A DNA stretch of 64,000 nucleotides from Candidatus Bathyarchaeia archaeon (GCA_038882975.1 JAVZNE010000003.1:1-64000); one strand, 5' to 3'. Shown: positions 1-64,000, counted from the stretch's first letter. Translations and numbers: made by a program. Notes: generated from the sequence alone by a model not told the origin.

Positions 1-895
1 ACTTGAATTCTTTGTTTAGTTCTCTGTGGACCTTTATTATTTGTTTTAGGATTTCTGATCGGAACTCTCTCACTTTCACGTTTGGAGGCGTCTTCGCCAC
101 CACTAGGACGATGTAGTAGTTTTTGTCGCTTTGCTCTTCAACATAAACCCTAAAATCTTGAAAGCTATCGCCTAAAGCCTTCCGGAGCTTAGCCAACACA
201 TTGTCTGGGTCGTATTCCACTGGAAACTCATATCGAACGCGGACTGTTTTTGGTTCTTCCTTTTCCTCCATGACGACGCTGTTGGAGAAAGCCAAATTGT
301 TGGGGATTTTCACCATTTCTCCGCTGTCAGACAAGATTTTAGTGTGGAGAAGTCCCACCTCCATCACGACGCCCCTTAGGGTTGGCATAAACTCGTCCCT
401 GCTAAACATTTTATAAGCTGGAAAGGCAACAGCGGACAGTGGCAGACCGCCAGAAATTTTCACTTCTGTTCCTGGTCTGAGGAAGCCTGTTCCAAGAATT
501 ATTAAGCCAGCAAACAAATTCGCTAATATAGGTTGTAAGCCCAAACCGATTATGAGACCGGAGACGGTGGCGCCCGCAACTGCAGTTATGCCCGTCACCT
601 CAAAAATCGCCAAAATCATCAGTCCAATTACCACATAACCGACGACGAGAATAACGTTCCTGATGAGGTATACTTCTCTGCCCAAATGTCTAAGCCTACG
701 GGTTATGACCGAAGCTATCAGTTCAAGGGCTAAAGCCCCAAAAACAACAATTGTTATCGCCCTAATAATGTTGAAGTAGGTTAGGTATGCTGTGCGGATT
801 TCTTCTGGCAGTATTGCCGGAATAGTCAAAATCCAAAGCAAAACAAGTATGGCAACAGCGAAAAGAAAATAGTAGAGCTTCCTTGAAGCCGTCAA
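1..895 (-). CDS. mscS: Small-conductance mechanosensitive channel (MscS family), 3' end outside window
   Basis: Not in ORF track; my translation from TTG at 895 gives TM segments then GLIIGLGLQPILANLFAGLIIL...GVVMEVGLLHTKI...VKIPNN, the MscS TM3/beta-domain pattern; frame stays open to the window edge. Confidence 0.85.
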   Translation of the reverse strand, partial: MTASRKLYYFLFAVAILVLLWILTIPAILPEEIRTAYLTYFNIIRAITIVVFGALALELIASVITRRLRHLGREVYLIRNVILVVGYVVIGLMILAIFEVTGITAVAGATVSGLIIGLGLQPILANLFAGLIILGTGFLRPGTEVKISGGLPLSAVAFPAYKMFSRDEFMPTLRGVVMEVGLLHTKILSDSGEMVKIPNNLAFSNSVVMEEKEEPKTVRVRYEFPVEYDPDNVLAKLRKALGDSFQDFRVYVEEQSDKNYYIVLVVAKTPPNVKVREFRSEILKQIIKVHRELNKEFK

Positions 896-997
896 GACTC
901 ACCCTCGACATTCACCATAATACATGCTGGTGCATAAAAAGGAAACGCTAGAAAACAGAAAACGCCATAAACACAAATGCACAACTGTGAACACACC

Positions 998-1618
998 ATG
1001 CAACAAAACACCGCCAAGCCCAAATTCGTGATTGAACACTTGGAGCTGGAAATTGGTAAGTGGCTTCTCTATGAGTATATGCACGCCTCTGAAATAGTTG
1101 GAAAAAATCGCTTAATCTTCACCAACGTCAAAAAGGAAAGCGAAAAAGCAAAACTTTCAAAGCTCGGAACCGTTGAAGAGAAAAGCGCCGCAGAAATCTT
1201 CAATCCAGAAGAAGTCATAATCCTAGACCCAAAAGCCGAACTCCCACTAAAACCAGAAGACTTTGCCGGAAAAGACGCTGTCATTATTGGAGGAATTTTG
1301 GGCGACCATCCACCGAAAGGCAGAACAGGCAAACTCTTAACAAGGCATTTTCCAGAAGCCACTGTTCGAAACATTGGCAAAAGCCAATTCTCCATTGATG
1401 GAGCCGTTTATGTGGCGAAACTTGTAAGCGAAGGAAAACCGCTGGAAAAAATACCCGTCAAAAAGGGCTTAACTTTGAGGCTGAACGAGTACGCTGAGGT
1501 TTATCTGCCATACGCTTATCCGCTGAAGAATGGAAAACCAGTCATAAGCCAAAAACTAGTCGCATACCTACGCTCAGACGAAATCGTCAAGGATGAAGAA
1601 AAACTCCTACAAGCCTAA
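998..1618 (+). CDS. SPOUT-class SAM-dependent methyltransferase, Sfm1/DUF431-like
   Basis: FVIEHLE...WLLYEY N-terminus, LDPKA, IIGGILGDHPPKGRT and QFSIDGA motifs; ATG 998 chosen over 977. Confidence 0.8.
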   Translation: MQQNTAKPKFVIEHLELEIGKWLLYEYMHASEIVGKNRLIFTNVKKESEKAKLSKLGTVEEKSAAEIFNPEEVIILDPKAELPLKPEDFAGKDAVIIGGILGDHPPKGRTGKLLTRHFPEATVRNIGKSQFSIDGAVYVAKLVSEGKPLEKIPVKKGLTLRLNEYAEVYLPYAYPLKNGKPVISQKLVAYLRSDEIVKDEEKLLQA

Positions 1619-2116
1619 CTTTGCCTTAATTCTTGGAAGCCACTCTCTCTGCATCTGCACAATACCGAAGCTTGTTATGCGATAGCCGCCCTCACTTGTT
1701 TTCTCAGCTATTTCAGCCTTAACAAGCTCGCCGAGGCGTGTACTTGTTATTTTTGGATTCTTACCCAGCTTGGTTTGCAGTTCTTCCCTTGTGAGAACAT
1801 CCGTTTTCAGCATGCCAAGCCTAAATCCTAGATGGGCGGCTAAGAGGTGCAGCGCCAAAGTCTCATTGTCCGTCAACTTTTCCTTAGAAACTAACAAGTG
1901 CGGCAAGTTGTCGGCAAAGCCAATCAAACCCCTACAGTCTTCAGCAAGCCTCTGCAGGTCAACGCTTAAAACCAGAGTCTTTGCAATTTGAAAGGCTGGA
2001 ACAAACTCGCTGAAAAACTTGTTTAGGGCAACCCAAACCTCTTCAACACTGCCAGAGAAAGTGTATTCAGCATCGCCATACTTCACGTGAACCATCAGCT
2101 GCTGCTGGCTTGTCAA
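1607..2116 (-). CDS. Hypothetical protein, N-terminal beta-hairpin + C-terminal winged helix (paralog 3 of triplet)
   Basis: LTREELQTKLGKNPKITSTRLGELVKAEIAEK...YRITSFG is wHTH-like; 4-nt overlap with upstream gene. Confidence 0.7.
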   Translation of the reverse strand: MTSQQQLMVHVKYGDAEYTFSGSVEEVWVALNKFFSEFVPAFQIAKTLVLSVDLQRLAEDCRGLIGFADNLPHLLVSKEKLTDNETLALHLLAAHLGFRLGMLKTDVLTREELQTKLGKNPKITSTRLGELVKAEIAEKTSEGGYRITSFGIVQMQREWLPRIKAKLGL

Positions 2117-2586
2117 GCCATCTTCCCTCTAAGCTTGGCTAAAACCTCATCCTCAATCCATCTCTCGCCTTGAACAGTCAACTTAAACTCCGGCCTCTTC
2201 GGGTCTGGCTTAAAGACTTGACCACGCTTAACCATCTCGTTGAGGCGGGCTGGAACCATACATTTTATTCCGCTGGACTCTAGGAGCTTCTGGATCTGAG
2301 TAGCTGTGTTCTGCCTTCCCTCTGAAGCGTACAGTATAAGCCCAATAGCCTCATAATGGGTAAGCTTCTCACGGGCCACTAGTACAGGTCCCTCGGTTGT
2401 AAATTCTATTATGCCTTTCAGCTGGACCGCCGCTGATGGTACAAGCTTGCTTGAAACCATGTTTGAAATGTTTTCCACAAAGTCCTTCGGAAAAGCCTCC
2501 AGTAGGCTCAAAACTTCTTGGGGGTTTTCACCCTCAACAACTATTTCGCCGAAAGATGTCTTAATGTGAACCTCAACCCTTTTCAC
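2113..2586 (-). CDS. Hypothetical protein, N-terminal beta-hairpin + C-terminal winged helix (paralog 2)
   Basis: TATQIQKLLESSG...VPARLNEMVKRGQV...FKLTVQGERWI is wHTH-like; overlaps both neighbours by 4 nt. Confidence 0.7.
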   Translation of the reverse strand: MKRVEVHIKTSFGEIVVEGENPQEVLSLLEAFPKDFVENISNMVSSKLVPSAAVQLKGIIEFTTEGPVLVAREKLTHYEAIGLILYASEGRQNTATQIQKLLESSGIKCMVPARLNEMVKRGQVFKPDPKRPEFKLTVQGERWIEDEVLAKLRGKMA

Positions 2587-3095
2587 GCGGTTTCCTCCTT
2601 TTGGGCTAAAACCTCCTTTTCAGCGAGGATGTAAACATAACCCTTATCAGTTTTCCAACGCCTAACAACGCCTTTCCGTACAAGACCGAGGAGGTCTCCA
2701 GCCAAAGTTCGCCCTGGAAAATGTAAGTTGTTAGTTGCCAAAGCTGCTTTAAGCTCTGCTAAGGTTCTTGGACGCCACTTCCCCCAGTCGCTTTCAAGAA
2801 TTTTCAGAACGGCTTCGCTGCAACTTTCCACCTTTGGAATTTTTGGATACTTCTCCGTTGGAGGTTCTTCCTTAACAGTTGAAACTGGAGTCTTAACGAT
2901 GACTGTTGCCGCTGTTTTTGGCTTTAGGTTTTCGAAGGCTCTGCTGACTTCCGGCATGAGGTTTGGTAGTTCCCGCACGGTCTTTAGCACGTCGTCCCTT
3001 AAACCCTTAACCTCAACCTCATAATCGCCGACCTTAACGCGGAATGAAAACTCCCCTTCCAATGGTTTCGCCACCTTCCCACCCAAACCTATCAC
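2583..3095 (-). CDS. Hypothetical protein, N-terminal beta-hairpin + C-terminal winged helix (paralog 1)
   Basis: PRTLAELKAAL...TLAGDLLGLVRKGVVRR...GYVY is wHTH-like; start uncertain. Confidence 0.7.
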   Translation of the reverse strand: MIGLGGKVAKPLEGEFSFRVKVGDYEVEVKGLRDDVLKTVRELPNLMPEVSRAFENLKPKTAATVIVKTPVSTVKEEPPTEKYPKIPKVESCSEAVLKILESDWGKWRPRTLAELKAALATNNLHFPGRTLAGDLLGLVRKGVVRRWKTDKGYVYILAEKEVLAQKEETA

Positions 3096-3208
3096 ACCTA
3101 TATGATTGGTTGGTTCTCCTTTTAGAATTTACGTGTTTTGATATATGTCGGAGGCGGAAATATTGTATTAAATATTAAGATGCAATATTCAGTGGAGAGG
3201 CAGAAGCC

Positions 3209-3838
3209 TTGTCAAAAAAGGGAATGGGCGTATGGATTTTCAGCACACTAACCGCTATAACGGCAGCCCACCTAATCGACGCAGCAAATGCTCTGCTCTT
3301 CAACAAGTCAATTGTCCTTTTACAACTTTATCCGGTGGCAAAGGAAAAGCTTGAGGCAATAACGCCGCCCATCTACTTCCTCATTAGCGCCACAGCCACA
3401 TTCATATTGTGGGGAATAACATGTGCCATAGCCTTCCAAAACCCTGTTGAAGCCTTTCTAAATAAGGTGCTCTCCGACGCCAAAAAGCAGAGCATGGTGG
3501 AATCCCAGCTTCTGGAGCAGAAAAGCGAGCTGTTGGACGCCATGAACGAGACTGTTGAAATGAACAATGAAATCTTATCCCATGTTAAGGATGCAATCTA
3601 CAACATCAGGGCTGAGGTTAAGGAAATTCAGCCCCTAAAAGAGGGCTTGGAGAGGGTTAAGGCTGAGTTAAGCCACCTGAAGAGAGAGATTAAAAGCTTT
3701 GAGGAGAAACTCCATTATCCGAAGGTTTGTGTTGCATGTGGTAAGCCTGTCCTCCCGGAATTTAACATTTGCCCGTACTGTGGTGAAAGCCTAAGGCCAA
3801 TGCAGGAAAAGATAATACCGCTGGAGAAATATAGATAA
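3209..3838 (+). CDS. Membrane-anchored coiled-coil protein with C-terminal zinc ribbon
   Basis: Two hydrophobic segments, heptad-rich middle, CVACG...CPYCG. Confidence 0.7.
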   Translation: MSKKGMGVWIFSTLTAITAAHLIDAANALLFNKSIVLLQLYPVAKEKLEAITPPIYFLISATATFILWGITCAIAFQNPVEAFLNKVLSDAKKQSMVESQLLEQKSELLDAMNETVEMNNEILSHVKDAIYNIRAEVKEIQPLKEGLERVKAELSHLKREIKSFEEKLHYPKVCVACGKPVLPEFNICPYCGESLRPMQEKIIPLEKYR

Positions 3839-3849
3839 GCCGTTTCATG

Positions 3850-5754
3850 CTAGGCTTTTTTTACCAACTTTTGCTTGATTAGTTGGCTGACGGTTTCAGC
3901 GTTTGCTCTGCCCCTAACCTCTTTCATGACCATTCCCATGATTATGCCGAAGGCTTTTGCCCCGCTCTTTTCTATTAAATTCTTGTTTTTGGCTATTATG
4001 CCTTCTATGATTTTCTCCAGCTCCTCTTTTGTCAGCGTTTTTAGTCCTAGGCTTTCAACAGCCTCTTTCACGGTTTTTTCTTCATTTTTTGATAGCCAAG
4101 CCACTATGTCGGGAAGCGCTTCCTTGGTGATTTCTCCAGCTCCCAACGCCTTGAAGACTTCTCTTATTTTTGTTTCTGAAACTTTTTCGACTGGTATGCC
4201 GTCTCGTTTTAGGGCCTTAATGGTTTCTGTTAGGAAGACCGCCACTGTTGTTGGTGTGACTTTGCTTTCTTTGGCTATGGTTTCGAAGAGTTCTGTGTAT
4301 TCTGAGTCCATGAGTTGTTTGGCTAGTTTCTGGTTTAGGGCATATTCCCGCATGAGCCTCTCCAGCCTTTGTTCTGGTAGTTCTGGTAGGCGCTGGCGGA
4401 TGCGGTTTATGAGTTCTTCTGTAACTTGTATGGGTGGGATGTCTGTCTCCGGATACATGCGGGCTGCTCCCGGTCTTGGGCGCATATAACGGGTTGTCCC
4501 ATCCGGGTTTGCGGCTCGGGTTTCTTCTGGCACGCCTTTTATGGCTTCTTCGGCTCTTTCCAAAACTGCCCTTAATGCGTCTTGAGCGTTTTCCAAAATG
4601 TCTGCCACAAAAACCACGGCGTCTTGTTCTTGGGCGTCCACCATTTTTTTTAAGGCTTCAACTTCTTGGCTTGTTATGCCGTAGGCTGGAAGCTCGTCTG
4701 TGTGGAATATGCCGCCGACACGTCCCCAGAACTTTGCGCGGTCAGCCATTTCGGTGCCCAAGCGTATGCCGGGCATAAGCTCTCGTTTTAGGAAGCCTCC
4801 AAACTTTGGCAGTTTTACGGCTAAAACCACTTGCCCCTTTTCTAGGGCTTTTCGGATTACTTTGCAGGCGGTTTGGCGGAAAATTTCCGATACATTGTAG
4901 AATTCTTCTTTTAGGTTTTCTGGGGTGGCTCCGGCTTTTCTTAGTTCTTCGCTTATTTTCATTAGGTTTAGTTGCCTTTGAACCTCATATTCGACAACCA
5001 GCGGAATTAGTTCGAGTTCTTGGACGCCCTTTATTTCTGTTAGGGCTCCTCCGTTTATTGATATGTTTAGGTCTTGGCGTATTGTTCCGAGTCCCCGTTT
5101 TACGCGTTGGGTGGCGCGGAGAATCTTGCCTATGGCTAGGGCTACTTCTCCGGCTTCTTTTGGCGTGTTTATGACTGGTGCTGTTGCTATTTCTATTAGT
5201 GGTATGCCCAGTCGGTCTATGCGGTAGCGTATGGTTGTGCCTTCCTCGCCTGTTTTGCGGGCGGCGTCTTCTTCTAGGCTTACGTGTTGTATTGGAATTG
5301 TTTTTTCGCCCACCTTTATTGTGCCGTTTAGGGCTATGACGCATGTGCGTTGGAAACCCGTTGTGTTGGAGCCGTCTATGACTGTTTTGCGCATGACGTG
5401 GATTTCGTCTACGGGTGTGGCGTTCATCATTAAAGCCACTGTTAGGGCTATTTCAACAGCCTCCATATTAAGCGGGTGGGGTGGCTCCTCATCCATTTCC
5501 ACTAGGCATGCTGTCTGCCTATCAGCCTCGTATAGGATTTTTACTCCTTTTTGGAATTCGAAGTAGGCTGCTGGGTCTATTTGTCCGAGTTCGCTTTGGG
5601 TTGGTCTCAAACGCCTTAGGAAGGTGATTTCTGGCTCTTCTTTGAAGAGTTCTGGTTTGCAGCTGCAGAAGAGTTTTGTCTGCGTTTCAAGTTGCTGGTG
5701 GACTTCTAAGCCCACTTTTAAGCCTATTCGCCCATAGTCTATCTGATTTGTCAT
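3850..5754 (-). CDS. gatE: Glutamyl-tRNA(Gln) amidotransferase subunit E
   Basis: GLEVHQQL, RKTVIDGSNTTGFQRT, LEEDAARK, RGLGTIRQDLN, RPRPGAARMYPETDIP. Confidence 0.98.
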   Translation of the reverse strand: MTNQIDYGRIGLKVGLEVHQQLETQTKLFCSCKPELFKEEPEITFLRRLRPTQSELGQIDPAAYFEFQKGVKILYEADRQTACLVEMDEEPPHPLNMEAVEIALTVALMMNATPVDEIHVMRKTVIDGSNTTGFQRTCVIALNGTIKVGEKTIPIQHVSLEEDAARKTGEEGTTIRYRIDRLGIPLIEIATAPVINTPKEAGEVALAIGKILRATQRVKRGLGTIRQDLNISINGGALTEIKGVQELELIPLVVEYEVQRQLNLMKISEELRKAGATPENLKEEFYNVSEIFRQTACKVIRKALEKGQVVLAVKLPKFGGFLKRELMPGIRLGTEMADRAKFWGRVGGIFHTDELPAYGITSQEVEALKKMVDAQEQDAVVFVADILENAQDALRAVLERAEEAIKGVPEETRAANPDGTTRYMRPRPGAARMYPETDIPPIQVTEELINRIRQRLPELPEQRLERLMREYALNQKLAKQLMDSEYTELFETIAKESKVTPTTVAVFLTETIKALKRDGIPVEKVSETKIREVFKALGAGEITKEALPDIVAWLSKNEEKTVKEAVESLGLKTLTKEELEKIIEGIIAKNKNLIEKSGAKAFGIIMGMVMKEVRGRANAETVSQLIKQKLVKKA

Positions 5755-7112
5755 TGTTTGTTTTCCTCCCGCTTTATTTCTTCGTGGAGTGTTCGCTGGG
5801 AGAATTCGCCAGCCAAATTCGTTTTCAGCAGCTTTTTTGCCTCTTCAGTGTCGCTTGTCTGTCCGAATATCCACATGAGCTTGACGGTGGCGGTTTCCGC
5901 CAGCATGTCCTCCAGCGGTATTACGCCAAGAGCCAGCAAGTCTCTGCCAGTGTCATAGACGTTCATGTTTACTCTTCCCCATATGCACTGGGAAGCCATA
6001 GCCACCAGCACGCCTTTTTCAACAGCCCTTTTTATTGGTTGGAAGAGGCAGTTTGAAACGTGCCCCAAACCTGTGCCTTCCAAAACTATTGCCTTATAGC
6101 CATTGTCCACATGCCAGTCTATTATGGCTGGATCCATGCCTGGATAAAACTTGACAAGGGCGACTTTGTCGCTGAAGTTTGGCTTAACAATGGGCTTCCG
6201 CGATGGGTCCCGTCTCTGATAATCTTCCGTGAGCATAACAACGCGGTTTTCCTCAACCTTTGCTAACGGCTGAGCATTTACTGATTTGAAGGCGTCGCGG
6301 CGGCTTGTGTGGCACTTGCGGACTTTGGTGCCGCGGTGAAGAACTATGGCTGTGTCAGAAATTGTTTCGTGCATGGCTACGGCTACTTCCGCGAAAGGCG
6401 CCCTGGCAGCGGCTAAAACAGCACCCGTCAAATTTGTGGCTGCATCAGAGCTGGGACGGTCGGCTGAACGCTGAGAACCAACAAAAATCACTGGGACTGG
6501 AAGGTTTTGCAATGCAAAGCTTAGGGCTGCAGCCGAATAACCCATAGTATCCGTGCCATGAGCTATGACTACGCCGTCCACGCCACCCGCAATCTTTTCC
6601 GCCACCGCCTTCGCCATCTCCGCCCAGTGGACTGGCGTAATATTTTCGCTATAAAGGCTGAAGAGTATCTGCGCGTCTATGCGGGCTATGTCGGCTAATT
6701 CTGGCACGACACTGTATAGGTCGCTGGCAGACAAAGCTGGACGAACAGCACCCGTACGATAATCCACACGACTAGCAATAGTGCCGCCAGTGCTAATAAT
6801 GGAGACCTTTGGCAGGGCTGGATTCTGCTCAGGCAAGGGCGGAGCAACAAAGGCAGGCTTCTCGCCTTTCCCAACTTTCTCAACTTTGGCGTCTGGTGTT
6901 AGGCGAACACCAATATTGTAGCCACTCCGCAACTTAATCACAATATGCCGGTCATCGCCATACTCAGAACGAGGAATAAGAATACCCTCATACACTTGGT
7001 CGCCTTTAACTACGCGAATGAAATCACCAATCTCTGCCCCTGTTTTCTTAAGAGTTTCAAGCACAGAGCCTTTGTAGCCAGAAAACTCTTTTTCCAAATT
7101 CTCTCTAGTCAT
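5751..7112 (-). CDS. gatD: Glutamyl-tRNA(Gln) amidotransferase subunit D
   Basis: STGGTIASRVDYRTGAV, HGTDTM, GSQRSADRPSSD, KCHTSRRDAF; overlaps gatE. Confidence 0.98.
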   Translation of the reverse strand: MTRENLEKEFSGYKGSVLETLKKTGAEIGDFIRVVKGDQVYEGILIPRSEYGDDRHIVIKLRSGYNIGVRLTPDAKVEKVGKGEKPAFVAPPLPEQNPALPKVSIISTGGTIASRVDYRTGAVRPALSASDLYSVVPELADIARIDAQILFSLYSENITPVHWAEMAKAVAEKIAGGVDGVVIAHGTDTMGYSAAALSFALQNLPVPVIFVGSQRSADRPSSDAATNLTGAVLAAARAPFAEVAVAMHETISDTAIVLHRGTKVRKCHTSRRDAFKSVNAQPLAKVEENRVVMLTEDYQRRDPSRKPIVKPNFSDKVALVKFYPGMDPAIIDWHVDNGYKAIVLEGTGLGHVSNCLFQPIKRAVEKGVLVAMASQCIWGRVNMNVYDTGRDLLALGVIPLEDMLAETATVKLMWIFGQTSDTEEAKKLLKTNLAGEFSQRTLHEEIKREENKQ

Positions 7113-7118
7113 TAGGCA

Positions 7119-7667
7119 TTACTCTTTATTCCGAATTTGAATTATGCAATCAAATTTGGAGATGAAATAATTAAAAGATTTATTTTTATTTCTTGCAGTC
7201 TCTACGGAGAACATCTTCAATGCCTCGATCATAAAATCTATACGTGAGTCAAAGCTGTTTTGAATTAAATTGTTGAATTGTTCCTTTGTAATGTTGTCAG
7301 TTGTATTGAGGTTCGGGATTTTAAGTTTCCGAGATGCTGACAAATCTAACCCAGCCAAGTACCAGCTTTCTATTTCTCTTATAATCACGGCTATCTTTTC
7401 ACTATCAATATTTTTTAAAGCAATTTGAACCTCATTTTTCTTAGCCGTTACACAAGGCGAATTGTTGATATCTGTTACATAAATATAATCAGCTCCCATG
7501 GACTTGATACTTTTAATGAAACTATTAATCTTGTCTTTCTTCATGGCGGCGTATTTTATTATCTTTATGGCACCATGTTTTTTCTGTAACTGCGGTTTTA
7601 TCACAATTTCAAAAAATCTTTCATCGTCAACTCCTTCTACAAAAAGATAAAGTTCTCGGTTATTCAT
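7119..7667 (-). CDS. TOPRIM-like putative nuclease (DUF4435/DUF4276/RloB-like)
   Basis: LFVEGVDDERF (TOPRIM Glu), YVTDIN, IREIESWYLAG; AT-rich; directly downstream of ABC ATPase. Confidence 0.65.
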   Translation of the reverse strand: MNNRELYLFVEGVDDERFFEIVIKPQLQKKHGAIKIIKYAAMKKDKINSFIKSIKSMGADYIYVTDINNSPCVTAKKNEVQIALKNIDSEKIAVIIREIESWYLAGLDLSASRKLKIPNLNTTDNITKEQFNNLIQNSFDSRIDFMIEALKMFSVETARNKNKSFNYFISKFDCIIQIRNKE

Positions 7668-7677
7668 TTATCCATAA

Positions 7678-8925
7678 TTACGCTCCGAGCAAGTTCTGTA
7701 CAAATAACTCTTCAATTCCTATTTCGTTCATCAAAAAAGTCTTGACTTTTTCCTCATCGCTCGGCTTTGAAACAATGGAGAATCCGTTCTGGTCACGCGA
7801 TATAAGTAAAAGGTTATCCAAACCAGCATATTTCACAACCTCAGGATTATGTGTCGTAACAATGATTTGCTTTTCTTTCGAAGCATCCTTCATCATGTCA
7901 ATTATTCTTGAAATTAGATGAGGATGTATGTTTCTTTCTGGTTCCTCAATGATGATTAATGGTTTCTTTTCGAAAAATAAAGCAATTATTAATGCCGTTA
8001 TATTTATTGTCCCATCAGAAATAAGAGAGGCTGGTATGTACTGTTTTCCAGAATATGCCTCTTTAAGTTTAAAAAGTAAAGATTTGTCAGCAAATTTCTC
8101 CACATCAAGATCGCTTATGAAGGGTAGAAGATCCTTTATCAGATTAAAAAGCCTTCTCTTATTTTTTGTATCTTCCACAAGGTTTTTCAAGATAATAGAT
8201 AAATTACTTCCATCTTCCTCTAATTCGGCTTTGCCTGTGATGGGGGTTGCTTTTTTTGGCAATTTGGGGTCAAAATCATAGATAGAAATGTTGCTAAGGA
8301 TATCCCTAAACCCAAATGTAAACGTATATGGCATTTGAATAAGAAGCATACGCGGTGGTATTAATTCCTCTCTTAAGAATGGAACTATCTTATCAATACT
8401 TGGGGAAATGCTTCCACGTATATCGATTTTTATTTTTTTATTATCACGTGATATAATGATTTCTCCTTCCCCGATCTCCTCCTTTTCTTCTATCTCTCCT
8501 TTTTCCACTCCAACCAACTTGACAGATTTACACTTTAAAGATAGAACATCTTTTGCAATTTCAAACTCTGTTTTCTTTTTTCTAAATCGTAGCGCAAATT
8601 CGTAGGTTCCTTCACATGCTTTCACTCCTATCCAGCCCTTTCTCCACCTGTCAACCCCAAAGCCGAATTCGTGATCGCAAGTAATTTGCATCGAAAAATC
8701 CTCTGATGTACCGATGTTTATGTTCCTTAAATACTCAACTCCACCCTGCATGGATATAGCATTATCCAGTCCAGAAATTGCCAAATCCTTCAAGAACTTG
8801 AAGATTTGAACAAAATTGGATTTGCCGGAGGCGTTGGCACCTATCAATACTGTAAAATTACCAAGCTTAATTTCCATGTTCTTAAAGCTTTTAAAGTTAG
8901 TAACTTTAATTTCTTTTATTCCCAT
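7678..8925 (-). CDS. ABC-type ATPase (AAA_15/AAA_21-like), putative defence component
   Basis: Walker A GANASGKS, signature ISDGT, Walker B IIIEEPERNIHP, switch TTHN; no TM partner. Confidence 0.85.
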   Translation of the reverse strand: MGIKEIKVTNFKSFKNMEIKLGNFTVLIGANASGKSNFVQIFKFLKDLAISGLDNAISMQGGVEYLRNINIGTSEDFSMQITCDHEFGFGVDRWRKGWIGVKACEGTYEFALRFRKKKTEFEIAKDVLSLKCKSVKLVGVEKGEIEEKEEIGEGEIIISRDNKKIKIDIRGSISPSIDKIVPFLREELIPPRMLLIQMPYTFTFGFRDILSNISIYDFDPKLPKKATPITGKAELEEDGSNLSIILKNLVEDTKNKRRLFNLIKDLLPFISDLDVEKFADKSLLFKLKEAYSGKQYIPASLISDGTINITALIIALFFEKKPLIIIEEPERNIHPHLISRIIDMMKDASKEKQIIVTTHNPEVVKYAGLDNLLLISRDQNGFSIVSKPSDEEKVKTFLMNEIGIEELFVQNLLGA

Positions 8926-9001
8926 TTCAAAGTCCCTCGATGTTTAATTGGATCAATAAACGAATAAACATTTCCTTTATAAGAGCACCAAAAGTTTCGT
9001 A

Positions 9002-10615
9002 CTAGAACAGTTTTGACATATATGGCCCATCATAACGGTATCCAAATCGTTTATAATATCCCTTCGTTCCCAAGGCACTTATAACCAAGATTTTCTTTAA
9101 ACCATATTCCTCTTTCGTTGTGCGTTCTGCTTCGCTCAGTAGGATTGCGCCATAGCCTTTGTGTTGCCATGCTTTGGGCAGTTTTTTGCCTACTGGCACA
9201 ACTGGTCCGTAAACGTGGAGTTCTCGGATTATGCTGCATGGCTCCGCCCTTATTTCTGGTCTGTGCGCCTTCTCTGATGGAATTCTAAGCCTTAAATAGC
9301 CTATTAAAACGTCGTTTTCCTTGTCTTCTGCTGATATGAAGATTTCTTCGCCTTCAGAAGCCTCATAACGCGTTGCCAAGATTTCCACTTTTTCCGGGTT
9401 TGGTTTTATGCCGTCTGCTAAAAGGCGGTGTCCAACCTCTCGGCATCTTATGCACCGGCATCGTAAGCCTTGTTCTTTTAGTTTTTGTTGGACAAGCTGG
9501 CGGAGGTTGCTCATTTTAACGCCAGCCACTATTAATGGTGCTGGTATGTCGCGTTGAACCCGCATTATGCGAACCCAAGGCGGAATCATCTTCTTAACTT
9601 CAACTATTAGGTTGGCTGCCTCCTCAGTTGTGTAGGGCTTATAATCACCCCGCTCATACCATTCATAGGCTTTTGTGCCCTTCAAAACTAGGCATGGGTA
9701 AATCTTAATCATGTCAGGCTTATAGGCTGGATTGGAGAAGATTTCACGGAAAACAGCCAAATCCCTCTCCATGCTGGATCCCGGCAAGCCTGGCATCATG
9801 TGATAAACAATCTTTAACCCGGCATCCTTCAATATGCGCGTAGCCTCAACCACATCTTGAACCGAATGTTTTCTGCCAACAAGGCGGTAAATCTCATCAT
9901 CGAGGTTTTGGACGCCTAGCTCAACGCGTGTGACGCCCATGTCCAGCATCTTATCCACATGCCTCTCCTTAGCCCAGTCTGGACGAGTCTCCACAGTAAT
10001 CCCAACATTACGGATACGGCTAGTTTCAGCTAACCGCTTAGCCTCTTCCAAACTCTGCGCATCCACACCACTTATGGCGTCTAAACAACGCTTAACAAAC
10101 CATTTTTGGTACTCTTCTGGCGTAGCTGGAAAAGTCCCACCCATAATTATAAGCTCAACCTTGTCCACCGCATGCCCAATAGCCCCCAACTGTTCAAGGC
10201 GACTCCTAACCTGCAAATAAGGGTCAAAAGCATGCTGCAAACCCCGCATTGCGGCAGGCTCAAAACCAGTATAGCTCTGAGGAACACCAAAAGGCGGACC
10301 CCCAGGACAGTAAGCACAAGGCTCTGACTGGGGACATGGATAAGGCTGAGTCATAACAGCCACAACAGTCACACCGGAAACTGTCCTTGTAGCCTTACGT
10401 CTCAAAACAGGCAAAAGCTTACGCCTCTCCTCATCACCCCTAAGAAAGGCTATTATTTCAGGGTTTGAGGGAATCTTGCCAAGACGGAATTTAGCCGCAA
10501 CCCTCACCTTAACACGGTTAACATCATCTGGGCTAGGTGAAGGAATCCGCATCAAGCTTTCGACTATTTCCCGCAAGGCACTTCCGATTTCGCAGCCCAC
10601 TTCAACTGCAACCAA
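9002..10615 (-). CDS. elp3: tRNA U34 carboxymethyltransferase Elp3 (radical SAM + GNAT)
   Basis: CPQSEPCAYCPGG, QSYTGFEPA, ETRPD, RVQRDIP, RELHVYG, QHKGYG. Confidence 0.97.
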   Translation of the reverse strand: MVAVEVGCEIGSALREIVESLMRIPSPSPDDVNRVKVRVAAKFRLGKIPSNPEIIAFLRGDEERRKLLPVLRRKATRTVSGVTVVAVMTQPYPCPQSEPCAYCPGGPPFGVPQSYTGFEPAAMRGLQHAFDPYLQVRSRLEQLGAIGHAVDKVELIIMGGTFPATPEEYQKWFVKRCLDAISGVDAQSLEEAKRLAETSRIRNVGITVETRPDWAKERHVDKMLDMGVTRVELGVQNLDDEIYRLVGRKHSVQDVVEATRILKDAGLKIVYHMMPGLPGSSMERDLAVFREIFSNPAYKPDMIKIYPCLVLKGTKAYEWYERGDYKPYTTEEAANLIVEVKKMIPPWVRIMRVQRDIPAPLIVAGVKMSNLRQLVQQKLKEQGLRCRCIRCREVGHRLLADGIKPNPEKVEILATRYEASEGEEIFISAEDKENDVLIGYLRLRIPSEKAHRPEIRAEPCSIIRELHVYGPVVPVGKKLPKAWQHKGYGAILLSEAERTTKEEYGLKKILVISALGTKGYYKRFGYRYDGPYMSKLF

Positions 10616-10664
10616 TAAAAATGGGTGAAAAGAGGCAAATAAACCAAACTTTAAATTTCAGAGA

Positions 10665-12233
10665 CTAAAGGCGAGAATAAACAATTTTCCCACCAACAAT
10701 AGTCATCTCAACCCTAATGTTCCTAATTTCGTCAGACGCCACCCTAAACGGGTCGTCTGAAAGCACAGTTAAATCCGCAAACCTCCCAACCTCAATAATC
10801 CCCATTCTCGCTTCATCAAAAGAGGCATAAGCAGCATTCAAAGTGTAAGTTTTAAGGGCTTCCTCAACAGTCAAGCTCTCCTCACAGAAGCTTTTCCTGG
10901 CAACGGCAGCCCAAACCCCAAGAAGCGGATTTATAGGTTCAACCGGACAGTCAGAACCAGAAGCCACCACAATGCCCGCCTTCAACAAAGTCTTGAAGGG
11001 GTAAACCCAACGAGCCCTTTCAGAGCCAACACGGTCAACTACCCAAAAATCAGAAACAATGAAGTGGGGCTGGACAGAGGCAATCAAGCCAAGCCTTTTC
11101 ATGCGCCTAATAAGCCTCGGATTAAGCACCGAGCAGTGCTCAATTCTATGCCTATGATCTTTCCGCGGAAACCTCTTCAAAGCTTTAGAAAACGCCTCTA
11201 AAACTGATTCTATGGCTTTGTCGCCTATGGCGTGGACAGCCAACTGCCAACCAGCCCTATGCGCCCTTAAAACAAGCTTGTTAAGCCTACGCTGCGAATA
11301 AATTAGCATGCCGCTTGTTTCAGGCTTGTCGGTATAAGGCTGTTTTAAGGCGGCTGTCCGCGCTCCAAGAGAACCATCAGCCAAAATCTTAACAAAACCA
11401 AGACGAACCATATCATTCCCAAAACCACTAACCAAACCAAGCCCCAAAAGCTCATCTAAAAGCTTCACAGGAATTCCCAAATAAACCCGTAGTGGCAGTT
11501 TTCCCTCATTGTAAAGTTTCTGAATAATGCGTATCTCATCAGCTGAATCAACAATCCAGTGTACGCCTGTCAAGCCATTCTCAACAGCGTCACGACAAGC
11601 CTGCACACAAGCCTCTTCCAGCTCCGCCACACTCGGCTTCGGCACAACCCTCCAAACAAGGTTTAGGGCGTTCTCCCTCAGAACCCCATTCGGCTCGCCG
11701 CTAGCAGCATCCTTGTCTACAGCACCGCCCTTCACAAAGGTTTCTCTTCCTATCCCAGCCAGCTCCAAGGCTTTAGTGTTTGCAACACCAATGTGCCCAC
11801 AAACCCTGACAAGAAAGACTGGCTTATCCTTGACAGCCTCATCCAAATCCCAACGCGTCGGAAGCCGCCTCTCCTTGAAAAGCTCATGGTCCCACCTTCC
11901 GCCGAGAATCCAACCCTTCTCCGGATTTTCCTCCGCATACTCACGAATTTTCCGCTTCATCTCCTCTATAGAGGAGACATTCCGCAGGTCCAACGTCTGC
12001 AAGTGCTGCCCAAAACCCGTCATGTGCACGTGGCAATCCACAAAACCCGGAACAACAGTTTTGCCACCCACATCCAAAACCCTTGTTTCATCACCCATGT
12101 ATTTGCGGATTTCAGCCTCAAGGCCAACAGCCACTACCCTGCCATCACGGACAGCTAAGGCTTCAGCCCTAGGCTGCTCCGCGTTCAAAGTAATAATATT
12201 GGCATTTAAAATAACAACATCTGCACACCGCAT
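10665..12233 (-). CDS. Amidohydrolase family 3 (YtcJ-like)
   Basis: PGFVDCHVH, KILADGSLGARTA, HAIGD, HRIEHC, GSDCPV. Confidence 0.9.
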   Translation of the reverse strand: MRCADVVILNANIITLNAEQPRAEALAVRDGRVVAVGLEAEIRKYMGDETRVLDVGGKTVVPGFVDCHVHMTGFGQHLQTLDLRNVSSIEEMKRKIREYAEENPEKGWILGGRWDHELFKERRLPTRWDLDEAVKDKPVFLVRVCGHIGVANTKALELAGIGRETFVKGGAVDKDAASGEPNGVLRENALNLVWRVVPKPSVAELEEACVQACRDAVENGLTGVHWIVDSADEIRIIQKLYNEGKLPLRVYLGIPVKLLDELLGLGLVSGFGNDMVRLGFVKILADGSLGARTAALKQPYTDKPETSGMLIYSQRRLNKLVLRAHRAGWQLAVHAIGDKAIESVLEAFSKALKRFPRKDHRHRIEHCSVLNPRLIRRMKRLGLIASVQPHFIVSDFWVVDRVGSERARWVYPFKTLLKAGIVVASGSDCPVEPINPLLGVWAAVARKSFCEESLTVEEALKTYTLNAAYASFDEARMGIIEVGRFADLTVLSDDPFRVASDEIRNIRVEMTIVGGKIVYSRL

Positions 12234-12275
12234 AACCTAAAATAAAAGCCTAAAGAAGGATAAAAGGTTTAAATG

Positions 12276-12437
12276 CTAAATCCAGTTCTGCCCAGGTTTC
12301 CTCTGAAGCATAATCCGCTTCTCATAATTACGCCTATTCCTAAACCTAGGCGCAGCCCTCTTCTTATCCAGAGGCTGAACCTTAGGCGTCTGAGAACGAA
12401 CCTTCCCAGCCTTCGAAAGCGAACCATGAGTGGGCAC
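12276..12437 (-). CDS. rps30e: 30S ribosomal protein eS30
   Basis: Missed by ORF track (53 aa). From GTG 12437: MPTHGSLSKAGKVRSQTPKV...RNRRNYEKR; upstream GGAGG. Confidence 0.95.
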   Translation of the reverse strand: MPTHGSLSKAGKVRSQTPKVQPLDKKRAAPRFRNRRNYEKRIMLQRKPGQNWI

Positions 12438-12494
12438 TTAAGCAAACCCTCCGAAAACCATAATCGGAACAGTAACTCTTAAACCTTTTCATGA

Positions 12495-12508
12495 AAAGCC
12501 TTTAATAG
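12495..12508 (+). promoter_or_regulatory. Possible BRE/TATA element near tRNA-Leu
   Basis: AAAAGCCTTTAATA: purine run followed by TTTAATA. It lies closer to the tRNA 5' end than a typical archaeal TATA, so the assignment is tentative. Confidence 0.35.
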
Positions 12509-12519
12509 CGGATAAAAGG

Positions 12520-12604
12520 GCAGGGGTTGCCGAGCCTGGTCAAAGGCGCAGGCTTCAGGAGCCTGTCCCGTAGGGGTTCGTGGGTTCAAATCCCACCCCC
12601 TGCA
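12520..12604 (+). tRNA. tRNA-Leu(CAG), no intron
   Basis: GCAGGGG/CCCCTGC acceptor, anticodon arm CAGGC-TTCAGGA-GCCTG, long variable arm, GTTCAAATC T-loop, A73. Confidence 0.95.
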
Positions 12605-12772
12605 CTTAGTCAGAACCTACGGTTCCGACACCTCCCTAATTGGTTTTGGTTTGTGGTTGCTTAGGAGAAGCTATGGGAAAGCAACTTTTCTGTCGGCAAT
12701 TTTTAGCGGAAACATCATTATTATAAATATAGAAACTTAAATAATGATTTGACGTGGCTGTAGGGTGTCGGT

Positions 12773-13462
12773 ATGAGCGGGGATGTTATTTGTGCTTTAA
12801 GGGAAAGGTTGGTGAATGTTGGCAAGCAACTGTGTAATTGGGGTCTCGTCGTTGGAACTGAGGGAAATATTAGTGCGCGAATTCCTGGAACGGATAAGGT
12901 TTTGATAAAGCCTTCGGGCGTTTCTATGGGTTCTTTGAAGACTGAAGATTTCATTGTTGTCGATTTAGATGGGAATAAGGTTGAGGGTGTGTTGGCGCCT
13001 TCGATAGAGACGCCTTTGCATACGGCGATTTACCGTGTGAGAAGTGATGTTCAAGGGGTTGTTCACACACATGCCCCGTTTGCCACAGCTTTCGGGATAG
13101 CTGGAATTGAGATAATTCCGTTGCAGGTGGAAATGTTTCTGTATATTCCGAACGGTGTTCCAATAGTGCCTTTTGAGTTGCCCGGCTCTAAAGCGCTTGC
13201 TGAGGCTGTTCAAAAGCTGATTAGGGATTTTAACGCTGTTATTTTGGAGAACCATGGCATAATAACTGTTGGCTCGGCAGTTGAGGAGGCATGCCTCTTA
13301 AACAGGATGGTGGAGGAATGCGCTAAAGTTCAGTTTGTCGCCACAATGCTTGCTGGAAAAGATGCTGTAAGCTGGGAAGCTTTAAAGAGAAAGCTTCAGT
13401 CCAAGATTGGAAGCGCGGATTTGGAGGCTCTTAAGAGCAAGTTTAAGGTTTTTAGGATTTAG
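12773..13462 (+). CDS. Class II aldolase/adducin family (FucA/MtnB-like)
   Basis: GTEGNISAR, KPSG, PSIE (catalytic Glu), VVHTH and LENHG metal-binding His triad. Confidence 0.92.
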   Translation: MSGDVICALRERLVNVGKQLCNWGLVVGTEGNISARIPGTDKVLIKPSGVSMGSLKTEDFIVVDLDGNKVEGVLAPSIETPLHTAIYRVRSDVQGVVHTHAPFATAFGIAGIEIIPLQVEMFLYIPNGVPIVPFELPGSKALAEAVQKLIRDFNAVILENHGIITVGSAVEEACLLNRMVEECAKVQFVATMLAGKDAVSWEALKRKLQSKIGSADLEALKSKFKVFRI

Positions 13463-14703
13463 CCCTTGGTTTTCGCTGTTTCCTTAAGCAGTAGGCAAAG
13501 CGCCAAGGCAATTATGTCTAATATGAATATGGATATGACTGAAAGGTAGTAGGGGTTTGACGGGTAGAGGTTTTCTGTGGCGGATTTAATAGCGTCCATG
13601 AAGAAGATGAAGATTACTGAGCCAGCTTGGGAGAATAGCCAAAGAAAGCTTGATGCACTTCCAGCCAAGGCTGAACCGACGATTTCAGCTGACATTTCTA
13701 GGCCTATTGGTAGGGCTGACATGAGGAAGAATCCCAAAATAAAGCCCATCACAGCCAAAATTGGGAAATCGCCGGTTTCAGCAAAAAAGTAAAGCGTGAC
13801 TGCGGCAACCGCTAAATCTATAACTATGAAGGGTTTCCTCCGTGCTGTTTTGTCGGAAATTCCGGGGATGGCCAGAGAACCGAATATTCCTCCAATAATT
13901 ATTATCCCGCCGATTAGCCCGGCGTCTGTGGCACTTAATCCCCGCGTGTTTAAGATTGTTTCCAGCCATGTGAGCAGTGCTGTGAAAAGTCCAACTCCGA
14001 TAAAGAATAGGGCTTCAAGGATTATGAAATCCTTTTTGCCAAAGAACCCCCTAATTTCCTTAAGTGAGATTGATGCCTTAACCTCTTCTGTTGGCGCTTC
14101 ATGATGGGTGAATTTTGGTTTTTCCCTAGCTAGGATGATGAAGAGTGCTGCGCTTATTACGGATATTGCAGCATAAATTACAAGCATATTCGTTAATAAT
14201 GTGATGTCTGGCGTTGGCACAAGAAAAGGTGTGAGCATCATAGCCACTATCATTCCAATGTATTGGCCCATTATGCCGATTCCCGTGGCTAATGCACGTT
14301 CTTCAAAGGGGAACCATAGTGTTACAAGTTTTGATATGGCGTTGAAGACGAATGGCTGACCCAGTGCGGCGAAAGATTGGAAGATGAGAAGTATTGTAAA
14401 GTTTTCTCCGGAAAGGATTCGCAAAACAGCGGAAACAGCCATTATTAGGGCTCCTATTGAAACCCCAAACTTGAAGCCCTTTTTGTCTATGAGTATTCCG
14501 GCTGGAATGGAGACTGGTATGAAGAGCAAAGGCCAAACCATTGATAAGAGTCCAACGTCGGATTCTGCTACTCCGAATATGGACGTCATTATAGGCCTTG
14601 TTATTGGAGCAAAGTTTAGCCAAAGAATTTGGGAAACCACAGCCACAAGCATGTATGTGAACAGGACAACCCAACGGTAAGGGTGAACTTCTGACTTTTC
14701 CAT
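13459..14703 (-). CDS. MFS transporter
   Basis: About 12 hydrophobic segments, motif A GILIDKKG, WFPFEERALATG. Confidence 0.92.
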   Translation of the reverse strand: MEKSEVHPYRWVVLFTYMLVAVVSQILWLNFAPITRPIMTSIFGVAESDVGLLSMVWPLLFIPVSIPAGILIDKKGFKFGVSIGALIMAVSAVLRILSGENFTILLIFQSFAALGQPFVFNAISKLVTLWFPFEERALATGIGIMGQYIGMIVAMMLTPFLVPTPDITLLTNMLVIYAAISVISAALFIILAREKPKFTHHEAPTEEVKASISLKEIRGFFGKKDFIILEALFFIGVGLFTALLTWLETILNTRGLSATDAGLIGGIIIIGGIFGSLAIPGISDKTARRKPFIVIDLAVAAVTLYFFAETGDFPILAVMGFILGFFLMSALPIGLEMSAEIVGSALAGSASSFLWLFSQAGSVIFIFFMDAIKSATENLYPSNPYYLSVISIFILDIIALALCLLLKETAKTKG

Positions 14704-14816
14704 GCTTCTTCTGTTTTCGGTGCTTGCATTGATATGTTTTGCTGTTTATCAAGCTCCATAAATGCTAAATAATCCTTAAAGCTGAAACACTAATCTCTGG
14801 AAGGCTGGTATGCGGC

Positions 14817-16046
14817 TTGAAAGTTACTGTTTTAGGCGGAGCTGGAACCATTGGTAGCATGGCCACTAGAATTCTCGCATCAAGCGGAATGTTTTCAGAA
14901 GTTATCATTGGAGACGTTGCCTTTGAGAGGGCGAAAAAGCTTGCCTCAGAAATAGGCGTTAAAGGAGTTTCAGCGGTAAAAATTGACGTCACAGATTCAG
15001 GTAGGCTTCAGAAGACGATTAAGGGGTCTGATGTAATACTGAGCTGTGTGGGCCCCTTCTACAAGTATGCCCCAATAGTTTTGAAAGCCTCCATTATGGC
15101 GGGAGTAAACCATGTGGACATATGCGATGATGTTGATGCAACCGAGGCCTTGCTGAAAATGGACGCTGAAGCAAAAAAGGCTGGGATTTCAGCGCTTATA
15201 GGCATGGGGAGCTCCCCTGGAGTGGCAAATGTTCTCGTTAAGTTCTGTGCAGACATGCTCTTGGACGAGGTGGAAGCCATAGACATTTACCATGCTCATG
15301 GGGGAGAAGAAACCGAAGGACCAGCGGTTGTAAAGCATAGAATACACTCCATGATAATACCGGTGCCAATGTTTCTTGACGGTGAATTTAAAACCGTTAA
15401 GGTTTTGGAGGAAAGCGGCAAAGCCTTGGAGGAAGACGTTGAGTTTGCAGATGTCGGAACCTATAGGGTTTATGCCTACCCACACCCTGAAACGATAACC
15501 CTTCCAAGGTATATTAAGGGGGTTCGCAGAGTTACAAACCTCGGCTTGGTTTTGCCCCCGTCCTATGCAGAACTCATTAAGGGCATTGTGCGTCTTGGAA
15601 TGACGAGCGAAGAACCCATAGAAGTTAATGGAAAGAGGATTGCACCCATAGACTTTGCAGTGGCTTTTGCACTACATCAAAGACCAAAATTGTTGAAGGA
15701 AGCCGGGATAACAGAGCCTATGGGATGCCTAAAAATAGTTGTTAAGGGCAGGAAGAAGGGACAGCCAAGCACATATGTATTTTCGATGTCTTCAAGGGGC
15801 ATGGGAATGCGGGAAGGAACCGGAGTGCCAGCAGCTTTGGGCACCATGCTTATGGCTATGGGAAAGATAAAGCTGAAGGGTGTTTTCCCACCTGAAGCCG
15901 CCGTAGACCCAATTGAGTTGTTTACGCTTGCCAAGGAGAAGATAAGGATAGGTGGAACTGTAGGCTTACCAATCCGCGTTGAGCACATCGATAAGAATGG
16001 AAAGGTTCACAAGTTAAGTTTGGAGTCGCTGGTTAAAGGGCCTTGA
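14817..16046 (+). CDS. Saccharopine dehydrogenase-like NAD(P)-dependent oxidoreductase
   Basis: VLGGAGTIG Rossmann motif, SCVGPFY, HVDICDD, GMGSSPG, HPETITLP, GVFPPE. Confidence 0.88.
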   Translation: MKVTVLGGAGTIGSMATRILASSGMFSEVIIGDVAFERAKKLASEIGVKGVSAVKIDVTDSGRLQKTIKGSDVILSCVGPFYKYAPIVLKASIMAGVNHVDICDDVDATEALLKMDAEAKKAGISALIGMGSSPGVANVLVKFCADMLLDEVEAIDIYHAHGGEETEGPAVVKHRIHSMIIPVPMFLDGEFKTVKVLEESGKALEEDVEFADVGTYRVYAYPHPETITLPRYIKGVRRVTNLGLVLPPSYAELIKGIVRLGMTSEEPIEVNGKRIAPIDFAVAFALHQRPKLLKEAGITEPMGCLKIVVKGRKKGQPSTYVFSMSSRGMGMREGTGVPAALGTMLMAMGKIKLKGVFPPEAAVDPIELFTLAKEKIRIGGTVGLPIRVEHIDKNGKVHKLSLESLVKGP

Positions 16047-17596
16047 AAGGGAAATACGTACTCGCCCACGACACTGGAACAACAAGCAATAAGGCTGTGC
16101 TGGTGCGCTTAGACGGCGAAATAGTTGGGCATGCTTCCGCAGAATATCCCGTATATTATCCAAAAAGTGGATACGCAGAACAAAAACCATCAGACTGGTG
16201 GAACGCCGTCACAAAAACCACGAGAGACCTTCTTGAAAAGACAAATGTTGAGCCCTCTGACATTGCCGCTGTCACCTTCACAACGCAAATGTCTGGGACA
16301 CTTCCAGTGGACAGCAACGGCGAGCCGCTTATGCCGTGCATGATATGGCTTGACACTAGAGCAAAAGAGCAAGCCGAGAAAATGAGCAAGGGATTGATAA
16401 AAATCGCCGGGTATGGGCTTCTCACCCTTATAAGATTTCTAAGCATAACCGGCGGGATTTACGGGCATGTTGGGAAAGATCCCATATGCAAAATCTTATG
16501 GGTTAAGGAAGAACAGCCAAAAATTTACGCTGAAACCTACAAGTTCCTCGACTGTAAAGACTACCTAGTTTACAAGTGCACTGGAAACTTCGTAATAAGC
16601 CGGGACTACGCCAACATCTGGTGGATGATGGACACAAGAAAGGGAAGATTCAACTGGTCAGAAACAATTCTCAAAAAATACGGGATAGACAGAGCCAAAC
16701 TTCCAGAAATAATGAAGGCAACAGACATCGCTGGCAAACTTACACCAGAGGCGGCAGCAGAAATGGGCTTGATGGAAGGCACACCAGTGGTTGTTGGAGC
16801 TGGCGACGTGGCTTCAGCAGCCGTAGGCTCCGGAGCTGTAAAAGAGGGGAAAATCCACGCCTACATTGGAACAAGCGACTGGCTTGGCTGCCACCTCTCA
16901 GAAAGAAAGAAGGACCTGTTTCATTACATCGGCAGTATCTGCAGTGCAAACCCAGAAATGTACCTTTGCGTAGCCGAACAAGAGACAGCTGGAGCATGCC
17001 TAGACTGGTTAAAAAACACAATGTTCAAGGAAAGTCGAGGAGACATCTATGAACTTTTCAGCGAAATGGCAAAAAAAGTTAACCCAGGCGCAGACGGCTT
17101 AATATTTACGCCCTGGCTTTTCGGCGAAAGAGCCCCACTGGACGACCCGACAGTTAGGGGAGGCTTCCACAACCTAAGCCTCGAACACACGCGGGAGCAC
17201 ATGGTTCGGGCAGTGTTTGAAGGTGTAGCCCTAAACATGAAATGGGCTTTGTTCTACATGGAAAAACTCGCTGGAAAAGCCGAAAGCATAAACATAATAG
17301 GTGGAGGTGCCATATCAAACGTTTGGTGCCAAATATTCGCAGACGCCCTAAACAGAACCATCAAAAGGGTCGCCGAACCAAAGGAAGCCGGTGCAAGAGG
17401 CGCCGCAATAATAGCTATGATAGCATTAGGCCATATCAAGAGCTTCGAAGATGCGGAGAAGCTGGTGAAAATAGATGCAGTTTATGAGCCGAATCCCCAA
17501 AATGTTGCCATTTATGAGAAAGTCTTCAAAGAGTTTAAAACTATTTACAAGAACAATAGGCAAATGTACCGGAGGCTAAACTTGAAATTCGAATAA
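16043..17596 (+). CDS. FGGY-family carbohydrate kinase (xylulokinase-like)
   Basis: HDTGTTSNKA, AEQ..DWW, IWLDTRA, GAGD, PWLFGERAP, RAVFEGVA, IGGGA. Confidence 0.93.
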   Translation: MKGKYVLAHDTGTTSNKAVLVRLDGEIVGHASAEYPVYYPKSGYAEQKPSDWWNAVTKTTRDLLEKTNVEPSDIAAVTFTTQMSGTLPVDSNGEPLMPCMIWLDTRAKEQAEKMSKGLIKIAGYGLLTLIRFLSITGGIYGHVGKDPICKILWVKEEQPKIYAETYKFLDCKDYLVYKCTGNFVISRDYANIWWMMDTRKGRFNWSETILKKYGIDRAKLPEIMKATDIAGKLTPEAAAEMGLMEGTPVVVGAGDVASAAVGSGAVKEGKIHAYIGTSDWLGCHLSERKKDLFHYIGSICSANPEMYLCVAEQETAGACLDWLKNTMFKESRGDIYELFSEMAKKVNPGADGLIFTPWLFGERAPLDDPTVRGGFHNLSLEHTREHMVRAVFEGVALNMKWALFYMEKLAGKAESINIIGGGAISNVWCQIFADALNRTIKRVAEPKEAGARGAAIIAMIALGHIKSFEDAEKLVKIDAVYEPNPQNVAIYEKVFKEFKTIYKNNRQMYRRLNLKFE

Positions 17597-17659
17597 AGCA
17601 TACATATACATATTTATTACCGCAACAATTCATCTATCAGTTGGCTGATTTGGTGAAGT

Positions 17660-18973
17660 TTGATGTCGGAAGAAATTGAAGCCCTTCCATTAGCCTTGCC
17701 AGAAGGAATAGACCCGGAAAAATATGTGATAGCCACCTATTATATGGCTGTTCCAAGAGACTGGCCTGTGGACAAGATTGCCATGGCCGTGGCTGTTGAA
17801 CAAAGCACTGGGACGTGGATTCGTGTTCCAGGCGAAACTATTGAGCTGCGGAAAAGGCACATAGCCAAAGTAATTGCCATAAACGAGGTTCCAGATTTTG
17901 AGTATGAGGTTCCAGCTGATGTAAAGTTGAGGCGGTATATTGTTCAGATAGCCTATCCCTACGAGAATTTCATGAATGAAATTTCCATGCTTTTGACAAC
18001 AGTTATTGGCAACATTTCTATGGCTGGAAGGCTGAAGCTTGTTGATTTAACCTTTCCAAAAAGCTACCTTGAAATGTTCAAAGGCCCAAAATTCGGCGTT
18101 CAAGGATTAAGGGAATACTTGAAAATTGAGAAGAGACCTTTACTAAACAACATGATTAAGCCATGTACTGGTTATCCACCGGAAGTTGGCGCAAAACTTG
18201 CTTACGAGGCTTTGGTGGGTGGAGCAGACTTTGTTAAGGACGATGAACTTTTGGCCAATGCACCCTTCAACACCGTGGAAGACAGAATTGTAAAGTACAT
18301 GGAGGTTGTTGACAAGGCTGCCCAAGAAACTGGAGAAAAGAAAATGTATACGATAAATGTGACGGCGGACGCACCGAAAATCTTCGAGTTTGCAGAGAAA
18401 GTTATAGAGCTCGGAGCCAACGCAATAATGGTTAACCACCTAGTGGCAGGCATAGGTGTTTTAAAGGCTTTAGCTGAAGACCCAAGCATAAAGGTTCCAA
18501 TTTTAGGTCACATGGACTTCGCCGGAGCTATCTACGAGGACCCAGAGTCAGGTATGTCATCCCACTTAACCCTGGCGAAGCTTCCGAGACTTGCGGGTGC
18601 AGACATACTTGTTTATCCGGCGCCTTATGGGAAACAACCCTTCTTCTTAAAAGAGAAGTACTTGAAAACTGGCAGAACCATGCTATTCCCGATGCATAAC
18701 ATCAAGCCAATGTTGCCCATGCCATCAGGCGGAATAACGCAGCTCCATGTTCCACAGCTTATAAGCGATTTAGGCACAGACATAGCCATCGGAGCCGGCG
18801 GGGCTATTCACGCCCACCCAATGGGTCCAAAAGCTGGTGCAAAAGCCTTTAGGCAAGCCATAGAAGCCACAATGAACAGGATTCCACTGGAACAGTATGC
18901 CGAACAACATCCAGAACTGAAAGCCGCCATAGAAGCCTGGAAAGCCGGACCAGTCTCGCTACTTCTCGAATAG
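17660..18973 (+). CDS. rlp: RuBisCO-like protein (form IV)
   Basis: AVEQSTGTW, IGN, MIKPCTG, GADFVKDDE, GHMD, YGK, PSGG, GGAIHAHP. Positions equivalent to K177 and R295 are substituted, so this is not a form I-III carboxylase. Confidence 0.95.
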   Translation: MMSEEIEALPLALPEGIDPEKYVIATYYMAVPRDWPVDKIAMAVAVEQSTGTWIRVPGETIELRKRHIAKVIAINEVPDFEYEVPADVKLRRYIVQIAYPYENFMNEISMLLTTVIGNISMAGRLKLVDLTFPKSYLEMFKGPKFGVQGLREYLKIEKRPLLNNMIKPCTGYPPEVGAKLAYEALVGGADFVKDDELLANAPFNTVEDRIVKYMEVVDKAAQETGEKKMYTINVTADAPKIFEFAEKVIELGANAIMVNHLVAGIGVLKALAEDPSIKVPILGHMDFAGAIYEDPESGMSSHLTLAKLPRLAGADILVYPAPYGKQPFFLKEKYLKTGRTMLFPMHNIKPMLPMPSGGITQLHVPQLISDLGTDIAIGAGGAIHAHPMGPKAGAKAFRQAIEATMNRIPLEQYAEQHPELKAAIEAWKAGPVSLLLE

Positions 18974-18983
18974 AATAGCGTCT

Positions 18984-20276
18984 TCAAATGTTACACTGTG
19001 CCAAATTAACGCTGTATAGGCATTCGTTGCATGTTGGCGCATTCGCATAGCAGTCAACATCGTTAGTTCTAGTGTAGAAGCATCCTAAAGCCGAGTATGA
19101 GCAGTCTCCACACCAAGGCACGTTTTTAGCCATGTCCCGTCTAACCTCTCTGAAATTGATGTAAGCCTCTCGACGCCAAATTTCTTCAATGCTCTCCTTT
19201 GTTATGTCGCCAAAGATTACCTCACCCACATCCTTTTTGTGAGCGTTGACGTAAACCGGATGGGTGTACATGAATTCTTGACATGGAGAGACTGCTCCAT
19301 CACTTCTTATAACTAAAGTCTCCTTCTCCACATAGGGACACTTTCTTTCCTTGGCATCTGGGTACAAGTTTGGCAGCCTCAAATCAATATGGTATTCATG
19401 TGCAATTTTCTCGCTTTCATTGAAAACCCCTCCTAAACGGGTTGACGCCTCAAGCTTTTCCGCGGAGCTTAAGAGCAGAGGCAGATTAATCCAATACCCC
19501 TTCTTTTCGGCTTCAGTCCAAAAGCTTCTGATAAGCTCTGTGGAGGCTGTCTCCATTTTCACGCCGTAGGCTTTGCCGAAAAGCTCCAAGGTGGATTCGC
19601 GGACAAGGCGCCATCCATATTTTAACGAGGGCTTCAATATTTCAATGGCTGGCTTGCTCAAAGTTAGGTACATGGTTTTGGCAAAAATCTCTCTTGTGTA
19701 TGGCATAACATGGGACACTATTACATAATCAACTCCTTTCTCAGCCGCAAACTTGGTGAGTTCTGGAATTTCTGAAAAGTTATCTTCCATAACAACGGTT
19801 TCCAAACCTAACCTAAAATCTCTTTTAGCTCCATCCTTGCCTTTGGCAAGTCTTTCGATGTTGCTGGCTATTAATTTGAAGTCGGAGCCCCCTCTTAAAA
19901 GGCTTAGCCTGGTTTGGCTGACGGCATCTACAGAGAAGGATATGGAGTCTACGCCTATTTCCTTTACAATTTTGCTGGCGATTTCTGGACCTATCTGCGA
20001 GCCGTTTGTGCTTACTATAATTTCTCCATCGTCTGAAAGGCTCTTTCTGGCTATTCGGAGCATCTCAAGAATTTGCGGGTGGATGAAGGGCTCACCAAAG
20101 CCGTAAAGCACAAGCCTCTTCAAAGATGGGAAACACGATTTTGCAATTTTCCTGTATAGGGATAGGTCCATGTCTAATGGTTTCGCGTTCCAAACATGCC
20201 TAATGCACATTTGACATTTAAAATTGCACCTATTTGTAACTTCTATCTGCATTGCTACTGGGAACTCATCACTCAT
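18984..20276 (-). CDS. Radical SAM/SPASM protein, putative tungsten oxidoreductase maturase
   Basis: CNFKCQMC, YGFGEP, C-terminal Cys cluster (CPY...PC...PWCGDC...C...DC...CNEC...C); co-oriented with moaD and aor. Confidence 0.85.
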   Translation of the reverse strand: MSDEFPVAMQIEVTNRCNFKCQMCIRHVWNAKPLDMDLSLYRKIAKSCFPSLKRLVLYGFGEPFIHPQILEMLRIARKSLSDDGEIIVSTNGSQIGPEIASKIVKEIGVDSISFSVDAVSQTRLSLLRGGSDFKLIASNIERLAKGKDGAKRDFRLGLETVVMEDNFSEIPELTKFAAEKGVDYVIVSHVMPYTREIFAKTMYLTLSKPAIEILKPSLKYGWRLVRESTLELFGKAYGVKMETASTELIRSFWTEAEKKGYWINLPLLLSSAEKLEASTRLGGVFNESEKIAHEYHIDLRLPNLYPDAKERKCPYVEKETLVIRSDGAVSPCQEFMYTHPVYVNAHKKDVGEVIFGDITKESIEEIWRREAYINFREVRRDMAKNVPWCGDCSYSALGCFYTRTNDVDCYANAPTCNECLYSVNLAQCNI

Positions 20277-20296
20277 GAGGATGCTTTCCTTGCAAT

Positions 20297-20584
20297 TTAG
20301 CCCCCAGCTAAGGGTGGAAATATGGCTATTACATCATTGTCTTTTAGGGTTATCTCTCCTTCCAGGTCTTTGATGTTTCTCCCATTAACCATAATAATCA
20401 TGTCGTCTCTAACTTTTCCTCGCTTTCTGTCGTAAACATCGTCGACAAATTCTGGTCCTAGAATTTTAGATGCGTTTTCAATCATGTTTGGAAGGGTTCC
20501 ATCACAAGCGACGGTGAGCTCTCTAATTTTGTATTTGCTGCGCAACGTTGCGAAAAGAACTATTTTTACGGATGCCAAAGCCAA
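20297..20584 (-). CDS. moaD: MoaD/ThiS-family ubiquitin-like sulfur carrier
   Basis: FATLR, VNGRNI, C-terminal FPPLAGG. Confidence 0.9.
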   Translation of the reverse strand: MALASVKIVLFATLRSKYKIRELTVACDGTLPNMIENASKILGPEFVDDVYDRKRGKVRDDMIIMVNGRNIKDLEGEITLKDNDVIAIFPPLAGG

Positions 20585-20632
20585 GCGCTTCCAACAAAAT
20601 AAAGGGGAGAGTAAAGGGGAATTTCTGCTTTT

Positions 20633-22480
20633 CTAAAGTTCTATTTCAAGTTCAGCCAGCTTCTCTTTGGTTGGGACGCCGTTAACCCAGCCGCGGAGCT
20701 TGTAATACTCTTCCTTCATTTTTTCAAGTTCTGTTATTTGGCCTTTTGCTGGTCCTTCTGGCATGGGCTCTTCTAACAGGCGTCTTGGCAGTGTGTCGTC
20801 TTTCCCGTCGAATCCAAACTTGTTGATTATGACTCTTTCCAGGTTGTAGATGCGCTCTCCAATTTTTAGGATTTCGTCCTCTGTTAAGTCCCAACCAGTA
20901 ACCGCCGATAGAAGCTCTGCATAATCCTTTGTTCCCAAAGCGAAAGTTGTGAATAGGCAGTTTACAGTTGAGTTAACCACACATGTGAAGTCTTGGAATA
21001 TTTTAACCCACTTCGCTTTTCCCTCAACCTTCAATGGGTCAATTTTCTCCGGAATTCCCAAAACTTCGGGTGAAACGGTGTATCCTGTTACGTGGCAGCC
21101 CCCTCTGTTGGCCGTTGCATAGTTCAGCCCTATTCCCTTAATGGCTCTTGAGTCGTAGGCTGGCATTTCAAGGCCTTTAACGCTCATGGAAAGCTCTGGA
21201 TGCCCATAAATCTCGCAGAGCTTCTTCGACCCTAAAGCCAAATATTTTCCGAATCCGGCTTTGTAGGCTGTCCGCCAAACCGCCTCCACAAGGGCTGCAG
21301 CGTTACCAAAACGCAAGTCTAAGCCCTGCAAATCTTCTTGGGGAATATAGCCCTTCTCATTTAGTTCCATGGCGGCAGCTATCGTGGAGCCCATGCTTAT
21401 TGGGTCCAACCCAAACTCATCGCAGTAGTGGTTAGCTTTAACAACTGCATCTAAGTCTTTGACTGCTGTGCTGCTTCCCAAAGCCCAAACAGACTCATAC
21501 TCGGGGCCTTCTGAAGCTAAAACTTGGAAGGGCCCAGACTTGACGCTTGTTACTCTTCCACATCCAATCGGGCAGCCCCAACATGACCTTCGACTAGTCA
21601 AATACTTTTCTGCGAGGGTTTCTCCACTTATTTTCTCCGCGTCTGGGTTCACACCCGTCTGCCAATTCTTGTAGGGCAATCCGCCGGCAGTATTAATTAT
21701 GTTTATGAGGATGGCTGTGCCATATGTCGGCAGTCCAACACCCGTAACAGCGTTATTTTTCATGGCATCCAAACATCTTCTTGAAACTTCGGCGAATTTT
21801 TTAGGTTCGGCAACTGGAACACTTTCTTCTCCAGAAACAACGATAGCCTTCAGCTTCTTAGACCCCATAACTGCTCCTACGCCTGTTCTTCCAGCAGCCC
21901 TATGCTCGTCATTAACTATGCAAGCCATGTACGCCAAATTTTCGCCAGCAGGCCCGATGCAAGCAACACTTGTGTTTTTGCCGCCAACCTTATCCTTCAA
22001 TATTCTGCAAGTGTCAAAAACATTTTTGCCCCATAGACTACTTGCATCCCTTAATTCCGCCTCTCCATTCACAACAGCCAAATACACCGGAGTTTCCGAT
22101 GCTCCCTCAACTACAACTGCGTCAAACCCGGAAAACTTAAGGAAGGGCCCGAACTCCCCACCTGAATTTGCACTCCCAACAGAACCAGTTAATGGCGATT
22201 TCAGCGCCATCACGTGGTATCTGCCAGAAGACGGAAAGCCCGGAACACCGGTTCCTGGGCCCGTTGCAAATATTAAGACGTTTTCCGGGCCTAATGCGTC
22301 AATGTCTTTTGGCGAAATTCCAGCCTTCTCATATTCCTTCAAATATTTGTAGAGGAGGTATACAGCGTAGCCTTTGCCGCCAAGATATTTCCTTGCAACC
22401 TCTTCAGAAGTTGGCTCAACCTTTAAACTTCTAGTGGTCAAGTTTACTCTTAGAATCCTCCCCATATAACCCCTTGGCAT
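20633..22480 (-). CDS. aor: Tungsten-dependent aldehyde:ferredoxin oxidoreductase
   Basis: GRILRVNLT, KSPLTG, CIGPAGE, RAAGRTGVGAVMGSKKLKA, CWGCPIGC, EGPEYE, NRGGCH. Confidence 0.95.
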   Translation of the reverse strand: MPRGYMGRILRVNLTTRSLKVEPTSEEVARKYLGGKGYAVYLLYKYLKEYEKAGISPKDIDALGPENVLIFATGPGTGVPGFPSSGRYHVMALKSPLTGSVGSANSGGEFGPFLKFSGFDAVVVEGASETPVYLAVVNGEAELRDASSLWGKNVFDTCRILKDKVGGKNTSVACIGPAGENLAYMACIVNDEHRAAGRTGVGAVMGSKKLKAIVVSGEESVPVAEPKKFAEVSRRCLDAMKNNAVTGVGLPTYGTAILINIINTAGGLPYKNWQTGVNPDAEKISGETLAEKYLTSRRSCWGCPIGCGRVTSVKSGPFQVLASEGPEYESVWALGSSTAVKDLDAVVKANHYCDEFGLDPISMGSTIAAAMELNEKGYIPQEDLQGLDLRFGNAAALVEAVWRTAYKAGFGKYLALGSKKLCEIYGHPELSMSVKGLEMPAYDSRAIKGIGLNYATANRGGCHVTGYTVSPEVLGIPEKIDPLKVEGKAKWVKIFQDFTCVVNSTVNCLFTTFALGTKDYAELLSAVTGWDLTEDEILKIGERIYNLERVIINKFGFDGKDDTLPRRLLEEPMPEGPAKGQITELEKMKEEYYKLRGWVNGVPTKEKLAELEIEL

Positions 22481-22619
22481 GGGACCACCAGCAGTAAATT
22501 TTCTGCGGCAAAGAGGATTTAATACTTGCCCTCTTCATGGTTTTTCAATGTTTTAGAAAATCTTAATAGCAAAATCAACAAGACCTAAAGAACACTGTAT
22601 TTTGTTATGGAGGGTTTAT

Positions 22620-24386
22620 ATGGCTCGTATAACTGGCGGCGAAGTTTTGAAACGCTGCCTAGTTCAAGAAGGCGTCCGATACGTTTTCGGCGTTCCCGGA
22701 GACCAGCTGTGCCCATTGTTGGACGCCATTTACAAAGACAAGCACATAGAATTCATAACAATGCGCCACGAGGCTGCAGCGGCCCACGCGGCTGATGCTT
22801 GGACGCGGGCGACTGGACAGCCAGGAGTATGTATAGGAACCGTCGGCCCCGGAGCTGCAAACCTTATCGGTGGAGTTTATCCGGCCTTTGCAGATAGCAT
22901 ACCAATAATCGTAATTACTGCTCAAAACCAGTCTTGGCGTTCATATCCAGACCAAGGTTCCCAGCAAGCCCTCGACCAATTAACACTCTTTAAGGCTGTT
23001 ACAAAATGGAACGCCGTGGTATCCCATTGGAAACGCATCCCAGAACTCACCCATTGGGCCTTTAGGATGGCAATGTCTGGAAAGCCCGGCCCCGTGCACC
23101 TCGACTTCCCTTCAGATGTTCTCTTCCAAACGGGAGAGGAAGCGGACCTGGAAATTTTGCCTCCAAATAGTTATAGAGCCATGGAAAAGCCTGTTGGAAA
23201 TTCAGCTCTCATAGATCAAGCTGCAAAAATGCTTGCAGAGGCAAAAACGCCACTAATCCACGCGGGCGGTGGTGTTCTAAGGTCCGGGGCCTCAAAGGAG
23301 CTTATAGAACTGGCTGAATACCTACAAGCCCCGGTTACCACGTCAATGAGCGGAAGAGGCGCTATACCTGAAGACCATCCCCTATGCCTTATCCCAGCAG
23401 CACCGGGCAACGGAGCCATCGTGGCTCAGGCTGAAGCTGACGTTGTTCTCGTTGTCGGCTGCAGGCTTGGCGCCTTAGACATGTGGGGGAAACCGCCAGC
23501 ATGGGGAGAATCACCCAAACAGAAAATCATCCAGATAGACATTTCAGGCGACATGATTGGCTTAAACAGGCCGGTTGATCTTGGGATTGTAGGCGATGCA
23601 AAATCAACCCTTAAGGCTTTATTTGAAGCTGTTAAAAGACACATACCTCCAAGGAAGGAGAATCCCTTCCTTCAGGATTATAAGCGATTAGAAAGGATGT
23701 GGCTTGAAAATTTTGAGGAGATGTCACGTTTGGACACCGTGCCAATCCATCCTCTGCGCGTGGTAAGGGAGGTTAGGGAATTCTTTCCAAGAGATGCCAT
23801 AACTGTTGTTGACGGGGGAAACACGGCTGTTTGGTGCTTCTACCTAAACAGGGTTTACGAACCAAACACGTATATCAGTTGTGTTAGTGGCGATTCTGGA
23901 CATTTAGGCGCCGGCATTCCATACGCCATTGCGGCGAAACTTGTCCATCCAGACAGGCAGGTTTACTGCATAACTGGTGATGGAGCCTTTGGCTTGAACA
24001 TTCAAGAGCTTGAAACTGCAAGCCGCCTCCAACTGCTCATAGTGTTTGTGGTTTTAAATGATTGTGCATGGGGAATGATAAGGGCTGGACAAACATTGTT
24101 CTATTCTGGGAGGCATATTGGAGTTGACTTTTCAGACATAAGGTATGACGAGATTGCAAGGGGCATGAACTGCTACGGCGAAAGGGTTGTGGAGCCAACC
24201 CAGATAAGACCAGCCTTACAGAGAGCTGTGGATTCTGGAAAAACAGCAGTCTTAGACGTCAAAATCGACAGGGAGGTTATACCTCCAGACTTCGCTGTTT
24301 TGGCTTCCATATGGCTTGAAGGATGCGAACTTCCAGAAGAGGAAAAGGAAACGGTGAAAGAAGTAACGGAAATTGTGCAACGCTAA
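22620..24386 (+). CDS. ThDP-dependent enzyme (acetolactate synthase/2-hydroxyacyl-CoA lyase/benzaldehyde lyase superfamily)
   Basis: RHE catalytic Glu, GPGAAN, PGPVHLD, GDGAFG...LND ThDP motif; ATG 22620 follows GGAGG. Confidence 0.9.
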   Translation: MARITGGEVLKRCLVQEGVRYVFGVPGDQLCPLLDAIYKDKHIEFITMRHEAAAAHAADAWTRATGQPGVCIGTVGPGAANLIGGVYPAFADSIPIIVITAQNQSWRSYPDQGSQQALDQLTLFKAVTKWNAVVSHWKRIPELTHWAFRMAMSGKPGPVHLDFPSDVLFQTGEEADLEILPPNSYRAMEKPVGNSALIDQAAKMLAEAKTPLIHAGGGVLRSGASKELIELAEYLQAPVTTSMSGRGAIPEDHPLCLIPAAPGNGAIVAQAEADVVLVVGCRLGALDMWGKPPAWGESPKQKIIQIDISGDMIGLNRPVDLGIVGDAKSTLKALFEAVKRHIPPRKENPFLQDYKRLERMWLENFEEMSRLDTVPIHPLRVVREVREFFPRDAITVVDGGNTAVWCFYLNRVYEPNTYISCVSGDSGHLGAGIPYAIAAKLVHPDRQVYCITGDGAFGLNIQELETASRLQLLIVFVVLNDCAWGMIRAGQTLFYSGRHIGVDFSDIRYDEIARGMNCYGERVVEPTQIRPALQRAVDSGKTAVLDVKIDREVIPPDFAVLASIWLEGCELPEEEKETVKEVTEIVQR

Positions 24387-24451
24387 GCCTCACTAAACTT
24401 TCCCATTTTTCCTAATGTGCCATGGTAAAGAAGGGGGAAAGTGAGGTCTAT

Positions 24452-25618
24452 CTAGAAGTCTACTGTTTTCCCTTCAAACGCGTAGACAAACAGTTTTCTG
24501 TAGTCTTCTGCTGTTGGAACCCTCGGGCTTGCTATTGTGCCAGTAGACCCCATGGCTCTTTCCACAAGATTGTCAAGCTCGCTTTCGAAATCGCTCCGGC
24601 TGATTCCCAACTCCCTTATTGAAGTGGGCTCATCAACATCCTTCAAAAGCCTTTTTAATGCTTGTACAAACTTTTCAAAGGCTTCCTTGTCCGTTTCTGC
24701 TTTGATTCCAAAAGCGTCGGCAAGGGCGCCAAACCTTTCCATCGCTTCCTTCGCCATATACTCAACTGCAAATGTTAAAACAGCCGCCACACTCCTGCCG
24801 TGGGGAATCTTGAATAGGGCACCCAAAGCATGGCCCATAGCGTGGGCAACACATATCTGGGAGTTACTGAAGGCAAGTCCCGCCATGGTGGCCGCGTAGT
24901 GCATTTTCTCCTTTGCCTCCTTGTCTTGGCTGTTGCTGTAAGACCTTGGGAGATGCTCAAAAATCACTTTTATGGCGTTTATGGCTAAAACGTCTGAAAA
25001 ATAGTTTCGCCACTGTGAGACGTAGGCTTCCAACGCGTTTACAAGCGCATCAACACCTGTGTCAGCCACAAGCCTCTTCGGCATAGTGAGGGGGAGTTGG
25101 GGGTCAAGGATCACTATGTCGGCAACCATTTCTTTAGAGGCAAGCTCCATTTTCCTCTTCTCCTTAGCATCAGTGATTACTATTGCCCATGTAGCCTCAG
25201 AGCCTGTTCCACTTGTGGTTGGAATCGCCATAAACCTCGCCTTTTTCCTTAAGCCAAGCTTTAGCAACGGGCTTATCTCGTCAATTTGAATGTCCGGCCT
25301 CTCGTATAATGCCCATGAAGCCTTAGCCGCATCAATGCAGCTTCCACCACCCAACCCAACAATCCAGTCAGGTTCAAAAAGTCCGGCATGCCCCGCACAT
25401 TTGGTTACGGTTTCCCTAGAGGGTTCAGGCTCCACTTCATCGAAGATTTCTACCCTTAATCCTGCCTCTCTAAGGTAGCTTGCAACTTTTTCGACAAAGC
25501 CTAAATCGCGGATAACCTTATCTGTGACTATTAAGGCCTTTTTTCCTTCAATTTCCCTCAAATATTCTAGTGCGCCCTCACCGAAAACTATGGATTTTGG
25601 GGATGTAAACTCCCACAT
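24452..25618 (-). CDS. Iron-containing alcohol dehydrogenase
   Basis: GLGGGSCIDAAK, IPTTSGTGSE, AHAMGH, IPHG. Confidence 0.93.
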   Translation of the reverse strand: MWEFTSPKSIVFGEGALEYLREIEGKKALIVTDKVIRDLGFVEKVASYLREAGLRVEIFDEVEPEPSRETVTKCAGHAGLFEPDWIVGLGGGSCIDAAKASWALYERPDIQIDEISPLLKLGLRKKARFMAIPTTSGTGSEATWAIVITDAKEKRKMELASKEMVADIVILDPQLPLTMPKRLVADTGVDALVNALEAYVSQWRNYFSDVLAINAIKVIFEHLPRSYSNSQDKEAKEKMHYAATMAGLAFSNSQICVAHAMGHALGALFKIPHGRSVAAVLTFAVEYMAKEAMERFGALADAFGIKAETDKEAFEKFVQALKRLLKDVDEPTSIRELGISRSDFESELDNLVERAMGSTGTIASPRVPTAEDYRKLFVYAFEGKTVDF

Positions 25619-25632
25619 GAGAGCTGGAACCT

Positions 25633-26043
25633 CTAAATAAACTCTGTTGGGACCCTGCTCGCGGTTTTCACAAGCTCCGAGGCTGCCTTAGTATACCGCA
25701 TAATCTTAGCCATATTCCCCTTCAACTTGAACTTCCGCATAAGCAAACTCTGAATGGGGTCTAACTGCCCCATTATCAGCTTCTTCCAATTTGAATATGG
25801 CCCTTCATAGATAAACTCAGCAGTTTTGGCTTCTCTGCTGGGCACCATGTAGGCGTCGCGGCACTTGCCATGCCAAAGATCCACATAAAAAACCATCTCC
25901 TTGTCTAAGCCCTCGTCTGGGGCTACTACGAAGAGGAAGTCGCCCTCCCAGTCCTTAGCAGCTTCGGCATAAGCCTCATTTTTGTTAAGCTCCTCCTTGT
26001 AGGCTTTAATCCACTCTTCACCTGGAAACTTAAACTTCTTCAT
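25633..26043 (-). CDS. SCP2 sterol/lipid-binding domain protein
   Basis: FPGEEW...W.GD...GPYSNWKK..GQLDPIQSLL..KFKLKGNM; ATG 26043 preferred. Confidence 0.85.
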   Translation of the reverse strand: MKKFKFPGEEWIKAYKEELNKNEAYAEAAKDWEGDFLFVVAPDEGLDKEMVFYVDLWHGKCRDAYMVPSREAKTAEFIYEGPYSNWKKLIMGQLDPIQSLLMRKFKLKGNMAKIMRYTKAASELVKTASRVPTEFI

Positions 26044-26348
26044 ACGAACCACGAAATATTTGTAGAGAAACATTGAAAAAATTTGTGTTTGCTGGCTTCA
26101 ATAACGTTTCTGTTTATCCCGAGGTTGACTGCGGAAGTGCAACGAAGATACTCTTTACAAAATAGTAGCAAAATTAGGAGAATCTCAAGGCAATCGCCTT
26201 AACATTTTCACTAGCACTTATGGAGGCGATGCCTCCTACGCAGCTTGCATCGTGCACATAGGCCTTAGAAGCCCCATCTTTGGTGGAAGTTGAAGTTTCG
26301 CGGGGGATGTAGCAAAGTTTTTATTTAATGTGATGGTCAGCTTAAATT

Positions 26349-26552
26349 ATGCCAATAATTCATGTATACGTGTGGAGGGGTTTTTCGAACGAGGCTAAGA
26401 AAAGGGTTATAGAGGGTGTAACCAAGATCTTCGCCGAGTTAGGTATACCGTCGGAAGCTGTTGAAGTTGTGATACATGAGGACCCGATGGAAAATTGGGG
26501 AGTAGCCGGACAGCAAGCCAGCGAGAAATTCAAACACGTAAAGATACCTTGA
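26349..26552 (+). CDS. 4-oxalocrotonate tautomerase family protein
   Basis: Pro-1 after Met (MPIIHV), 67 aa, EVVIHE..ENWGVAG. Confidence 0.9.
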   Translation: MPIIHVYVWRGFSNEAKKRVIEGVTKIFAELGIPSEAVEVVIHEDPMENWGVAGQQASEKFKHVKIP

Positions 26553-26839
26553 AAAATAATACATAACAATGCCGCCTCGCAAGCTCTTCAGGCACGTAGG
26601 AAAGCATGGACTGCTGTCGATGACCCCCCAAACAACTATCAGTTCATTATTTTAATCCTCTGAGAAAAAGGTAACTTCAAAAACCCAAAAACCCAAATAC
26701 CTCACAAACTTTTGCATTATTTTGCCCCCCGCATCTTAACGAGGGATTCCAAAAATCCAGCGTAAACCGAACTAAACATAAAATCTGTTTTCATAAGTTG
26801 TGGTCGGGCGGGCAGGATTTGAACCTGCGACACTCCGGT

Positions 26840-26916
26840 TTCTGCACCCTGCACGTGTACGCTTGGTAGGCTGGGTGACGCCCACCAGAACGGCAAACGC
26901 CGCCTATGGTAGGCGT
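26840..26916 (-). other. tRNA-Tyr intron 2 (canonical position 37/38)
   Basis: Central helix CTGT/GCAG, bulges AG^A and AA^A. The flanking exon helix TCCGG/CCGGA forms only after intron 1 is removed. Confidence 0.85.
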
Positions 26917-26923
26917 CTACAGC

Positions 26924-26958
26924 ATCTCCGCCTGCCGGACCCATTGCCCGGGCAAGCT
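26924..26958 (-). other. tRNA-Tyr intron 1 (non-canonical position 30/31)
   Basis: Bulge-helix-bulge: central helix CTTC/GGAG, bulges CG^A and AT^G, inner stem GCTTGCC/GGCAGGC. Confidence 0.85.
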
Positions 26959-27036
26959 CGGAAGCTCTACCAAGCTGAGCTACCGCCCGCCCAGCTAAAT
27001 TCTAGTGGAATAAAACTGATTTATATGTTTCGTGGT

Positions 27037-27240
27037 TCAGCCATGCCACTTAGACTTTTTACAAACCCTAAGCCAGAGGGCACCCCAAATTATGGCGAAA
27101 GCCAGCGTAGTCCAGAAAATAAACAGCAACATTTTAACCGCTTCTGAAGCCGTCTCCTCAAACATCCTTAAGCTCTCCCAAACTAAAAGAGACGCTGAAA
27201 GTTTAAAAGCCAAGTTTCCATGCGCGAAATAAACTTTCAT
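27037..27240 (-). CDS. Possible small membrane protein
   Basis: One strong hydrophobic segment (MLLFIFWTTLAFAIIWGALWL) with basic tail; start uncertain. Confidence 0.35.
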   Translation of the reverse strand: MKVYFAHGNLAFKLSASLLVWESLRMFEETASEAVKMLLFIFWTTLAFAIIWGALWLRVCKKSKWHG

Positions 27241-27370
27241 GTGATCATATTTTGAAAAGGGATATATACCAGCAGCAACAGTAAGCCATTTATAAACAGT
27301 CAGACTAAAACTAAATTACCCTGAAGGGAGAAGGGGAGAAGGCCTCCATCACCACTACCTTCCCAAAATT

Positions 27371-29098
27371 TTACTGTTTAAAACCGCGCTTTTCACCCCT
27401 CAAATTATAACCATAATACCAAGCGGTCCAGCCCCTATAGAAGGCCTCCTCTCCAATTTTCCTTCTCTGCTTAATTCTACGATAAGCTAAAACAAGCAAC
27501 AAAATGATAAGCAAAATTAGAATCACCAGCAAAACCAAGTAAAGCCACTCAATCCCCCGCACACTATAATGGGCTGTAGCTTTGTGCGGTCCATCCATGT
27601 GGACAATTATCTGATACACGCCTGCTGGCTTGGAAACACCATCAACATTCCAGTGGCTAAAGTCATAACCCCTAATAGGTGGAGCGGATAATAAAACATT
27701 GACAGAAGCGTCATACCACCAGCCACCAGCAAAACCAGCCTCACCAGCAGGGCTCCTTGAAGGCTGTGGGCTTAAACCAGTTGGATTAGTGTTTACGGTC
27801 AAAAGATATTGAGTTTTCCAATTAGCAACAGCAGTCTTCGGTCTATCCATAATTATAGGGTCACTTCTAGCATAACTAGTTCCAGATGCATCTCCGCTCC
27901 AAAAAGCAAAGACTCGACGAGTTCCGTTTCCATGATCAACAATGCCAGTGTTTAAGGAAGCATACGCCGTCTCATTAGCATCATACCAGCCACCGCCTCC
28001 GACAACACCAAAAGGCGACACAACAGCCAAAAAATATTGGAGAGTATAATGGGCTGTTGCCGTATGATTCCTGTCCATAACTAAAGCAATGGTGTTACCA
28101 GCTAAAGCTACACCATCAACATCCCAATACTTAAACCTATACCGCACACCAGAAGACACTTGGACGATATCTGGGGCAGCCAAAGTAACATTTTCCCCCT
28201 CATCATACCATTTTTCACCAGGAATGAATGTTATACCTGGAGGATCCGTTTTAACAGCCAAATAGTATTGCCTTCTAGGAGACGTAAGCACAGTAAACCG
28301 TGATGAGCAAGGAGGACTATATGGAACACCACCCCACTCTGGTAGGGCAGTGTAAGCAACGGCAAAAACCGTCACATTGCCCACAGCTGCATTTTCGGGT
28401 ATTTTTGAAAAAACTTGAGCAACACTTTTGCCGGGCTGAAAAACCACGGGTTTGCCTTCATAAATTTCGTGGATTATTGGATAACCTAAAACATCAAAAG
28501 CGTCTACCATTACTACTGCAGACTTACCTGTTAAAGCAATATTCCTTATAGTTAAATTTAAAACTACAGTTTCGCCTCCCAGAAAGCTTATCTGTGGGTA
28601 TAGTTGCGCATTCAATGTTTCTATATTTATAACTTGAATAATCCACCCTACTTGAAAAGTTAATTTGTCCATAAACACTTTTTCAGCTATGCTGGTGGTG
28701 GCTACAACCGTCCAATCGCCAAAAACTTCTCGCTCAGCCTCCTCTGAAGGCCATGGAACCCTAAAACTAAAAGTGGCTATTCCATCTTCATCTGTTGTAT
28801 TGGCGCAAATCGCCACAGTGTTATTTAAGGGATTTAAAACTTGAAAAGCCACAAACCAATTCGCTATCGGTCCCTCATTATAGGTTACGCGGGCATATAA
28901 TTCCACACGCTCTTGTGGTTGGAAAGCGTCGCTTCGCTGGTTTAAACCTCTTCCATCAAACGGTACCTTATTTGTGAATAAGTCAATTTTACCCCCTTCA
29001 CCGCCTCCATAAACTTTCACGTTCACAACTGCCAATCCACATATAGCGATAAACAATGTCAACATAAGGGTGGCTGCTAGCCTTCTCCGTTTTGTCAT
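27371..29098 (-). CDS. Cell-surface protein: signal peptide, Ig-like domains, three ~75-aa beta repeats, C-terminal TM anchor
   Basis: MTKRRR + hydrophobic signal; repeats Y.L.V...G.WYD...F..W...I.MD...A.A.(Y/W) x3; C-terminal TM followed by RRIKQRRK. Confidence 0.8.
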   Translation of the reverse strand: MTKRRRLAATLMLTLFIAICGLAVVNVKVYGGGEGGKIDLFTNKVPFDGRGLNQRSDAFQPQERVELYARVTYNEGPIANWFVAFQVLNPLNNTVAICANTTDEDGIATFSFRVPWPSEEAEREVFGDWTVVATTSIAEKVFMDKLTFQVGWIIQVINIETLNAQLYPQISFLGGETVVLNLTIRNIALTGKSAVVMVDAFDVLGYPIIHEIYEGKPVVFQPGKSVAQVFSKIPENAAVGNVTVFAVAYTALPEWGGVPYSPPCSSRFTVLTSPRRQYYLAVKTDPPGITFIPGEKWYDEGENVTLAAPDIVQVSSGVRYRFKYWDVDGVALAGNTIALVMDRNHTATAHYTLQYFLAVVSPFGVVGGGGWYDANETAYASLNTGIVDHGNGTRRVFAFWSGDASGTSYARSDPIIMDRPKTAVANWKTQYLLTVNTNPTGLSPQPSRSPAGEAGFAGGWWYDASVNVLLSAPPIRGYDFSHWNVDGVSKPAGVYQIIVHMDGPHKATAHYSVRGIEWLYLVLLVILILLIILLLVLAYRRIKQRRKIGEEAFYRGWTAWYYGYNLRGEKRGFKQ

Positions 29099-29313
29099 TG
29101 TTATCAAGCCTATATTAGATGGCATGTTCTTTAACAAATATTCCGTAATCATGAATATTGCTATAGAAGATGTGTTTTTGAAAAGGCATAGCCAAAAATT
29201 TTCTTTGAAGATGTAAAATTTGGATTCTGAATCCTAATTAACTATACATCGGAAGGGGGAGCATGCCTTAAAAATATGAGGCCCTCTGGCTATTAGTAAA
29301 AGGGGTGTTATGG

Positions 29314-29475
29314 ATGAAGCGTAAATTGGTTGTTATAGTTGCGGAGTTGGTGGATGAGGCGGCTGAAGAAAAGGACAGCGTTATTAAACAGCAGCTTATT
29401 GAATGGTTTCAAGAGGACGCTGTTTCAGTTCCTTGGGTGAAAGAACTTAAAAGCATAGTTATCCAGGAAGGATAA
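29314..29475 (+). CDS. Small hypothetical protein (53 aa)
   Basis: Missed by ORF track: MKRKLVVIVAELVDEAAEEKDSVIKQQLIEWFQEDAVSVPWVKELKSIVIQEG; GGGGTG RBS-like element upstream. Confidence 0.6.
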   Translation: MKRKLVVIVAELVDEAAEEKDSVIKQQLIEWFQEDAVSVPWVKELKSIVIQEG

Positions 29476-29570
29476 TAGAATAGCGGCGAAAGATAAAACT
29501 GTTTTAATCCACCTCATACGTTTTTAAGGCCTAGAAAGATTTATGGACTAGAGACTTGCATTTTGAATTT

Positions 29571-29673
29571 GGGCCGGTAGTCTAGCTGGCTAACAATGAA
29601 AAGCGATAAATTGAGGCTTAGGGACGTCGCCCTCACGCGGCGAAGGTCACCGGTTCAAATCCGGTCCGGCCCA
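29571..29673 (+). tRNA. tRNA-Val(CAC) with a ~29-31 nt intron in the D-loop region
   Basis: GGGCCGG/CCGGCCC acceptor, TCGCC-CTCACGC-GGCGA anticodon arm, ACCGG-TTCAAAT-CCGGT; 103 nt with extra sequence between the D-stem strands (exact splice sites ambiguous). Confidence 0.9.
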
Positions 29674-29720
29674 CTCTTCTCAAGTTTTTAAACTTTTATA
29701 TCTGCATTGTTAATTAACGG

Positions 29721-31112
29721 TTGGAAGGCGAAGTTATGTCGGGGAGTTTTATGAGGTTGTTTGGCACTTCTGGTTTGAGGGGTTTGGTTAATGCTGACTT
29801 GACCCCAAGCTTGGCTGTTAGGGTTGGTATGGCATTAGGAACATTTATTAGTGCTGGCAAAGTTTTTGTGGCGAGGGACACGCGGACTTCTGGTTTAATA
29901 ATTGAGAATGCTTTGGTTTCTGGTTTGATGGCTTGTGGAATAAACGTCCACTGCCTTGGTATTTTGCCCACTCCTGTTCTGGCTTATTTGACCGGAAAGC
30001 TTGAAGCCAATGCTGGTTTGATGGTTACAGCTTCTCACAATCCACCCCAATACAATGGGATAAAGATTTTCGACAAGAATGGCGTGGCATACGACGAAAG
30101 GTTTCAGGGGGAGCTTGAAAAAATTATTGAAAGCGGGAATTTTAGGCTGGTGGAGTGGCGGAGCCTTGGCAGAGTTGAGTATAGTGATGAAAGCCAATTA
30201 TATGTGGATATGGTTTTGAAAAGCTTAAGGCTTGACGAGAAGTGGCGGGTTGTGGTTGACCCTGGTTGTGGAGCCACATGCCATATTGCACCAAAAATTT
30301 TTCAGAAGTTGGAATGCGAGGTTAAGGCTGTAAACAGCCAACCTGACGGTTTCTTTCCATGCCGGAGCCCGGAGCCGAACGCTGAATCCTTGAAGCCCTT
30401 ATCAAAAATTGTTAGGGGGCTTGGGGCTGATGTTGGAGTAGCCCATGATGGAGATGGGGATAGAGTCGCCTTCATAGATGAGAATGGCTGCTTCGTGGAT
30501 TTTGATAGGGTTTTGGCGGCGTATGCGGCTTATGTTTTGGAGAAAAATGGAGGTGGGACGGTTGTTACAAGTGTTGAGACTTCCATGTGTTTTGAGAAGA
30601 TGGTTGAGCCTTTGGGCGGGAAAGTTGTTAGAACAAGGGTTGGAGATATTTTCGTGGCGGAGGCTGTGAAAAGGTTTAAGGCGGTTTTTGGCGGTGAGCC
30701 TTGTGGTGCATGGATACACCCAAAACACCATTATTGCCCGGATGGAATTCTTTCCTCCGTATTTCTTTTAAGGGCTTTAGAGGATGAGGACAAGAGCCTT
30801 TCAGAATTTGTTGCTGATGTTCCAGCATATCCAATTGTTAGAAGGAATATCTACTGTAGGAACGAGGTAAAGCATACGGCTGTTAAAAGGGTAGAGGAGT
30901 CTCTGAAAATAGCTTTTCCGGATTATAGGCAGATTTCAACTGTTGATGGTGTTCGCTTGTCTCTTAGGGATGGTTGGGTTTTGGTTAGGGCTTCTGGCAC
31001 GGAGCCCTTGATAAGGCTTACTGTGGAGGGTGAATCTTTAAAGACTGCTGAAGCAATAATGGATAGAGCTTTAGCCGCCGTTAAAAGGGTTGTGGAGGGT
31101 TTGGAAAAGTGA
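29721..31112 (+). CDS. glmM: Phosphoglucosamine mutase / phosphohexomutase
   Basis: LFGTSGLRG, TASHNPP, DGDGDR, GGE, RASGTEP; adjacent to glmU. True start may be 29736 or 29751. Confidence 0.88.
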   Translation: MEGEVMSGSFMRLFGTSGLRGLVNADLTPSLAVRVGMALGTFISAGKVFVARDTRTSGLIIENALVSGLMACGINVHCLGILPTPVLAYLTGKLEANAGLMVTASHNPPQYNGIKIFDKNGVAYDERFQGELEKIIESGNFRLVEWRSLGRVEYSDESQLYVDMVLKSLRLDEKWRVVVDPGCGATCHIAPKIFQKLECEVKAVNSQPDGFFPCRSPEPNAESLKPLSKIVRGLGADVGVAHDGDGDRVAFIDENGCFVDFDRVLAAYAAYVLEKNGGGTVVTSVETSMCFEKMVEPLGGKVVRTRVGDIFVAEAVKRFKAVFGGEPCGAWIHPKHHYCPDGILSSVFLLRALEDEDKSLSEFVADVPAYPIVRRNIYCRNEVKHTAVKRVEESLKIAFPDYRQISTVDGVRLSLRDGWVLVRASGTEPLIRLTVEGESLKTAEAIMDRALAAVKRVVEGLEK

Positions 31113-32386
31113 AGGCCGTTGTTTTAGCAGCTGGAGAGGGCGTAAGGCTTCACCCCATCACTTTAACCCGTCCAAAACACTTAATCAGCTTTGGCGGAAA
31201 ACCCATTCTTGAGCACTGTTTAAAGGCGATTAAGGCTTGTGGAATAAGCGAAATTGTAATAGTTGTGCATTATATGGCTGAAGCTATCCGCAAATATTTC
31301 GGCTCCGGAGAAAAACTTGGACTAAAAATTGAATATGCCTATCAAAAGGATGCCCTTGGGACCGGAAACGCTGCGAGTGTTGCCGAACCATATGTTGATG
31401 GAGACTTTCTGTTAGTCTATGGTGATTTACTTTTCACGGCGGATGCCCTCAAAAAAGTTATGGAAATACACAACCAAAAGAGGCCTTCGGCAACACTGTC
31501 TATGGTGCGTGTTGAGCGCCCCGAGGATTATGGCATAATTGAGCTTAAGGATGATGGAAGGGTGAAACGCATAATTGAGAAACCTCGCCGAGAGGAAGCA
31601 CCAACAAACTTGGCTAATGCTGGGCTTTACGTTTTTTCTCCTGAAATTTTTGAAAAAGTTAAGCGGATATCGGTTTCTTCGAGGGGCGAGTGGGAGATAA
31701 CAGACGCCATTGAAATCCTCATCGAGGAGGAAAAAACTGTTTTTGCCGCTGAGATTCCGAGGGATGAGTGGTTTGACATAGGTAGACCTTGGGATTTGCT
31801 GGAGGCCAACCGCTGGGTGCTTACACGTATGGAACACAGAGCATTTGGAAATGTTGAAGAGGGCGCCCACATAATTGGTCCTGTGACGATTGCCGAAACC
31901 GCCCGCATACGTTCAGGAGCCTACATTGAAGGACCAGTCTACATAGGCGAAAACAGTGATGTGGGACCCAACTGCTACATACGTCCATGCACAAGTATTG
32001 GCAAAAACGTGCGGATAGGAAATGCTTGCGAGATAAAGAACAGCATAATTATGGACGGGGTGCATATTGGGCATTTGTCCTATGTTGGTGACAGCATAAT
32101 TGGCGAAAACTGTAATTTGGGCGCTGGAACAATAACGGCTAACTATCGCCTCGACGCTGGAACAATAAAAATGATGGTTAAGGATAAGCTTGTGGACACT
32201 GGAAGGACAAAGTTAGGCGCAGTTCTAGGGGACAACGTTAAAACCGGGATAAACGCGCTCCTAATGCCTGGCGTAAAAGTTGGGAACAACTGTTGGATTG
32301 GACCAAACGTCGTAGTCCATCGTGACTTGCCGCCGAATACAGCAGTATTCTTAAAGCAAAACATAGAAGAGAGGAGAATAAGTTGA
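31109..32386 (+). CDS. glmU: Bifunctional sugar-1-phosphate nucleotidylyltransferase/acetyltransferase (archaeal GlmU)
   Basis: LAAGEGVRL..T..RPK, EKP, C-terminal hexapeptide repeats, HLSYVGDS. Confidence 0.9.
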   Translation: MKAVVLAAGEGVRLHPITLTRPKHLISFGGKPILEHCLKAIKACGISEIVIVVHYMAEAIRKYFGSGEKLGLKIEYAYQKDALGTGNAASVAEPYVDGDFLLVYGDLLFTADALKKVMEIHNQKRPSATLSMVRVERPEDYGIIELKDDGRVKRIIEKPRREEAPTNLANAGLYVFSPEIFEKVKRISVSSRGEWEITDAIEILIEEEKTVFAAEIPRDEWFDIGRPWDLLEANRWVLTRMEHRAFGNVEEGAHIIGPVTIAETARIRSGAYIEGPVYIGENSDVGPNCYIRPCTSIGKNVRIGNACEIKNSIIMDGVHIGHLSYVGDSIIGENCNLGAGTITANYRLDAGTIKMMVKDKLVDTGRTKLGAVLGDNVKTGINALLMPGVKVGNNCWIGPNVVVHRDLPPNTAVFLKQNIEERRIS

Positions 32387-32397
32387 TTTGGAAAGTT

Positions 32398-33465
32398 TTA
32401 GCTGACCATTATTGAGGTCCCGCAGTATTCGCACTGTACTGTTGTTTGTCCCTTGTAAATCTCCTTTGTGTAGGGCGCTCCGCAGTGGGGACATCGGATA
32501 ACCCTTATTGTTGGGGCTTCTTTCGGGGTTATCCCCCTTATCATTGCTATGTCCCTGTCCGCTTCACCGCCTATAATGTATTGGAAGAACCTTGTTATTA
32601 CATCGGCTTCCCAATCTTTAACGTCGAAGGGTGTTTCCTCTAATCCGCGTTCTGGCTTAAAGCGTATGTAAACGCCTGTCCACGCTATCAACCCCACCCT
32701 TCCTTTGGAGATTTCCCGAAGTGCCCCTATGGGCTGTTCTATTAACACTGTGCGTTCCGTCTTCTTTTTAGTGGCGATGAAAAGCTTCTTTTCAAGGACA
32801 ACCTCCTTCTTTCCTTCAAAAATGAACCTCTGATTTGTAAAGTACAATGTTCCATCGCATTTGTCCTTCGCCATAATCTTTCCTTCAATGGCTAATACTG
32901 GGCTTTCTTCGGGCTTTAGCGGAAAACACGCGAAAGAGAAAAGCTCCATGGTTTTTTCAGCTATTTTTAGGTCTCTGTCTATGGCGTCTATGCTTCCCAA
33001 AAACTCGCCGAGGGAAGCGTTAATCTTAGCTGTTTCAGCGGCAACCCGCGCCCTTAAAGTTGAGGCTTCTGCTGAAAGATGCCCCACTGAAGCCCAGCCG
33101 AAAACTGCACCGCCAAAACTTGTCCCAGCCTTTAGCCTCTGAACTTCGGATTGGAGCGCGCGAATCTGACCCGTTAATGGTTGAACGTTACTGTAAAAGT
33201 CTTGCTTAATTGTTGGAGAAACATCAATCCACTTTTTGGTCAGAAGCTCTATGCTTTTTTCAAGATGCCCCATGGCAGCGTAGCCACGCCCGCGAACAGT
33301 TGTAAGCCTACTTGGAAGAGAAGCCATAGCCCCGTCAATACGAGCAAATTTACTTTCCACATCGCTTATCGCCGCCAAAGCACTTGAGAGATCAGACTCT
33401 ATGGACCTAAGCCTCGAGTATAGGGCTTCCCTTTCCCTATCAACCTGTGCCATCCCACTCGCCAA
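32398..33465 (-). CDS. Hypothetical: coiled coil + PH/GRAM-like domain + zinc ribbon
   Basis: Heptad N-terminal half; DGTLYFTNQRFIFEG; CPHCG...CEYCG. Confidence 0.65.
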   Translation of the reverse strand: MASGMAQVDREREALYSRLRSIESDLSSALAAISDVESKFARIDGAMASLPSRLTTVRGRGYAAMGHLEKSIELLTKKWIDVSPTIKQDFYSNVQPLTGQIRALQSEVQRLKAGTSFGGAVFGWASVGHLSAEASTLRARVAAETAKINASLGEFLGSIDAIDRDLKIAEKTMELFSFACFPLKPEESPVLAIEGKIMAKDKCDGTLYFTNQRFIFEGKKEVVLEKKLFIATKKKTERTVLIEQPIGALREISKGRVGLIAWTGVYIRFKPERGLEETPFDVKDWEADVITRFFQYIIGGEADRDIAMIRGITPKEAPTIRVIRCPHCGAPYTKEIYKGQTTVQCEYCGTSIMVS

Positions 33466-33555
33466 AACTATTTTGCTGGATAATCCTAATAATGCTTGTG
33501 CAGTTAAACCCTAAAATATGTGTTCCTATAACGTGTACGTAGAGGAGGATAAGCG

Positions 33556-33978
33556 TTGTCAGTGGCTCAGAGAAGGTTCTTCACGGAAGTTTCGGCTCTC
33601 ATAGACAAAACCGTGATCGTCACAACCACGGCTGGCAAAACATATAATGGAACATTGATAGGAATTAACCCGGACAATTTAAGTCTGTGCCTAGCGGATG
33701 CGAAAGATGAGGAGGGTAAAAAGCTTCATAGAGTTTTCTTGAACGGTAATGTTGTCGCCCAAATCTTGAGTGTTGAAAAGCCTTTTGACTTGAAGGCTTT
33801 GGCTGAACGTCTTGAAAGGGTTTTCCCAACAATGGTTAAGCTTTATGAGGATAAGGGTTTCATATGGGTTATGGACAAAGTTAAAGTAACAGAGAAAGGC
33901 GTTGTTGAGGGCTCAGGTCCAGCTGCAGAAAGAGTGCAGAAGGTTTACGAACAGTTCATTAGCGAAACCAGGGGTTAG
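33556..33978 (+). CDS. Lsm family RNA-binding protein (SmAP3-type with C-terminal extension)
   Basis: Sm1/Sm2 motifs GKTYNGTL.G...L.L.DA...FLNG plus a ~60-aa CTD. Confidence 0.88.
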   Translation: MSVAQRRFFTEVSALIDKTVIVTTTAGKTYNGTLIGINPDNLSLCLADAKDEEGKKLHRVFLNGNVVAQILSVEKPFDLKALAERLERVFPTMVKLYEDKGFIWVMDKVKVTEKGVVEGSGPAAERVQKVYEQFISETRG

Positions 33979-34724
33979 ACAAACCAGCGGAATTGCTCTT
34001 CCCTTTTCTTTTCTTCCTTGACAGTTCTAACCCAGCCGAAGGACTCCAAAATTTTCGTCGTCTTCTCAGCTGCAACATCAAGCCTCGACAAGTCAACCTT
34101 TAGGTTCAAATACTTGTTTAGGGCGGAAAGCGCGTAACGGGCAGCATTTGCATCTGGATAAGTGCCTAAAGTCTCCACTAGAAGCGAGAAGCCCCTAAAG
34201 CCTCTTAGACTTCCAAGCCCTATCAGTATGCCAGCCACTCCGAAAATGTTTCCAACCATAATTTTTGCACCCAGATTTAAGGCTTCTTTTAATGTTTCCG
34301 GGTCAGAGGCTGCACAGTAAATCTCCGGCGTCTCCTTAACCTCCTCCTGTTTAAACCCGCCAACGGTTATGAGGAAGCGGCATCCAAGCTCCTCGGCAAT
34401 GTCAAGAACTTTACCGCACAGTTCATATTGCCCAAAAGTCGTTAGGGCTTGGGTGTTGCCATACCAAATAATTAGGTCTCGACCTTCTCCCTTGTTCTTG
34501 TAGTAGTATAGCTCGTTTATTGGGGAGCGGGTGCTTCCTGTTTCTGTTGTCACTGCTAGGTCTTGGAAGGATGCTGAAAAGATTCTGGCGAAGAGTTTAG
34601 CTTCCAACTCGTGGATTAAGTGTAATGCGACTATGTTGGCTACAAAGCCTATCCCCGGCAGTCCCTCGATTAGAACTGGGTTTTCAAGTTTTGGCTTCTC
34701 CTCAAATTGGACGGTTAAAGCCAT
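33975..34724 (-). CDS. PAC2-family proteasome assembly chaperone-like protein
   Basis: LIEGLPGIGFVA, ITVGG, GVAGILIG, ETLGTYPD..AA. Confidence 0.88.
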   Translation of the reverse strand: MALTVQFEEKPKLENPVLIEGLPGIGFVANIVALHLIHELEAKLFARIFSASFQDLAVTTETGSTRSPINELYYYKNKGEGRDLIIWYGNTQALTTFGQYELCGKVLDIAEELGCRFLITVGGFKQEEVKETPEIYCAASDPETLKEALNLGAKIMVGNIFGVAGILIGLGSLRGFRGFSLLVETLGTYPDANAARYALSALNKYLNLKVDLSRLDVAAEKTTKILESFGWVRTVKEEKKREEQFRWFV

Positions 34725-34828
34725 TGATATGACTCCTTTTTCGCTTGGTATAGAAATGGGTTGTTGTAATATAAGTTTGCGGCTTTACATTTTATAAGCA
34801 TGTTCAGCTGATTTTGTTTAGGCTGATA

Positions 34829-36442
34829 ATGAGTTTCGAGATAAGAGAAAGGGACTTACTTGCAAGAATCGGGAGACTGCGGACCAAAAGCGGCACTATA
34901 GAGACTCCACTCCTCTTTCCAGTTATAAATCCGGCTATACAATTAATTCCGCCGAAGAGAATCCGCGAAGAGTTTGGCTTTGAAGCCCTAATAACGAATG
35001 CCTACATCCTTAAAAGGCGATTCCAAAACCAGCCAGCCGAAAAGGGCTTACACACTTTTCTGGATTTTAAAGGTGTAATAATGACGGATTCGGGCGCCTA
35101 CCAAATCCTAGTTTATGGAGATGTGGAAATCACTCCTGAAGAAATTGTGGATTACCAGGAGCGGATTGATACGGACATAGCCACAATACTGGATTGGCCA
35201 ACCGGCTGGAGGGTCTCAAGGAAACGCGCAGAACAAACAGTGAATGAAACGCTGAAAAGGGCTGCTGAACTCTTCAAGATTAAAAAGAGGGAGGATATTC
35301 TCTGGGTTGGGCCGGTTCAAGGTGGACGTTATCTAGATTTGGTGGCAATGTCGGCTTCTGAGATGGCTAAGCTTCCATTTGACATTCATGCTTTAGGAAG
35401 CCCAACTGAGGTTATGGAAAATTACCGCTTCGACGTTTTGGTGGACATGATTTTAACAGCAAAAATGAACTTACCTATCGAACGACCTTTCCACCTTTTT
35501 GGTGCTGGGCACCCCTTCATGTTTTCCTTGGCTGTCGCTTTAGGATGCGACTTTTTTGATTCTGCGGCCTACGCCATCTATGCTAGAGAAAACAGGTACA
35601 TGACGGAAACTGGAACTGTGCGGCTTGAAGAGCTTGAATTTTTCCCGTGTGCGTGTCCAAAATGTTCAAGCAAGAATCCAAAAAATGTTACGGAGCTTCC
35701 CAACAAGGAGAGGCAAACCTTCATAGCGGAACACAACCTTTACGTTTGCTATGCTGAAATTAAGCGGATAAAACAAGCAATAAAGGAAGGTAGGCTCTGG
35801 GAACATTTGGAGTTTAGGGCTCATGGGCACCCCGCACTGTTACAAGCGTTAAAAAAGCTGAAAAAATATGAAGGCTTCATTGAGAAGCACAGCCCAACCG
35901 TAAAGCGCAGCGGACTTTTCTATTTTGATTCTCTTGGTTTAGCTCGTCCAGAGGTTGTACGCCACAGAATCCGATTGTCTGAAAGATATGCTCCTCCAAA
36001 GGAGGCTGAAATTCTTATATTAATGCCTCAAACTAGAGCCAAACCATACCACAAATCTGAAGAGTATAAAAAGCTGGCGAAAGCCCTTCGGGATTTTCCG
36101 AAAGAGCACCTGCGGAGATTTCACGTTTGTTTTTATGAGTCGCCCTTTGGAGTAATTCCATTAGAGCTTGATGAGGTTTATCCGCTTTCTCAGCATGAAA
36201 CAGCCATGCCGCCGGATAAGGAGACTGTGGAATATGTGGCTTCCCAAGTGGCAGACTATATAGGCAGAAACAATTACAAAACGGTGCTGTTACTCCAAAA
36301 CATTGAAGATTGGGGCGAAGAAGTTTTGAAGGCATGCAAAAAGGCATGCGTGGCTAAAGGCGTCGCCTTTAAATCTTTTAATATGGATAATAAGTGGATT
36401 AAATCGGTGTTAAACTTTTTAAAGAAGGTGCAGGTTGGCTAG
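34829..36442 (+). CDS. tgtA: Archaeosine tRNA-guanine(15) transglycosylase
   Basis: MTDSGAYQ, PVQGG, HLFGAGHP, DFFDSAAY, CACPKC, HNL. Confidence 0.95.
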   Translation: MSFEIRERDLLARIGRLRTKSGTIETPLLFPVINPAIQLIPPKRIREEFGFEALITNAYILKRRFQNQPAEKGLHTFLDFKGVIMTDSGAYQILVYGDVEITPEEIVDYQERIDTDIATILDWPTGWRVSRKRAEQTVNETLKRAAELFKIKKREDILWVGPVQGGRYLDLVAMSASEMAKLPFDIHALGSPTEVMENYRFDVLVDMILTAKMNLPIERPFHLFGAGHPFMFSLAVALGCDFFDSAAYAIYARENRYMTETGTVRLEELEFFPCACPKCSSKNPKNVTELPNKERQTFIAEHNLYVCYAEIKRIKQAIKEGRLWEHLEFRAHGHPALLQALKKLKKYEGFIEKHSPTVKRSGLFYFDSLGLARPEVVRHRIRLSERYAPPKEAEILILMPQTRAKPYHKSEEYKKLAKALRDFPKEHLRRFHVCFYESPFGVIPLELDEVYPLSQHETAMPPDKETVEYVASQVADYIGRNNYKTVLLLQNIEDWGEEVLKACKKACVAKGVAFKSFNMDNKWIKSVLNFLKKVQVG

Positions 36443-36460
36443 GCGGGCTAGGCGGTAAAA

Positions 36461-37066
36461 TTGATTCATGCAGACCTACACATTCATACAATGTTTTCGC
36501 CCGACGCTTCAATACACCCAAAAACCATAGTGGAGCAGCTTTTCGCCCACCCCCATATAAAAGCGGCTGCAATAACAGATCATAACACAGTTAGAGGATA
36601 CTATAAGGTGTTGGAGTTAGCCAAAGCCTACCCAGACATCCTCATTATTCCAGGCATCGAAGTCAGCTCTTTTGGCGGCGATTTGATCCTTTTAGGAATT
36701 GCTGAAGTTCCGCCCCAACCGTGGACCGTTAAAAATGTCATAGATTTTGCCCATGAAAGAGGTGGCTTGGCGATTGCTGCACATCCCTATAGGGTCTTCG
36801 GTTTGGGCGATTTCGCCAAAAACTATGTTATTGACGCTGTTGAGGTTTTGAATGGCGGTTGCTCCCGCCAACTCAACATGCTAGCCGAGGAACTAGCAAA
36901 GGCGATGGCTTTGCCCGGCGTGGCTGGAAGCGACGCCCATAGGGCGGATGAGCTTTGGACCGTTTACAACGAAATTCAAGCTTCAACGGATTTAGATGAA
37001 ATTTTAAGGGCTATTAAACGGGGACATGTTAGGGTTGCCTATGCTGGAAAGTCAATACATTTTTAA
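36461..37066 (+). CDS. PHP-domain phosphoesterase
   Basis: DLHIHT, ITDHN, PGIE, AHP, GSDAH. Confidence 0.9.
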   Translation: MIHADLHIHTMFSPDASIHPKTIVEQLFAHPHIKAAAITDHNTVRGYYKVLELAKAYPDILIIPGIEVSSFGGDLILLGIAEVPPQPWTVKNVIDFAHERGGLAIAAHPYRVFGLGDFAKNYVIDAVEVLNGGCSRQLNMLAEELAKAMALPGVAGSDAHRADELWTVYNEIQASTDLDEILRAIKRGHVRVAYAGKSIHF

Positions 37067-37098
37067 AATAGCTGTGCCAATGTTAAGTGCGTTAATGG

Positions 37099-38373
37099 TT
37101 GAAAGGCATGAGTTCACTTCAAATAAAGTTTCTAGGCGCAACCCATGAGGTGGGTAGAGCAGCCATATCCGTCAAAACGGAAAAGACACAGATTTTGCTA
37201 GACTATGGTGTAATGCTAAACCATGAGCCGGGCTTTCCAATGCATGTCCCTCCCAAGGAGGTGGACGCGATAATTTTGGGTCACAGCCACCTCGACCACT
37301 CCGGTGCAATCCCCATATTCTTCATTCAGGGGAAGAAAACTGTTTACGCGAATAGGCTTACAGCGGAGCTTAGCCAACTGTTAATTTCAGACTTCATACA
37401 CCTTTCCAGCTATTACCTTCCATACGAGTATCTTGAACTCCGAACCATGATGAGGCACATTAAGCACCTGGATTTCGGCGTAAAAGAAACTGTTGGAGAC
37501 ATAACCTTTGAGCTCCGCAACGCTGGACACATTCCAGGAAGCGCCCAAGTCCTCATAGAGGCTGAGGGAAGGAGGCTATTGTATACAGGCGACTTCAATC
37601 TGATAGACACAAGGCTTTTAGAGGGGGCGAAAATGGATTATGGCGACTTGGACGCCGTCATAATTGAGAGCACATATGCAGATGAAGACCATCCAGAGCG
37701 TCCAGAACTCGAAAAAAGCTTTGTTGAGGAAGTCACAGAGGTTGTGGAGCGGGGAGGAACAGTTCTCATACCAGCCTTCAGCATTGGGAGATCCCAAGAA
37801 ATCGCGTGCATCCTTGCCGCGCACCATTTTGAGCACCCGGTTTACCTTGATGGTATGGCGCGGGAAGCCAGCAGAATGATGATGAACCACATGCAATTCT
37901 TAAGAGACCCAAAACTTTTCATGGACGCCATCCACTCGGTCAACTGGGTGGAAGGGTGGCGAGACCGCAGAAAAGCCACAAAAATGCCATGCGTAATAAT
38001 TTCACCAGCTGGCATGTTAAAAGGCGGTCCGGCAGCATTTTACATATCAAAAATTGGTAAAAAGGCAAACAACGCCGTTTTCCTCGTAAGCTACCAAATC
38101 CCTGGCACGCCTGGAAGAGAACTCCTAGAGAAGGGCGTATGCGTCATCGATGGGAAAATGCGAAAGGTTAAGGCAACGGTTAAACATTTCGACTTCTCAT
38201 CTCATTGCGGTGCAAAAGAGCTTAAAGAAGCCGTAAAAAGGATTAATGGCAAAGCAAAATTCTATGTAATCCACGGCGCCGAAGGAAATTGTGAACTCCT
38301 TGCAAAATGGATAGAGAAAGAAGCCGGGCTGGAGGCTGTGGCACCAAAACCCGGAGATACATTTAAGGTTTAA
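37099..38373 (+). CDS. MBL-fold beta-CASP ribonuclease (aCPSF2-like)
   Basis: HSHLDHSG, AGHIPG, YTGD, ESTY, FSSH, IHG; no KH domains. Confidence 0.9.
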   Translation: MKGMSSLQIKFLGATHEVGRAAISVKTEKTQILLDYGVMLNHEPGFPMHVPPKEVDAIILGHSHLDHSGAIPIFFIQGKKTVYANRLTAELSQLLISDFIHLSSYYLPYEYLELRTMMRHIKHLDFGVKETVGDITFELRNAGHIPGSAQVLIEAEGRRLLYTGDFNLIDTRLLEGAKMDYGDLDAVIIESTYADEDHPERPELEKSFVEEVTEVVERGGTVLIPAFSIGRSQEIACILAAHHFEHPVYLDGMAREASRMMMNHMQFLRDPKLFMDAIHSVNWVEGWRDRRKATKMPCVIISPAGMLKGGPAAFYISKIGKKANNAVFLVSYQIPGTPGRELLEKGVCVIDGKMRKVKATVKHFDFSSHCGAKELKEAVKRINGKAKFYVIHGAEGNCELLAKWIEKEAGLEAVAPKPGDTFKV

Positions 38374-38927
38374 TGAGTATGAAAATAGGAATTTTACGTA
38401 TAGGACAAGTAGACACAGTTATCCTTGAAAGAATATGCGAAAATCTGAACATGGCCTTCCTAAAAGCTCAGTGCTACATAACCCCTGAAATCTTGGCTTT
38501 GCCGCAGGAAGCCTTCGACAAAGCGAGAAGGCAGTACCGTTCAGACATAATTTTGGGCATGGTGGCAGGTTACGCGGAAAAAGCCAAAAACCTAAACCGT
38601 GTTTTAGGAGTAATCGACGCCGACATTTATGTTCCAGGATTAAACTTTGTTTTCGGAGAGGCTGAATGCCCAGGAAAAGCCGCCCTAATATCCCTTTGGA
38701 GATTGAAGCCAGAATTTTATGGTGCTCCATCAAATTTTGAGCTTTTCATTGAAAGAGGCACAAAGGAAGCGGTGCACGAGCTTGGACATACTTTTGGCTT
38801 AACCCACTGCAAAAATCCATTCTGTGTTATGTATTTTTCCAACTCCATTTTTGAAACTGACCGAAAGAAAGGCATATTTTGCAACATCTGCTATTCAAAA
38901 GTTCAGAAGCTTCTGCAAACTCAATAG
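38373..38927 (+). CDS. amzA: Archaemetzincin zinc metalloprotease
   Basis: HELGHTFGLTHC...CVM.FS...D.K...C..C; LNFVFG. Confidence 0.93.
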   Translation: MSMKIGILRIGQVDTVILERICENLNMAFLKAQCYITPEILALPQEAFDKARRQYRSDIILGMVAGYAEKAKNLNRVLGVIDADIYVPGLNFVFGEAECPGKAALISLWRLKPEFYGAPSNFELFIERGTKEAVHELGHTFGLTHCKNPFCVMYFSNSIFETDRKKGIFCNICYSKVQKLLQTQ

Positions 38928-38959
38928 ACAATACACAATTTGTCTATTTTTAAAAGTTA

Positions 38960-39072
38960 AAGGGAATTTACCCACGGGCTCGGCGAGTTTTAAGAGGGGA
39001 GAAAGGAGAGAAGGGAGTTCCAAAAATAGGAACCACCGAACCCGCTTTGGGCTCCCCCTCCCTTCTTTCAAT
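38960..39072 (-). ncRNA. Candidate structured small RNA (three-way junction)
   Basis: BRE/TATA-like AAAAGCTTTTATAT at ~39109-39096; GAAAG..AGGGAGGGG pairs with CCCTTCTCT..CTTTC, enclosing two hairpins; G-U pairs favour the minus strand. Confidence 0.4.
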
Positions 39073-39159
39073 GGAGAAGGGAAAGAGAAGCACCAATATA
39101 AAAGCTTTTCTATTAAAAGCGCAGAAATCTTCCCCCGGCAACGGTCGAAAAGAGACAAC

Positions 39160-40185
39160 TTAAACGCCTTTCACAGCCCTAACAGTCCTTTCTAAGAGAA
39201 GTTGGGCCGCCTCCTGTGTTGGCCAGCCTCCGAGTCCGCAATCCGGTCCAGTGAAGGCCATTCTTTCCCCAAACTTTTCCATCGCCTTTTCAAATCTTTT
39301 CCTAATGGTTTTTTCATCTTCGACAAGCTGTTCTGTTTCTGGTTTTGTTATTCCCTCCTCGTAAAGCTCTGCTATGATGGAGTCTATGTCCGTTCTGGAT
39401 ATCCCTACACGGATGAACTTGTCCATTTTTTCAAGAATGCCCTTTGAAATGCATTCTAGGCTGTGCGGAGAAGCTGCATATTCTATGGACACCACGTGGA
39501 GATTTCTAACAGCTAAGATGTCCATGATTCTTGCCGGGGAATGCATGTGAATATGCTTTTGCACGTCTCCATCAAAGTTTAAGGCCTTTTCCAAAACTTC
39601 CACTATTATATCCATGTCTGCCGATATTTCATAAAAACCAAGGCTTGGCTCGTCTAGGGATACAACCTCTGTCCTAACGTATTTCGAGTTTAAAACGGAA
39701 TTTTTTGCGAACCGCCTAACGGTTTCCGCAAACATAAACAGCACATCTTTATACAATGTTGTTCCAACTTCTTTCAGGTAAAGCTCCAACGGGCCAGTGA
39801 CACAAACGCGGAGGGCAATTTTCTTCCCTAAGCTTTCGTAGATTCTTTTTGCCTCTTCATTGATGACGTGTACTTCTGGTATGATGGAGTCTTTCTCCTC
39901 AACAATGTATGTGCCCTTTTCCATTGCCTTGCGAATGGGTTCAGCAAACTGCCTATGTATATCATAATGTTGCGGGTAGTTGACGACGTCCAAACCGGTT
40001 TTAAGCTTTTTCAAAAAGGAGTCTGCCACAACCTCGTAGAAGTTTCTAAGTAAGAACGTGTTCTCCTTCAAGCTCTTTCCATTGATAATTTGTTCCCTCG
40101 CCAATCTGTAAGCTTCATCAAACTTTTTTCTTTCAATATGTTGAGGTAAGGGGAAGCTTCCTATGTCGTCGAGGAGCACTTCCAT
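39160..40185 (-). CDS. Cobalamin-independent methionine synthase-like protein (single-barrel MetE core)
   Basis: DIGSFP, VCVTGP, SLDEPS, GPDCGLGGW. Confidence 0.75.
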   Translation of the reverse strand: MEVLLDDIGSFPLPQHIERKKFDEAYRLAREQIINGKSLKENTFLLRNFYEVVADSFLKKLKTGLDVVNYPQHYDIHRQFAEPIRKAMEKGTYIVEEKDSIIPEVHVINEEAKRIYESLGKKIALRVCVTGPLELYLKEVGTTLYKDVLFMFAETVRRFAKNSVLNSKYVRTEVVSLDEPSLGFYEISADMDIIVEVLEKALNFDGDVQKHIHMHSPARIMDILAVRNLHVVSIEYAASPHSLECISKGILEKMDKFIRVGISRTDIDSIIAELYEEGITKPETEQLVEDEKTIRKRFEKAMEKFGERMAFTGPDCGLGGWPTQEAAQLLLERTVRAVKGV

Positions 40186-40280
40186 GAAGGGAGATTATTG
40201 CACTCTTCAGCAATAAAAGTTAATCTGGAAGCTTAAATCTTGAGAGTAACAATTATAAGTGGGTTTCTTTTTTGTGAACA

Positions 40281-41255
40281 TTGACTGGTGGAAATATGCC
40301 AAGCGTATGGAAGCTTCGCTTATCCATGGTTGGGACATTAGCCCTAATAATAGGCTTATCCACGCTAGTGTTTACGCTAATCTTGAGTTTAATTGGCATC
40401 CCGAACTTGCTGGTTTTGGGAGTTTTAGTTGTGGCATTCAACGTGGGACAGTGGCTGATCTCCCCATACATCATCGACGCCCTATACCGAACACGCGAAA
40501 TACCAGAAGACGAAAATCCGAAGCTTCACCGGATAGTCGAGGATTTGAGCAGAAAAAGCGGTTTGAAAAAGCCTAGGCTTATGCTTGCACAAATTCCAAT
40601 TCCAAATGCCTTCGCATACGGCTCGCCCATCGCTGGAAACCGTGTAGCCGTGACCAGTGGGCTTCTAAAAACCCTTGATGAAGGAGAGGTTGAAGCCGTC
40701 ATAGGGCATGAGCTGGGCCACTTAAAGCACAAGGACGTGCAGATAATGATGTTCGTTTCGCTTCTGCCAGCACTATTCTACTATATTGGCTATTCACTGA
40801 TAATCTCCTCAATGTATGGCAGACAAAGAGAAGAGGGCAGTGGAACAGCCGCACTGGGTTTTGGTTTCATGGCATTCTCATGGATTCTAAACATGTTTAT
40901 ACTGTACTTGAGTCGTCTCCGCGAGTATTATGCTGACAGACACAGCGCTCTAATAGTTGACAGTGGAGCACAAAAACTTTCAGAAGGCTTAGCAAAAATT
41001 GTCTACGCAACTAGGAACATGGGGCGAACAAGAAGACAAGTTCAGCATCTAAACGCCTTCAAGGCTTTATTCATAACAGACCCGGACCGTGTGGAAACCG
41101 ACTCTGCAGCTTTGTCAGCAGTAGCATCAAGCGACCAAAAACTTGTCCAAGAACTTCTGTCAAAGAGGCTGACAACCCTGGATAGGATAATCGAGATTTT
41201 CTCAACGCATCCAAATATAGTTAAACGCCTAAAAGCCCTACAAGAAATAAGCTAA
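40281..41255 (+). CDS. htpX: Zinc metalloprotease HtpX
   Basis: PNAFAYG, HELGH, SRLREYYAD, FSTHP...R. Confidence 0.95.
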   Translation: MTGGNMPSVWKLRLSMVGTLALIIGLSTLVFTLILSLIGIPNLLVLGVLVVAFNVGQWLISPYIIDALYRTREIPEDENPKLHRIVEDLSRKSGLKKPRLMLAQIPIPNAFAYGSPIAGNRVAVTSGLLKTLDEGEVEAVIGHELGHLKHKDVQIMMFVSLLPALFYYIGYSLIISSMYGRQREEGSGTAALGFGFMAFSWILNMFILYLSRLREYYADRHSALIVDSGAQKLSEGLAKIVYATRNMGRTRRQVQHLNAFKALFITDPDRVETDSAALSAVASSDQKLVQELLSKRLTTLDRIIEIFSTHPNIVKRLKALQEIS

Positions 41256-41283
41256 TTCTCCCTCTAGACGTGAAAAGGAGTAT

Positions 41284-42387
41284 TTACTGATAAACCTTCA
41301 GCGGCTTCCCAAGGATTTTGCTGTTAAGCTCTTTTATTCCCAAGCCGTGTTGTTTTGGGAATGTGCGCATTGAGTTTTTGACTTTTGTTCCGCCCTTTAT
41401 GACTAATTTATCTTTAAGCAGCAAATCTGAGTCTAAGTCTGCATATTGTATATTTTTTACTGCTGCCGCTAGGTGGGCTCCGGCGGCTATGCCTATTTCC
41501 GACTCTCCCATACAGCCTATCATGCATGGTATTCCGGCGGCTTCTGCTATGGCGGCTATTTTCTTGGCTTTGTGGATGCCTCCGCTTTTCATCAATTTTA
41601 TGTTTATTAAGTCTATGGCTTCAGCTCTTATTAGGCGGAGGGTGTCTTCTGGTGAGTGAATGCTTTCATCCGCCATTATTGGTATGGGAGAGTTTCGCTT
41701 AACCTCAATTAAGCCTTTCAAGTCTTCTGCTGGAACTGGCTGCTCCGCAAACTGAATGTTAAACTTTTCAATTTTATTCAGAACTTCTATGGCTTGTTTT
41801 GGCGTCCACCCCTGGTTTGCATCAATTCTTATCTCTATTTTTTCGCCAACCGCCTCGCGGATGAGCCTAATCCGCTCAACGTCTTCTTCTGGGTTTACGC
41901 CAACCTTAACCTTTAGGGCTTTAAACCCTTTCTTGACGGCTTTAACAGCGTCTTTGGCCATTTCCTTTGGAGACTTTATGCCAAGTGTTATGTCGGTTAA
42001 AACTTCTGTTCTGTAGCCGCCTAGAACACGGAAAAGCTCTTTTCGAACAGTCTTGCCGAAAATGTCATGTAAGGCTATGTCTATAGCTGCTTTTGCAGCG
42101 GGGTTTCCAGCCACAATGGAGTCCATAAGCTCAACATTTTGCTCAATTCTTAAGGGGCACATGCCAATAAGCTTGGGTGCAATCTTGTCCAAGGCTTTGA
42201 TGACAGTTTCCGCTGTTTCGCCAGTAACCCGCTCAGATGGGGAAGATTCACCCCAGCCGTAAACGCCATAATCCGTAACTATTTTTACGACAATGTTGTG
42301 GCTTTCGGTGCTTGCGCCCGGTGCAATCCTAAAAGGCTCACGGTAAGCCAAAGTAACCGGATAAACCTCTATTCTTTGAATTCCCAA
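41284..42387 (-). CDS. Dipeptide epimerase (L-Ala-D/L-Glu epimerase-like, enolase superfamily)
   Basis: KVKVG, DANQGW, EQP, DES, NIKLMKSGG, MIGCM, DLD. Confidence 0.9.
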   Translation of the reverse strand: MGIQRIEVYPVTLAYREPFRIAPGASTESHNIVVKIVTDYGVYGWGESSPSERVTGETAETVIKALDKIAPKLIGMCPLRIEQNVELMDSIVAGNPAAKAAIDIALHDIFGKTVRKELFRVLGGYRTEVLTDITLGIKSPKEMAKDAVKAVKKGFKALKVKVGVNPEEDVERIRLIREAVGEKIEIRIDANQGWTPKQAIEVLNKIEKFNIQFAEQPVPAEDLKGLIEVKRNSPIPIMADESIHSPEDTLRLIRAEAIDLINIKLMKSGGIHKAKKIAAIAEAAGIPCMIGCMGESEIGIAAGAHLAAAVKNIQYADLDSDLLLKDKLVIKGGTKVKNSMRTFPKQHGLGIKELNSKILGKPLKVYQ

Positions 42388-42436
42388 AGTTGCTTATCAC
42401 CAGCCAGTAGTTTATGGTGCTTTTCTAGGAAAAGCT

Positions 42437-43732
42437 TTACTGAAGCTCCTCAGCAGTTTTTCCGCCGCGCCCTCCCATTTTTTTAAACTTTAATTTTGCT
42501 GTTAGAATTTTCTCTGTTGCAAAAAGCCTTGAGGCTGCATACATGACTATCATTGTGAAGGCTGAAACATAGATTATGCCGAATACTGCGGTCAGGTAGT
42601 CACCCATTACAATGGCTTTTGAAGCTATTATTGGGTGGCTGAAGGGAATAGCGTAAAAAATCATTCTCACAGCCAATGGCAAAGTGTTTATGTCCAAATA
42701 CATTAGGGCAAAGGATGGAAGGAACACAATTGGATAAATGTAGCCGACGAAGGATTGGGCGCTTCTAACATCTTCGGCGAAAGCCGACATTATGACAGCC
42801 AGTGCTAAGGCTGAAAGTATCGTCACAAAGAGGGACAAGCCCAAAAGTAGATAGCCATAAAATGAAGGCGTAAGCCCCAAAACAGCTAAATCCAAGTTTA
42901 TGTTGGCTGGAATCCCCGACATTATAGAACCCAATACGTAGCTGTAGCCAACCATATAAGCTGCGGCGCCCACAGCGGCAACAATTATTGAACCGGAAAG
43001 CTTCCCCCAAAGTATTGAAAGGCGGTCCATCGGCAGAGTCAGCAAAGTCTCAAGGGTTTTCTCCTCCTTTTCCATAGCCACAGAAGTGGCTGCTATCTGC
43101 ACCGAATATGTGAGCAAAATCATTACTGTTACTGGTAGGGCGATTGACTGGTACATAAGCAGACCAGAAAGCATGGCTGGGTCCACGCCGCGCTTAACCT
43201 CACCCTTTATAATTGTTGACTTCTCAACCGCCACAACATTTGGAGCAACCCACCTATTAAATTGTTCAACCCAAACGTCAACCGCTGACGATCCCATGCT
43301 TTCGAAGGCGCCTATGGTGGATAGCACCCCATAAAAATTCAGTTTAATGCCCACTTTTTGCCCGCTAAGATATGCGTTAATGGTGTCATTAAAGCCCCTG
43401 GGAATTTCGAGAATTTGTGTGACGTTATATTTTGACAGTAGCCTTGTTATGTTTTCATCACTTAACACGACATCACTTTCAATGAAAATGTTTATGCCCG
43501 CCATCTGAAGCGTTTCTGTGAAATTATTGGCCCAGTATCCCCCATCGTTGTCCACGACAATAAGCGCGGCTTTTGCCGCTTTTTCCTGAGCGGATTTCAT
43601 TGCATAGTTCATGACAATGCCTAAAAATGGAAACATAACTAGGGGGACAATAATCATGCCCAAAAGTATTTTCGGGTCTCTTACAAGTTCTTTGAGTTCC
43701 TTTAATAAAAAGTTGCCGAACCCCTCAAGCAA
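42437..43732 (-). CDS. ABC-2 type permease (NatB-like)
   Basis: KELKELVRDPK, EKEEKTLETLLTLP, 1+5 TM layout. Confidence 0.9.
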   Translation of the reverse strand: MLEGFGNFLLKELKELVRDPKILLGMIIVPLVMFPFLGIVMNYAMKSAQEKAAKAALIVVDNDGGYWANNFTETLQMAGINIFIESDVVLSDENITRLLSKYNVTQILEIPRGFNDTINAYLSGQKVGIKLNFYGVLSTIGAFESMGSSAVDVWVEQFNRWVAPNVVAVEKSTIIKGEVKRGVDPAMLSGLLMYQSIALPVTVMILLTYSVQIAATSVAMEKEEKTLETLLTLPMDRLSILWGKLSGSIIVAAVGAAAYMVGYSYVLGSIMSGIPANINLDLAVLGLTPSFYGYLLLGLSLFVTILSALALAVIMSAFAEDVRSAQSFVGYIYPIVFLPSFALMYLDINTLPLAVRMIFYAIPFSHPIIASKAIVMGDYLTAVFGIIYVSAFTMIVMYAASRLFATEKILTAKLKFKKMGGRGGKTAEELQ

Positions 43733-44456
43733 GCTTAACCACCTTCGCGAAGACCTCTTCCAAATTTGTGCTTCCGAACTTCTCCTTCAGTTCTTGGGGC
43801 TCCCCTTCAGCAACTATTTTACCCTTATTTATTAGGGCAACCCTATCGCACAAATACTCAACCTCAAGCATGTTGTGGCTTGAAAGGAGAACAGTCACGC
43901 CGTGCCTCTTAACATAGCTTTTTATTATCTCCCTAACATGATAGGAGTGAAGCACATCTAAACCGCTTGTAGGTTCGTCTAGGATAGCCAGCTTCGGCTT
44001 GAGCATTAAGGCTCTGGCAACGAGGAGGCGGCGCTTCATCCCCTTACTATAAGTTTTAGTCTTGTCTTTTAGCCGTTCCCCCAAACCGGATATTTCGGCA
44101 GCCTCCAAAACCATTTTACGTGCCTCAGCCTTGTCGCTGGTGTGAAACTTAGCCATAAACTCCAGATACTCCCAGCCGGAAAGATAACGGTAAGCACCAG
44201 CCTCCTCTGGAAGATAGGAGATTATTCTGCGGACTTCAGCAGCGTCCCGCACCACGTCACGTCCAAAAACCTTAACAGTGCCAGAAGTTGGCAGAAGCAA
44301 TGTTGAAACTATCCGAAGGGCAGTTGTTTTCCCAGCGCCATTCGGACCAATAAGCCCGAAAACCTCGCCGGGCTTGACGCTAAAACTTAAACCATCTAAA
44401 GCACGAATGCTTCCGAAAACCTTGGCGACATCATGAACTTCAACAGCCAACATCAC
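43725..44456 (-). CDS. ABC transporter ATP-binding protein (NatA-like)
   Basis: GPNGAGKT, YSKGM, LDEPTSGLD, SSH. Confidence 0.93.
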   Translation of the reverse strand: MMLAVEVHDVAKVFGSIRALDGLSFSVKPGEVFGLIGPNGAGKTTALRIVSTLLLPTSGTVKVFGRDVVRDAAEVRRIISYLPEEAGAYRYLSGWEYLEFMAKFHTSDKAEARKMVLEAAEISGLGERLKDKTKTYSKGMKRRLLVARALMLKPKLAILDEPTSGLDVLHSYHVREIIKSYVKRHGVTVLLSSHNMLEVEYLCDRVALINKGKIVAEGEPQELKEKFGSTNLEEVFAKVVKLA

Positions 44457-44534
44457 TGAAGCCTCTTATGGGAACGTTTACAAACACTCTTAAAATAATT
44501 GCTATTCACCTGCATCCAAATGGCTTCTATACGC

Positions 44535-45692
44535 CTATAATTTCCAGTCTATTTTGTGGTTTTTAAAGAGGATTCCGACGATTATGCCAGCCAAGAGGAC
44601 GATGAAGGATATGGGCTGATAAAAGAAGTAGTATGTTACGAATTCGACAATGCTGAATTGAAATTTGAGTTTCCTTGCGGCTAAATAGAAAACCATTGAA
44701 AAAAGGATGAATCCTAAAAAGAAGTTTGTTGAGGTCGTAAATAATATGGAGGCTATTGAAGGGGGAAGAGTGGGAACGCCTGTAAAGGTTAATTGTGATG
44801 CCAAGGCTCTTGGGATAAAGTTGAATAGCTGAGTATTTGGGAAAAGGGAGCATATGTAGTTGAAAAGAATGAGGGTAACCGCTGGGAAAAGCATGAGGGC
44901 ACAAGGAAAAGCTATGTATGGATACCTCGCAATGTATCTGACAACTTTTCCCCCATGAGTTTTAATCCACAACCCTGTCCCAATGCCCCACCTCTTCCTC
45001 TGAGCCAACCAGCTTCTCCACTTTGAGGGAGCCTTTGTGTAAACTTCAGCTTTATCCGTAAATTTGAATCGTTTATTTAGAAAGAAGGCTTTTGCAGCCA
45101 AGTCTAAGTCTTCTGAGATCACTTTGGCAAATCCGCCGACTTCCTCAAAGGTTTCCCTTTTAATGGCGAAGGCTGTGCCGCCAACCGCAAAACACTTCTG
45201 CACAAGTTTTGAGTAAAGGTAGCTTGAAAAGTTTGAGCCTACAAACTCATAGTTCACCATTCTTGATATGAAAGAATCCTTAACAATCTTCTTCTTTACG
45301 TCAAGGATGTCCGCGTCCTCCATTTCCGAAGCTATCGTCCCCAAAAAATCCCTACACTCGCCAAGCTTAACATCCGCATCTAAAAAAACAAGAATTTCCC
45401 CGCTGGAAACATTAACGGCTTCGTTTAAAGCCTCTACCTTACCCCTCCTATAACCGCTTAAAATAAAATGCACCTTGCCCTGGAAACGCTCAACAACTTT
45501 ATGCGCCTCAGCCGTGGGCTCATCTATGGAGACAAAAATCTCCTTATTTTGGTATGGGTCGTTAACTAAGCTTTCGAGAAGTTCCTCCAGCAAATCCGAA
45601 TCCTTATAAACTGGTATAAGAACGCTGATTCTCTTATCCTCAGAGCCAGATGAACCATCGCTTTGTAAATTGTTCATCTGCAAAGTCTCCAA
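44535..45692 (-). CDS. GT2 glycosyltransferase, membrane-bound (processive-type motifs)
   Basis: LIPVY, GKVEALN, FLDAD, SED, QRKRW (QxxRW), C-terminal TMs. Confidence 0.9.
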   Translation of the reverse strand: METLQMNNLQSDGSSGSEDKRISVLIPVYKDSDLLEELLESLVNDPYQNKEIFVSIDEPTAEAHKVVERFQGKVHFILSGYRRGKVEALNEAVNVSSGEILVFLDADVKLGECRDFLGTIASEMEDADILDVKKKIVKDSFISRMVNYEFVGSNFSSYLYSKLVQKCFAVGGTAFAIKRETFEEVGGFAKVISEDLDLAAKAFFLNKRFKFTDKAEVYTKAPSKWRSWLAQRKRWGIGTGLWIKTHGGKVVRYIARYPYIAFPCALMLFPAVTLILFNYICSLFPNTQLFNFIPRALASQLTFTGVPTLPPSIASILFTTSTNFFLGFILFSMVFYLAARKLKFQFSIVEFVTYYFFYQPISFIVLLAGIIVGILFKNHKIDWKL

Positions 45693-45752
45693 TCCTAAGT
45701 TAATAATTCAGTTTTTTTGTTTTACGCATAACTACGTTTTTCAGAATATTCT

Positions 45753-45799
45753 AAAAAGGAAATACACCAAAGGAGTAAAATCTCTTTAGTGTATCCCCT
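45753..45799 (-). terminator. Long hairpin + U-tract upstream of the GT2 gene
   Basis: Minus strand GGGGATACACTAAAGAG/CTCCTTTGGTGTATTTCC followed by TTTTT. Confidence 0.45.
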
Positions 45800-45972
45800 T
45801 GTCTACAGGGTTTTTAATCGCTTCGATTCTAAGCCTATCTCCATGTGCCTGCGCTTTTATTGCGCTGTGATGGATTTTAGTTTTTGCCGGTATTTTCTGG
45901 CTCCAAACAAATTTAAGCATAACATGCAAAGTTTTCATTGGAGCAAAGCTTAAACCGGGAGCACATAAAACC

Positions 45973-46842
45973 TTGAGCTTGCTGACGTGGTTTGACCCTT
46001 GGCGTTCGTCTTTATGTACATGCCCACCTAAACTAACCTTTAATCCTTACACCGGATGCGACCACAAATGCCTATACTGTTATGCTTCCAGTTACATACC
46101 GCGGTTCTATGATTGCAGACCGAAGGATGATTTGCTGCCACGATTGGAGCGAGAGGCGGCCAAACTTAAGGGTGAATTAATTTCCATCGCCAATTCTTCG
46201 GATCCATACCCGACAGTTGAAGCGGAAAAGGGGTTGACAAGGCGCTGCCTCGAAATCTTAACGCGGCAAAACTGCAAAATCCAGATAGTAACTAAGTCGA
46301 ATATTGTTTTAAGGGACATAGACCTCTTGAGGCGTGTGCCTTCTATGGTGGCGGTGACCATAACAACTGATGATGTGGAAGTAGCTAAAATCCTAGAGCC
46401 GAATGCTCCTCCGCCCACTGAGAGGCTGAAAACTGTTGAAAGGCTTGTTGAGAAGGGCGTGCCAGTGACCGTGCGCATAGACCCGATAATCCCATATGTG
46501 AACGAAAACCCTGAAAGCCTCTTTAAGGCTATAGCCCAAATAGGAGTTAGGCACATAACAGCCTCCACATACAAGGTTAAAGCCGACAACTGGCAAAGAT
46601 TAAGCCTAGCCATGCCAAAAACAGCTGAAAAACTTAAACCACTCTATTTCGAGAAAGGCGAAAAACTGGGGCGATACACCTACCTGCCAAAAACTTTGAG
46701 GCTTAAGCTTATGGGAGTCCTAGCCGGACAAGCCAAAAAGTATGGCGTTAAGTTTGCCACATGCCGCGAAGGCTTAAAAGGTTTAAGCACGGCAACATGT
46801 GACGGCACATGGCTAATAAAGTCTACTGGAAACAGCTCTTAA
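45973..46842 (+). CDS. Radical SAM protein (spore photoproduct lyase-like family)
   Basis: NPYTGCDHKCLYCYA, SDPY, VTKS, RIDPII. Confidence 0.85.
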   Translation: MSLLTWFDPWRSSLCTCPPKLTFNPYTGCDHKCLYCYASSYIPRFYDCRPKDDLLPRLEREAAKLKGELISIANSSDPYPTVEAEKGLTRRCLEILTRQNCKIQIVTKSNIVLRDIDLLRRVPSMVAVTITTDDVEVAKILEPNAPPPTERLKTVERLVEKGVPVTVRIDPIIPYVNENPESLFKAIAQIGVRHITASTYKVKADNWQRLSLAMPKTAEKLKPLYFEKGEKLGRYTYLPKTLRLKLMGVLAGQAKKYGVKFATCREGLKGLSTATCDGTWLIKSTGNSS

Positions 46843-47093
46843 ATGGATGCTGAAGCTGCAACAGCCAAAACCATTAGAACTATACCAGCAAAAATCAAAA
46901 CTACAGCTAAACCCGTAACAAAAACCGCCAAGGGATTCATTTCAAAAAGCATGTTGGTGCCCCTAACATGAGCAACACACCAACAACTATAAGAGCCAAC
47001 GCCACCAGCAAAATCTTCCAAGAAAACCCTTCTCTACTGCTCAATTAACGACACCAGGAGAAAATGGAAAATGGCGAAGGCTTTTGCCTTTCA

Positions 47094-47282
47094 TCACTTT
47101 ATTATTTTTTCCTTTTCCTTCTTCTCTTTCTCTTCGCCCTTAACTCCTTTAACCAAGCCCTTCCCAACACCCTTAACTATCCCAAAGCCTTTCTTCAAGC
47201 CTTTACCCACAACTTCCCCTGTCTTTTCGGCAACAGCCTCAGCCTTGCCCTTCTCCTCCTTCTTCTTTTCCTTCTCGCTCAA
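47094..47282 (-). CDS. Small Lys/Glu/Gly-rich protein with amphipathic core
   Basis: GGAGGTGG RBS before TTG; EKTGEVVGKGLKKGFGIVKGVGKGLVKGVKG. Confidence 0.65.
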   Translation of the reverse strand: MSEKEKKKEEKGKAEAVAEKTGEVVGKGLKKGFGIVKGVGKGLVKGVKGEEKEKKEKEKIIK

Positions 47283-47300
47283 GAGACCACCTCCAAAAGA

Positions 47301-47369
47301 TTAACACTATTATATGGTGTGTCAACACGGTTAAAACTTTCGAAGATACGACCATATAGCAAGTGTTAA
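47301..47369. promoter_or_regulatory. Inverted repeat pair in divergent promoter region
   Basis: TTAACACTATTATATGGT (47301-47318) vs ACCATATAGCAAGTGTTAA (47351-47369). Confidence 0.45.
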
Positions 47370-47407
47370 ATTTACAACTCACAGATAGAAAAGCGAATGG
47401 TGAAAAT

Positions 47408-47857
47408 ATGTCTAAAACCAAAGATAAAGATGAGGAAATACTGCAAGTCTTAAAGGAAATAAAAGCCCTATTAGAGCCTAAACCAGCCCCACCGCCAAAG
47501 AAGGGCTTATGGAACGAGTTTATAGACTTCATCTCAAAATACAAAGTTTTAGGCCTCGCCGTAGCCTTCATCACGGGCATTTACGTAGGTCAAGTTGTCC
47601 AATCCCTCGTCAAAGACCTTCTCATGCCGCTAATAGGCTTAGCAGTTCCAGGACTAGAAAACCTATCAACATTCGTGTTATATGTTCCACCGCCAACAGG
47701 ATTTGATGAAAAAGGAAATCCATTACTGAATGGAGAGCCTTGGAAGGGACAGATATTTGGAATCGGCAGCTTCCTAGTAGCCATAATAACCTTCATAATA
47801 GTTGCCTTCGTCATATTCCTAATAGTGAAGATAACCAAAAAATGGGGCATAGAATAA
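47408..47857 (+). CDS. mscL: Large-conductance mechanosensitive channel
   Basis: EFIDFI..YKVLGLAVAFI.G...VVQSLVKDLLMP, GSFLVAIITFIIVAFVIF; ATG 47408. Confidence 0.9.
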   Translation: MSKTKDKDEEILQVLKEIKALLEPKPAPPPKKGLWNEFIDFISKYKVLGLAVAFITGIYVGQVVQSLVKDLLMPLIGLAVPGLENLSTFVLYVPPPTGFDEKGNPLLNGEPWKGQIFGIGSFLVAIITFIIVAFVIFLIVKITKKWGIE

Positions 47858-48010
47858 TATAACTTGCAAGCTTAGAATAGGCATCGATTCTCTTCTTTGT
47901 TTAACGTTGGGGTTATTAAGTAGTTAAATTTATAATTCATATTCGCTTTTCATAAGCCTTTTAGTATCCGCATCAGAATCTAAAGCTATATCTTACACGG
48001 GGATTCGTTC

Positions 48011-48601
48011 GTGTTTCCGCCGGAATTGTTTATATTAATTGGTGTCAACATTTTTGTAGCCTTGAGTCTTTTAAGCTCAATTTTTGATGAGACATTTCCG
48101 AAAGCAACACCATACCTTCTCCAGATTGCTGCCATAACTGGCTTTATCCAGATTTGGGTAAACTTCACACTTTTGTACAGTTTTATGGAGACACGCTTCT
48201 GGTGCAGTATGCTTTATCTCTTTGTTGTTGTAACAAGCGTTGTAGCTGTTAACCTTTACATAGCCATAAATAAGAGATTGGTGAACGTCGCTGGCGTATT
48301 GTTAGGCAGTTTTACAATTCCAACAATTTTCATGTCTTTTCTCCTAGTTTCCGCTTATTTAAATGGGCTACCAGTTTGGATACCGCCCTTTCCAACAGTC
48401 CCATTTGAAACGATGTATATAGTTATAACGGCGTGCATAGTCATCCTCGGGATCAGCGCCCTCGTATACTTTAAACCTGACTTATTAGAAAAACTGCTTC
48501 ATGAAAGGCAAGGGCAACAACACTCTTCAAGACTGCCTAAACCTAGCATAAGCCCGATGGATGACGTGTCACGAAAAGAAAAGGGTAAAGAAAGGAGGTG
48601 A
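48011..48601 (+). CDS. Multi-pass membrane protein (paralog of 60304..61011)
   Basis: About 5 TM; PELFILIGVNIFVALSLL..IFD..FP...PY..Q.AA..GF matches the 60304 ORF. Confidence 0.75.
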   Translation: MFPPELFILIGVNIFVALSLLSSIFDETFPKATPYLLQIAAITGFIQIWVNFTLLYSFMETRFWCSMLYLFVVVTSVVAVNLYIAINKRLVNVAGVLLGSFTIPTIFMSFLLVSAYLNGLPVWIPPFPTVPFETMYIVITACIVILGISALVYFKPDLLEKLLHERQGQQHSSRLPKPSISPMDDVSRKEKGKERR

Positions 48602-48607
48602 AAACAG

Positions 48608-49150
48608 TTGGATGAGCTGAGTAAAAGAAAGTTTCTAAGGACTTTACTTCTGCTTTTAGCAGGACTGCTCGTCGTCACGGCAAGCGCAAGCATCTACAAT
48701 ATCCTATACATGCAAGCTTCATCGATACAGGCCGAGACGGCCAAAGTACAATTCGTGACAGCTAGCGACAGCACTGTCGCAGGAGCAACAATAGGCACAA
48801 ATGGCACCTACGTAGCGTTCAGCAATTTAAGTGGCTGGCCCAACGCAACGAGAGTTTATGAAGCAGCCGTTGGGATAAAAAATTTTGACACCGCGGAGCA
48901 TATTATAGAGCTTAAGTTTGGCTCATGGAGCGGCTCCACTACAAAGATCGACTACATATATGTGAAAATCTTCGACAGCAGCGGGACTCAGCGAGGCTCC
49001 ACTGTTACTATAGGCGTTAGCGGTTCATCAACAGGCCCGCTTAGCATTCCCGCAGATGCCACTTGGAGAGTGCAATGGGAAATCAAATGGAAAGCGGAAG
49101 TGTTATCGACAGACTCTGTTTCAGTGATGCTTCAGCTAATCGTAAATTAG
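48608..49150 (+). CDS. Secreted beta-rich protein, putative filament subunit
   Basis: GGAGGTGA RBS; basic + hydrophobic signal ending TASA; Ser/Thr/Gly-rich beta strands; no C-terminal anchor. Confidence 0.75.
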   Translation: MDELSKRKFLRTLLLLLAGLLVVTASASIYNILYMQASSIQAETAKVQFVTASDSTVAGATIGTNGTYVAFSNLSGWPNATRVYEAAVGIKNFDTAEHIIELKFGSWSGSTTKIDYIYVKIFDSSGTQRGSTVTIGVSGSSTGPLSIPADATWRVQWEIKWKAEVLSTDSVSVMLQLIVN

Positions 49151-49158
49151 GGAAAAAC

Positions 49159-50817
49159 ATGGGAAAAAGGTATTTAGCTTCATTTCAAGCCACAATCCTA
49201 TTGTTACTTGCTACCCTAACTAATATAGCAGATGGTGGCTCATACTACATATACTTTAGCCAAGCATCCCCACTTATGGCAGAAACACCTAAGGTGATTT
49301 TCCAACAAGGGATAGTTGGTGCAAGCATAATATACATGAATGATACAAGTGCAAAAGTCATAGTTAATGCTGCGTCATGGCTTAATGGATGGAAGTACCG
49401 CAAACGACACGTGATAAGCAGGGCTACTTGGGCTGGAAAAAACTACCAAGTATGGTTTAATGTCTACAAAGGCGGCGGAGTGGACAATGGAAATTCAGTT
49501 TATCTAAACGACCATAGTCAAGCAGTTTTCCCAAACGATATAAGATTTACAGATGATGATGGACAAACATTGCTGAACTACTGGATTGAGAGCTACAACT
49601 CAACATGGGCTAAAATTTGGGTAAAAGTGGCAGATGACTTAAGCACTTCTGATAGGGCAATTTACATTTATTATGGCAGTCCAAATGCAAATTCCATCTC
49701 AAACTTTGACGCCACATTCACCAAAAACTTTGAGGAAGGCGGCCTAGCTGGGCTTTGGCATATGGATGAGGGCATGGGCACAATTGCTTCTGACTCTTCT
49801 GGAAACTCCAATAACGGAGTAATATCTGGCGCAAGATGGGATACTTCTGATGGCGGACAATGGGACGGAAGAGCTGATGTAAAATTTTCAACAGGTTCAG
49901 CCCTAATTTTTGACGGAGCCAATGACGTTGTTAACTGTGGTCGCGGCACAAGCTTAAACATTAGGTCTGCAATAGCAATTGAGGCTTGGATATATCCAAC
50001 AGGCTGGGGTGAAGATCCTAACAATGGATACGGGAGGATCGTAGACAAAACCACGTATATGCTGTTTTTGAATAAGGGAACGGTACAGCCTAGGCAAAAC
50101 AATCTTGTTTTTGGCTTGAGGATTAATAATAACATGTACTATGGGAACACTCCAACAAATTCCATCACATTAAACACTTGGCATCACATCGTGGCCGTCT
50201 ATGACACTAGACGAATAATGATATACATAAATGGTGTAAGCCAAACAATAACATATTATAGAAATCAACAACCATCAGGCCTCATAGATGATTCCAGCGG
50301 GTACAACCTATTGATAGGCGATTCCCCCAATTCTGATAGATGCTTCCAAGGAAAAATAGACGAGGTCAGAATTTACGGTCGAGGCGTAGGTGCCGCAGAG
50401 GTCAGATGCCATTATGAGAGACGCAAATATGCCTTTCCCGAACCTCAGCATGGTGAGTGGGGAGAGGAAGAAATCGGCGGGGTATTTGACTATGTTCTAA
50501 GGGCTGTAAACCAAGTTGCAGACAGCTGGAATATAAGGCTTAGAGCCTATAATCAGATGAACATTGGGCGTCTATCAAACTGTACTATCTATTTCTACAA
50601 TGATGGTGAGGTTTCTTGCCAAATATGTATTATCAATGGTGAATATAGCCAACAGTTTGGAAGCTGGTATAATCTCACAGGCTTAAGTACAGCGTATATA
50701 GCCGTGACAGTTTCAGCAACCAGCACTGAAAACACGTGGCTCTATGCTTACCTTGAAATTCTTGTCCCAAACACATCAACATACAATCTTATGGAAGTCG
50801 CCTTTGAAATTTCATAA
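49159..50817 (+). CDS. Secreted protein with DUF2341-like and LamG/concanavalin-like domains
   Basis: WL.GWKYRK, DIRFTDDDGQTLL.YWIE, IWVKV, IYIYYG (DUF2341); GLWHMDEG, WHHIVAVYD, IYING, FQGKIDEVRIY (LamG); ATG 49159. Confidence 0.85.
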   Translation: MGKRYLASFQATILLLLATLTNIADGGSYYIYFSQASPLMAETPKVIFQQGIVGASIIYMNDTSAKVIVNAASWLNGWKYRKRHVISRATWAGKNYQVWFNVYKGGGVDNGNSVYLNDHSQAVFPNDIRFTDDDGQTLLNYWIESYNSTWAKIWVKVADDLSTSDRAIYIYYGSPNANSISNFDATFTKNFEEGGLAGLWHMDEGMGTIASDSSGNSNNGVISGARWDTSDGGQWDGRADVKFSTGSALIFDGANDVVNCGRGTSLNIRSAIAIEAWIYPTGWGEDPNNGYGRIVDKTTYMLFLNKGTVQPRQNNLVFGLRINNNMYYGNTPTNSITLNTWHHIVAVYDTRRIMIYINGVSQTITYYRNQQPSGLIDDSSGYNLLIGDSPNSDRCFQGKIDEVRIYGRGVGAAEVRCHYERRKYAFPEPQHGEWGEEEIGGVFDYVLRAVNQVADSWNIRLRAYNQMNIGRLSNCTIYFYNDGEVSCQICIINGEYSQQFGSWYNLTGLSTAYIAVTVSATSTENTWLYAYLEILVPNTSTYNLMEVAFEIS

Positions 50818-50828
50818 CAAAATTTGCC

Positions 50829-51247
50829 ATGGAATGTTTTAGTGAAAGAAAAGCGTTAAAAGGCAGCTCTGCTTTCTATGCTTATCCTTGGAGGTTTACT
50901 TTTCCGCGTTGGAATCCAGCTGACGTCCACAAGCCCCACAAATTCGTCTGGAAGCTTACCTCACAATGCTATAATAGCCATAATAACCGCCATCATATTC
51001 ATAAAGGCCGTTCCAAAACAAGCCACACCGCCAACCCAACAGAAGGGAGAAATCAATAGCCATCATAAGCGCGTTAACAGTAGGCATCTTCGCTTTCTAT
51101 GCACTCTTTATTACACGAAACCCCACACAAATAAATTTCCACAGCATGAACGCAACCGCTATCCAAGTGATAACAACGTGGACCATAATATGTACATTAA
51201 TCATGATTGACTATAGAGCCTTAAAACGGCGCCCAATACCAGTCTAA
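50829..51247 (+). pseudogene. Probable frameshifted small membrane protein gene
   Basis: Hydrophobic segments continue across three frames: MECFSERKALK / AALLSMLILGGLLF...IIAIITAIIF / KSIAIISALTVGIFAFYALF...WTIICTLIMIDY..PV*. Confidence 0.4.
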
Positions 51248-51259
51248 ACCAAAAAGTTT

Positions 51260-51335
51260 TGGTAGCCCGGGGGAGATTCGAACTCCCGTCAGGGGCTCCA
51301 GAGGCCCCCATGCTTGACCGCTACACCACCGGGCT
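51260..51335 (-). tRNA. tRNA-Gln(CTG), CCA encoded
   Basis: A1:U72 AGCCCGG/CCGGGCT, GGGGC-CTCTGGA-GCCCC anticodon arm, GGGAG-TTCGAAT-CTCCC. Confidence 0.95.
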
Positions 51336-51377
51336 ATACTATGCTATTCAGCATTAAGCCCACACAAAATAATAACT

Positions 51378-51935
51378 TTAACGTTTGTATTTTAGGATGA
51401 AGATGCCTGTTGTGGCTTGGCATCCTGAACAGATGTAGAAAAGTGTTTCAAAGCCTATTTTTGTTGCGATGACTGTGGCTAGTAGGGCTGCAGCCGCCTC
51501 CGTAATGTCGTATATGGATTCGAAGATTCCCAGCACTGTTCCACTTTTCTTCTTTTCGCCCAAGTCCACTATTAGGGCTAGTAGGGATGGCCGCTGCAAT
51601 GCGTAGGAAATGCCGAACAAGAACTCTATTATGTATAGGCCTGTTATGTTTGGCACATAAATGTAGCTTAATGAGCATATGGCGCCCATTAAAACTCCAA
51701 TTGAGAATACGCGTTCCTTTCCATAGACGTCTGCCAGCCTTCCAGCCGCCACCTTGAATAGGGCGGCAACCCCGCAGAAAAGTGCGTATAAGAGGCCTAC
51801 ATCCATTATTGTGGCTGAGAAGCGGTTAACAACGAATATTGGGTATATGGGGCCCAGTAAGCCGACTCCTAGAGAGTATAGAGTACTTAAAGCTAATGCA
51901 AGCATCAGCGAACGTGACGACTTCAGCTTCAGCAT
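51378..51935 (-). CDS. Half-size (6-TM) MFS-like protein
   Basis: Motif A GRLADVYGKE; 185 aa with six hydrophobic segments. Confidence 0.75.
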   Translation of the reverse strand: MLKLKSSRSLMLALALSTLYSLGVGLLGPIYPIFVVNRFSATIMDVGLLYALFCGVAALFKVAAGRLADVYGKERVFSIGVLMGAICSLSYIYVPNITGLYIIEFLFGISYALQRPSLLALIVDLGEKKKSGTVLGIFESIYDITEAAAALLATVIATKIGFETLFYICSGCQATTGIFILKYKR

Positions 51936-52133
51936 TCATGATTCCTCCTGCTGAAGCTACCACGTCCACTCCGATCATTTTGGACATGAACAAGGACATT
52001 TTTGGGTCGGCTTGCCCTCCCAAACCCGGAAAGGTGAGAGAATCCGATTAGAGGGGAAAAATAAACTTTTTGGCAGAGGCCCTGAAACCGGCATGTTCAG
52101 AGGCTTATACAAAATAGCAATACGGGTCGAAAG

Positions 52134-52598
52134 CTATTTTGTGACTAGGACGGGGCAAGGGGAGTGTCTTATAACTCCGTCGCTTACGCTTCCAAGAATG
52201 AGTTCCTTAATCTTGCTTATTCCCCGGGCGCCCATGACAATTAGGTCAAACTTGCCTTCTTCGGCTGTTTTAACGATTTCGTGGACAATGTGTCCTTCCC
52301 TAAGCATGGTTTCAGCCTCAACGCCCTCAGCTTGGACTTTCTCCTTGCCTTGGGCTAGTATTCTGGCTCCAGCCTCCCTAACGGCTTCAGCTAGCCTCGA
52401 ATATTCTGTAGGAGCCATTATGGGTATCCCAGGCGTCAATGTTGATGGTTCTGGAACAATTACTGGTCTAACGCTTACGGAATAAACATGGATTAGGGTG
52501 ATTTTTCCATCAAACTTTTTAGCTATTTTTATGGCGGTGTCCAGCGCCCTTAAAGAGTGTTCAGATCCGTCAAGAGGAACAAGAATTTTACTAAACAA
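52134..52598 (-). CDS. Universal stress protein (UspA family)
   Basis: ILVPLDGSEHS, DLIVMGARG, LGSVS..V....PCPVLV. Confidence 0.95.
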   Translation of the reverse strand: MFSKILVPLDGSEHSLRALDTAIKIAKKFDGKITLIHVYSVSVRPVIVPEPSTLTPGIPIMAPTEYSRLAEAVREAGARILAQGKEKVQAEGVEAETMLREGHIVHEIVKTAEEGKFDLIVMGARGISKIKELILGSVSDGVIRHSPCPVLVTK

Positions 52599-52675
52599 GG
52601 ATTATCTCCAATTTTCTTAGCGGCTTTTTTCTTAAATATGCTTTTTGATTATAAAAACGGTTAGTGGTTGCGCGT

Positions 52676-52918
52676 TTAAAGAAGTGAAAAGTCTGTGGAT
52701 TTTATCTTTCCCTTCGCGTCGATAACTACTTCGAATTTTTCAGCCCATGGGTGTCCTTCCAAGTCTATGGGGCATGTTCCCTTAATAACCCAGCACCCGT
52801 TTCGCTGTTCGATTGAGGATATGTCTATCCTTTCAGTGTTCTTCCTCTTTTTCAGGTATTCTATGGCGATTTGTTGGGCATCCTTTTCCATAAGCACCTT
52901 CAACGTGGGCATCCTCAT
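52676..52918 (-). CDS. Small hypothetical protein (PepSY-like alpha/beta)
   Basis: EKDAQQIAIEYL...W.I.G...FEVVIDAKGKI. Confidence 0.6.
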   Translation of the reverse strand: MRMPTLKVLMEKDAQQIAIEYLKKRKNTERIDISSIEQRNGCWVIKGTCPIDLEGHPWAEKFEVVIDAKGKIKSTDFSLL

Positions 52919-53065
52919 CCAGCTCTTTCATAGTCGGAATCCGAAGCATTAAAAGTTATGAAGCCGTAATCATTAGCAAAACTAAACACAAACGAAACGG
53001 CGATAGGTTCAAATTTTATGAAAACCGTTTAACACTTGAAAAGAGGCTTTGGAAAAGTCGGGTTT

Positions 53066-54148
53066 ATGGCTGAGAAAAGGCGCATAATCCTTCATGTTGA
53101 CATGGACCACTTCTTCACAGCTATAGAGGAGCGGGAGCACCCAGAATACCGTAGAAAGCCAGTTATTGTGGGTGCAGACCCAAAGGAGGGGAAAGGGCGA
53201 GGCGTTGTTAGCACATGCAACTATGAAGCCCGCAAGTACGGCGTAAGATCCGGCATGCCCATCTCAAGGGCTTGGAAACTCTGTCCAAACGCCGTCTACC
53301 TACCAGTAAACTATGAGCTTTACACAAAAGTTTCAGAGAGGATTATGGCTATTCTGCGGAAATACGCTGACAAGTTTGAAAGCTGGGGAATAGACGAAGC
53401 CTTTTTGGATGTAACTTCAAGGGTTAAGGATTACGCTGAAGCAGAAGCCCTAGCCCGCCAAATAAAAAGGGAAATCCTAGAAAAGGAGGGGCTCACATGC
53501 TCGATTGGAATTGGACCCAACAAACTTGTAGCTAAAATAGCCAGCGACTACCAGAAACCAGACGGCTTAACAGTCGTCAAAGAGGAGGAAGCCGAAAAGT
53601 TTCTCGCTCCGCTGCCGGTTCGCAAGCTCTTGTGGGTTGGACGTAAAACAGAGCAGAAGCTCCGAGCCATGGGAATAAAAACTATTGGGGATTTAGCCCG
53701 CTATGACCCAACAGTGCTGACAGAACACTTCGGAGTGGTGGGAACCCAGCTTTATTTGATGGCGCACGGCATAGACAAAAGCGAGGTTGAAGAGCAGCGC
53801 CAAATAAAGTCCATAAGCCGGGACATAACCTTCGAGGAGGACACATCGGACTTCAACCTCGTGCTCAACACTTTGGAAAGGCTTGCGGAAGAAGTCCACA
53901 ACGACCTCATGAGGCAGCAGTTGTATTTTAAGACAGTGACGGTGCGGGTTCGCTACGAAAACTTCGAAACCCACACCCACAGCAAAACACTACCCTTCAT
54001 AACAAACCGCCTACAAGACATAAAGAAAACAGCCAAAGAACTCATACAAGACTACCTAAAACCGGAACGGAAAATACGACTAATAGGCGTAAGGATCTCA
54101 AACTTCACGTCAGCGGAAAAACAAAAAACCCTTGACACCGCCAGTTAA
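53066..54148 (+). CDS. dinB: Y-family DNA polymerase IV (DinB/Dbh)
   Basis: HVDMDHFF, NYEARKYGVRSGMP, IDEAFLD, AKIASDYQKPDG, little-finger RLIGV. Confidence 0.96.
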   Translation: MAEKRRIILHVDMDHFFTAIEEREHPEYRRKPVIVGADPKEGKGRGVVSTCNYEARKYGVRSGMPISRAWKLCPNAVYLPVNYELYTKVSERIMAILRKYADKFESWGIDEAFLDVTSRVKDYAEAEALARQIKREILEKEGLTCSIGIGPNKLVAKIASDYQKPDGLTVVKEEEAEKFLAPLPVRKLLWVGRKTEQKLRAMGIKTIGDLARYDPTVLTEHFGVVGTQLYLMAHGIDKSEVEEQRQIKSISRDITFEEDTSDFNLVLNTLERLAEEVHNDLMRQQLYFKTVTVRVRYENFETHTHSKTLPFITNRLQDIKKTAKELIQDYLKPERKIRLIGVRISNFTSAEKQKTLDTAS

Positions 54149-54227
54149 GTTTTGCGGCTTTTCTCGTGTGCCTTCATGGTTTTCTTTGGCAAACTCTTAT
54201 ATGGGAATGGGTAGCCTATACTGTGGC

Positions 54228-54262
54228 GTGCAAAACTGCTTTTCAAAGGGCGGCTTTTGCAC
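54228..54262 (+). promoter_or_regulatory. 5' leader hairpin upstream of zinc-finger microprotein
   Basis: GTGCAAAA...TTTTGCAC with inner CTGCT/GGCGG pairing, ~25 nt after a CTTATATG TATA-like box. Confidence 0.45.
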
Positions 54263-54293
54263 AAAATAAATTAGAAGGAGTTGAATAGGCGAA

Positions 54294-54434
54294 ATGTCTG
54301 GTAAAGAGATGCACAAGGCAGTCTGTTCTGATTGCGGTCAAGAGTGCGAAGTTCCTTTCGTTCCAGACCCAAGCAGACCAGTTTACTGTCGAGAGTGCTG
54401 GATGAAGAGAAGAAATCAAAGGCGAAGGTATTAG
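54294..54434 (+). CDS. CxxC-x17-CxxC zinc-binding microprotein
   Basis: Missed by ORF track: MSGKEMHKAVCSDCGQECEVPFVPDPSRPVYCRECWMKRRNQRRRY. Confidence 0.9.
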   Translation: MSGKEMHKAVCSDCGQECEVPFVPDPSRPVYCRECWMKRRNQRRRY

Positions 54435-54486
54435 CAAGCAGACTTACAATTTTAAATGTTTTCTAGTTTCCAGTTTTTTATTTTCG

Positions 54487-55035
54487 CTATTTTTGTGGCA
54501 TTTTGAACTCCCAACTGCACCAGAGATTTTGCGGGTGCTTGTCAGGTGGGCAGACGAGGCAGTTAACCTCAACTTTTGGGTTCAAGGTTTTTGCAAAATT
54601 CTTTAAGTAGCCAAACCGGACACGTTTGCATGGAAATTCGCCCAAACCCTTATTTAGTCTAGCCTCCTGTGTTCTGCAACGGTTTACACTTAAAACGGCT
54701 TTTTCGGCGGAAACCTCCACAGTTTTGAAGGGCTGATCTAAAGCCCAACTTGTCAAACGCAAAAGCCTCATAATCGTTGGAATGTCCGGGTTTTCGCCCA
54801 CACCAAACATTCTTTGAAGGCTTTTGGCTTCGATGGCAGCCATAGCCTCCCAAACACCAGCATCAATTTCAGTCGCCGCTTCAGTTCCAAACTTCCTCTC
54901 TATTCCAAGGAAGTATAAGCCGTCAACCCGCCACAAATTCCTAATCTGCAAGAAGAAATAGTCCATGAGTTTTTCCATGGGGATTTTAGCCAGCATTTCA
55001 CGGTCTTCGCGGCTTCCGGGTGGATACTCAGCCAT
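54487..55035 (-). CDS. DUF6125-like Cys-containing protein
   Basis: W.VDGLYF..IE..FG.E.A, CRTQEAR...FPC, CLVCPPD.HP..WC.W.F. Confidence 0.7.
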   Translation of the reverse strand: MAEYPPGSREDREMLAKIPMEKLMDYFFLQIRNLWRVDGLYFLGIERKFGTEAATEIDAGVWEAMAAIEAKSLQRMFGVGENPDIPTIMRLLRLTSWALDQPFKTVEVSAEKAVLSVNRCRTQEARLNKGLGEFPCKRVRFGYLKNFAKTLNPKVEVNCLVCPPDKHPQNLWCSWEFKMPQK

Positions 55036-55273
55036 AACATTTTCACCTTTTGAGGAGATAATAAACGTCTTGATGGTCTTTAAGCTTAATCATAGGCTGA
55101 AGTTCAAATGGGGGAATTATGGGTGACTATCGGAATTTCCGTGCGTTGGGAAGCCTACCTAACCTATTACATTGATGATGTTTAAATAGAGGTTTCCTAA
55201 GAACGCCACAAGTTTTAATATTAAAAATTGCAAAGTCACTCTTCACCTTTAATTAGTTAATAAGGGAACTGAC

Positions 55274-56077
55274 ATGAGCCTTGACCAGTTGATAAGAGCC
55301 TTGATTTTAGGTGTTATTCAGGGTTTGACGGAGTGGTTTCCTATATCCAGCACTGGACACTTGAAGCTTGCTGAAAGGGCTTTAAACCTAACGCTTCCAG
55401 TGCTTTTTGACGTTGTTCTCCATATTGGAACATTAGCCGTCGTTGTAGCCTTTTTCAGAGGGGACGCCCAAAAAATCTTGTCAGCCTTTAAACGCCTAGA
55501 TTTCAAGTCTGATTATGGAAAATTTATTCCGCTTATAATTGTTGGGACGATACCGACCATTATTATTGGATTGGTTTTTCACGTGTTTTTGGAGGATGTT
55601 TTCGGCGAAATTTTGGTTATAGCGTTGGCTTTTATTGTGTGCGGTGTGGTGCTGTGCCTCGCGGGAGTTGGAAGGGAGAGGGCGGATGAAATTGGTTTTT
55701 GGCAAGCCTTTTTGATTGGTGTTGCCCAAGGCATAGCGGTTGTTCCAGGGCTTTCTAGAAGCGGCTTAACGATTACTGCGGCTCTTCTGCTTGGAATAAA
55801 GCGTGAAAAAGCCTTCAAATTCTCCTTTCTACTGTCGATTCCAGCCGTAATAGGCGCCTTGGCACTAACCCTTTCCGAGCAATTTAATGTGTTAGCGGCT
55901 TCAAGTTTTGGTTTCGCCGAAGTTGCCTTTGGCACGGTTGTAGCTATGGTTGTTGGCTACCTTGCCCTGAAACTTCTTTGGAAAACAATTGCAGGTGGGA
56001 AGTTTCACCTTTTCGCGTTTTACTGCTGGGCTCTAGGCGTATCCCTAATAGCCGCCTCATGCCTGCGCGTCATCTAG
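55274..56077 (+). CDS. uppP: Undecaprenyl-diphosphate phosphatase (BacA/UppP family)
   Basis: GVIQGLTEWFPISSTGHL, PGLSRSG.TI, FSFLLSIPA. Confidence 0.93.
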   Translation: MSLDQLIRALILGVIQGLTEWFPISSTGHLKLAERALNLTLPVLFDVVLHIGTLAVVVAFFRGDAQKILSAFKRLDFKSDYGKFIPLIIVGTIPTIIIGLVFHVFLEDVFGEILVIALAFIVCGVVLCLAGVGRERADEIGFWQAFLIGVAQGIAVVPGLSRSGLTITAALLLGIKREKAFKFSFLLSIPAVIGALALTLSEQFNVLAASSFGFAEVAFGTVVAMVVGYLALKLLWKTIAGGKFHLFAFYCWALGVSLIAASCLRVI

Positions 56078-57487
56078 CCACTTCGGCTTGCCAGACAGAA
56101 ACTCTGTGAGGAACCTTGCAAACTCGCTGTCTTTTTCGTAGATTTCCGCTATTTCCTCGTTGACCAAAATTTTGAATCCATGCTGGAGCACTCGCGCTAT
56201 TTCTCTGGCTACCCCAGCGTTTCTCCCGCCATCTCTAAGCCTTTCGTACAGGATGGCGGCTGCGTCCGTGTGTTTCCTCCTAATTTGGATGATCCATCTT
56301 CCGTCTTCGATGTATGGGCCAGCAACTGTTCCATTGTTGGCAGCATATTTGGCCAGAAAGTTTTTGCATTCCCTCTCCTTCTCCATTGGTGGTCCCAGAT
56401 GCTTCTTTACTGGTGGTAGGTAGCGGCTTTCAATTTCGAATATGAAGACGTTTAGGTCTTTCTCGTTGCTCCATGATGTGCACCGCAATAAGCCAAAATC
56501 ATTAAGCTCAAGAAGCTTTGTCAGTGAACGTTGAGACTTGTAAAGCTGACCCCACAAGACGTCTGGAACCGCTTCAACTTTTCCAAAAACCACAAAAATT
56601 GTTGTGGAGCCGCGGGTGCTTATTTTTGCTTTAAGCTCCTTTGTTGCAAGTGGCTTTGTTTCTGGCGGATAGAAGAATTTTAGGCTTGGCTTCTCTAGGA
56701 AGGCTCTGGCTGCCGCCACAAAGGTGTAAAGTTTTTGGGACTGCACGGCTGAAGCCACGTTTCTCCCCTTGTCAACGGGGTCAACTATCACTAGAGGTTC
56801 ACCAAACAACAGTGGCAGCTCGTCCTCCCTTCCCCTATAATGGTTTTCTATGTCAACGATTATGCGCCTTTTATGCTGTGCGAAAGCCCTCAATGTGTTG
56901 GCGAAACTTCCATAATTTATGATTAGGAGTTCGCATAGGTACCCGCTGAAGCCTCCAACCTTTATTTCGGCACCGTAAACGCCCACACCTTTCATAAACT
57001 TTTTGAGGAGGCGAACCTCGCCCCGCATTTGGCTTGTTAAACGCTTCTTCACGTAGTCCGTGTGGTATGGCGTTCGGTCTGTGGCGCTCAACCACTCGCC
57101 AGGCTTGGTGTCATAGCATGGCACTATGTTAACTCGAACGTTATCAATGAAAGCCTCCAAGTAGGGGTGTTCAGCGAAGCGCTCCACTTGCCGTGTGCCT
57201 TCAGTTGCCCGCTTAGCTATTTTTAGGGCTATATCGCCCAAAGATTTGCGGGGTATGCTTGTTGGCAAACGCATGAAAACGTCTATTTCGGGCTCTTCGC
57301 TCAGCCAAGTGTCTTTAGCAACAGAGCCTTCCAAACGAACGACCGCCTTAACACCGAAGTCCGCCGCGGCGGAAGCCACCTTCGCTTCCAACTCCTTCGC
57401 CAAAGCCTCTATTTTCTCACGTTCCTCTTTTCTGGGCGTAACCCTCTCCAAAACCGTTTTGCAGACTTTTTCCAGTTCAGCAGACAT
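56057..57487 (-). CDS. cca: CCA-adding enzyme (class I, archaeal)
   Basis: GSVAKDTWL...EIDVF, AEHPY, DRTPYH, GFSGYLCELL, DPVDKGRNVA. Confidence 0.95.
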   Translation of the reverse strand: MSAELEKVCKTVLERVTPRKEEREKIEALAKELEAKVASAAADFGVKAVVRLEGSVAKDTWLSEEPEIDVFMRLPTSIPRKSLGDIALKIAKRATEGTRQVERFAEHPYLEAFIDNVRVNIVPCYDTKPGEWLSATDRTPYHTDYVKKRLTSQMRGEVRLLKKFMKGVGVYGAEIKVGGFSGYLCELLIINYGSFANTLRAFAQHKRRIIVDIENHYRGREDELPLLFGEPLVIVDPVDKGRNVASAVQSQKLYTFVAAARAFLEKPSLKFFYPPETKPLATKELKAKISTRGSTTIFVVFGKVEAVPDVLWGQLYKSQRSLTKLLELNDFGLLRCTSWSNEKDLNVFIFEIESRYLPPVKKHLGPPMEKERECKNFLAKYAANNGTVAGPYIEDGRWIIQIRRKHTDAAAILYERLRDGGRNAGVAREIARVLQHGFKILVNEEIAEIYEKDSEFARFLTEFLSGKPKWLDDAQA

Positions 57488-57508
57488 AAACAGCCACTTA
57501 TCCAGCCA

Positions 57509-58078
57509 CTATTTTTGTGGACAATATTCTCTAAGCGTTGAATATATGGGACCTTTAGGTGTTAAGTCGCTCCTCTTAAGCCTTAAGCATTCTGCCCGTA
57601 CAACACCAAACTCGTAGTCTGCATTTTCCATCAAAAATTTCACAAGGGCAGCCTTATTCCGCCCACTCTTAACACGGGCAATGGTTAGGTGGGGGCTAAA
57701 ACCTTTAGGATCTGGAGCAAAACCTAAACTGCGCAAGTAAGGCTCAAGCTGGCTGAAGATGCCCCGTAACTCGTTGGCACCATTCCTAATACCAGCCCAA
57801 ACAACCCTAGGATAACGCATGTCTGGAAAGGCGCCAACCCCTTGAATCTTAACGTCAAAGGGCACAAATTGAACCTTCTGCATTCCTTCAAAAATGCGGT
57901 CAATCATGTTTGGGGTTATGTTCCCCAGAAAACGCACTGTTATGTGAATGTTTTTAGGCTCAACAAACTTCAAATCTGCACCAGTCCCAGCCAGCCGCTT
58001 CTGCATATCCGTTATCCTTTCCAGAACACTGACGCTTTCAATGTCAAAGGCTATAAAACTCCTTATGGCCTCTGTCAT
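57509..58078 (-). CDS. thpR: RNA 2',3'-cyclic phosphodiesterase (2H family)
   Basis: Two HxT motifs (HITVRFLG, PHLTIAR), S.LTPKGPIY. Confidence 0.93.
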   Translation of the reverse strand: MTEAIRSFIAFDIESVSVLERITDMQKRLAGTGADLKFVEPKNIHITVRFLGNITPNMIDRIFEGMQKVQFVPFDVKIQGVGAFPDMRYPRVVWAGIRNGANELRGIFSQLEPYLRSLGFAPDPKGFSPHLTIARVKSGRNKAALVKFLMENADYEFGVVRAECLRLKRSDLTPKGPIYSTLREYCPQK

Positions 58079-58182
58079 GGTGTTCCATTCCTTTTGCATA
58101 TTTCTGATATAGCATCTTTCATAAATGCTTTTAACGCTTAAGATGGCACTGCTATAAGAATAGGAAAAGAAGGAGCCCCAAA

Positions 58183-58758
58183 ATGACTGCTGTAGCGACT
58201 CAAAAACTGGTTGTCGGTTTAGCTGGGATGCCTGGTGCTGGGAAATCTGTTGTTGTTAATGTTGCGAGGGCTAATGGCTACGGCGTTGTTGTTATGGGTG
58301 ATGAGGTTCGTGAAGAAGCAAGGCGAAGAGGTTTAGAGCCGACCCCGGAAAACCTTGGACGGATTATGTTGGAGCTGAGGCGTTTAGAGGGAGAAGCCAT
58401 AATTGCGAAGCGGTGCATCTCAAAAATATTGAGAAAAGCCGAGAGCAAAGTCGTTGTGGATGGCATAAGAAGCCTAGCTGAGGTTGAAGAGTTTAAGCGG
58501 CATTTTCCAAAGTTCACGTTAATCGCTGTGCACGCCTCACCTGAAACAAGGTTTAAGCGGCTTTTTCATAGGCAGAGGAGCGACGACCCCAAAAACTGGG
58601 AAATCTTCCATGAGCGGGACATGAGGGAACTAAGCGTTGGATTGGGAAACGCTATAGCCATGGCTGAGTATATGATAGTTAACGAGGAAAGCCTAGAAAC
58701 AGCCAAAAAGCGGGCTGCAACCGTCTTGAAAAGAGTTGAGGAGAAATGGATGAAGTAG
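58183..58758 (+). CDS. P-loop nucleotide kinase-like protein (UPF0200)
   Basis: GMPGAGKS, MGDEVR, VDGIRS..E, RD.RE...G. Confidence 0.85.
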   Translation: MTAVATQKLVVGLAGMPGAGKSVVVNVARANGYGVVVMGDEVREEARRRGLEPTPENLGRIMLELRRLEGEAIIAKRCISKILRKAESKVVVDGIRSLAEVEEFKRHFPKFTLIAVHASPETRFKRLFHRQRSDDPKNWEIFHERDMRELSVGLGNAIAMAEYMIVNEESLETAKKRAATVLKRVEEKWMK

Positions 58759-59147
58759 AAGTTCACGTGGAGGCGGAGATAAACCCAACAGAATCCGAAG
58801 AAAAAGTGAGAAGAGCCGTGGAAAACATTTTCGGCGGCATACCAGTCCAAGTAAAGCCCCAACAGAAGGGAAGCTTGCTAACGGCAGATGCAAAGGGGCT
58901 AGAATCCCTAACAAAGCTTTACAATTTACTGCGGAGGGAGCGCATCCGCGATGCTGCGCGGGGAGCCCTGTTTGAAGGCTTGAGCGAAAAAACTATAACC
59001 TTCTATCTGAACAAGCAGGTGGCTTTTGCCGGGCATGTCTCCTTTTCAAAGGCTGTTGCAGAATCCCCCCTCGGACCGATAAAGGTTCAGATTAAATGCG
59101 ATGATCCGAGGCAACTGATTGATTGGCTTGCTCCAAAAACAGCTTGA
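58746..59147 (+). CDS. UPF0201/DUF54 putative RNA-binding protein
   Basis: PTESEEKV..AVENIF, RI.DAAR, LNKQVAF.G, PLGPI, WLAP. Confidence 0.85.
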   Translation: MDEVEVHVEAEINPTESEEKVRRAVENIFGGIPVQVKPQQKGSLLTADAKGLESLTKLYNLLRRERIRDAARGALFEGLSEKTITFYLNKQVAFAGHVSFSKAVAESPLGPIKVQIKCDDPRQLIDWLAPKTA

Positions 59148-59159
59148 AGAGGCGAAATC

Positions 59160-60161
59160 TTGTCGGGAAAAGCTAGCATAACTGAGCGTGGCGCCGTCTT
59201 ACTAGGCAAGAGTGTTGCATGCGACGCCTTCGATGATTCTAAACCTTTGAGGATCGTTACTCATGCACATGCGGATCACATGATTGGTTTGCAGCAGAGC
59301 CTAAGAACATGCGAGAAAGTGCTCATGACGAAAGCTACAAAAGACCTGATTGACGTTATGAAAAGCCCCCTATTTCTCATGGGCGGGTACGTGGAAACCC
59401 TCGATTATGGAAAAACCATGCATTATGGCGAGGAAAGCATAACACTTTTCCCGGCAGACCACATTTTAGGCGCCTGCCAAGTTCTTGTTGAGGACGCTGA
59501 AGGCGCAAGGATTGTTTACACCGGAGATTTTAGGATTGAGGGCACTCCTGTGTTGGAGGCTGATGTGCTTGTTATGGAAGCCACCTATGGAAACCCATCT
59601 TGCAGGCGCCCCTTCAACAGCGAAGTCAAAGAACTGCTGATATCCATTGTGAAGGAGGGGATCAAACGCGGTGTTGTTTATGTTTTCGGTTATCATGGCA
59701 AGCTCCAAGAGGTTATGCAGATTCTCCACGACGCTGACATAAAGGCGCCATTCATCGTGCCTCAAAGGGTTTTTCAAATCTCTAAAATTTGTGAGAGGCA
59801 TGGAATGCGTATAGGCCGCCTATTACAGCTTGAGGAGAAAGACGCCAAAGAAATGCTTGAGAGGAACCAGCCTTGCTTGGCTTTTTACCATATGGGTTCT
59901 AGGGCTCGTGTTGGGCGTGGCTGCTTCCGCGTCTATGTTAGCGGCTGGGAGTTTGATGTTCCATGCCGTGAAATAGGCGACAAAGAGTATGTTGTAGCCT
60001 TAAGCGACCATTCCGATTTTGATGGTTTGATGGAGTATGTGAGGCGTTCAAGGCCGAAGTTTGTTGTTACGGACAACTTCCGTATTGGTTATGCTGAAAC
60101 TTTGGCTAGGCATATTCAAAAACAGTTTAATATTCGAGCTTTGGCTTTGCCTAGGCGTTAG
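59160..60161 (+). CDS. MBL-fold exonuclease-like protein
   Basis: THAHADH, DHILG, YTGDF, EATYG, LSDHSDF. Confidence 0.85.
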   Translation: MSGKASITERGAVLLGKSVACDAFDDSKPLRIVTHAHADHMIGLQQSLRTCEKVLMTKATKDLIDVMKSPLFLMGGYVETLDYGKTMHYGEESITLFPADHILGACQVLVEDAEGARIVYTGDFRIEGTPVLEADVLVMEATYGNPSCRRPFNSEVKELLISIVKEGIKRGVVYVFGYHGKLQEVMQILHDADIKAPFIVPQRVFQISKICERHGMRIGRLLQLEEKDAKEMLERNQPCLAFYHMGSRARVGRGCFRVYVSGWEFDVPCREIGDKEYVVALSDHSDFDGLMEYVRRSRPKFVVTDNFRIGYAETLARHIQKQFNIRALALPRR

Positions 60162-60230
60162 TTTGCCCTTTATGTGTGTAGTGAGTATTACTACACAAGA
60201 TTTATCTTTCCCGCCACAGAATTATACTCT

Positions 60231-60257
60231 TGAATTCGGAATTCGAATCCGAATTCA
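60231..60257. promoter_or_regulatory. Perfect inverted repeat (10-7-10), putative operator
   Basis: TGAATTCGGA-ATTCGAA-TCCGAATTCA just upstream of a TTAAATA box before 60304. Confidence 0.55.
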
Positions 60258-60303
60258 CATGTCTTAAATAAGAAGAAACAAAGACCTTCGGGCGGAAAAA
60301 GGC

Positions 60304-61011
60304 ATGCCCTCCCCACTACAGCCAGAGTTCTTCTCATTGGTAGGCATAGACCTATTCCTAGCCATGAGCCTTTTAACATGCCTCTTGGACAGGCATTTTC
60401 CATCGCAGCTCCCATACGTCTATCAACTGGCAGCCCTAGCTGGTTTTGGACACCTAATCGTAAGCAGAGAATTCATGGCAACTTTCGATCCATACATGCG
60501 CTTCTGGTACAGCCTCCTATACCTTATAGTGGCTTTAGCCAACATAATAGCCGTAAACGTCTACCTAGGCATAGTTAAAAGGCTCGTAAGCCACGCCAAG
60601 GTTTTCATGGCAGCCGTAACCATTCCAGCCTTAACACTGGCGGCTTTATTCCTATCCAACTATGCTGAAATCGCCTCACATCCGATTATTTTGCTTCCTC
60701 AGATGGGTTGGGAAGCCGCCTTCGTGGGCATAGTAGCCTTCGACACACTTGTGGTGGGGTTGGGCACCTACATATTCTTCAAGCCCCGATGGTGGTACAT
60801 AGCCATAGGCGCAGGCACAGCCATAACAGCCGCAGCCGCCTACGCCGCCTACAAACCAACGTGGGGAGAGGCAGCCTTCATAGCTTCGGCAGCAGCCCTA
60901 GCAATAGCCTGCGCCATAGTCCTAGCCGTAAGCGCCTACGTCCTCGTAAAAATATGGATAGAAACCCTAAAAGAAAGGAAAAAAAGAAAAGGAGGTGAAA
61001 CAACAAAATGA
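60304..61011 (+). CDS. Multi-pass membrane protein (paralog of 48011..48601)
   Basis: About 7 TM; PEFFSLVGIDLFLAMSLL..LD..FP..LPY.YQLAA.AGF; RFW.S.LYL.V...AVN.Y shared with 48011. Confidence 0.75.
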   Translation: MPSPLQPEFFSLVGIDLFLAMSLLTCLLDRHFPSQLPYVYQLAALAGFGHLIVSREFMATFDPYMRFWYSLLYLIVALANIIAVNVYLGIVKRLVSHAKVFMAAVTIPALTLAALFLSNYAEIASHPIILLPQMGWEAAFVGIVAFDTLVVGLGTYIFFKPRWWYIAIGAGTAITAAAAYAAYKPTWGEAAFIASAAALAIACAIVLAVSAYVLVKIWIETLKERKKRKGGETTK

Positions 61012-61520
61012 AAACAAGTTATAGGAAAATCGCAAAGCTGGTAACGTTACTGGTGACATCACTGATGATCGCTACTGCCAGCGTGCAAGCTTATCAAGCT
61101 TTCATGTACATGGAAGGCTCTATAATCGTTGGTTCTCAAAAAATAGTGTGGATATACAATGGTGCAGAAGATCCAGACGACACGGTATTGGTTAGTTTAA
61201 CCGGATTGGAGCCCGGCAAAACTTTGACTTTTAATGGAACTGCATACTTGAAAAACAAGGATACTTCGAATTATACCATTGTTTCTATTGAAGTAACAAA
61301 GGCTGTAGGCTCTAACTTTGAAATATGCAAAGCCTACATATACGAGAACTTCACAACAAGCGGCACATGGACTTTAGTTGGCACCTTAAATCTTGCATCA
61401 GAGGGCAGCAAAATAGAAAATAAACAGCTGCAGGCTGATGGTTATTACAAGTTTGATTTCGAAATTAGAGCATCATCATCTGGAAGTGATACTTTCAAGA
61501 TAAAGGTCACATACCAGTAA
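61008..61520 (+). CDS. Secreted beta-rich protein, putative filament subunit (paralog of 48608)
   Basis: GGAGGTGA RBS; basic + hydrophobic signal with ATAS, then Y...MYM; beta-rich; no anchor. Confidence 0.72.
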   Translation: MKTSYRKIAKLVTLLVTSLMIATASVQAYQAFMYMEGSIIVGSQKIVWIYNGAEDPDDTVLVSLTGLEPGKTLTFNGTAYLKNKDTSNYTIVSIEVTKAVGSNFEICKAYIYENFTTSGTWTLVGTLNLASEGSKIENKQLQADGYYKFDFEIRASSSGSDTFKIKVTYQ

Positions 61521-61523
61521 AAC

Positions 61524-61555
61524 TTCCCTTTTTCTTTGTCTCTTGATTTTTCTTG
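61524..61555 (+). terminator. Oligo-T archaeal terminator
   Basis: TTCCCTTTTTCTTTGTCTCTTGATTTTTCTT directly after the stop codon. Confidence 0.5.
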
Positions 61556-61680
61556 AATTCTGAAATACAAAATGAAGCTTTAAGTTGGACATCCTATTTA
61601 TCAAAATTTGAAACGTGTAGATAAATCAAAGAATAACAAATTTTTTATTTGTCTTTTTAGTATTACTTTTTGGTGGGAAA

Positions 61681-61911
61681 TTGAGTAGGTATACTACGGT
61701 TTCCACTAAAATTCCTTTGGAGCTTAAGGAGAAGATGAAGGAGTTGAAGATTAAGCCTTCTAGGCTTTTGAGGAAAGCCATCGAAGATGAGGTAAGGCGT
61801 AAAGAAGCAGAAAGACTAAAAGAAGAGATTAGAAGGCTTAAGCCTGTCCTTGACAAGGTAAGCGTGGAAGAGGTTGTTAAAGGCTTGAGAGAGGATAGAA
61901 CGCGGAGATGA
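61681..61911 (+). CDS. VapB-type antitoxin (RHH)
   Basis: TTVSTKIPLELKEKM...LRKAIEDEV...REDR; overlaps the PIN gene by 4 nt. Confidence 0.82.
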   Translation: MSRYTTVSTKIPLELKEKMKELKIKPSRLLRKAIEDEVRRKEAERLKEEIRRLKPVLDKVSVEEVVKGLREDRTRR

Positions 61912-62309
61912 AATACCTCTTTGACTCTTCGGCGATATTCAAAGCTATAAAAGAAAATAAGATTGATGTTTTGGTTGGAAATTGCACGTTGGAATTGGCG
62001 AGATATGAGCTTGGAAATGTCCTTTGGAAAAGTTTCGCCTTAGAAGGAAAAGCCACAGAAGTGGAAATCAAAAGTTTGGCAAAGATTGTAAAGCGTGTTC
62101 TCGGCATAATGGAAGCATTGCAAATAAACTGCAATGAAGAAGAAATATTGGAAATTGCAAACAAGGCGAAGATAACATTTTACGATGCATCCTACGTTTA
62201 TTACGCAAAAGCGAAAAATCTAACATTGATAACCGAAGACACACGGCTTCTCAAAAAGATTGCAAACCAAATAAACGCCTCAACCTTAACCGACATCATC
62301 AGCCAATGA
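61908..62309 (+). CDS. vapC: VapC PIN-domain toxin
   Basis: FDSSA, YELGN, TFYDASY, LITED acidic tetrad. Confidence 0.9.
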   Translation: MKYLFDSSAIFKAIKENKIDVLVGNCTLELARYELGNVLWKSFALEGKATEVEIKSLAKIVKRVLGIMEALQINCNEEEILEIANKAKITFYDASYVYYAKAKNLTLITEDTRLLKKIANQINASTLTDIISQ

Positions 62310-62410
62310 GGAAAACCACGTCAGACAACCTATTTTCCACCAAAGTTTAAATGTGAAGCGAGACAATGCTATCATTTAGTCTGCTCTAAACGTGGAAGGT
62401 GAAAAGCTGT

Positions 62411-63688
62411 ATGAGTAGGTCGTCTTTGTTTTCTGGTTTTTATAAGCTTAGTCCTAAAGAGCGTTTAGCCTTTGTTAAGGAGTTTGCCGGCTTAACTGAT
62501 GAGGAATGCGCCCTATTGCAGAATACTGGTGGTTTGCCCTTGGACTTGGCTGACCGCATGATAGAAAACGTTGTGGGTGCTATTCCAGTGCCGCTGGGCA
62601 TTGCCGTAAACTTCCTCATAAACGGCAGAGACTATTTGGTGCCTATGGCTATTGAGGAGCCTTCTGTTGTGGCGGCTGCTAGTTATGCTGCAAAGATGGC
62701 ACGGGATGGCGGGGGCTTCCACACGAGCAGTACTCCGCCAATCATGATTGGGCAGGTTCAAGCCGTTGGCATTAAAGACCCTTATGCAGCTAGGCTCCGC
62801 ATATTGCAGGCTAAAGATGAAATCCTAAAGAAGGCTAATGACCAAGATCCTGTGCTGGTTTCTGTGGGCGGCGGAGCCAAAGACCTAGACGCAAAAGTCA
62901 TCCATACAGTGCAAGGTCCAATGGTTATTACTGAGTTGCATGTGGACTGCCGCGACGCTATGGGCGCTAACGCCGTAAACACCATGTGTGAGGCTGTAGC
63001 CCCCCTAATAGAACGGATAACAGGCGGCCGCGTTTATCTGCGGATAATCTCAAATTTGGCTGTTAAACGCCTAGCAAGAGCCTGGTGCGTCGTGCCAAAG
63101 GAGGCTGTGGGCGGAGAAGAAGTTGTAGACGGCATTGTGAACGCTTGGGCTTTTGCTGCAGCAGACCCTTATAGGGCTGCCACCCACAACAAGGGGATTA
63201 TGAACGGCATAATAGCCGTCGTAATCGCCACATGCAACGACCACCGAGCTGTAGAAGCTGGAGCCCATGCTTATGCTGCCAGAAGCGGCCACTATACGAC
63301 TCTTTCAACATGGGAGAAAAACGAAAACGGCGACTTGGTAGGCTCAATAGAACTGCCTATGGCTGTAGGCCTAATAGGAGGGGCTGTGCGAACCCACCCA
63401 ATAGCCAAAATATGCCTAAAAATCCTAGGCGTAAAAACAGCTAATGAGTTTGCCGAAGTTTTGGCAGCTGTAGGCTTAGCCCAAAACCTAGGCGCATTGA
63501 GGGCATTAGCCCACGAAGGCATACAGCGCGGCCACATGTCACTTCATGCGAGAAACATTGCCATTGCTGCTGGCGCCACTGGCGAGTTAATCGATTTGGT
63601 TGCTGAGAAAATGGTGGAGGAGCGCAAAATCCGCATGGACAGAGCCAAAGAACTCATAGAACAGTATAGGGTGGCTGGAAAAATCTAA
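62411..63688 (+). CDS. mvaA: Hydroxymethylglutaryl-CoA reductase, class II
   Basis: MIENVVG, EEPSVVAA, DAMGAN, ATHNKGIMNG, NDHRAVEAG, GIQRGHMSLH. Confidence 0.95.
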   Translation: MSRSSLFSGFYKLSPKERLAFVKEFAGLTDEECALLQNTGGLPLDLADRMIENVVGAIPVPLGIAVNFLINGRDYLVPMAIEEPSVVAAASYAAKMARDGGGFHTSSTPPIMIGQVQAVGIKDPYAARLRILQAKDEILKKANDQDPVLVSVGGGAKDLDAKVIHTVQGPMVITELHVDCRDAMGANAVNTMCEAVAPLIERITGGRVYLRIISNLAVKRLARAWCVVPKEAVGGEEVVDGIVNAWAFAAADPYRAATHNKGIMNGIIAVVIATCNDHRAVEAGAHAYAARSGHYTTLSTWEKNENGDLVGSIELPMAVGLIGGAVRTHPIAKICLKILGVKTANEFAEVLAAVGLAQNLGALRALAHEGIQRGHMSLHARNIAIAAGATGELIDLVAEKMVEERKIRMDRAKELIEQYRVAGKI

Positions 63689-63723
63689 AAGATAGGCGTG
63701 CTTCACTAGAGAACGGCGGTTAA

Positions 63724-64000
63724 ATGAAAATCCTTCCAGGTCCAGCCTCAAAAGAGCTAGGCGAAAAAATAGCCCAAATTTTAGGCGTAGAGCCAACTCC
63801 AGTCTTTTTTAAGGCTTTTCCAGACGGCGAATCCTATGTTAGGCTTGACGGAGCTGTTGAAGGCGAAACCGCCGTAATAGTGCAGACAACAAGCCCGCCG
63901 CAAGACACACGCCTAATACAGCTGGCATTAATTGCTGATGCTGCCAAAAGAAACAACGCGAGAAGAGTTGTGGCGGTTGTTCCCTATTTGGCTTATGCCC
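63724..64000 (+). CDS. prs: Ribose-phosphate pyrophosphokinase, 3' end outside window
   Basis: Not in ORF track: MKILPGPAS...FPDGESYVR...IVQT...VVPYLAYA. Confidence 0.92.
   Translation, partial: MKILPGPASKELGEKIAQILGVEPTPVFFKAFPDGESYVRLDGAVEGETAVIVQTTSPPQDTRLIQLALIADAAKRNNARRVVAVVPYLAYA

Follow-up and report, generated by a model that had tools for sequence, protein, structure and literature searches.

Several described systems resemble parts of the locus analysed here. The enolase MtnW/YkrW of Bacillus and Geobacillus (PDB 2oek, 2zvi) acts on 2,3-diketo-5-methylthiopentyl-1-phosphate in methionine salvage. D-apiose is reportedly catabolised via the kinase OiaK and the RuBisCO-like protein (RLP) decarboxylase OiaX, as Carter and colleagues are said to have described in 2018; the kinase of the apiose routes is of the four-carbon acid-sugar kinase type. 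L-fucose, L-rhamnose and 5-deoxyribose are disposed of by an FGGY/MtnK-type kinase together with FucA, RhaD or DrdA. Further relatives are archaeal form III RuBisCO (PDB 1geh) and the three-gene neighbourhood of TIGR04317 type, formed by an aldehyde:ferredoxin oxidoreductase (AOR), a MoaD-like protein and a radical SAM maturase.

We analysed a DNA stretch of 64,000 nucleotides (the window) from a hot-spring Bathyarchaeia MAG of approximately 1.4 Mb. ORF calls combined with Pfam and NCBIfam searches recovered all 12 genes, with their domains, that a first-pass annotation had placed between a tRNA-Leu and a tRNA-Tyr gene. The left border, tRNA-Leu(CAG) (12520..12605, + strand), was confirmed by ARAGORN and Rfam (RF00005, 53.8 bits). 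At the right border (26801..26989, - strand), default ARAGORN and Rfam made no tRNA-Tyr call and the intron mode of ARAGORN returned a dubious tRNA-Arg; once two introns of 35 and 77 nt were spliced out in silico according to a hand parse, ARAGORN called tRNA-Tyr(GTA). A tRNA-Tyr gene with two introns is thus plausible at this border, dependent on the hand parse. The 12 genes are split between the two strands and form at least seven transcription units. The interval very probably consists of two independent gene blocks juxtaposed between the two tRNA genes: a left block (12773-18973) comprising a class II aldolase, an MFS transporter, a saccharopine-dehydrogenase-like (SDH-like) enzyme, an FGGY kinase and an RLP, of which the last three constitute the conserved core, and a right block (18984-26073) comprising radical SAM, MoaD and AOR genes, a ThDP enzyme, an SCP2-fold protein and an iron-type alcohol dehydrogenase (Fe-ADH). 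An independent DNA contig from a hot-spring run (covering 18416-20348) spans the junction between the RLP and radical SAM genes, which rules out misassembly of this MAG as the source of their adjacency.

The core genes are the only ones in the interval that are both co-directional and tightly spaced, with a 4-nt overlap followed by a 63-nt gap. The first (14817..16046, + strand; PF03435 and PF16653, Sacchrp_dh_NADP and Sacchrp_dh_C) encodes the SDH-like NAD(P) C-N oxidoreductase, with 4ina, 4rl6 and 8deb (carboxyspermidine dehydrogenase) as best PDB matches (E-18 to E-21). Its stop is overlapped by the start of the FGGY-family sugar kinase gene (16043..17596, + strand; PF00370 and PF02782, FGGY_N and FGGY_C), the product of which scored 363.1 against the XylB model TIGR01312 (cut-off 380.25). 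The third gene (17660..18973, + strand; PF00016 and PF02788, RuBisCO_large and RuBisCO_large_N), likely starting with the ATG at 17663, encodes an RLP of an uncharacterised clade. Orthologues of the trio (identity of at least 87% for the SDH-like enzyme, at least 78% for the kinase and at least 91% for a full-length RLP) were found in the same seven of 41 related genomes (G000, G003, G005, G010, G011, G013, G037) and in none of the others.

RLP relatives were confirmed at least 530 times in genome contigs. Partner genes were counted in 79 fetched loci whose RLP is nearly full-length; together with the window these gave 80 rows of an RLP tree. An FGGY gene lay within 3.5 kb of the RLP gene in 66 of the 79 loci, and the pair recurred across Chloroflexota, Bacillota, Actinomycetota, Caldisericota and several archaeal phyla; 13 loci had no FGGY gene nearby, and Theionarchaea loci L034 and L049 carried a PfkB kinase instead. 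Within the same distance, the partner was an SDH-like enzyme in 35 of the 80 rows (in other phyla, homologues with 49-70% identity adjoin the RLP) and in 26 its place was taken by a class III aminotransferase; eight rows had neither despite a flank of at least 3.5 kb, and in 11 the flank was too short. The tree requires at least five switches between the two amine enzymes, and the aminotransferases were of differing subtypes (HemL-like in L033, GABA-AT-like in L028). Both enzymes were present in L086 by crude ORF calling, though not by the criteria used for the tree rows. These neighbourhoods support a predicted functional tie of the RLP to the FGGY kinase and a C-N enzyme. In other phyla, the flanks of the module carry regulators of TetR and ArsR/FilR1 type together with MFS, Dpp/Opp-type ABC and DUF401 transporters, the pattern expected of inducible catabolism.

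The RLP itself scored below the cut-offs of both curated MtnW models (351 versus 409 for NF007095, 300 versus 513.6 for the other), of the form III model TIGR03326 (293.5 versus 497.45) and of the OiaX model (199 versus 700). Given the two MtnW scores and an Asn (IGNIS) in place of the catalytic Lys of MtnW (FGKLS), we rejected the RLP as an MtnW enolase; MtnK was not found either, and the earlier view that this is not standard methionine salvage was borne out. Aligned to the form III RuBisCO of genome G025, and in what we take to be standard RuBisCO numbering, the RLP retains E60, T65, W66, N123, K175, the KDDE motif (K201, D203, E204), H294, K334, SGG (S379-G381) and GG (G403-G404), all invariant among 12 clade members of 57-80% identity, and carries C, M, A and V in place of K177, R295, H298 and H327, respectively. 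By this alignment the RLP has kept the metal, enolisation and first-phosphate residues of RuBisCO and has lost its second-phosphate ligands.

The class II (metal-dependent) aldolase (12773..13462, + strand; PF00596, Aldolase_II, E 2e-51) is FucA/DrdA-like but remained under every NCBIfam cut-off (best NF005123, 171 versus 251). Its best PDB matches were 6btd/6btg from Bacillus thuringiensis (105 bits), which we take to be the 5-deoxyribulose-1-phosphate aldolase DrdA, followed by FucA entries; the HTH...H metal-ligand pattern, at what are presumably the ligand positions of 6btd, is retained in the alignment. Orthologues occupy the same position in L013-15, L017-19 and L021-22. An aldolase accompanies the core only in Bathyarchaeia relatives and, with 41% identity, in two Actinomycetota loci (L059, L066), a limited pairing which indicates that the cleavage step is not general; the aldolase is an accessory that this lineage has added to the left block. 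The MFS transporter (13459..14703, - strand; PF07690, MFS_1, E 1.6e-36), probably an importer, is encoded divergently from the SDH-like enzyme across a 113-bp spacer and adjoins the aldolase in the loci L013-15, L017-19 and L021-22 (76-92% identity). Two deletions within the genus removed the left block. In G002:C103, aldolase residues 9-125 are fused to RLP residues 328-437, and G012:C34 retains Fe-ADH, ThDP, AOR, MoaD and radical SAM genes plus a 27-residue RLP remnant; orthologues of the aldolase, the SDH-like enzyme and the kinase were not found in G012 (91% complete). Genome G009 (62% complete) has an aldolase orthologue (83%) and no RLP that we could find. The first-pass association of aldolase and transporter with the core agrees with their travelling together within Bathyarchaeia and their joint loss. 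We regard the left block as probably a dispensable, horizontally mobile catabolic unit.

Most likely, the left block serves the catabolism, by a hitherto undescribed route, of a sugar-like compound that bears an amine. A compound of this kind with a non-polar end would be imported, and its amino group converted to a carbonyl by the SDH-like enzyme here and by the class III aminotransferase in other phyla. The FGGY kinase would then phosphorylate the keto-sugar beside the carbonyl, as do fuculokinase and rhamnulokinase. The RLP would bind the monophosphate through its retained Mg2+/carbamate and first-phosphate sites, form an enediolate and reprotonate it to an isomer or epimer. The class II aldolase found in this genus would split that product into dihydroxyacetone phosphate (DHAP) and a small aldehyde; the right block may take up that aldehyde opportunistically. 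The proposed succession of NAD-dependent C-N oxidation, phosphorylation and RLP chemistry, already put forward in the first-pass annotation, fits the conserved ties among the three core genes. We hold the explanation as a whole, two blocks and the working of the left one, to be reasonably probable; a catabolic direction with an amine as substrate is about an even call, and the specific order of steps and types of reaction are tentative and rather doubtful.

Another explanation would have the left block salvage by-products of S-adenosylmethionine (SAM), namely 5'-methylthioadenosine or 5'-deoxyadenosine, with the RLP, in the manner of its Rhodospirillum rubrum counterpart, using the 5-methylthio- or 5-deoxy-ribulose-1-phosphate made by MtnA, and the aldolase, of DHAP-shunt/DrdA type, releasing DHAP and (methylthio)acetaldehyde. 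The genome does encode MtnA (401 bits, cut-off 279) and methylthioadenosine phosphorylase (296 bits, cut-off 275) elsewhere, the aldolase of the window has no second match in the genome at E <=1e-20 and has the presumed DrdA as best solved relative, and the replacement of the second-phosphate ligands by M, A and V would suit the requirements of a methyl or methylthio tail. However, of the 15 relatives searched, 14 gave an MtnA score above the cut-off, among them G001, G004, G006, G007, G008 and G009, in which no RLP was found, so that MtnA does not track the block; the most constant partners of the RLP, the FGGY kinase and the amine enzyme, would have no role; and the failure to find MtnK, the sub-cut-off MtnW scores with Asn for the catalytic Lys, and an MFS importer pointing to an external substrate all argue in the same direction. 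We consider this salvage function unlikely.

The amine could also be the product rather than the substrate, as it is in the reaction that completes methionine salvage. The core module would then be biosynthetic, kinase and RLP yielding a phosphorylated keto compound that the SDH-like enzyme or aminotransferase would aminate to an amino-polyol or amino-acid-like product. In known families both amine enzymes are reversible, carboxyspermidine dehydrogenase being reductive, and in three Bacillota loci (L032, L068, L083) a HAD phosphatase follows the aminotransferase, echoing the enolase and subsequent phosphatase of methionine salvage. The patchy distribution within one genus with clean deletions, and the adjacent importers and TetR/ArsR-type regulators, better fit an accessory catabolic trait and make a biosynthetic role improbable.

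The right block begins with a radical SAM/SPASM protein of the AOR-linked maturase type (18984..20276, - strand; Radical_SAM and SPASM), which scored 287.9 against TIGR04311 (cut-off 400) and 274.1 against TIGR04317 (cut-off 380). It is followed by a MoaD/ThiS-fold small protein (20297..20584, - strand; PF02597; 45.8 against TIGR01687, cut-off 49.5) and an AOR family enzyme (20633..22480, - strand; PF01314, E 3.4e-153, and PF02730; AFOR_N and AFOR_C). The radical SAM gene adjoins MoaD and AOR every time (G006, G008, G012, G013, G017, G037). The acetolactate-synthase-like ThDP enzyme (22602..24386, + strand; three ThDP domains) is under all cut-offs (TIGR00118, 399 versus 538) and has close orthologues only in Bathyarchaeia-type MAGs, the next relatives showing at most 39% identity. 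The Fe-ADH gene (24452..25618, - strand; PF00465 and PF25137) comes after the ThDP gene in 10 of the 12 loci L109-L120, down to 75% identity; the SCP2-fold protein (25633..26073, - strand; PF02036, E 5.6e-12), encoded 14 nt upstream of Fe-ADH on the same strand, accompanies it in nine of the 12. Beyond the block lies a 67-residue protein of the 4-oxalocrotonate tautomerase family (26349..26552, + strand; PF01361, E 2e-13) with Pro after Met; tblastn gave no homologue at E <=0.01 in any fetched locus, and it is not a conserved neighbour.

The first-pass annotation had joined all 12 genes into one pathway, in which the RLP route would lead to aldol/ThDP C-C cleavage and then to oxidation by a tungsten AOR, yielding reduced ferredoxin, or reduction by Fe-ADH, SCP2 serving as the carrier of a lipophilic substrate. 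In its favour, the blocks abut in the window and seven close loci (L013, L014, L015, L017, L018, L026, L111), with the independent contig bridging the junction. Aldolase paralogues (42-47%) directly adjoin AOR paralogues (38-44%) in G038:C71, G035:C226 and G028:C1; an aldolase-to-AOR hand-over is therefore used elsewhere in this order and may operate here too. An RNA-library run with short contigs on the SDH-like, RLP, AOR and Fe-ADH genes adds weak support, since such libraries can contain DNA. Against it, the blocks are unlinked in G013, where the right block is entire on contig C1 and the left lies at the end of C4 and the start of C3, and in a MAG in which the ThDP/Fe-ADH locus (L116) and the RLP locus (L021) are on different scaffolds. 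Four loci (L016, L019, L021, L022) with RLPs 91-95% identical have different genes downstream, and G012 lost the left block and kept the right. AOR orthologues (at least 82% identity) occur in 13 of 41 genomes, six of which have no detected RLP orthologue; in these six the AOR-MoaD-radical SAM orthologues are 82-96% identical. The triad stands alone in G006, G008, G017 and G037 and is partial in G028 and G033. ThDP enzyme, Fe-ADH and SCP2 remain linked at identities as low as 75% where no RLP accompanies them. Right-block genes were not seen near any of the 69 distant loci, except for a 33% Fe-ADH match approximately 9 kb away (L059, L066) and a 31% SCP2 match (L092). Co-occurrence in other genomes, which the first-pass annotation had itself made decisive, fails for seven of the 12 genes: its RLP/kinase/C-N core stands, and the proposed link to tungsten-dependent oxidation of aldehydes, like the inclusion of ThDP enzyme, Fe-ADH, SCP2 and tautomerase, is not supported. 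A single pathway is thus very unlikely and, as far as gene distribution can tell, largely refuted; the right block is very probably a separate aldehyde-metabolism unit.

Compared with the described systems, the right block has the same three-gene order as the TIGR04317 neighbourhood type, also seen in eight fetched loci of other genomes, but its radical SAM protein is below the family cut-off (274 versus 380); the metal of its AOR would be W or Mo. The left block shares an FGGY kinase and a FucA/DrdA-like metal aldolase with L-fucose, L-rhamnose and 5-deoxyribose disposal; those routes include neither RLP nor amine enzyme, and the aldolase of the window is lineage-specific and under the curated cut-offs. 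With the D-apiose routes it shares the succession of dehydrogenase, kinase and RLP on a phosphorylated keto compound, but their kinase is not of the FGGY family, they lack an amine-handling partner, and the RLP is far under the OiaX cut-off. Form III RuBisCO (the G025 homologue, in L010) has the catalytic residues in common with the RLP, in which R295, H298, H327 and K177 are replaced, and neither AMP phosphorylase nor R15P isomerase appeared in the context of the RLP locus. MtnW/YkrW is the top-scoring curated family (NF007095), and its structures rank with the best PDB matches of the RLP (E 7e-74). Whereas the RLP of the window is accompanied by an FGGY kinase and an amine enzyme instead of mtnK, mtnB, mtnX and mtnD, the two have in common the fold, the KDDE carbamate/metal motif and, as predicted here, a monophosphate substrate with a non-polar tail.

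The twelve protein-coding genes that the first-pass annotation had read as one pathway, built on a RuBisCO-like protein (RLP) and tungsten-dependent aldehyde oxidation, were all recovered by ORF calling and by Pfam and NCBIfam profiles, with the positions and domains it had assigned. They are spread over both strands and comprise a left block (12773-18973: class II aldolase, MFS transporter, saccharopine-dehydrogenase-like (SDH-like) protein, FGGY kinase and RLP), a right block (18984-26073: radical-SAM protein (rSAM), MoaD, AOR, ThDP enzyme, Fe-ADH and SCP2 protein) and a tautomerase gene (26349-26552). The SDH-like, FGGY and RLP genes, hereafter the core, look like the sole operon-like set: the first two overlap by 4 nt, and 63 nt separate them from the RLP gene; a 113-bp AT-rich spacer lies between the divergent MFS and SDH-like genes. 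The left-hand tRNA-Leu(CAG) at 12520-12605 was called by both ARAGORN and Rfam. The tRNA-Tyr placed at the right border was called by neither default ARAGORN nor Rfam, but ARAGORN did call tRNA-Tyr(GTA) after the removal of two hand-parsed introns of 35 nt (26958-26924) and 77 nt (26915-26839), so that a probable tRNA-Tyr(GTA) lies at 26801-26989 on the minus strand. Intron-allowing ARAGORN gives a tRNA-Arg at this position and strand, which we judged to be a mis-call, and the overlapping 115-aa 'ORF' (26800-27147) is probably not a gene. The flanks at 9002-12233 and 27371-31112 are unrelated to the RLP finding; they encode an ELP3-like radical-SAM/GNAT protein, an Amidohydro_3 protein, a phosphoglucomutase/phosphomannomutase and a 593-aa surface protein that is membrane-anchored and has an InlB B-repeat-like domain.

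The window belongs to contig C3 of a 1.42 Mb MAG of 94.7% completeness. The same stretch is present in hot-spring metagenomes of several studies, and the junction between the two blocks is spanned by one metagenomic DNA contig. One RNA-library run yielded short contigs over the SDH-like, RLP, AOR and Fe-ADH genes, a weak sign of transcription; the aldolase and MFS genes were uncovered in this run, which is no sign of silence. In runs marked 'RNA? (probably DNA)', contig depth was higher over FGGY-RLP than over aldolase/MFS, a measure that cannot rank genes and that comes from libraries that may be DNA.

Comparison with 41 related genomes separated the two blocks. Full-length RLP orthologues (at least 91%) and orthologues of the SDH-like protein (at least 87%) and the FGGY kinase (at least 78%) occur in exactly the same seven genomes (G000, G003, G005, G010, G011, G013 and G037). 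AOR orthologues (at least 82%) occur in 13, six of which have no RLP orthologue (G006, G008, G012, G017, G028 and G033). In genome G013, contig C1 carries the entire right block (rSAM-MoaD-AOR-ThDP-FeADH-SCP2); the aldolase gene sits at the C4 end and SDH-FGGY-RLP at the C3 start. Two further genomes retain only traces of the left block: at locus L096 (G012:C34) the order is FeADH-ThDP-AOR-MoaD-rSAM and then 27 residues left over from the RLP C-terminus (6633-6713), and at L097 (G002:C103, 2418-3099) aldolase residues 9-125 are joined straight to RLP residues 328-437, with loss of the MFS, SDH-like and FGGY genes. Within the same genus, the left block has thus decayed in two ways independently of each other. 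The genome distribution, the split in G013 and the deletions in G012 and G002 thus indicate that the left block is a unit whose gain, movement and loss were independent of the right block, and the proposed tie of the core to AOR and tungsten aldehyde oxidation is not borne out. In G011, two near-identical copies (94-97%) of SDH-FGGY-RLP-AOR pieces were seen (C24 and C45/C47); the contamination of this MAG is 5%, and the doubled pieces are probably a strain mixture rather than a duplication.

Consistent boundaries emerged from the neighbourhoods of RLP relatives. We fetched 80 loci, the best 80 of at least 530, and searched them with all 13 window proteins. In this set the rSAM, MoaD, AOR, ThDP, Fe-ADH and SCP2 genes adjoin only RLPs that are at least 94% identical to that of the window (L013-L015, L017, L018 and L026). 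Four loci with RLPs of 91-95% identity and enough downstream sequence (L016, L019, L021 and L022) carry other genes there, e.g. an ArsR-type regulator or a NosD-like protein. The aldolase and MFS transporter reach further, to L021 and L022 at 73-77% identity; L020 and L023 lack both upstream of their SDH-like gene, and two Actinomycetota loci (L059 and L066) have an aldolase of 41% identity at 4.5 kb upstream. Across 69 distant loci among the best 80 of at least 530, the RLP is constantly accompanied only by an FGGY kinase together with an SDH-like protein or a class III aminotransferase. An FGGY gene lies within 3.5 kb of the RLP in 66 of 79 loci, again from the best 80 of at least 530. When the amine partner was counted within the same distance over the 80 rows of the RLP tree (79 loci and the window), 35 had the SDH-like protein, 26 an aminotransferase and eight neither despite enough flank, and in 11 the flank was too short. 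On this tree (quick IQ-TREE) the two partner types swap at least five times. The aminotransferases are not one orthologous group (HemL-like in L033, which comes from a MAG assigned to Tepidanaerobacter acetatoxydans, and GABA-AT-like in L028), and a class I/II aminotransferase is added in Baldrarchaeota and one Desulfurococcales locus. A lead towards taurine:2-oxoglutarate aminotransferase, given by a gene of L071 that matched 6jix (E 9e-119), was rejected because this gene is on the opposite strand, 6.7 kb away from the RLP; those aminotransferases that do adjoin RLPs are of other subtypes.

Other neighbours vary. A nitroreductase-family flavoprotein lies between FGGY and RLP in the Bathyarchaeia relatives L019 (7209-7745) and L023 (9667-9900), and in Bacillota loci (L032 and L041; L041:12870-13820) the gene after the aminotransferase encodes a ferredoxin-nitroreductase fusion; this family is a recurrent, optional fourth partner, which the window lacks. 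Occasional partners are a HAD phosphatase in Bacillota loci, regulators of the TetR or ArsR/FilR1 type, and MFS, Dpp/Opp-type ABC or DUF401 transporters. A Hodarchaeota MAG (L024) carries two divergent FGGY-RLP pairs on one contig, one of them accompanied by an SDH-like gene, and after these come Dpp/Opp-type ABC permease genes; the 80% identity of its RLP to the Bathyarchaeia RLP suggests cross-phylum transfer. In two Theionarchaea MAGs (L034 and L049) the RLP has neither FGGY nor amine enzyme nearby, and a PfkB-family kinase is encoded about 3 kb upstream. Just downstream of the RLP, these two loci, as well as L030, L048, L054 and L082, encode a small protein that matches the N-terminal domain of HMG-CoA reductase.

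The right block was examined in the same manner. The AOR-MoaD-rSAM triad is intact in the fetched regions of G006, G008, G012, G013, G017 and G037, and partial in those of G028 and G033. Its AOR/MoaD/rSAM-SPASM order is the conserved one of the tungsten-cofactor oxidoreductase with rSAM maturase (TIGR04317), for which the rSAM protein scores 274.1 against a cut-off of 380. The ThDP enzyme is acetolactate-synthase-like and scores under all NCBIfam cut-offs. In 12 loci fetched after a homologue search based on it, with identity down to 75%, ThDP and Fe-ADH occur together in ten and SCP2 in nine, the AOR orthologue is adjacent in six and an AOR paralogue (46-47%) in two, while the RLP is adjacent in only three (L109, L111 and L114). 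Loci L116 and L021 come from the same MAG, where the RLP is on another scaffold than the ThDP gene. The AOR-MoaD-rSAM triad recurs as a stand-alone set; joined by the ThDP enzyme and the SCP2-Fe-ADH pair, it resembles a general unit by which aldehydes are both made and disposed of. A second SDH-like paralogue, 30-40% identical to that of the window, lies in or beside the right block at L109:5258-6094, L112:191-1027, L116:11988-12623 and L117:10548-11696, a hint that the right block may also handle amine-derived aldehydes. Class II aldolase paralogues are encoded directly beside AOR paralogues in L100 (G038:C71), L101 (G035:C226) and L102 (G028:C1), with an FGGY kinase paralogue near by in G035 and G033 (G033:C11:11097-17536). 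These loci look like a cluster of deoxy-sugar-type kinase, aldolase and AOR distinct from that of the window, and the pairs in G038, G035 and G028 show that class II aldolase and AOR are coupled elsewhere in this order.

As for the twelve-gene pathway, the three-gene core held up, and the aldolase and transporter did so in part; tungsten aldehyde oxidation, the ThDP enzyme, Fe-ADH and SCP2 fell away. So did the tautomerase, which we dropped as a partner since no homologue was present in any fetched locus. A metabolic hand-over from the left to the right block in the window is possible; nothing that we found supports it. Together, these data indicate that the 'pathway' is a local juxtaposition and that the core is a variant, so far uncharacterised, of sugar-phosphate metabolism based on an RLP.

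The first-pass annotation had further held that this is not a standard methionine-salvage locus, and our results agree. The RLP scores below the cut-offs of both MtnW/YkrW models (NF007095, 351.2 bits against 409; TIGR03332, 300.1 against 513.6), and in the whole-genome profile search it again stayed under the MtnW cut-off (TIGR03332), at 300 bits. In the HMMER alignment, its 'VIGNIS' stands opposite 'TFGKLS' of 2oek, so that Asn occupies the position of the MtnW catalytic Lys, which we take to be Lys98 of the G. kaustophilus enolase, as is the case in RuBisCO. This Asn (N118) is invariant across 12 clade members (alignment A1). Pfam and NCBIfam profiles detected no mtnK, mtnA, mtnB, mtnX or mtnD in the locus, and a search of the whole genome, 94.7% complete, did not find MtnK; MtnA and MTA phosphorylase are encoded on other contigs, and MtnA also occurs in relatives where the RLP was not found. 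The RLP likewise falls below the models for form III RuBisCO (TIGR03326, 293.5 bits against 497.45) and for OiaX, the 3-oxo-isoapionate-4-phosphate decarboxylase (NF042437, 199.1 against 700). Its clade has at least 530 confirmed relatives in one genome collection, conservation is strong, with 57-65% identity between archaea and bacteria, and the source names of these relatives routinely carry the wrong label of methionine-salvage enolase. Other RLP-like genes, 40-42% identical to that of the window, were seen in L008 (G034:C8) and L009 (G026:C9); their active-site motifs differ ('LKPPTG' with 'AHLNFGG', and 'LKPKTG' with 'AHPTMARA'), indicating several RLP clades in Bathyarchaeia besides true form III RuBisCO (L010).

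We then aligned the RLP to a bona fide form III RuBisCO from the related genome G025, using what we take to be spinach numbering. The RLP keeps E60, T65, W66, N123, K175, K201-D203-E204, H294, K334, S379-G381 and G403-G404, all invariant in 12 clade members from at least six phyla (alignment A1), and has C in place of K177, M of R295, A of H298 and V of H327. Given this pattern of kept and changed residues, the RLP should bind metal via a carbamylated Lys, hold one phosphate beside the reacting carbonyl and form an enediolate, and its substrate would carry no charge at the far end. Because the residues for enolisation and CO2 addition (E60, N123, K175, K201, H294 and K334) are kept and the distal phosphate site alone is lost, one may also imagine a true carboxylase, or another enzyme that makes or breaks C-C bonds, acting on a ketose monophosphate derived from an aminated sugar via its own FGGY kinase. 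We consider this very improbable; if true, RuBisCO-type CO2 fixation or C-C cleavage would extend beyond ribulose bisphosphate and would have spread by gene transfer in anaerobes of more than 10 phyla.

The other left-block enzymes, too, score below the cut-offs of named families. The FGGY kinase has both FGGY Pfam domains and scores 363.1 bits against the XylB cut-off of 380.25 (TIGR01312). The SDH-like protein has the fold-level domains PF03435 and PF16653, scores 48.1 bits against a cut-off of 800 for carboxy(nor)spermidine dehydrogenase (NF043000), finds its best PDB matches at only E-18 to E-21 and retrieves only generic 'saccharopine dehydrogenase family' names from the ESM Atlas. The aldolase is under the cut-offs of all 33 listed models (best 171 against 251). 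Its 'HTH' and later 'NHG', presumably metal-binding, align with the same residues of 6btd, its best solved relative ahead of FucA entries, so that fold and metal site agree with the class II aldolase superfamily, to which L-fuculose-1-phosphate aldolase, L-ribulose-5-phosphate 4-epimerase and MtnB belong.

That two unrelated types of amine-carbonyl enzyme substitute for each other beside the same kinase and RLP points to an amine-bearing substrate or product. L-lysine 6-dehydrogenase and L-lysine 6-aminotransferase are a precedent for such replacement. FGGY kinases acting on 6-deoxy-ketoses, such as fuculokinase and rhamnulokinase, phosphorylate C1, beside the carbonyl. In the scheme that we favour, phosphorylation at C1 by the FGGY kinase would give a monophosphate of the kind that the RLP pocket suggests; the RLP would enolise and reprotonate it to an isomer or epimer, and in this genus the product would be cleaved to DHAP and an aldehyde by the class II aldolase of FucA/DrdA-like type. 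Candidate substrates are amino-deoxy sugars, Amadori-type 1-amino-1-deoxy-ketoses and amino-polyols. An accessory catabolic trait would agree with the importers and regulators, with the patchy occurrence and with the clean deletions.

RLPs are non-carboxylating relatives of RuBisCO and are thought to be the source from which its chemistry diversified; to our knowledge, few RLP reactions have been established. For this clade, with its clear three-enzyme context, knowledge of the substrate would extend the RuBisCO superfamily by a new reaction, put many annotations right and show which amine-bearing carbon source or damaged metabolite is used by anaerobes in hot springs and sediments. We found no published description of an FGGY-RLP-amine-enzyme module in the literature, supplements aside, and passages of one preprint (bioRxiv 10.1101/2025.11.05.686826) do not treat RLP function. 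The window is, moreover, a caution that a long run of plausible enzymes need not be one pathway. Compared with the DK-MTP-1-P enolase MtnW/YkrW, the window RLP differs in model scores, in having Asn in place of the catalytic Lys and in lacking mtn genes in its locus. With form III RuBisCO it has in common the carbamylated Lys and metal ligands (K201, D203 and E204) and the enolisation residues (K175, H294, K334, N123 and E60), whereas the second-phosphate site (R295, H298 and H327) and K177 are absent from it.

Follow-up and report, generated by a model that had tools for sequence, protein, structure and literature searches.

An intron of a bathyarchaeal tRNA-Tyr gene contains a conserved module predicted to refold the precursor around U35

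The precursor of tRNA-Tyr(GUA) encoded in the 64,000-nucleotide stretch of DNA analyzed here (the window; Candidatus Bathyarchaeia archaeon, GCA_038882975.1, JAVZNE010000003.1:1-64000) is almost certainly a two-state RNA, as two folds of it are equally conserved among relatives and mutually exclusive. One is the fold for splicing; the other is built by a module within the second intron that would pair with exon residues G30-G34 and with the D-loop. Compensatory changes over at least two archaeal classes, pairing with exon sequence far from the intron, and the existence of a second fold are strong comparative evidence that the module is functional. What it does is a harder matter; tentatively, and at a little under an even chance, we favor a checkpoint before splicing at which U35 would be converted to pseudouridine.

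The gene lies on the minus strand, with introns at positions 30/31 and 37/38 (Table 1). Its acceptor stem is CGGGCGG/CCGCCCG, followed by A73 and an encoded CCA; the D arm is GCTC-AGCTTGGTA-GAGC, the anticodon stem TCCGG/CCGGA with the loop CTGTAGA, and the T arm GCAGG-TTCAAAT-CCTGC. Removal of both introns leaves a cloverleaf with anticodon GUA, C1-G72, and A73, as in archaeal tRNA-Tyr; we take the last two to be identity elements of that tRNA. Intron 1 has a helix of its own (GCTTGCC/GGCAGGC), which covaries, and its GGAG pairs with C25-C28. The last two bases of intron 2 (AA) lie in the 3' bulge of its splicing motif. The gene was not reported by ARAGORN in default mode. With introns allowed (-i), the same ends were returned, mis-called as tRNA-Arg(TCG) with one 92-nt intron, so in practice such a gene is missed or mis-called by standard tRNA finders. 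The tRNA-Tyr stretch matched no Rfam family, whether at the gathering score or with E values of up to 10 allowed, chance-level matches aside. The sequence CATATAAAT is found at about 27019-27027 on the minus strand, some 30-38 nt upstream of the tRNA start, where an archaeal TATA-type promoter box would be expected. A tRNA-Leu(GAG) gene with a 9-nt intron at position 32 (window 29571-29674, plus strand) was likewise found by ARAGORN only with introns allowed.

Table 1. Features of the tRNA-Tyr gene and of the module in its second intron
Feature	Position	Strand	Basis
tRNA-Tyr(GUA) gene, two introns, CCA encoded	26801..26989	minus	read by hand; homologues in relatives
5' exon, positions 1-30	26959..26989	minus	sequence and relatives
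D-loop G15-G22 (GCTTGGTAG), predicted partner of the D-loop complement in intron 2	26967..26975	minus	MFE fold; covariation at 17 and 20
Intron 1, 35 nt, between G30 and G31	26924..26958	minus	sequence and fold
Middle exon G31-G37 (GCTGTAG)	26917..26923	minus	sequence; anticodon GTA 26920-26918
U35-A36, unpaired in the module fold	26918..26919	minus	MFE fold; U35 26919, A36 26918
Intron 2, 77 nt, canonical 37/38	26840..26916	minus	sequence and relatives
Long hairpin, G37+ACGCCTACCA with TGGTGGGCGTC	26877..26917	minus	MFE fold; cap 26904-26889
Linker ACC	26874..26876	minus	variable in relatives
CAGCC, complement of G30-G34	26869..26873	minus	sequence and MFE fold; 98-99% paired in 46 relatives
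TACCAAGC, complement of D-loop G15-A21	26861..26868	minus	fold and covariation
Spacer GT and ACA	26856..26860	minus	spacer variable, ACA invariant in relatives
GCAG (pairs with C32-U35, central splicing helix) and AA	26840..26845	minus	helix 100% paired in 46 sequences
3' exon, A38 to CCA	26801..26839	minus	sequence

Within intron 2, the module runs from a hairpin that starts at G37, through a linker, CAGCC, and TACCAAGC, to two further nucleotides and ACA. The hairpin consists of G37+ACGCCTACCA (26917-26907) paired with TGGTGGGCGTC (26887-26877) in 11 pairs, one of them G-U, and is closed by a cap (GGCGGC-GTTT-GCCGTT, 26904-26889), a 6-bp stem with a GUUU loop that an earlier note on this sequence had overlooked and that is confined to the window's genus. 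CAGCC complements G30-G34, a run that is continuous only in the exons, G30 (26959) and G31 being kept apart by intron 1; CTACCAAGC (26869-26861) is complementary to the D-loop GCTTGGTAG (26975-26967). U35-A36 is thereby flanked by the G30-G34:CAGCC helix and the G37+intron hairpin, and ACA (26858-26856) lies exactly 15 nt past the C at 26873. Unconstrained minimum-free-energy (MFE) folding of the whole 188-nt precursor returned this module fold (-96.8 kcal/mol, z -5.05, none of 200 shuffles as stable), with the pairings D-loop GCUUGGUAG:CUACCAAGC, GCUG:CAGC, and G37+ACGCCUACCA:UGGUGGGCGUC. The earlier note had claimed, from the sequence alone, a refolding of the precursor with these pairings, a 9-nt D-loop complement in intron 2, an open U35-A36, and ACA 15 nt from the start of CAGCC. 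All of its pairings and coordinates are correct on the minus strand, and the unconstrained MFE fold is exactly the one it described. The energy of the duplex between the intron and the D-arm was, however, equalled by 54 of 1000 shuffled introns. From the window sequence alone the case for this pairing is weak, as are the single-sequence statistics, and it is the comparative evidence that carries the case for the module.

When 60 relatives from the same genus, family, and order were searched by similarity, they yielded, together with fetched regions, 47 candidate loci; 46 parsed as tRNA-Tyr(GUA), and the other (L046) was dropped as a degenerate fragment. The module is present in every one of the 46. 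Their introns 2 share a layout in which a hairpin at or next to G37 is followed by a variable linker, YAGCC, a D-loop complement of 8-9 nt, one or two bases that vary, ACA, in some genes an insert, [AG]C[AG]G with two further bases, and A38. By local folding the linker measures 1-5 nt (mode 3) and, by eye, is longer in Nitrososphaerales. Intron 1 is absent from eight of the 46, all of which keep the module of intron 2. When only genes found by similarity were counted and those found by pattern excluded, 53 of 55 tRNA-Tyr genes carried the module; it is lacking from G346 and from G365, whose intron is just 14 nt long, and both of these belong to other classes. One or two extra introns sit in the T arm of seven of the 46 (L037, L040, L041, L043, L044, L047, and L048), and some relatives' tRNA-Tyr genes reach four introns; an insert in the D stem was seen in L083-L085 and in some named records.

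An exact pattern (CTGTAG, 20-50 nt, AGCYTRYYNRGCNNACA) matched 105 of 301 sampled genomes of the class, versus two matches for the reversed pattern used as a control. Families missed by the exact pattern do have variant forms of the module. In G065, the D-loop is GCTTGGAAG and the intron reads CAGCC-TTCCAAGC-GA-ACA, with a compensatory A:U pair at position 20; G069 and G127 have the module with ACA at 15. Family f24 has a differing D-arm, GCTC-AATGGCA-GAGC, and an intron, CAG(G)CC-ATGAGC, that complements it, with ACA at 14 and spanning the 3' splice site. A looser pattern matched other classes of the phylum, where the reversed control gave about 20 matches. Among the 120 matches listed from named species genomes, at least 63 are archaeal tRNA-Tyr genes of Bathyarchaeia/Bathyarchaeota and Nitrososphaeria, the latter including Nitrososphaera, Nitrosocosmicus, Nitrosotalea, Nitrosotenuis, and Nitrosopumilaceae records; the remaining listed matches are without tRNA context, mostly bacterial, and were counted as chance. 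Contigs from two runs labelled metatranscriptomic and two DNA runs contained pieces of related tRNA-Tyr genes from mixed communities, with no joint at intron ends. In G320, two tRNA-Tyr-type modules occur 1 kb apart (contig C42:35557-35605 and 36598-36648), with the same module and quite unlike hairpins, possibly through gene duplication. When the 13 other ARAGORN-predicted intron-bearing tRNAs of the window's genome were compared with their own D-arms, no comparable module was found. The idea that it is a general property of this genome's introns was dropped, as only tRNA-Lys(UUU) beat all 200 shuffles and no module could be read there.

For covariation analysis, the 46 tRNA-Tyr genes were aligned with MAFFT. 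Over this alignment the module fold is 96.4% paired, and none of 500 shuffles reached its covariation score or its percentage of pairs; sliding the partners by 1-3 columns reduced pairing to 21-53%. Two D-loop pairs are altered on both sides, in nine and eight sequences: position 17 and its intron partner read UA in 32, CG in nine, UG in two, and other combinations in three, and position 20 and its partner UA in 32, CG in eight, UG in five, and one other. A filter that demanded ACA at offset 15 and a minimum of 10 of 13 pairs passed 145 distinct sequences, in 139 of which all eight D-loop pairs form; in this pattern-selected set, position 17 reads C:G in 85, U:A in 56, U:G in two, and C:A in two, and position 20 reads U:A in 105, U:G in 21, C:G in 14, A:U in three, and mismatches in two. 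The hairpin has changes on both sides in five of the eight pairs counted. Nearly all changes in YAGCC:G30-G34 are wobble-compatible C-to-U replacements, and this helix cannot covary because its exon strand is invariant. In the consensus that RNAalifold itself drew, the D stem is retained along with the helix of intron 1, G31-G34:CAGC, and the hairpin; the D-loop:intron helix is absent from it.

The splicing fold, comprising the anticodon stem, C32-U35:[AG]C[AG]G, and the hairpin, is 97.4% paired over the same 46 sequences, its central 4-bp helix 100%. Intron 2 presents a bulge-helix-bulge (BHB) in which two 3-nt bulges carrying the splice sites (N N and A38; A36, G37, and the first intron base) lie 4 bp apart beside the exon helix. 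This is the relaxed form, as the intron-side outer helix is a hairpin and not a continuous helix. Both folds use G30-G34, so the precursor has to leave one fold in order to enter the other; in short introns the D-loop complement lies just 2 nt from the splicing helix, so by this reasoning D-loop pairing and the splicing fold cannot coexist there. Nearest-neighbor energies, in which tRNA tertiary stabilization is not counted, place the module fold 7 kcal/mol on average below the cloverleaf-plus-splicing fold, and it is the lower in 45 of 46, the exception (L024) having been mis-indexed in the computation. The earlier note had thus been right that the module fold excludes the BHB helix, and the switch half of its proposed modify-then-splice switch is well supported by two conserved folds that share G30-G34; the covariation it had called for across Bathyarchaeia is present in the D-loop pairing as U:A, C:G, and A:U.

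The spacing between CAGCC and ACA had been named beforehand as a refuting test of the guide idea, and in all 53 module-bearing genes found by similarity it is conserved at 14-16 nt. Counted from the start of YAGCC, ACA is at 15 in 48 of these, at 14 in four, and at 16 in one; in the window's order it falls 15 nt after the Y in 45 of 46 and 16 nt after it in L020. ACACA, with offsets 13 and 15, occurs in four of the 46, and the offset in L024 was confirmed by visual inspection. Two lineages (L045, L049, and L051; and G127) have gained a base in the D-loop complement and have a spacer of only 1 nt, the offset still being 15, and the spacer itself takes the form of 13 different dinucleotides among the 145 sequences. 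In about one-third of sequences the splicing helix is itself formed by an ACAG that begins with this ACA, which would be a plain reason for its presence there. Elsewhere it directly precedes a separate ACGG or ACAG, or stands upstream of a separate GCAG at a distance of 3 to about 20 nt, and is still invariant. With its distance from YAGCC fixed at 14-16 nt and that from the splicing helix variable, ACA is tied to the module rather than to the splice site. No covarying pairing partner for ACA was found in the relatives' tRNA-Tyr genes. Pairing with the start of the intron, as an outer splicing helix, suits one lineage (GTGT...) and shows no covariation elsewhere, and pairing with UGU of the variable loop was ruled out by genes with GCGTC loops, which keep ACA.

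Spacing of this kind is a property of H/ACA guide RNAs, in which the lower stem measures 7-9 bp and 14-16 nt separate ACA from the top of the pocket (PMC4652768). The n+15 spacing is set by the stacked lower stem and 3'-side guide-target helix, the side that contacts Cbf5 (PMC7075261), and the 3'-side pocket pairing matters most (PMC4652768, PMC7075261, and PMC2651775). In the window, ACA is 15 nt from the guide base beside the target U, and the target U and its 3' neighbor are unpaired between two helices; with G30-G34:YAGCC imposed, exactly U35-A36 is predicted to be unpaired and G37 paired in only 51 of 73 relatives, so this arrangement is not universal. The candidate lower stem is the covarying helix of 8-9 bp, separated from ACA by one or two unpaired bases, but its 5' strand is the D-loop of the tRNA and it is not a self-contained hairpin. 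The earlier note's caveat that upper stem and K-turn are lacking holds. In the window and in relatives a variable linker alone stands between the guide strands, with no upper stem (P2); inspection of the window hairpin and of the relatives' hairpins of 8-10 bp with 3-5-nt loops revealed no paired GA/GA of a K-turn or K-loop, and none was seen by eye in intron 1 or across the junction. Neither a C box (RUGAUGA) nor a D box (CUGA) was found when intron 2 was read by eye. Disruption of the G:A pairs of the K-turn in Haloferax put an end to pseudouridine formation in vivo and greatly reduced it in vitro (PMC7075261). Because upper stem and K-turn are missing, the module as judged by its sequence falls outside the H/ACA guide family; by analogy it would at most act like the lower half of such an RNA, nearer to guide-independent action of Cbf5.

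Cbf5, Nop10, Gar1, and L7Ae are all encoded in the window's genome. So is Pus7/TruD, whose status the earlier note had proposed to check, as a 458-amino-acid protein with the catalytic Asp (GIKDAKA), the basic residue of motif IIIa (IKQ), and NFFGHQRFG; its sole departure is a basic pair after the Asp that reads AK here versus KR in Methanosarcina. Loss of the motif IIIa lysine cripples Pus7 of Sulfolobales, whereas losing the basic pair alone has a smaller effect (PMC2651775). The enzyme of the window's genome is accordingly likely to be active, a point against a guide being needed; Pyrococcus Pus7 also makes pseudouridine 35 without one, according to the available text of PMC2651775, and this too weighs against a guide. 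Of 61 relatives, 57 yielded a TruD/Pus7. No copy was found in any of five genomes of genus g140 (G348, G362, G390, G397, and G418; 95-99% complete) or in either of two genomes of family f10 (G045 and G053; 96-97% complete), and the stand-alone pseudouridine 13/35 synthase was possibly lost across these lineages. A sister genus (G439) has TruD. Three of the genomes in which Pus7 was not found (G348, G045, and G053) keep an intact module in tRNA-Tyr, and the two f10 genera differ from each other in the hairpin but have identical modules. That Pus7-less lineages keep the module speaks against its serving Pus7, and is why Cbf5 on the ACA is favored over stand-alone Pus7. The presence of Cbf5 (53 of 61 relatives; 38 of 39 good genomes) was rejected as a discriminator, being near-universal and hence uninformative. 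The Cbf5 gene itself (G000 contig C8:54744-55723, L096, minus strand, outside the window) has an insert of about 23 nt in the catalytic GGTL|DP motif, with a stop after GGTLEA and the frame resuming at NVTGVLP; in most relatives the gene is likewise interrupted at model position ~70 or has a single in-frame stop at that point. The interruption looks like the endonuclease-spliced mRNA intron of Crenarchaeota described in the available text of PMC2738675. Directly beside this gene (G000 contig C8:54287-54671), ARAGORN calls a tRNA-Asn with a 292-nt intron, which may be spurious or may be a tRNA whose intron really is long.

By pairing with G30-G34 and with D-loop residues G15-A21, the intron 2 module draws the precursor into its second predicted fold, which opens the anticodon stem, ties the D-loop to the intron, makes neither splice site available, and leaves U35-A36 unpaired between two helices. 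Under the checkpoint that we tentatively favor, conversion of U35 to pseudouridine would take place while the precursor is in this fold. Release of the module would then let the splicing fold form, offering the endonuclease the anticodon stem and C32-U35:[AG]C[AG]G beside the 3' splice site, and the intron would be excised. The identity of the enzyme is the more speculative part. The candidate is Cbf5 with Nop10 and Gar1, the PUA domain of Cbf5 being anchored on single-stranded ACA and on a stack of 13-14 bp formed by the D-loop:intron and G30-G34:YAGCC helices. Such anchoring would put U35 at n+15, as in H/ACA particles, and without an upper stem or L7Ae the hairpin would replace the second guide-target helix. 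In its full form, the proposal is that pre-tRNA-Tyr acts as its own pseudouridine guide in Bathyarchaeia, Nitrososphaeria, and some other Thermoproteota, a K-turn-less mimic of the H/ACA lower half docking Cbf5 and setting U35 at n+15, with modification or release licensing splicing; stated so specifically, we consider it rather unlikely.

The same two exclusive, conserved folds, with the module fold predicted to be the more stable, could also act as a structural checkpoint with no modification, keeping the unspliced precursor out of tRNA shape. This might stop charging or use in a cell with no nucleus, or time and order the removal of several introns. Relatives with up to four introns in tRNA-Tyr would fit such a role, as would the way the module strand bridges the two exon segments flanking intron 1. 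It leaves the invariant ACA at 14-16 nt and the open U35-A36 unexplained, however; eight of the 46 relatives and most of the Nitrososphaeria inspected lack intron 1 and keep the module, and none of the 13 other predicted intron-bearing tRNAs of the genome has a module. We regard this explanation as unlikely, though by no means negligible.

The D-loop pairing is the best-supported part of the module, and the intron might accordingly serve to open the elbow, holding G18-G19 and freeing the T- and D-loops for a distant modification enzyme (for example, for T-loop methylation or pseudouridines, or archaeosine at G15). In yeast, the intron of tRNA-Tyr is needed for m1A58, far from the intron, as reported in the available text of PMC12168002. 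Such a role is nonetheless improbable, as YAGCC:G30-G34, the open U35-A36, and ACA would all be left unexplained. G15 itself is paired in the module fold.

Quite improbable as well is that the module fold merely shows U35-A36 to stand-alone Pus7, as in eukaryotic pre-tRNA-Tyr, with ACA incidental. In its favor count the presence of Pus7 in most relatives and the UGUAG of tRNA-Tyr, which fits the Pus7 target consensus UGUAR. Pyrococcus Pus7 requires an A after the target U, according to the part of PMC2651775 available. Against it stand the f10 (two of two) and g140 (five of five) genomes in which TruD was not found and the module is intact, the identical module of the f10 genera with their differing hairpins, the modification of intron-less tRNA-Tyr by archaeal Pus7 (PMC2651775), and once more the unexplained ACA.

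Alternatively, the excised, possibly circular intron could be a stable small RNA acting in trans on tRNA-Tyr or another RNA. The module lies wholly inside the intron, and the box C/D guide in the tRNA-Trp intron is a precedent, as far as the available text of PMC4090602 describes it. We hold this to be very unlikely, as the 13-nt module strand has just this one perfect complement in the 1.42-Mb assembly, its target is made up of two segments of its own molecule, G37 as partner in the hairpin belongs to the exon, and box C/D motifs are absent. Chance complementarity carried by shared descent is extremely unlikely: although the single-sequence shuffle test (54 of 1000) is unimpressive and kinship inflates shuffle tests, there are three kinds of compensatory change at two pairs, both pair states occur inside one family and across two classes, and the f24 intron tracks its own differing D-arm while neighboring intron parts vary freely.

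The persistence of introns in archaeal tRNA genes has long called for an explanation. To our knowledge, the box C/D intron of tRNA-Trp is the only archaeal tRNA intron with a demonstrated role. If the pseudouridine checkpoint is true, RNA-guided modification would extend to a substrate that guides itself, and tyrosine anticodon modification in the Pus7-less lineages would be accounted for. Were the module truly a cis guide, it would be the first cis-acting guide of H/ACA type and the first partly built from exon, and possibly an intermediate between guide-independent Cbf5 on tRNA and trans H/ACA RNAs. The literature, supplementary files aside, gave no description of intron/D-loop pairing or of a cis pseudouridine guide for archaeal tRNA-Tyr. 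Nitrososphaera, Nitrosotalea, Nitrosotenuis, and Nitrosocosmicus are groups with cultured members, so bench testing is feasible.

The closest known systems are the trans H/ACA RNAs Sso1 and sR115 of Sulfolobales/Aeropyrum. According to the available texts of PMC2651775 and PMC11077068, pseudouridine 35 is formed by such an RNA in Sulfolobales on pre-tRNA-Tyr that carries its intron, and guiding by sR115 is confirmed in vivo (PMC11077068). Like the module, they target U35 with the intron still present in the substrate, pairing with the anticodon stem-loop 5' of U35 and with G37 and the intron 3' of A36; their ACA is 14 nt from the target in those same texts (PMC2651775 and PMC11077068), and 15 in the module. 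They are, however, separate trans genes with a lower stem, upper stem, and K-turn of their own, whereas the guide strands of the module would lie in the intron and its lower stem would be formed with the D-loop of the tRNA. They also occur where Pus7 has lost the motif IIIa lysine, whereas around the module Pus7 mostly looks intact.

The box C/D guide in the tRNA-Trp intron of Euryarchaeota resembles the proposed module in that an intron guides modification of its own exons before splicing (PMC4090602, available text), but it belongs to another guide class, uses fibrillarin and another chemistry, and its boxes have no counterpart here. Eukaryotic pre-tRNA-Tyr, with pseudouridine 35 made by Pus7 and with m1A58, offers the same tRNA, the same intron position, and an intron conserved because a modification needs it, as far as the available texts of PMC12168002 and PMC4090602 go. 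It differs in relying on protein-only recognition, and those texts describe no intron/D-loop pairing; in eukaryotes nuclear compartments order the steps, whereas here RNA refolding would do so. Guide-independent archaeal Cbf5, acting with Nop10 and Gar1 on tRNA U55 and 23S U2603/2607, modifies a U atop a helix with no need of H/ACA RNA, L7Ae, or a K-turn, according to the available text of PMC6138745. Unlike the module, those substrates are closed 7-nt loops in which the target is the second loop base, and that text reports no ACA-at-15 rule. Finally, the atypical H/ACA RNAs of Pyrobaculum and Sulfolobus islandicus show, in the available portions of PMC11077068 and PMC4652768, that Cbf5 particles tolerate guides from which canonical parts are missing; the module would be their mirror image, with the lower stem and ACA present and the K-turn hairpin absent.
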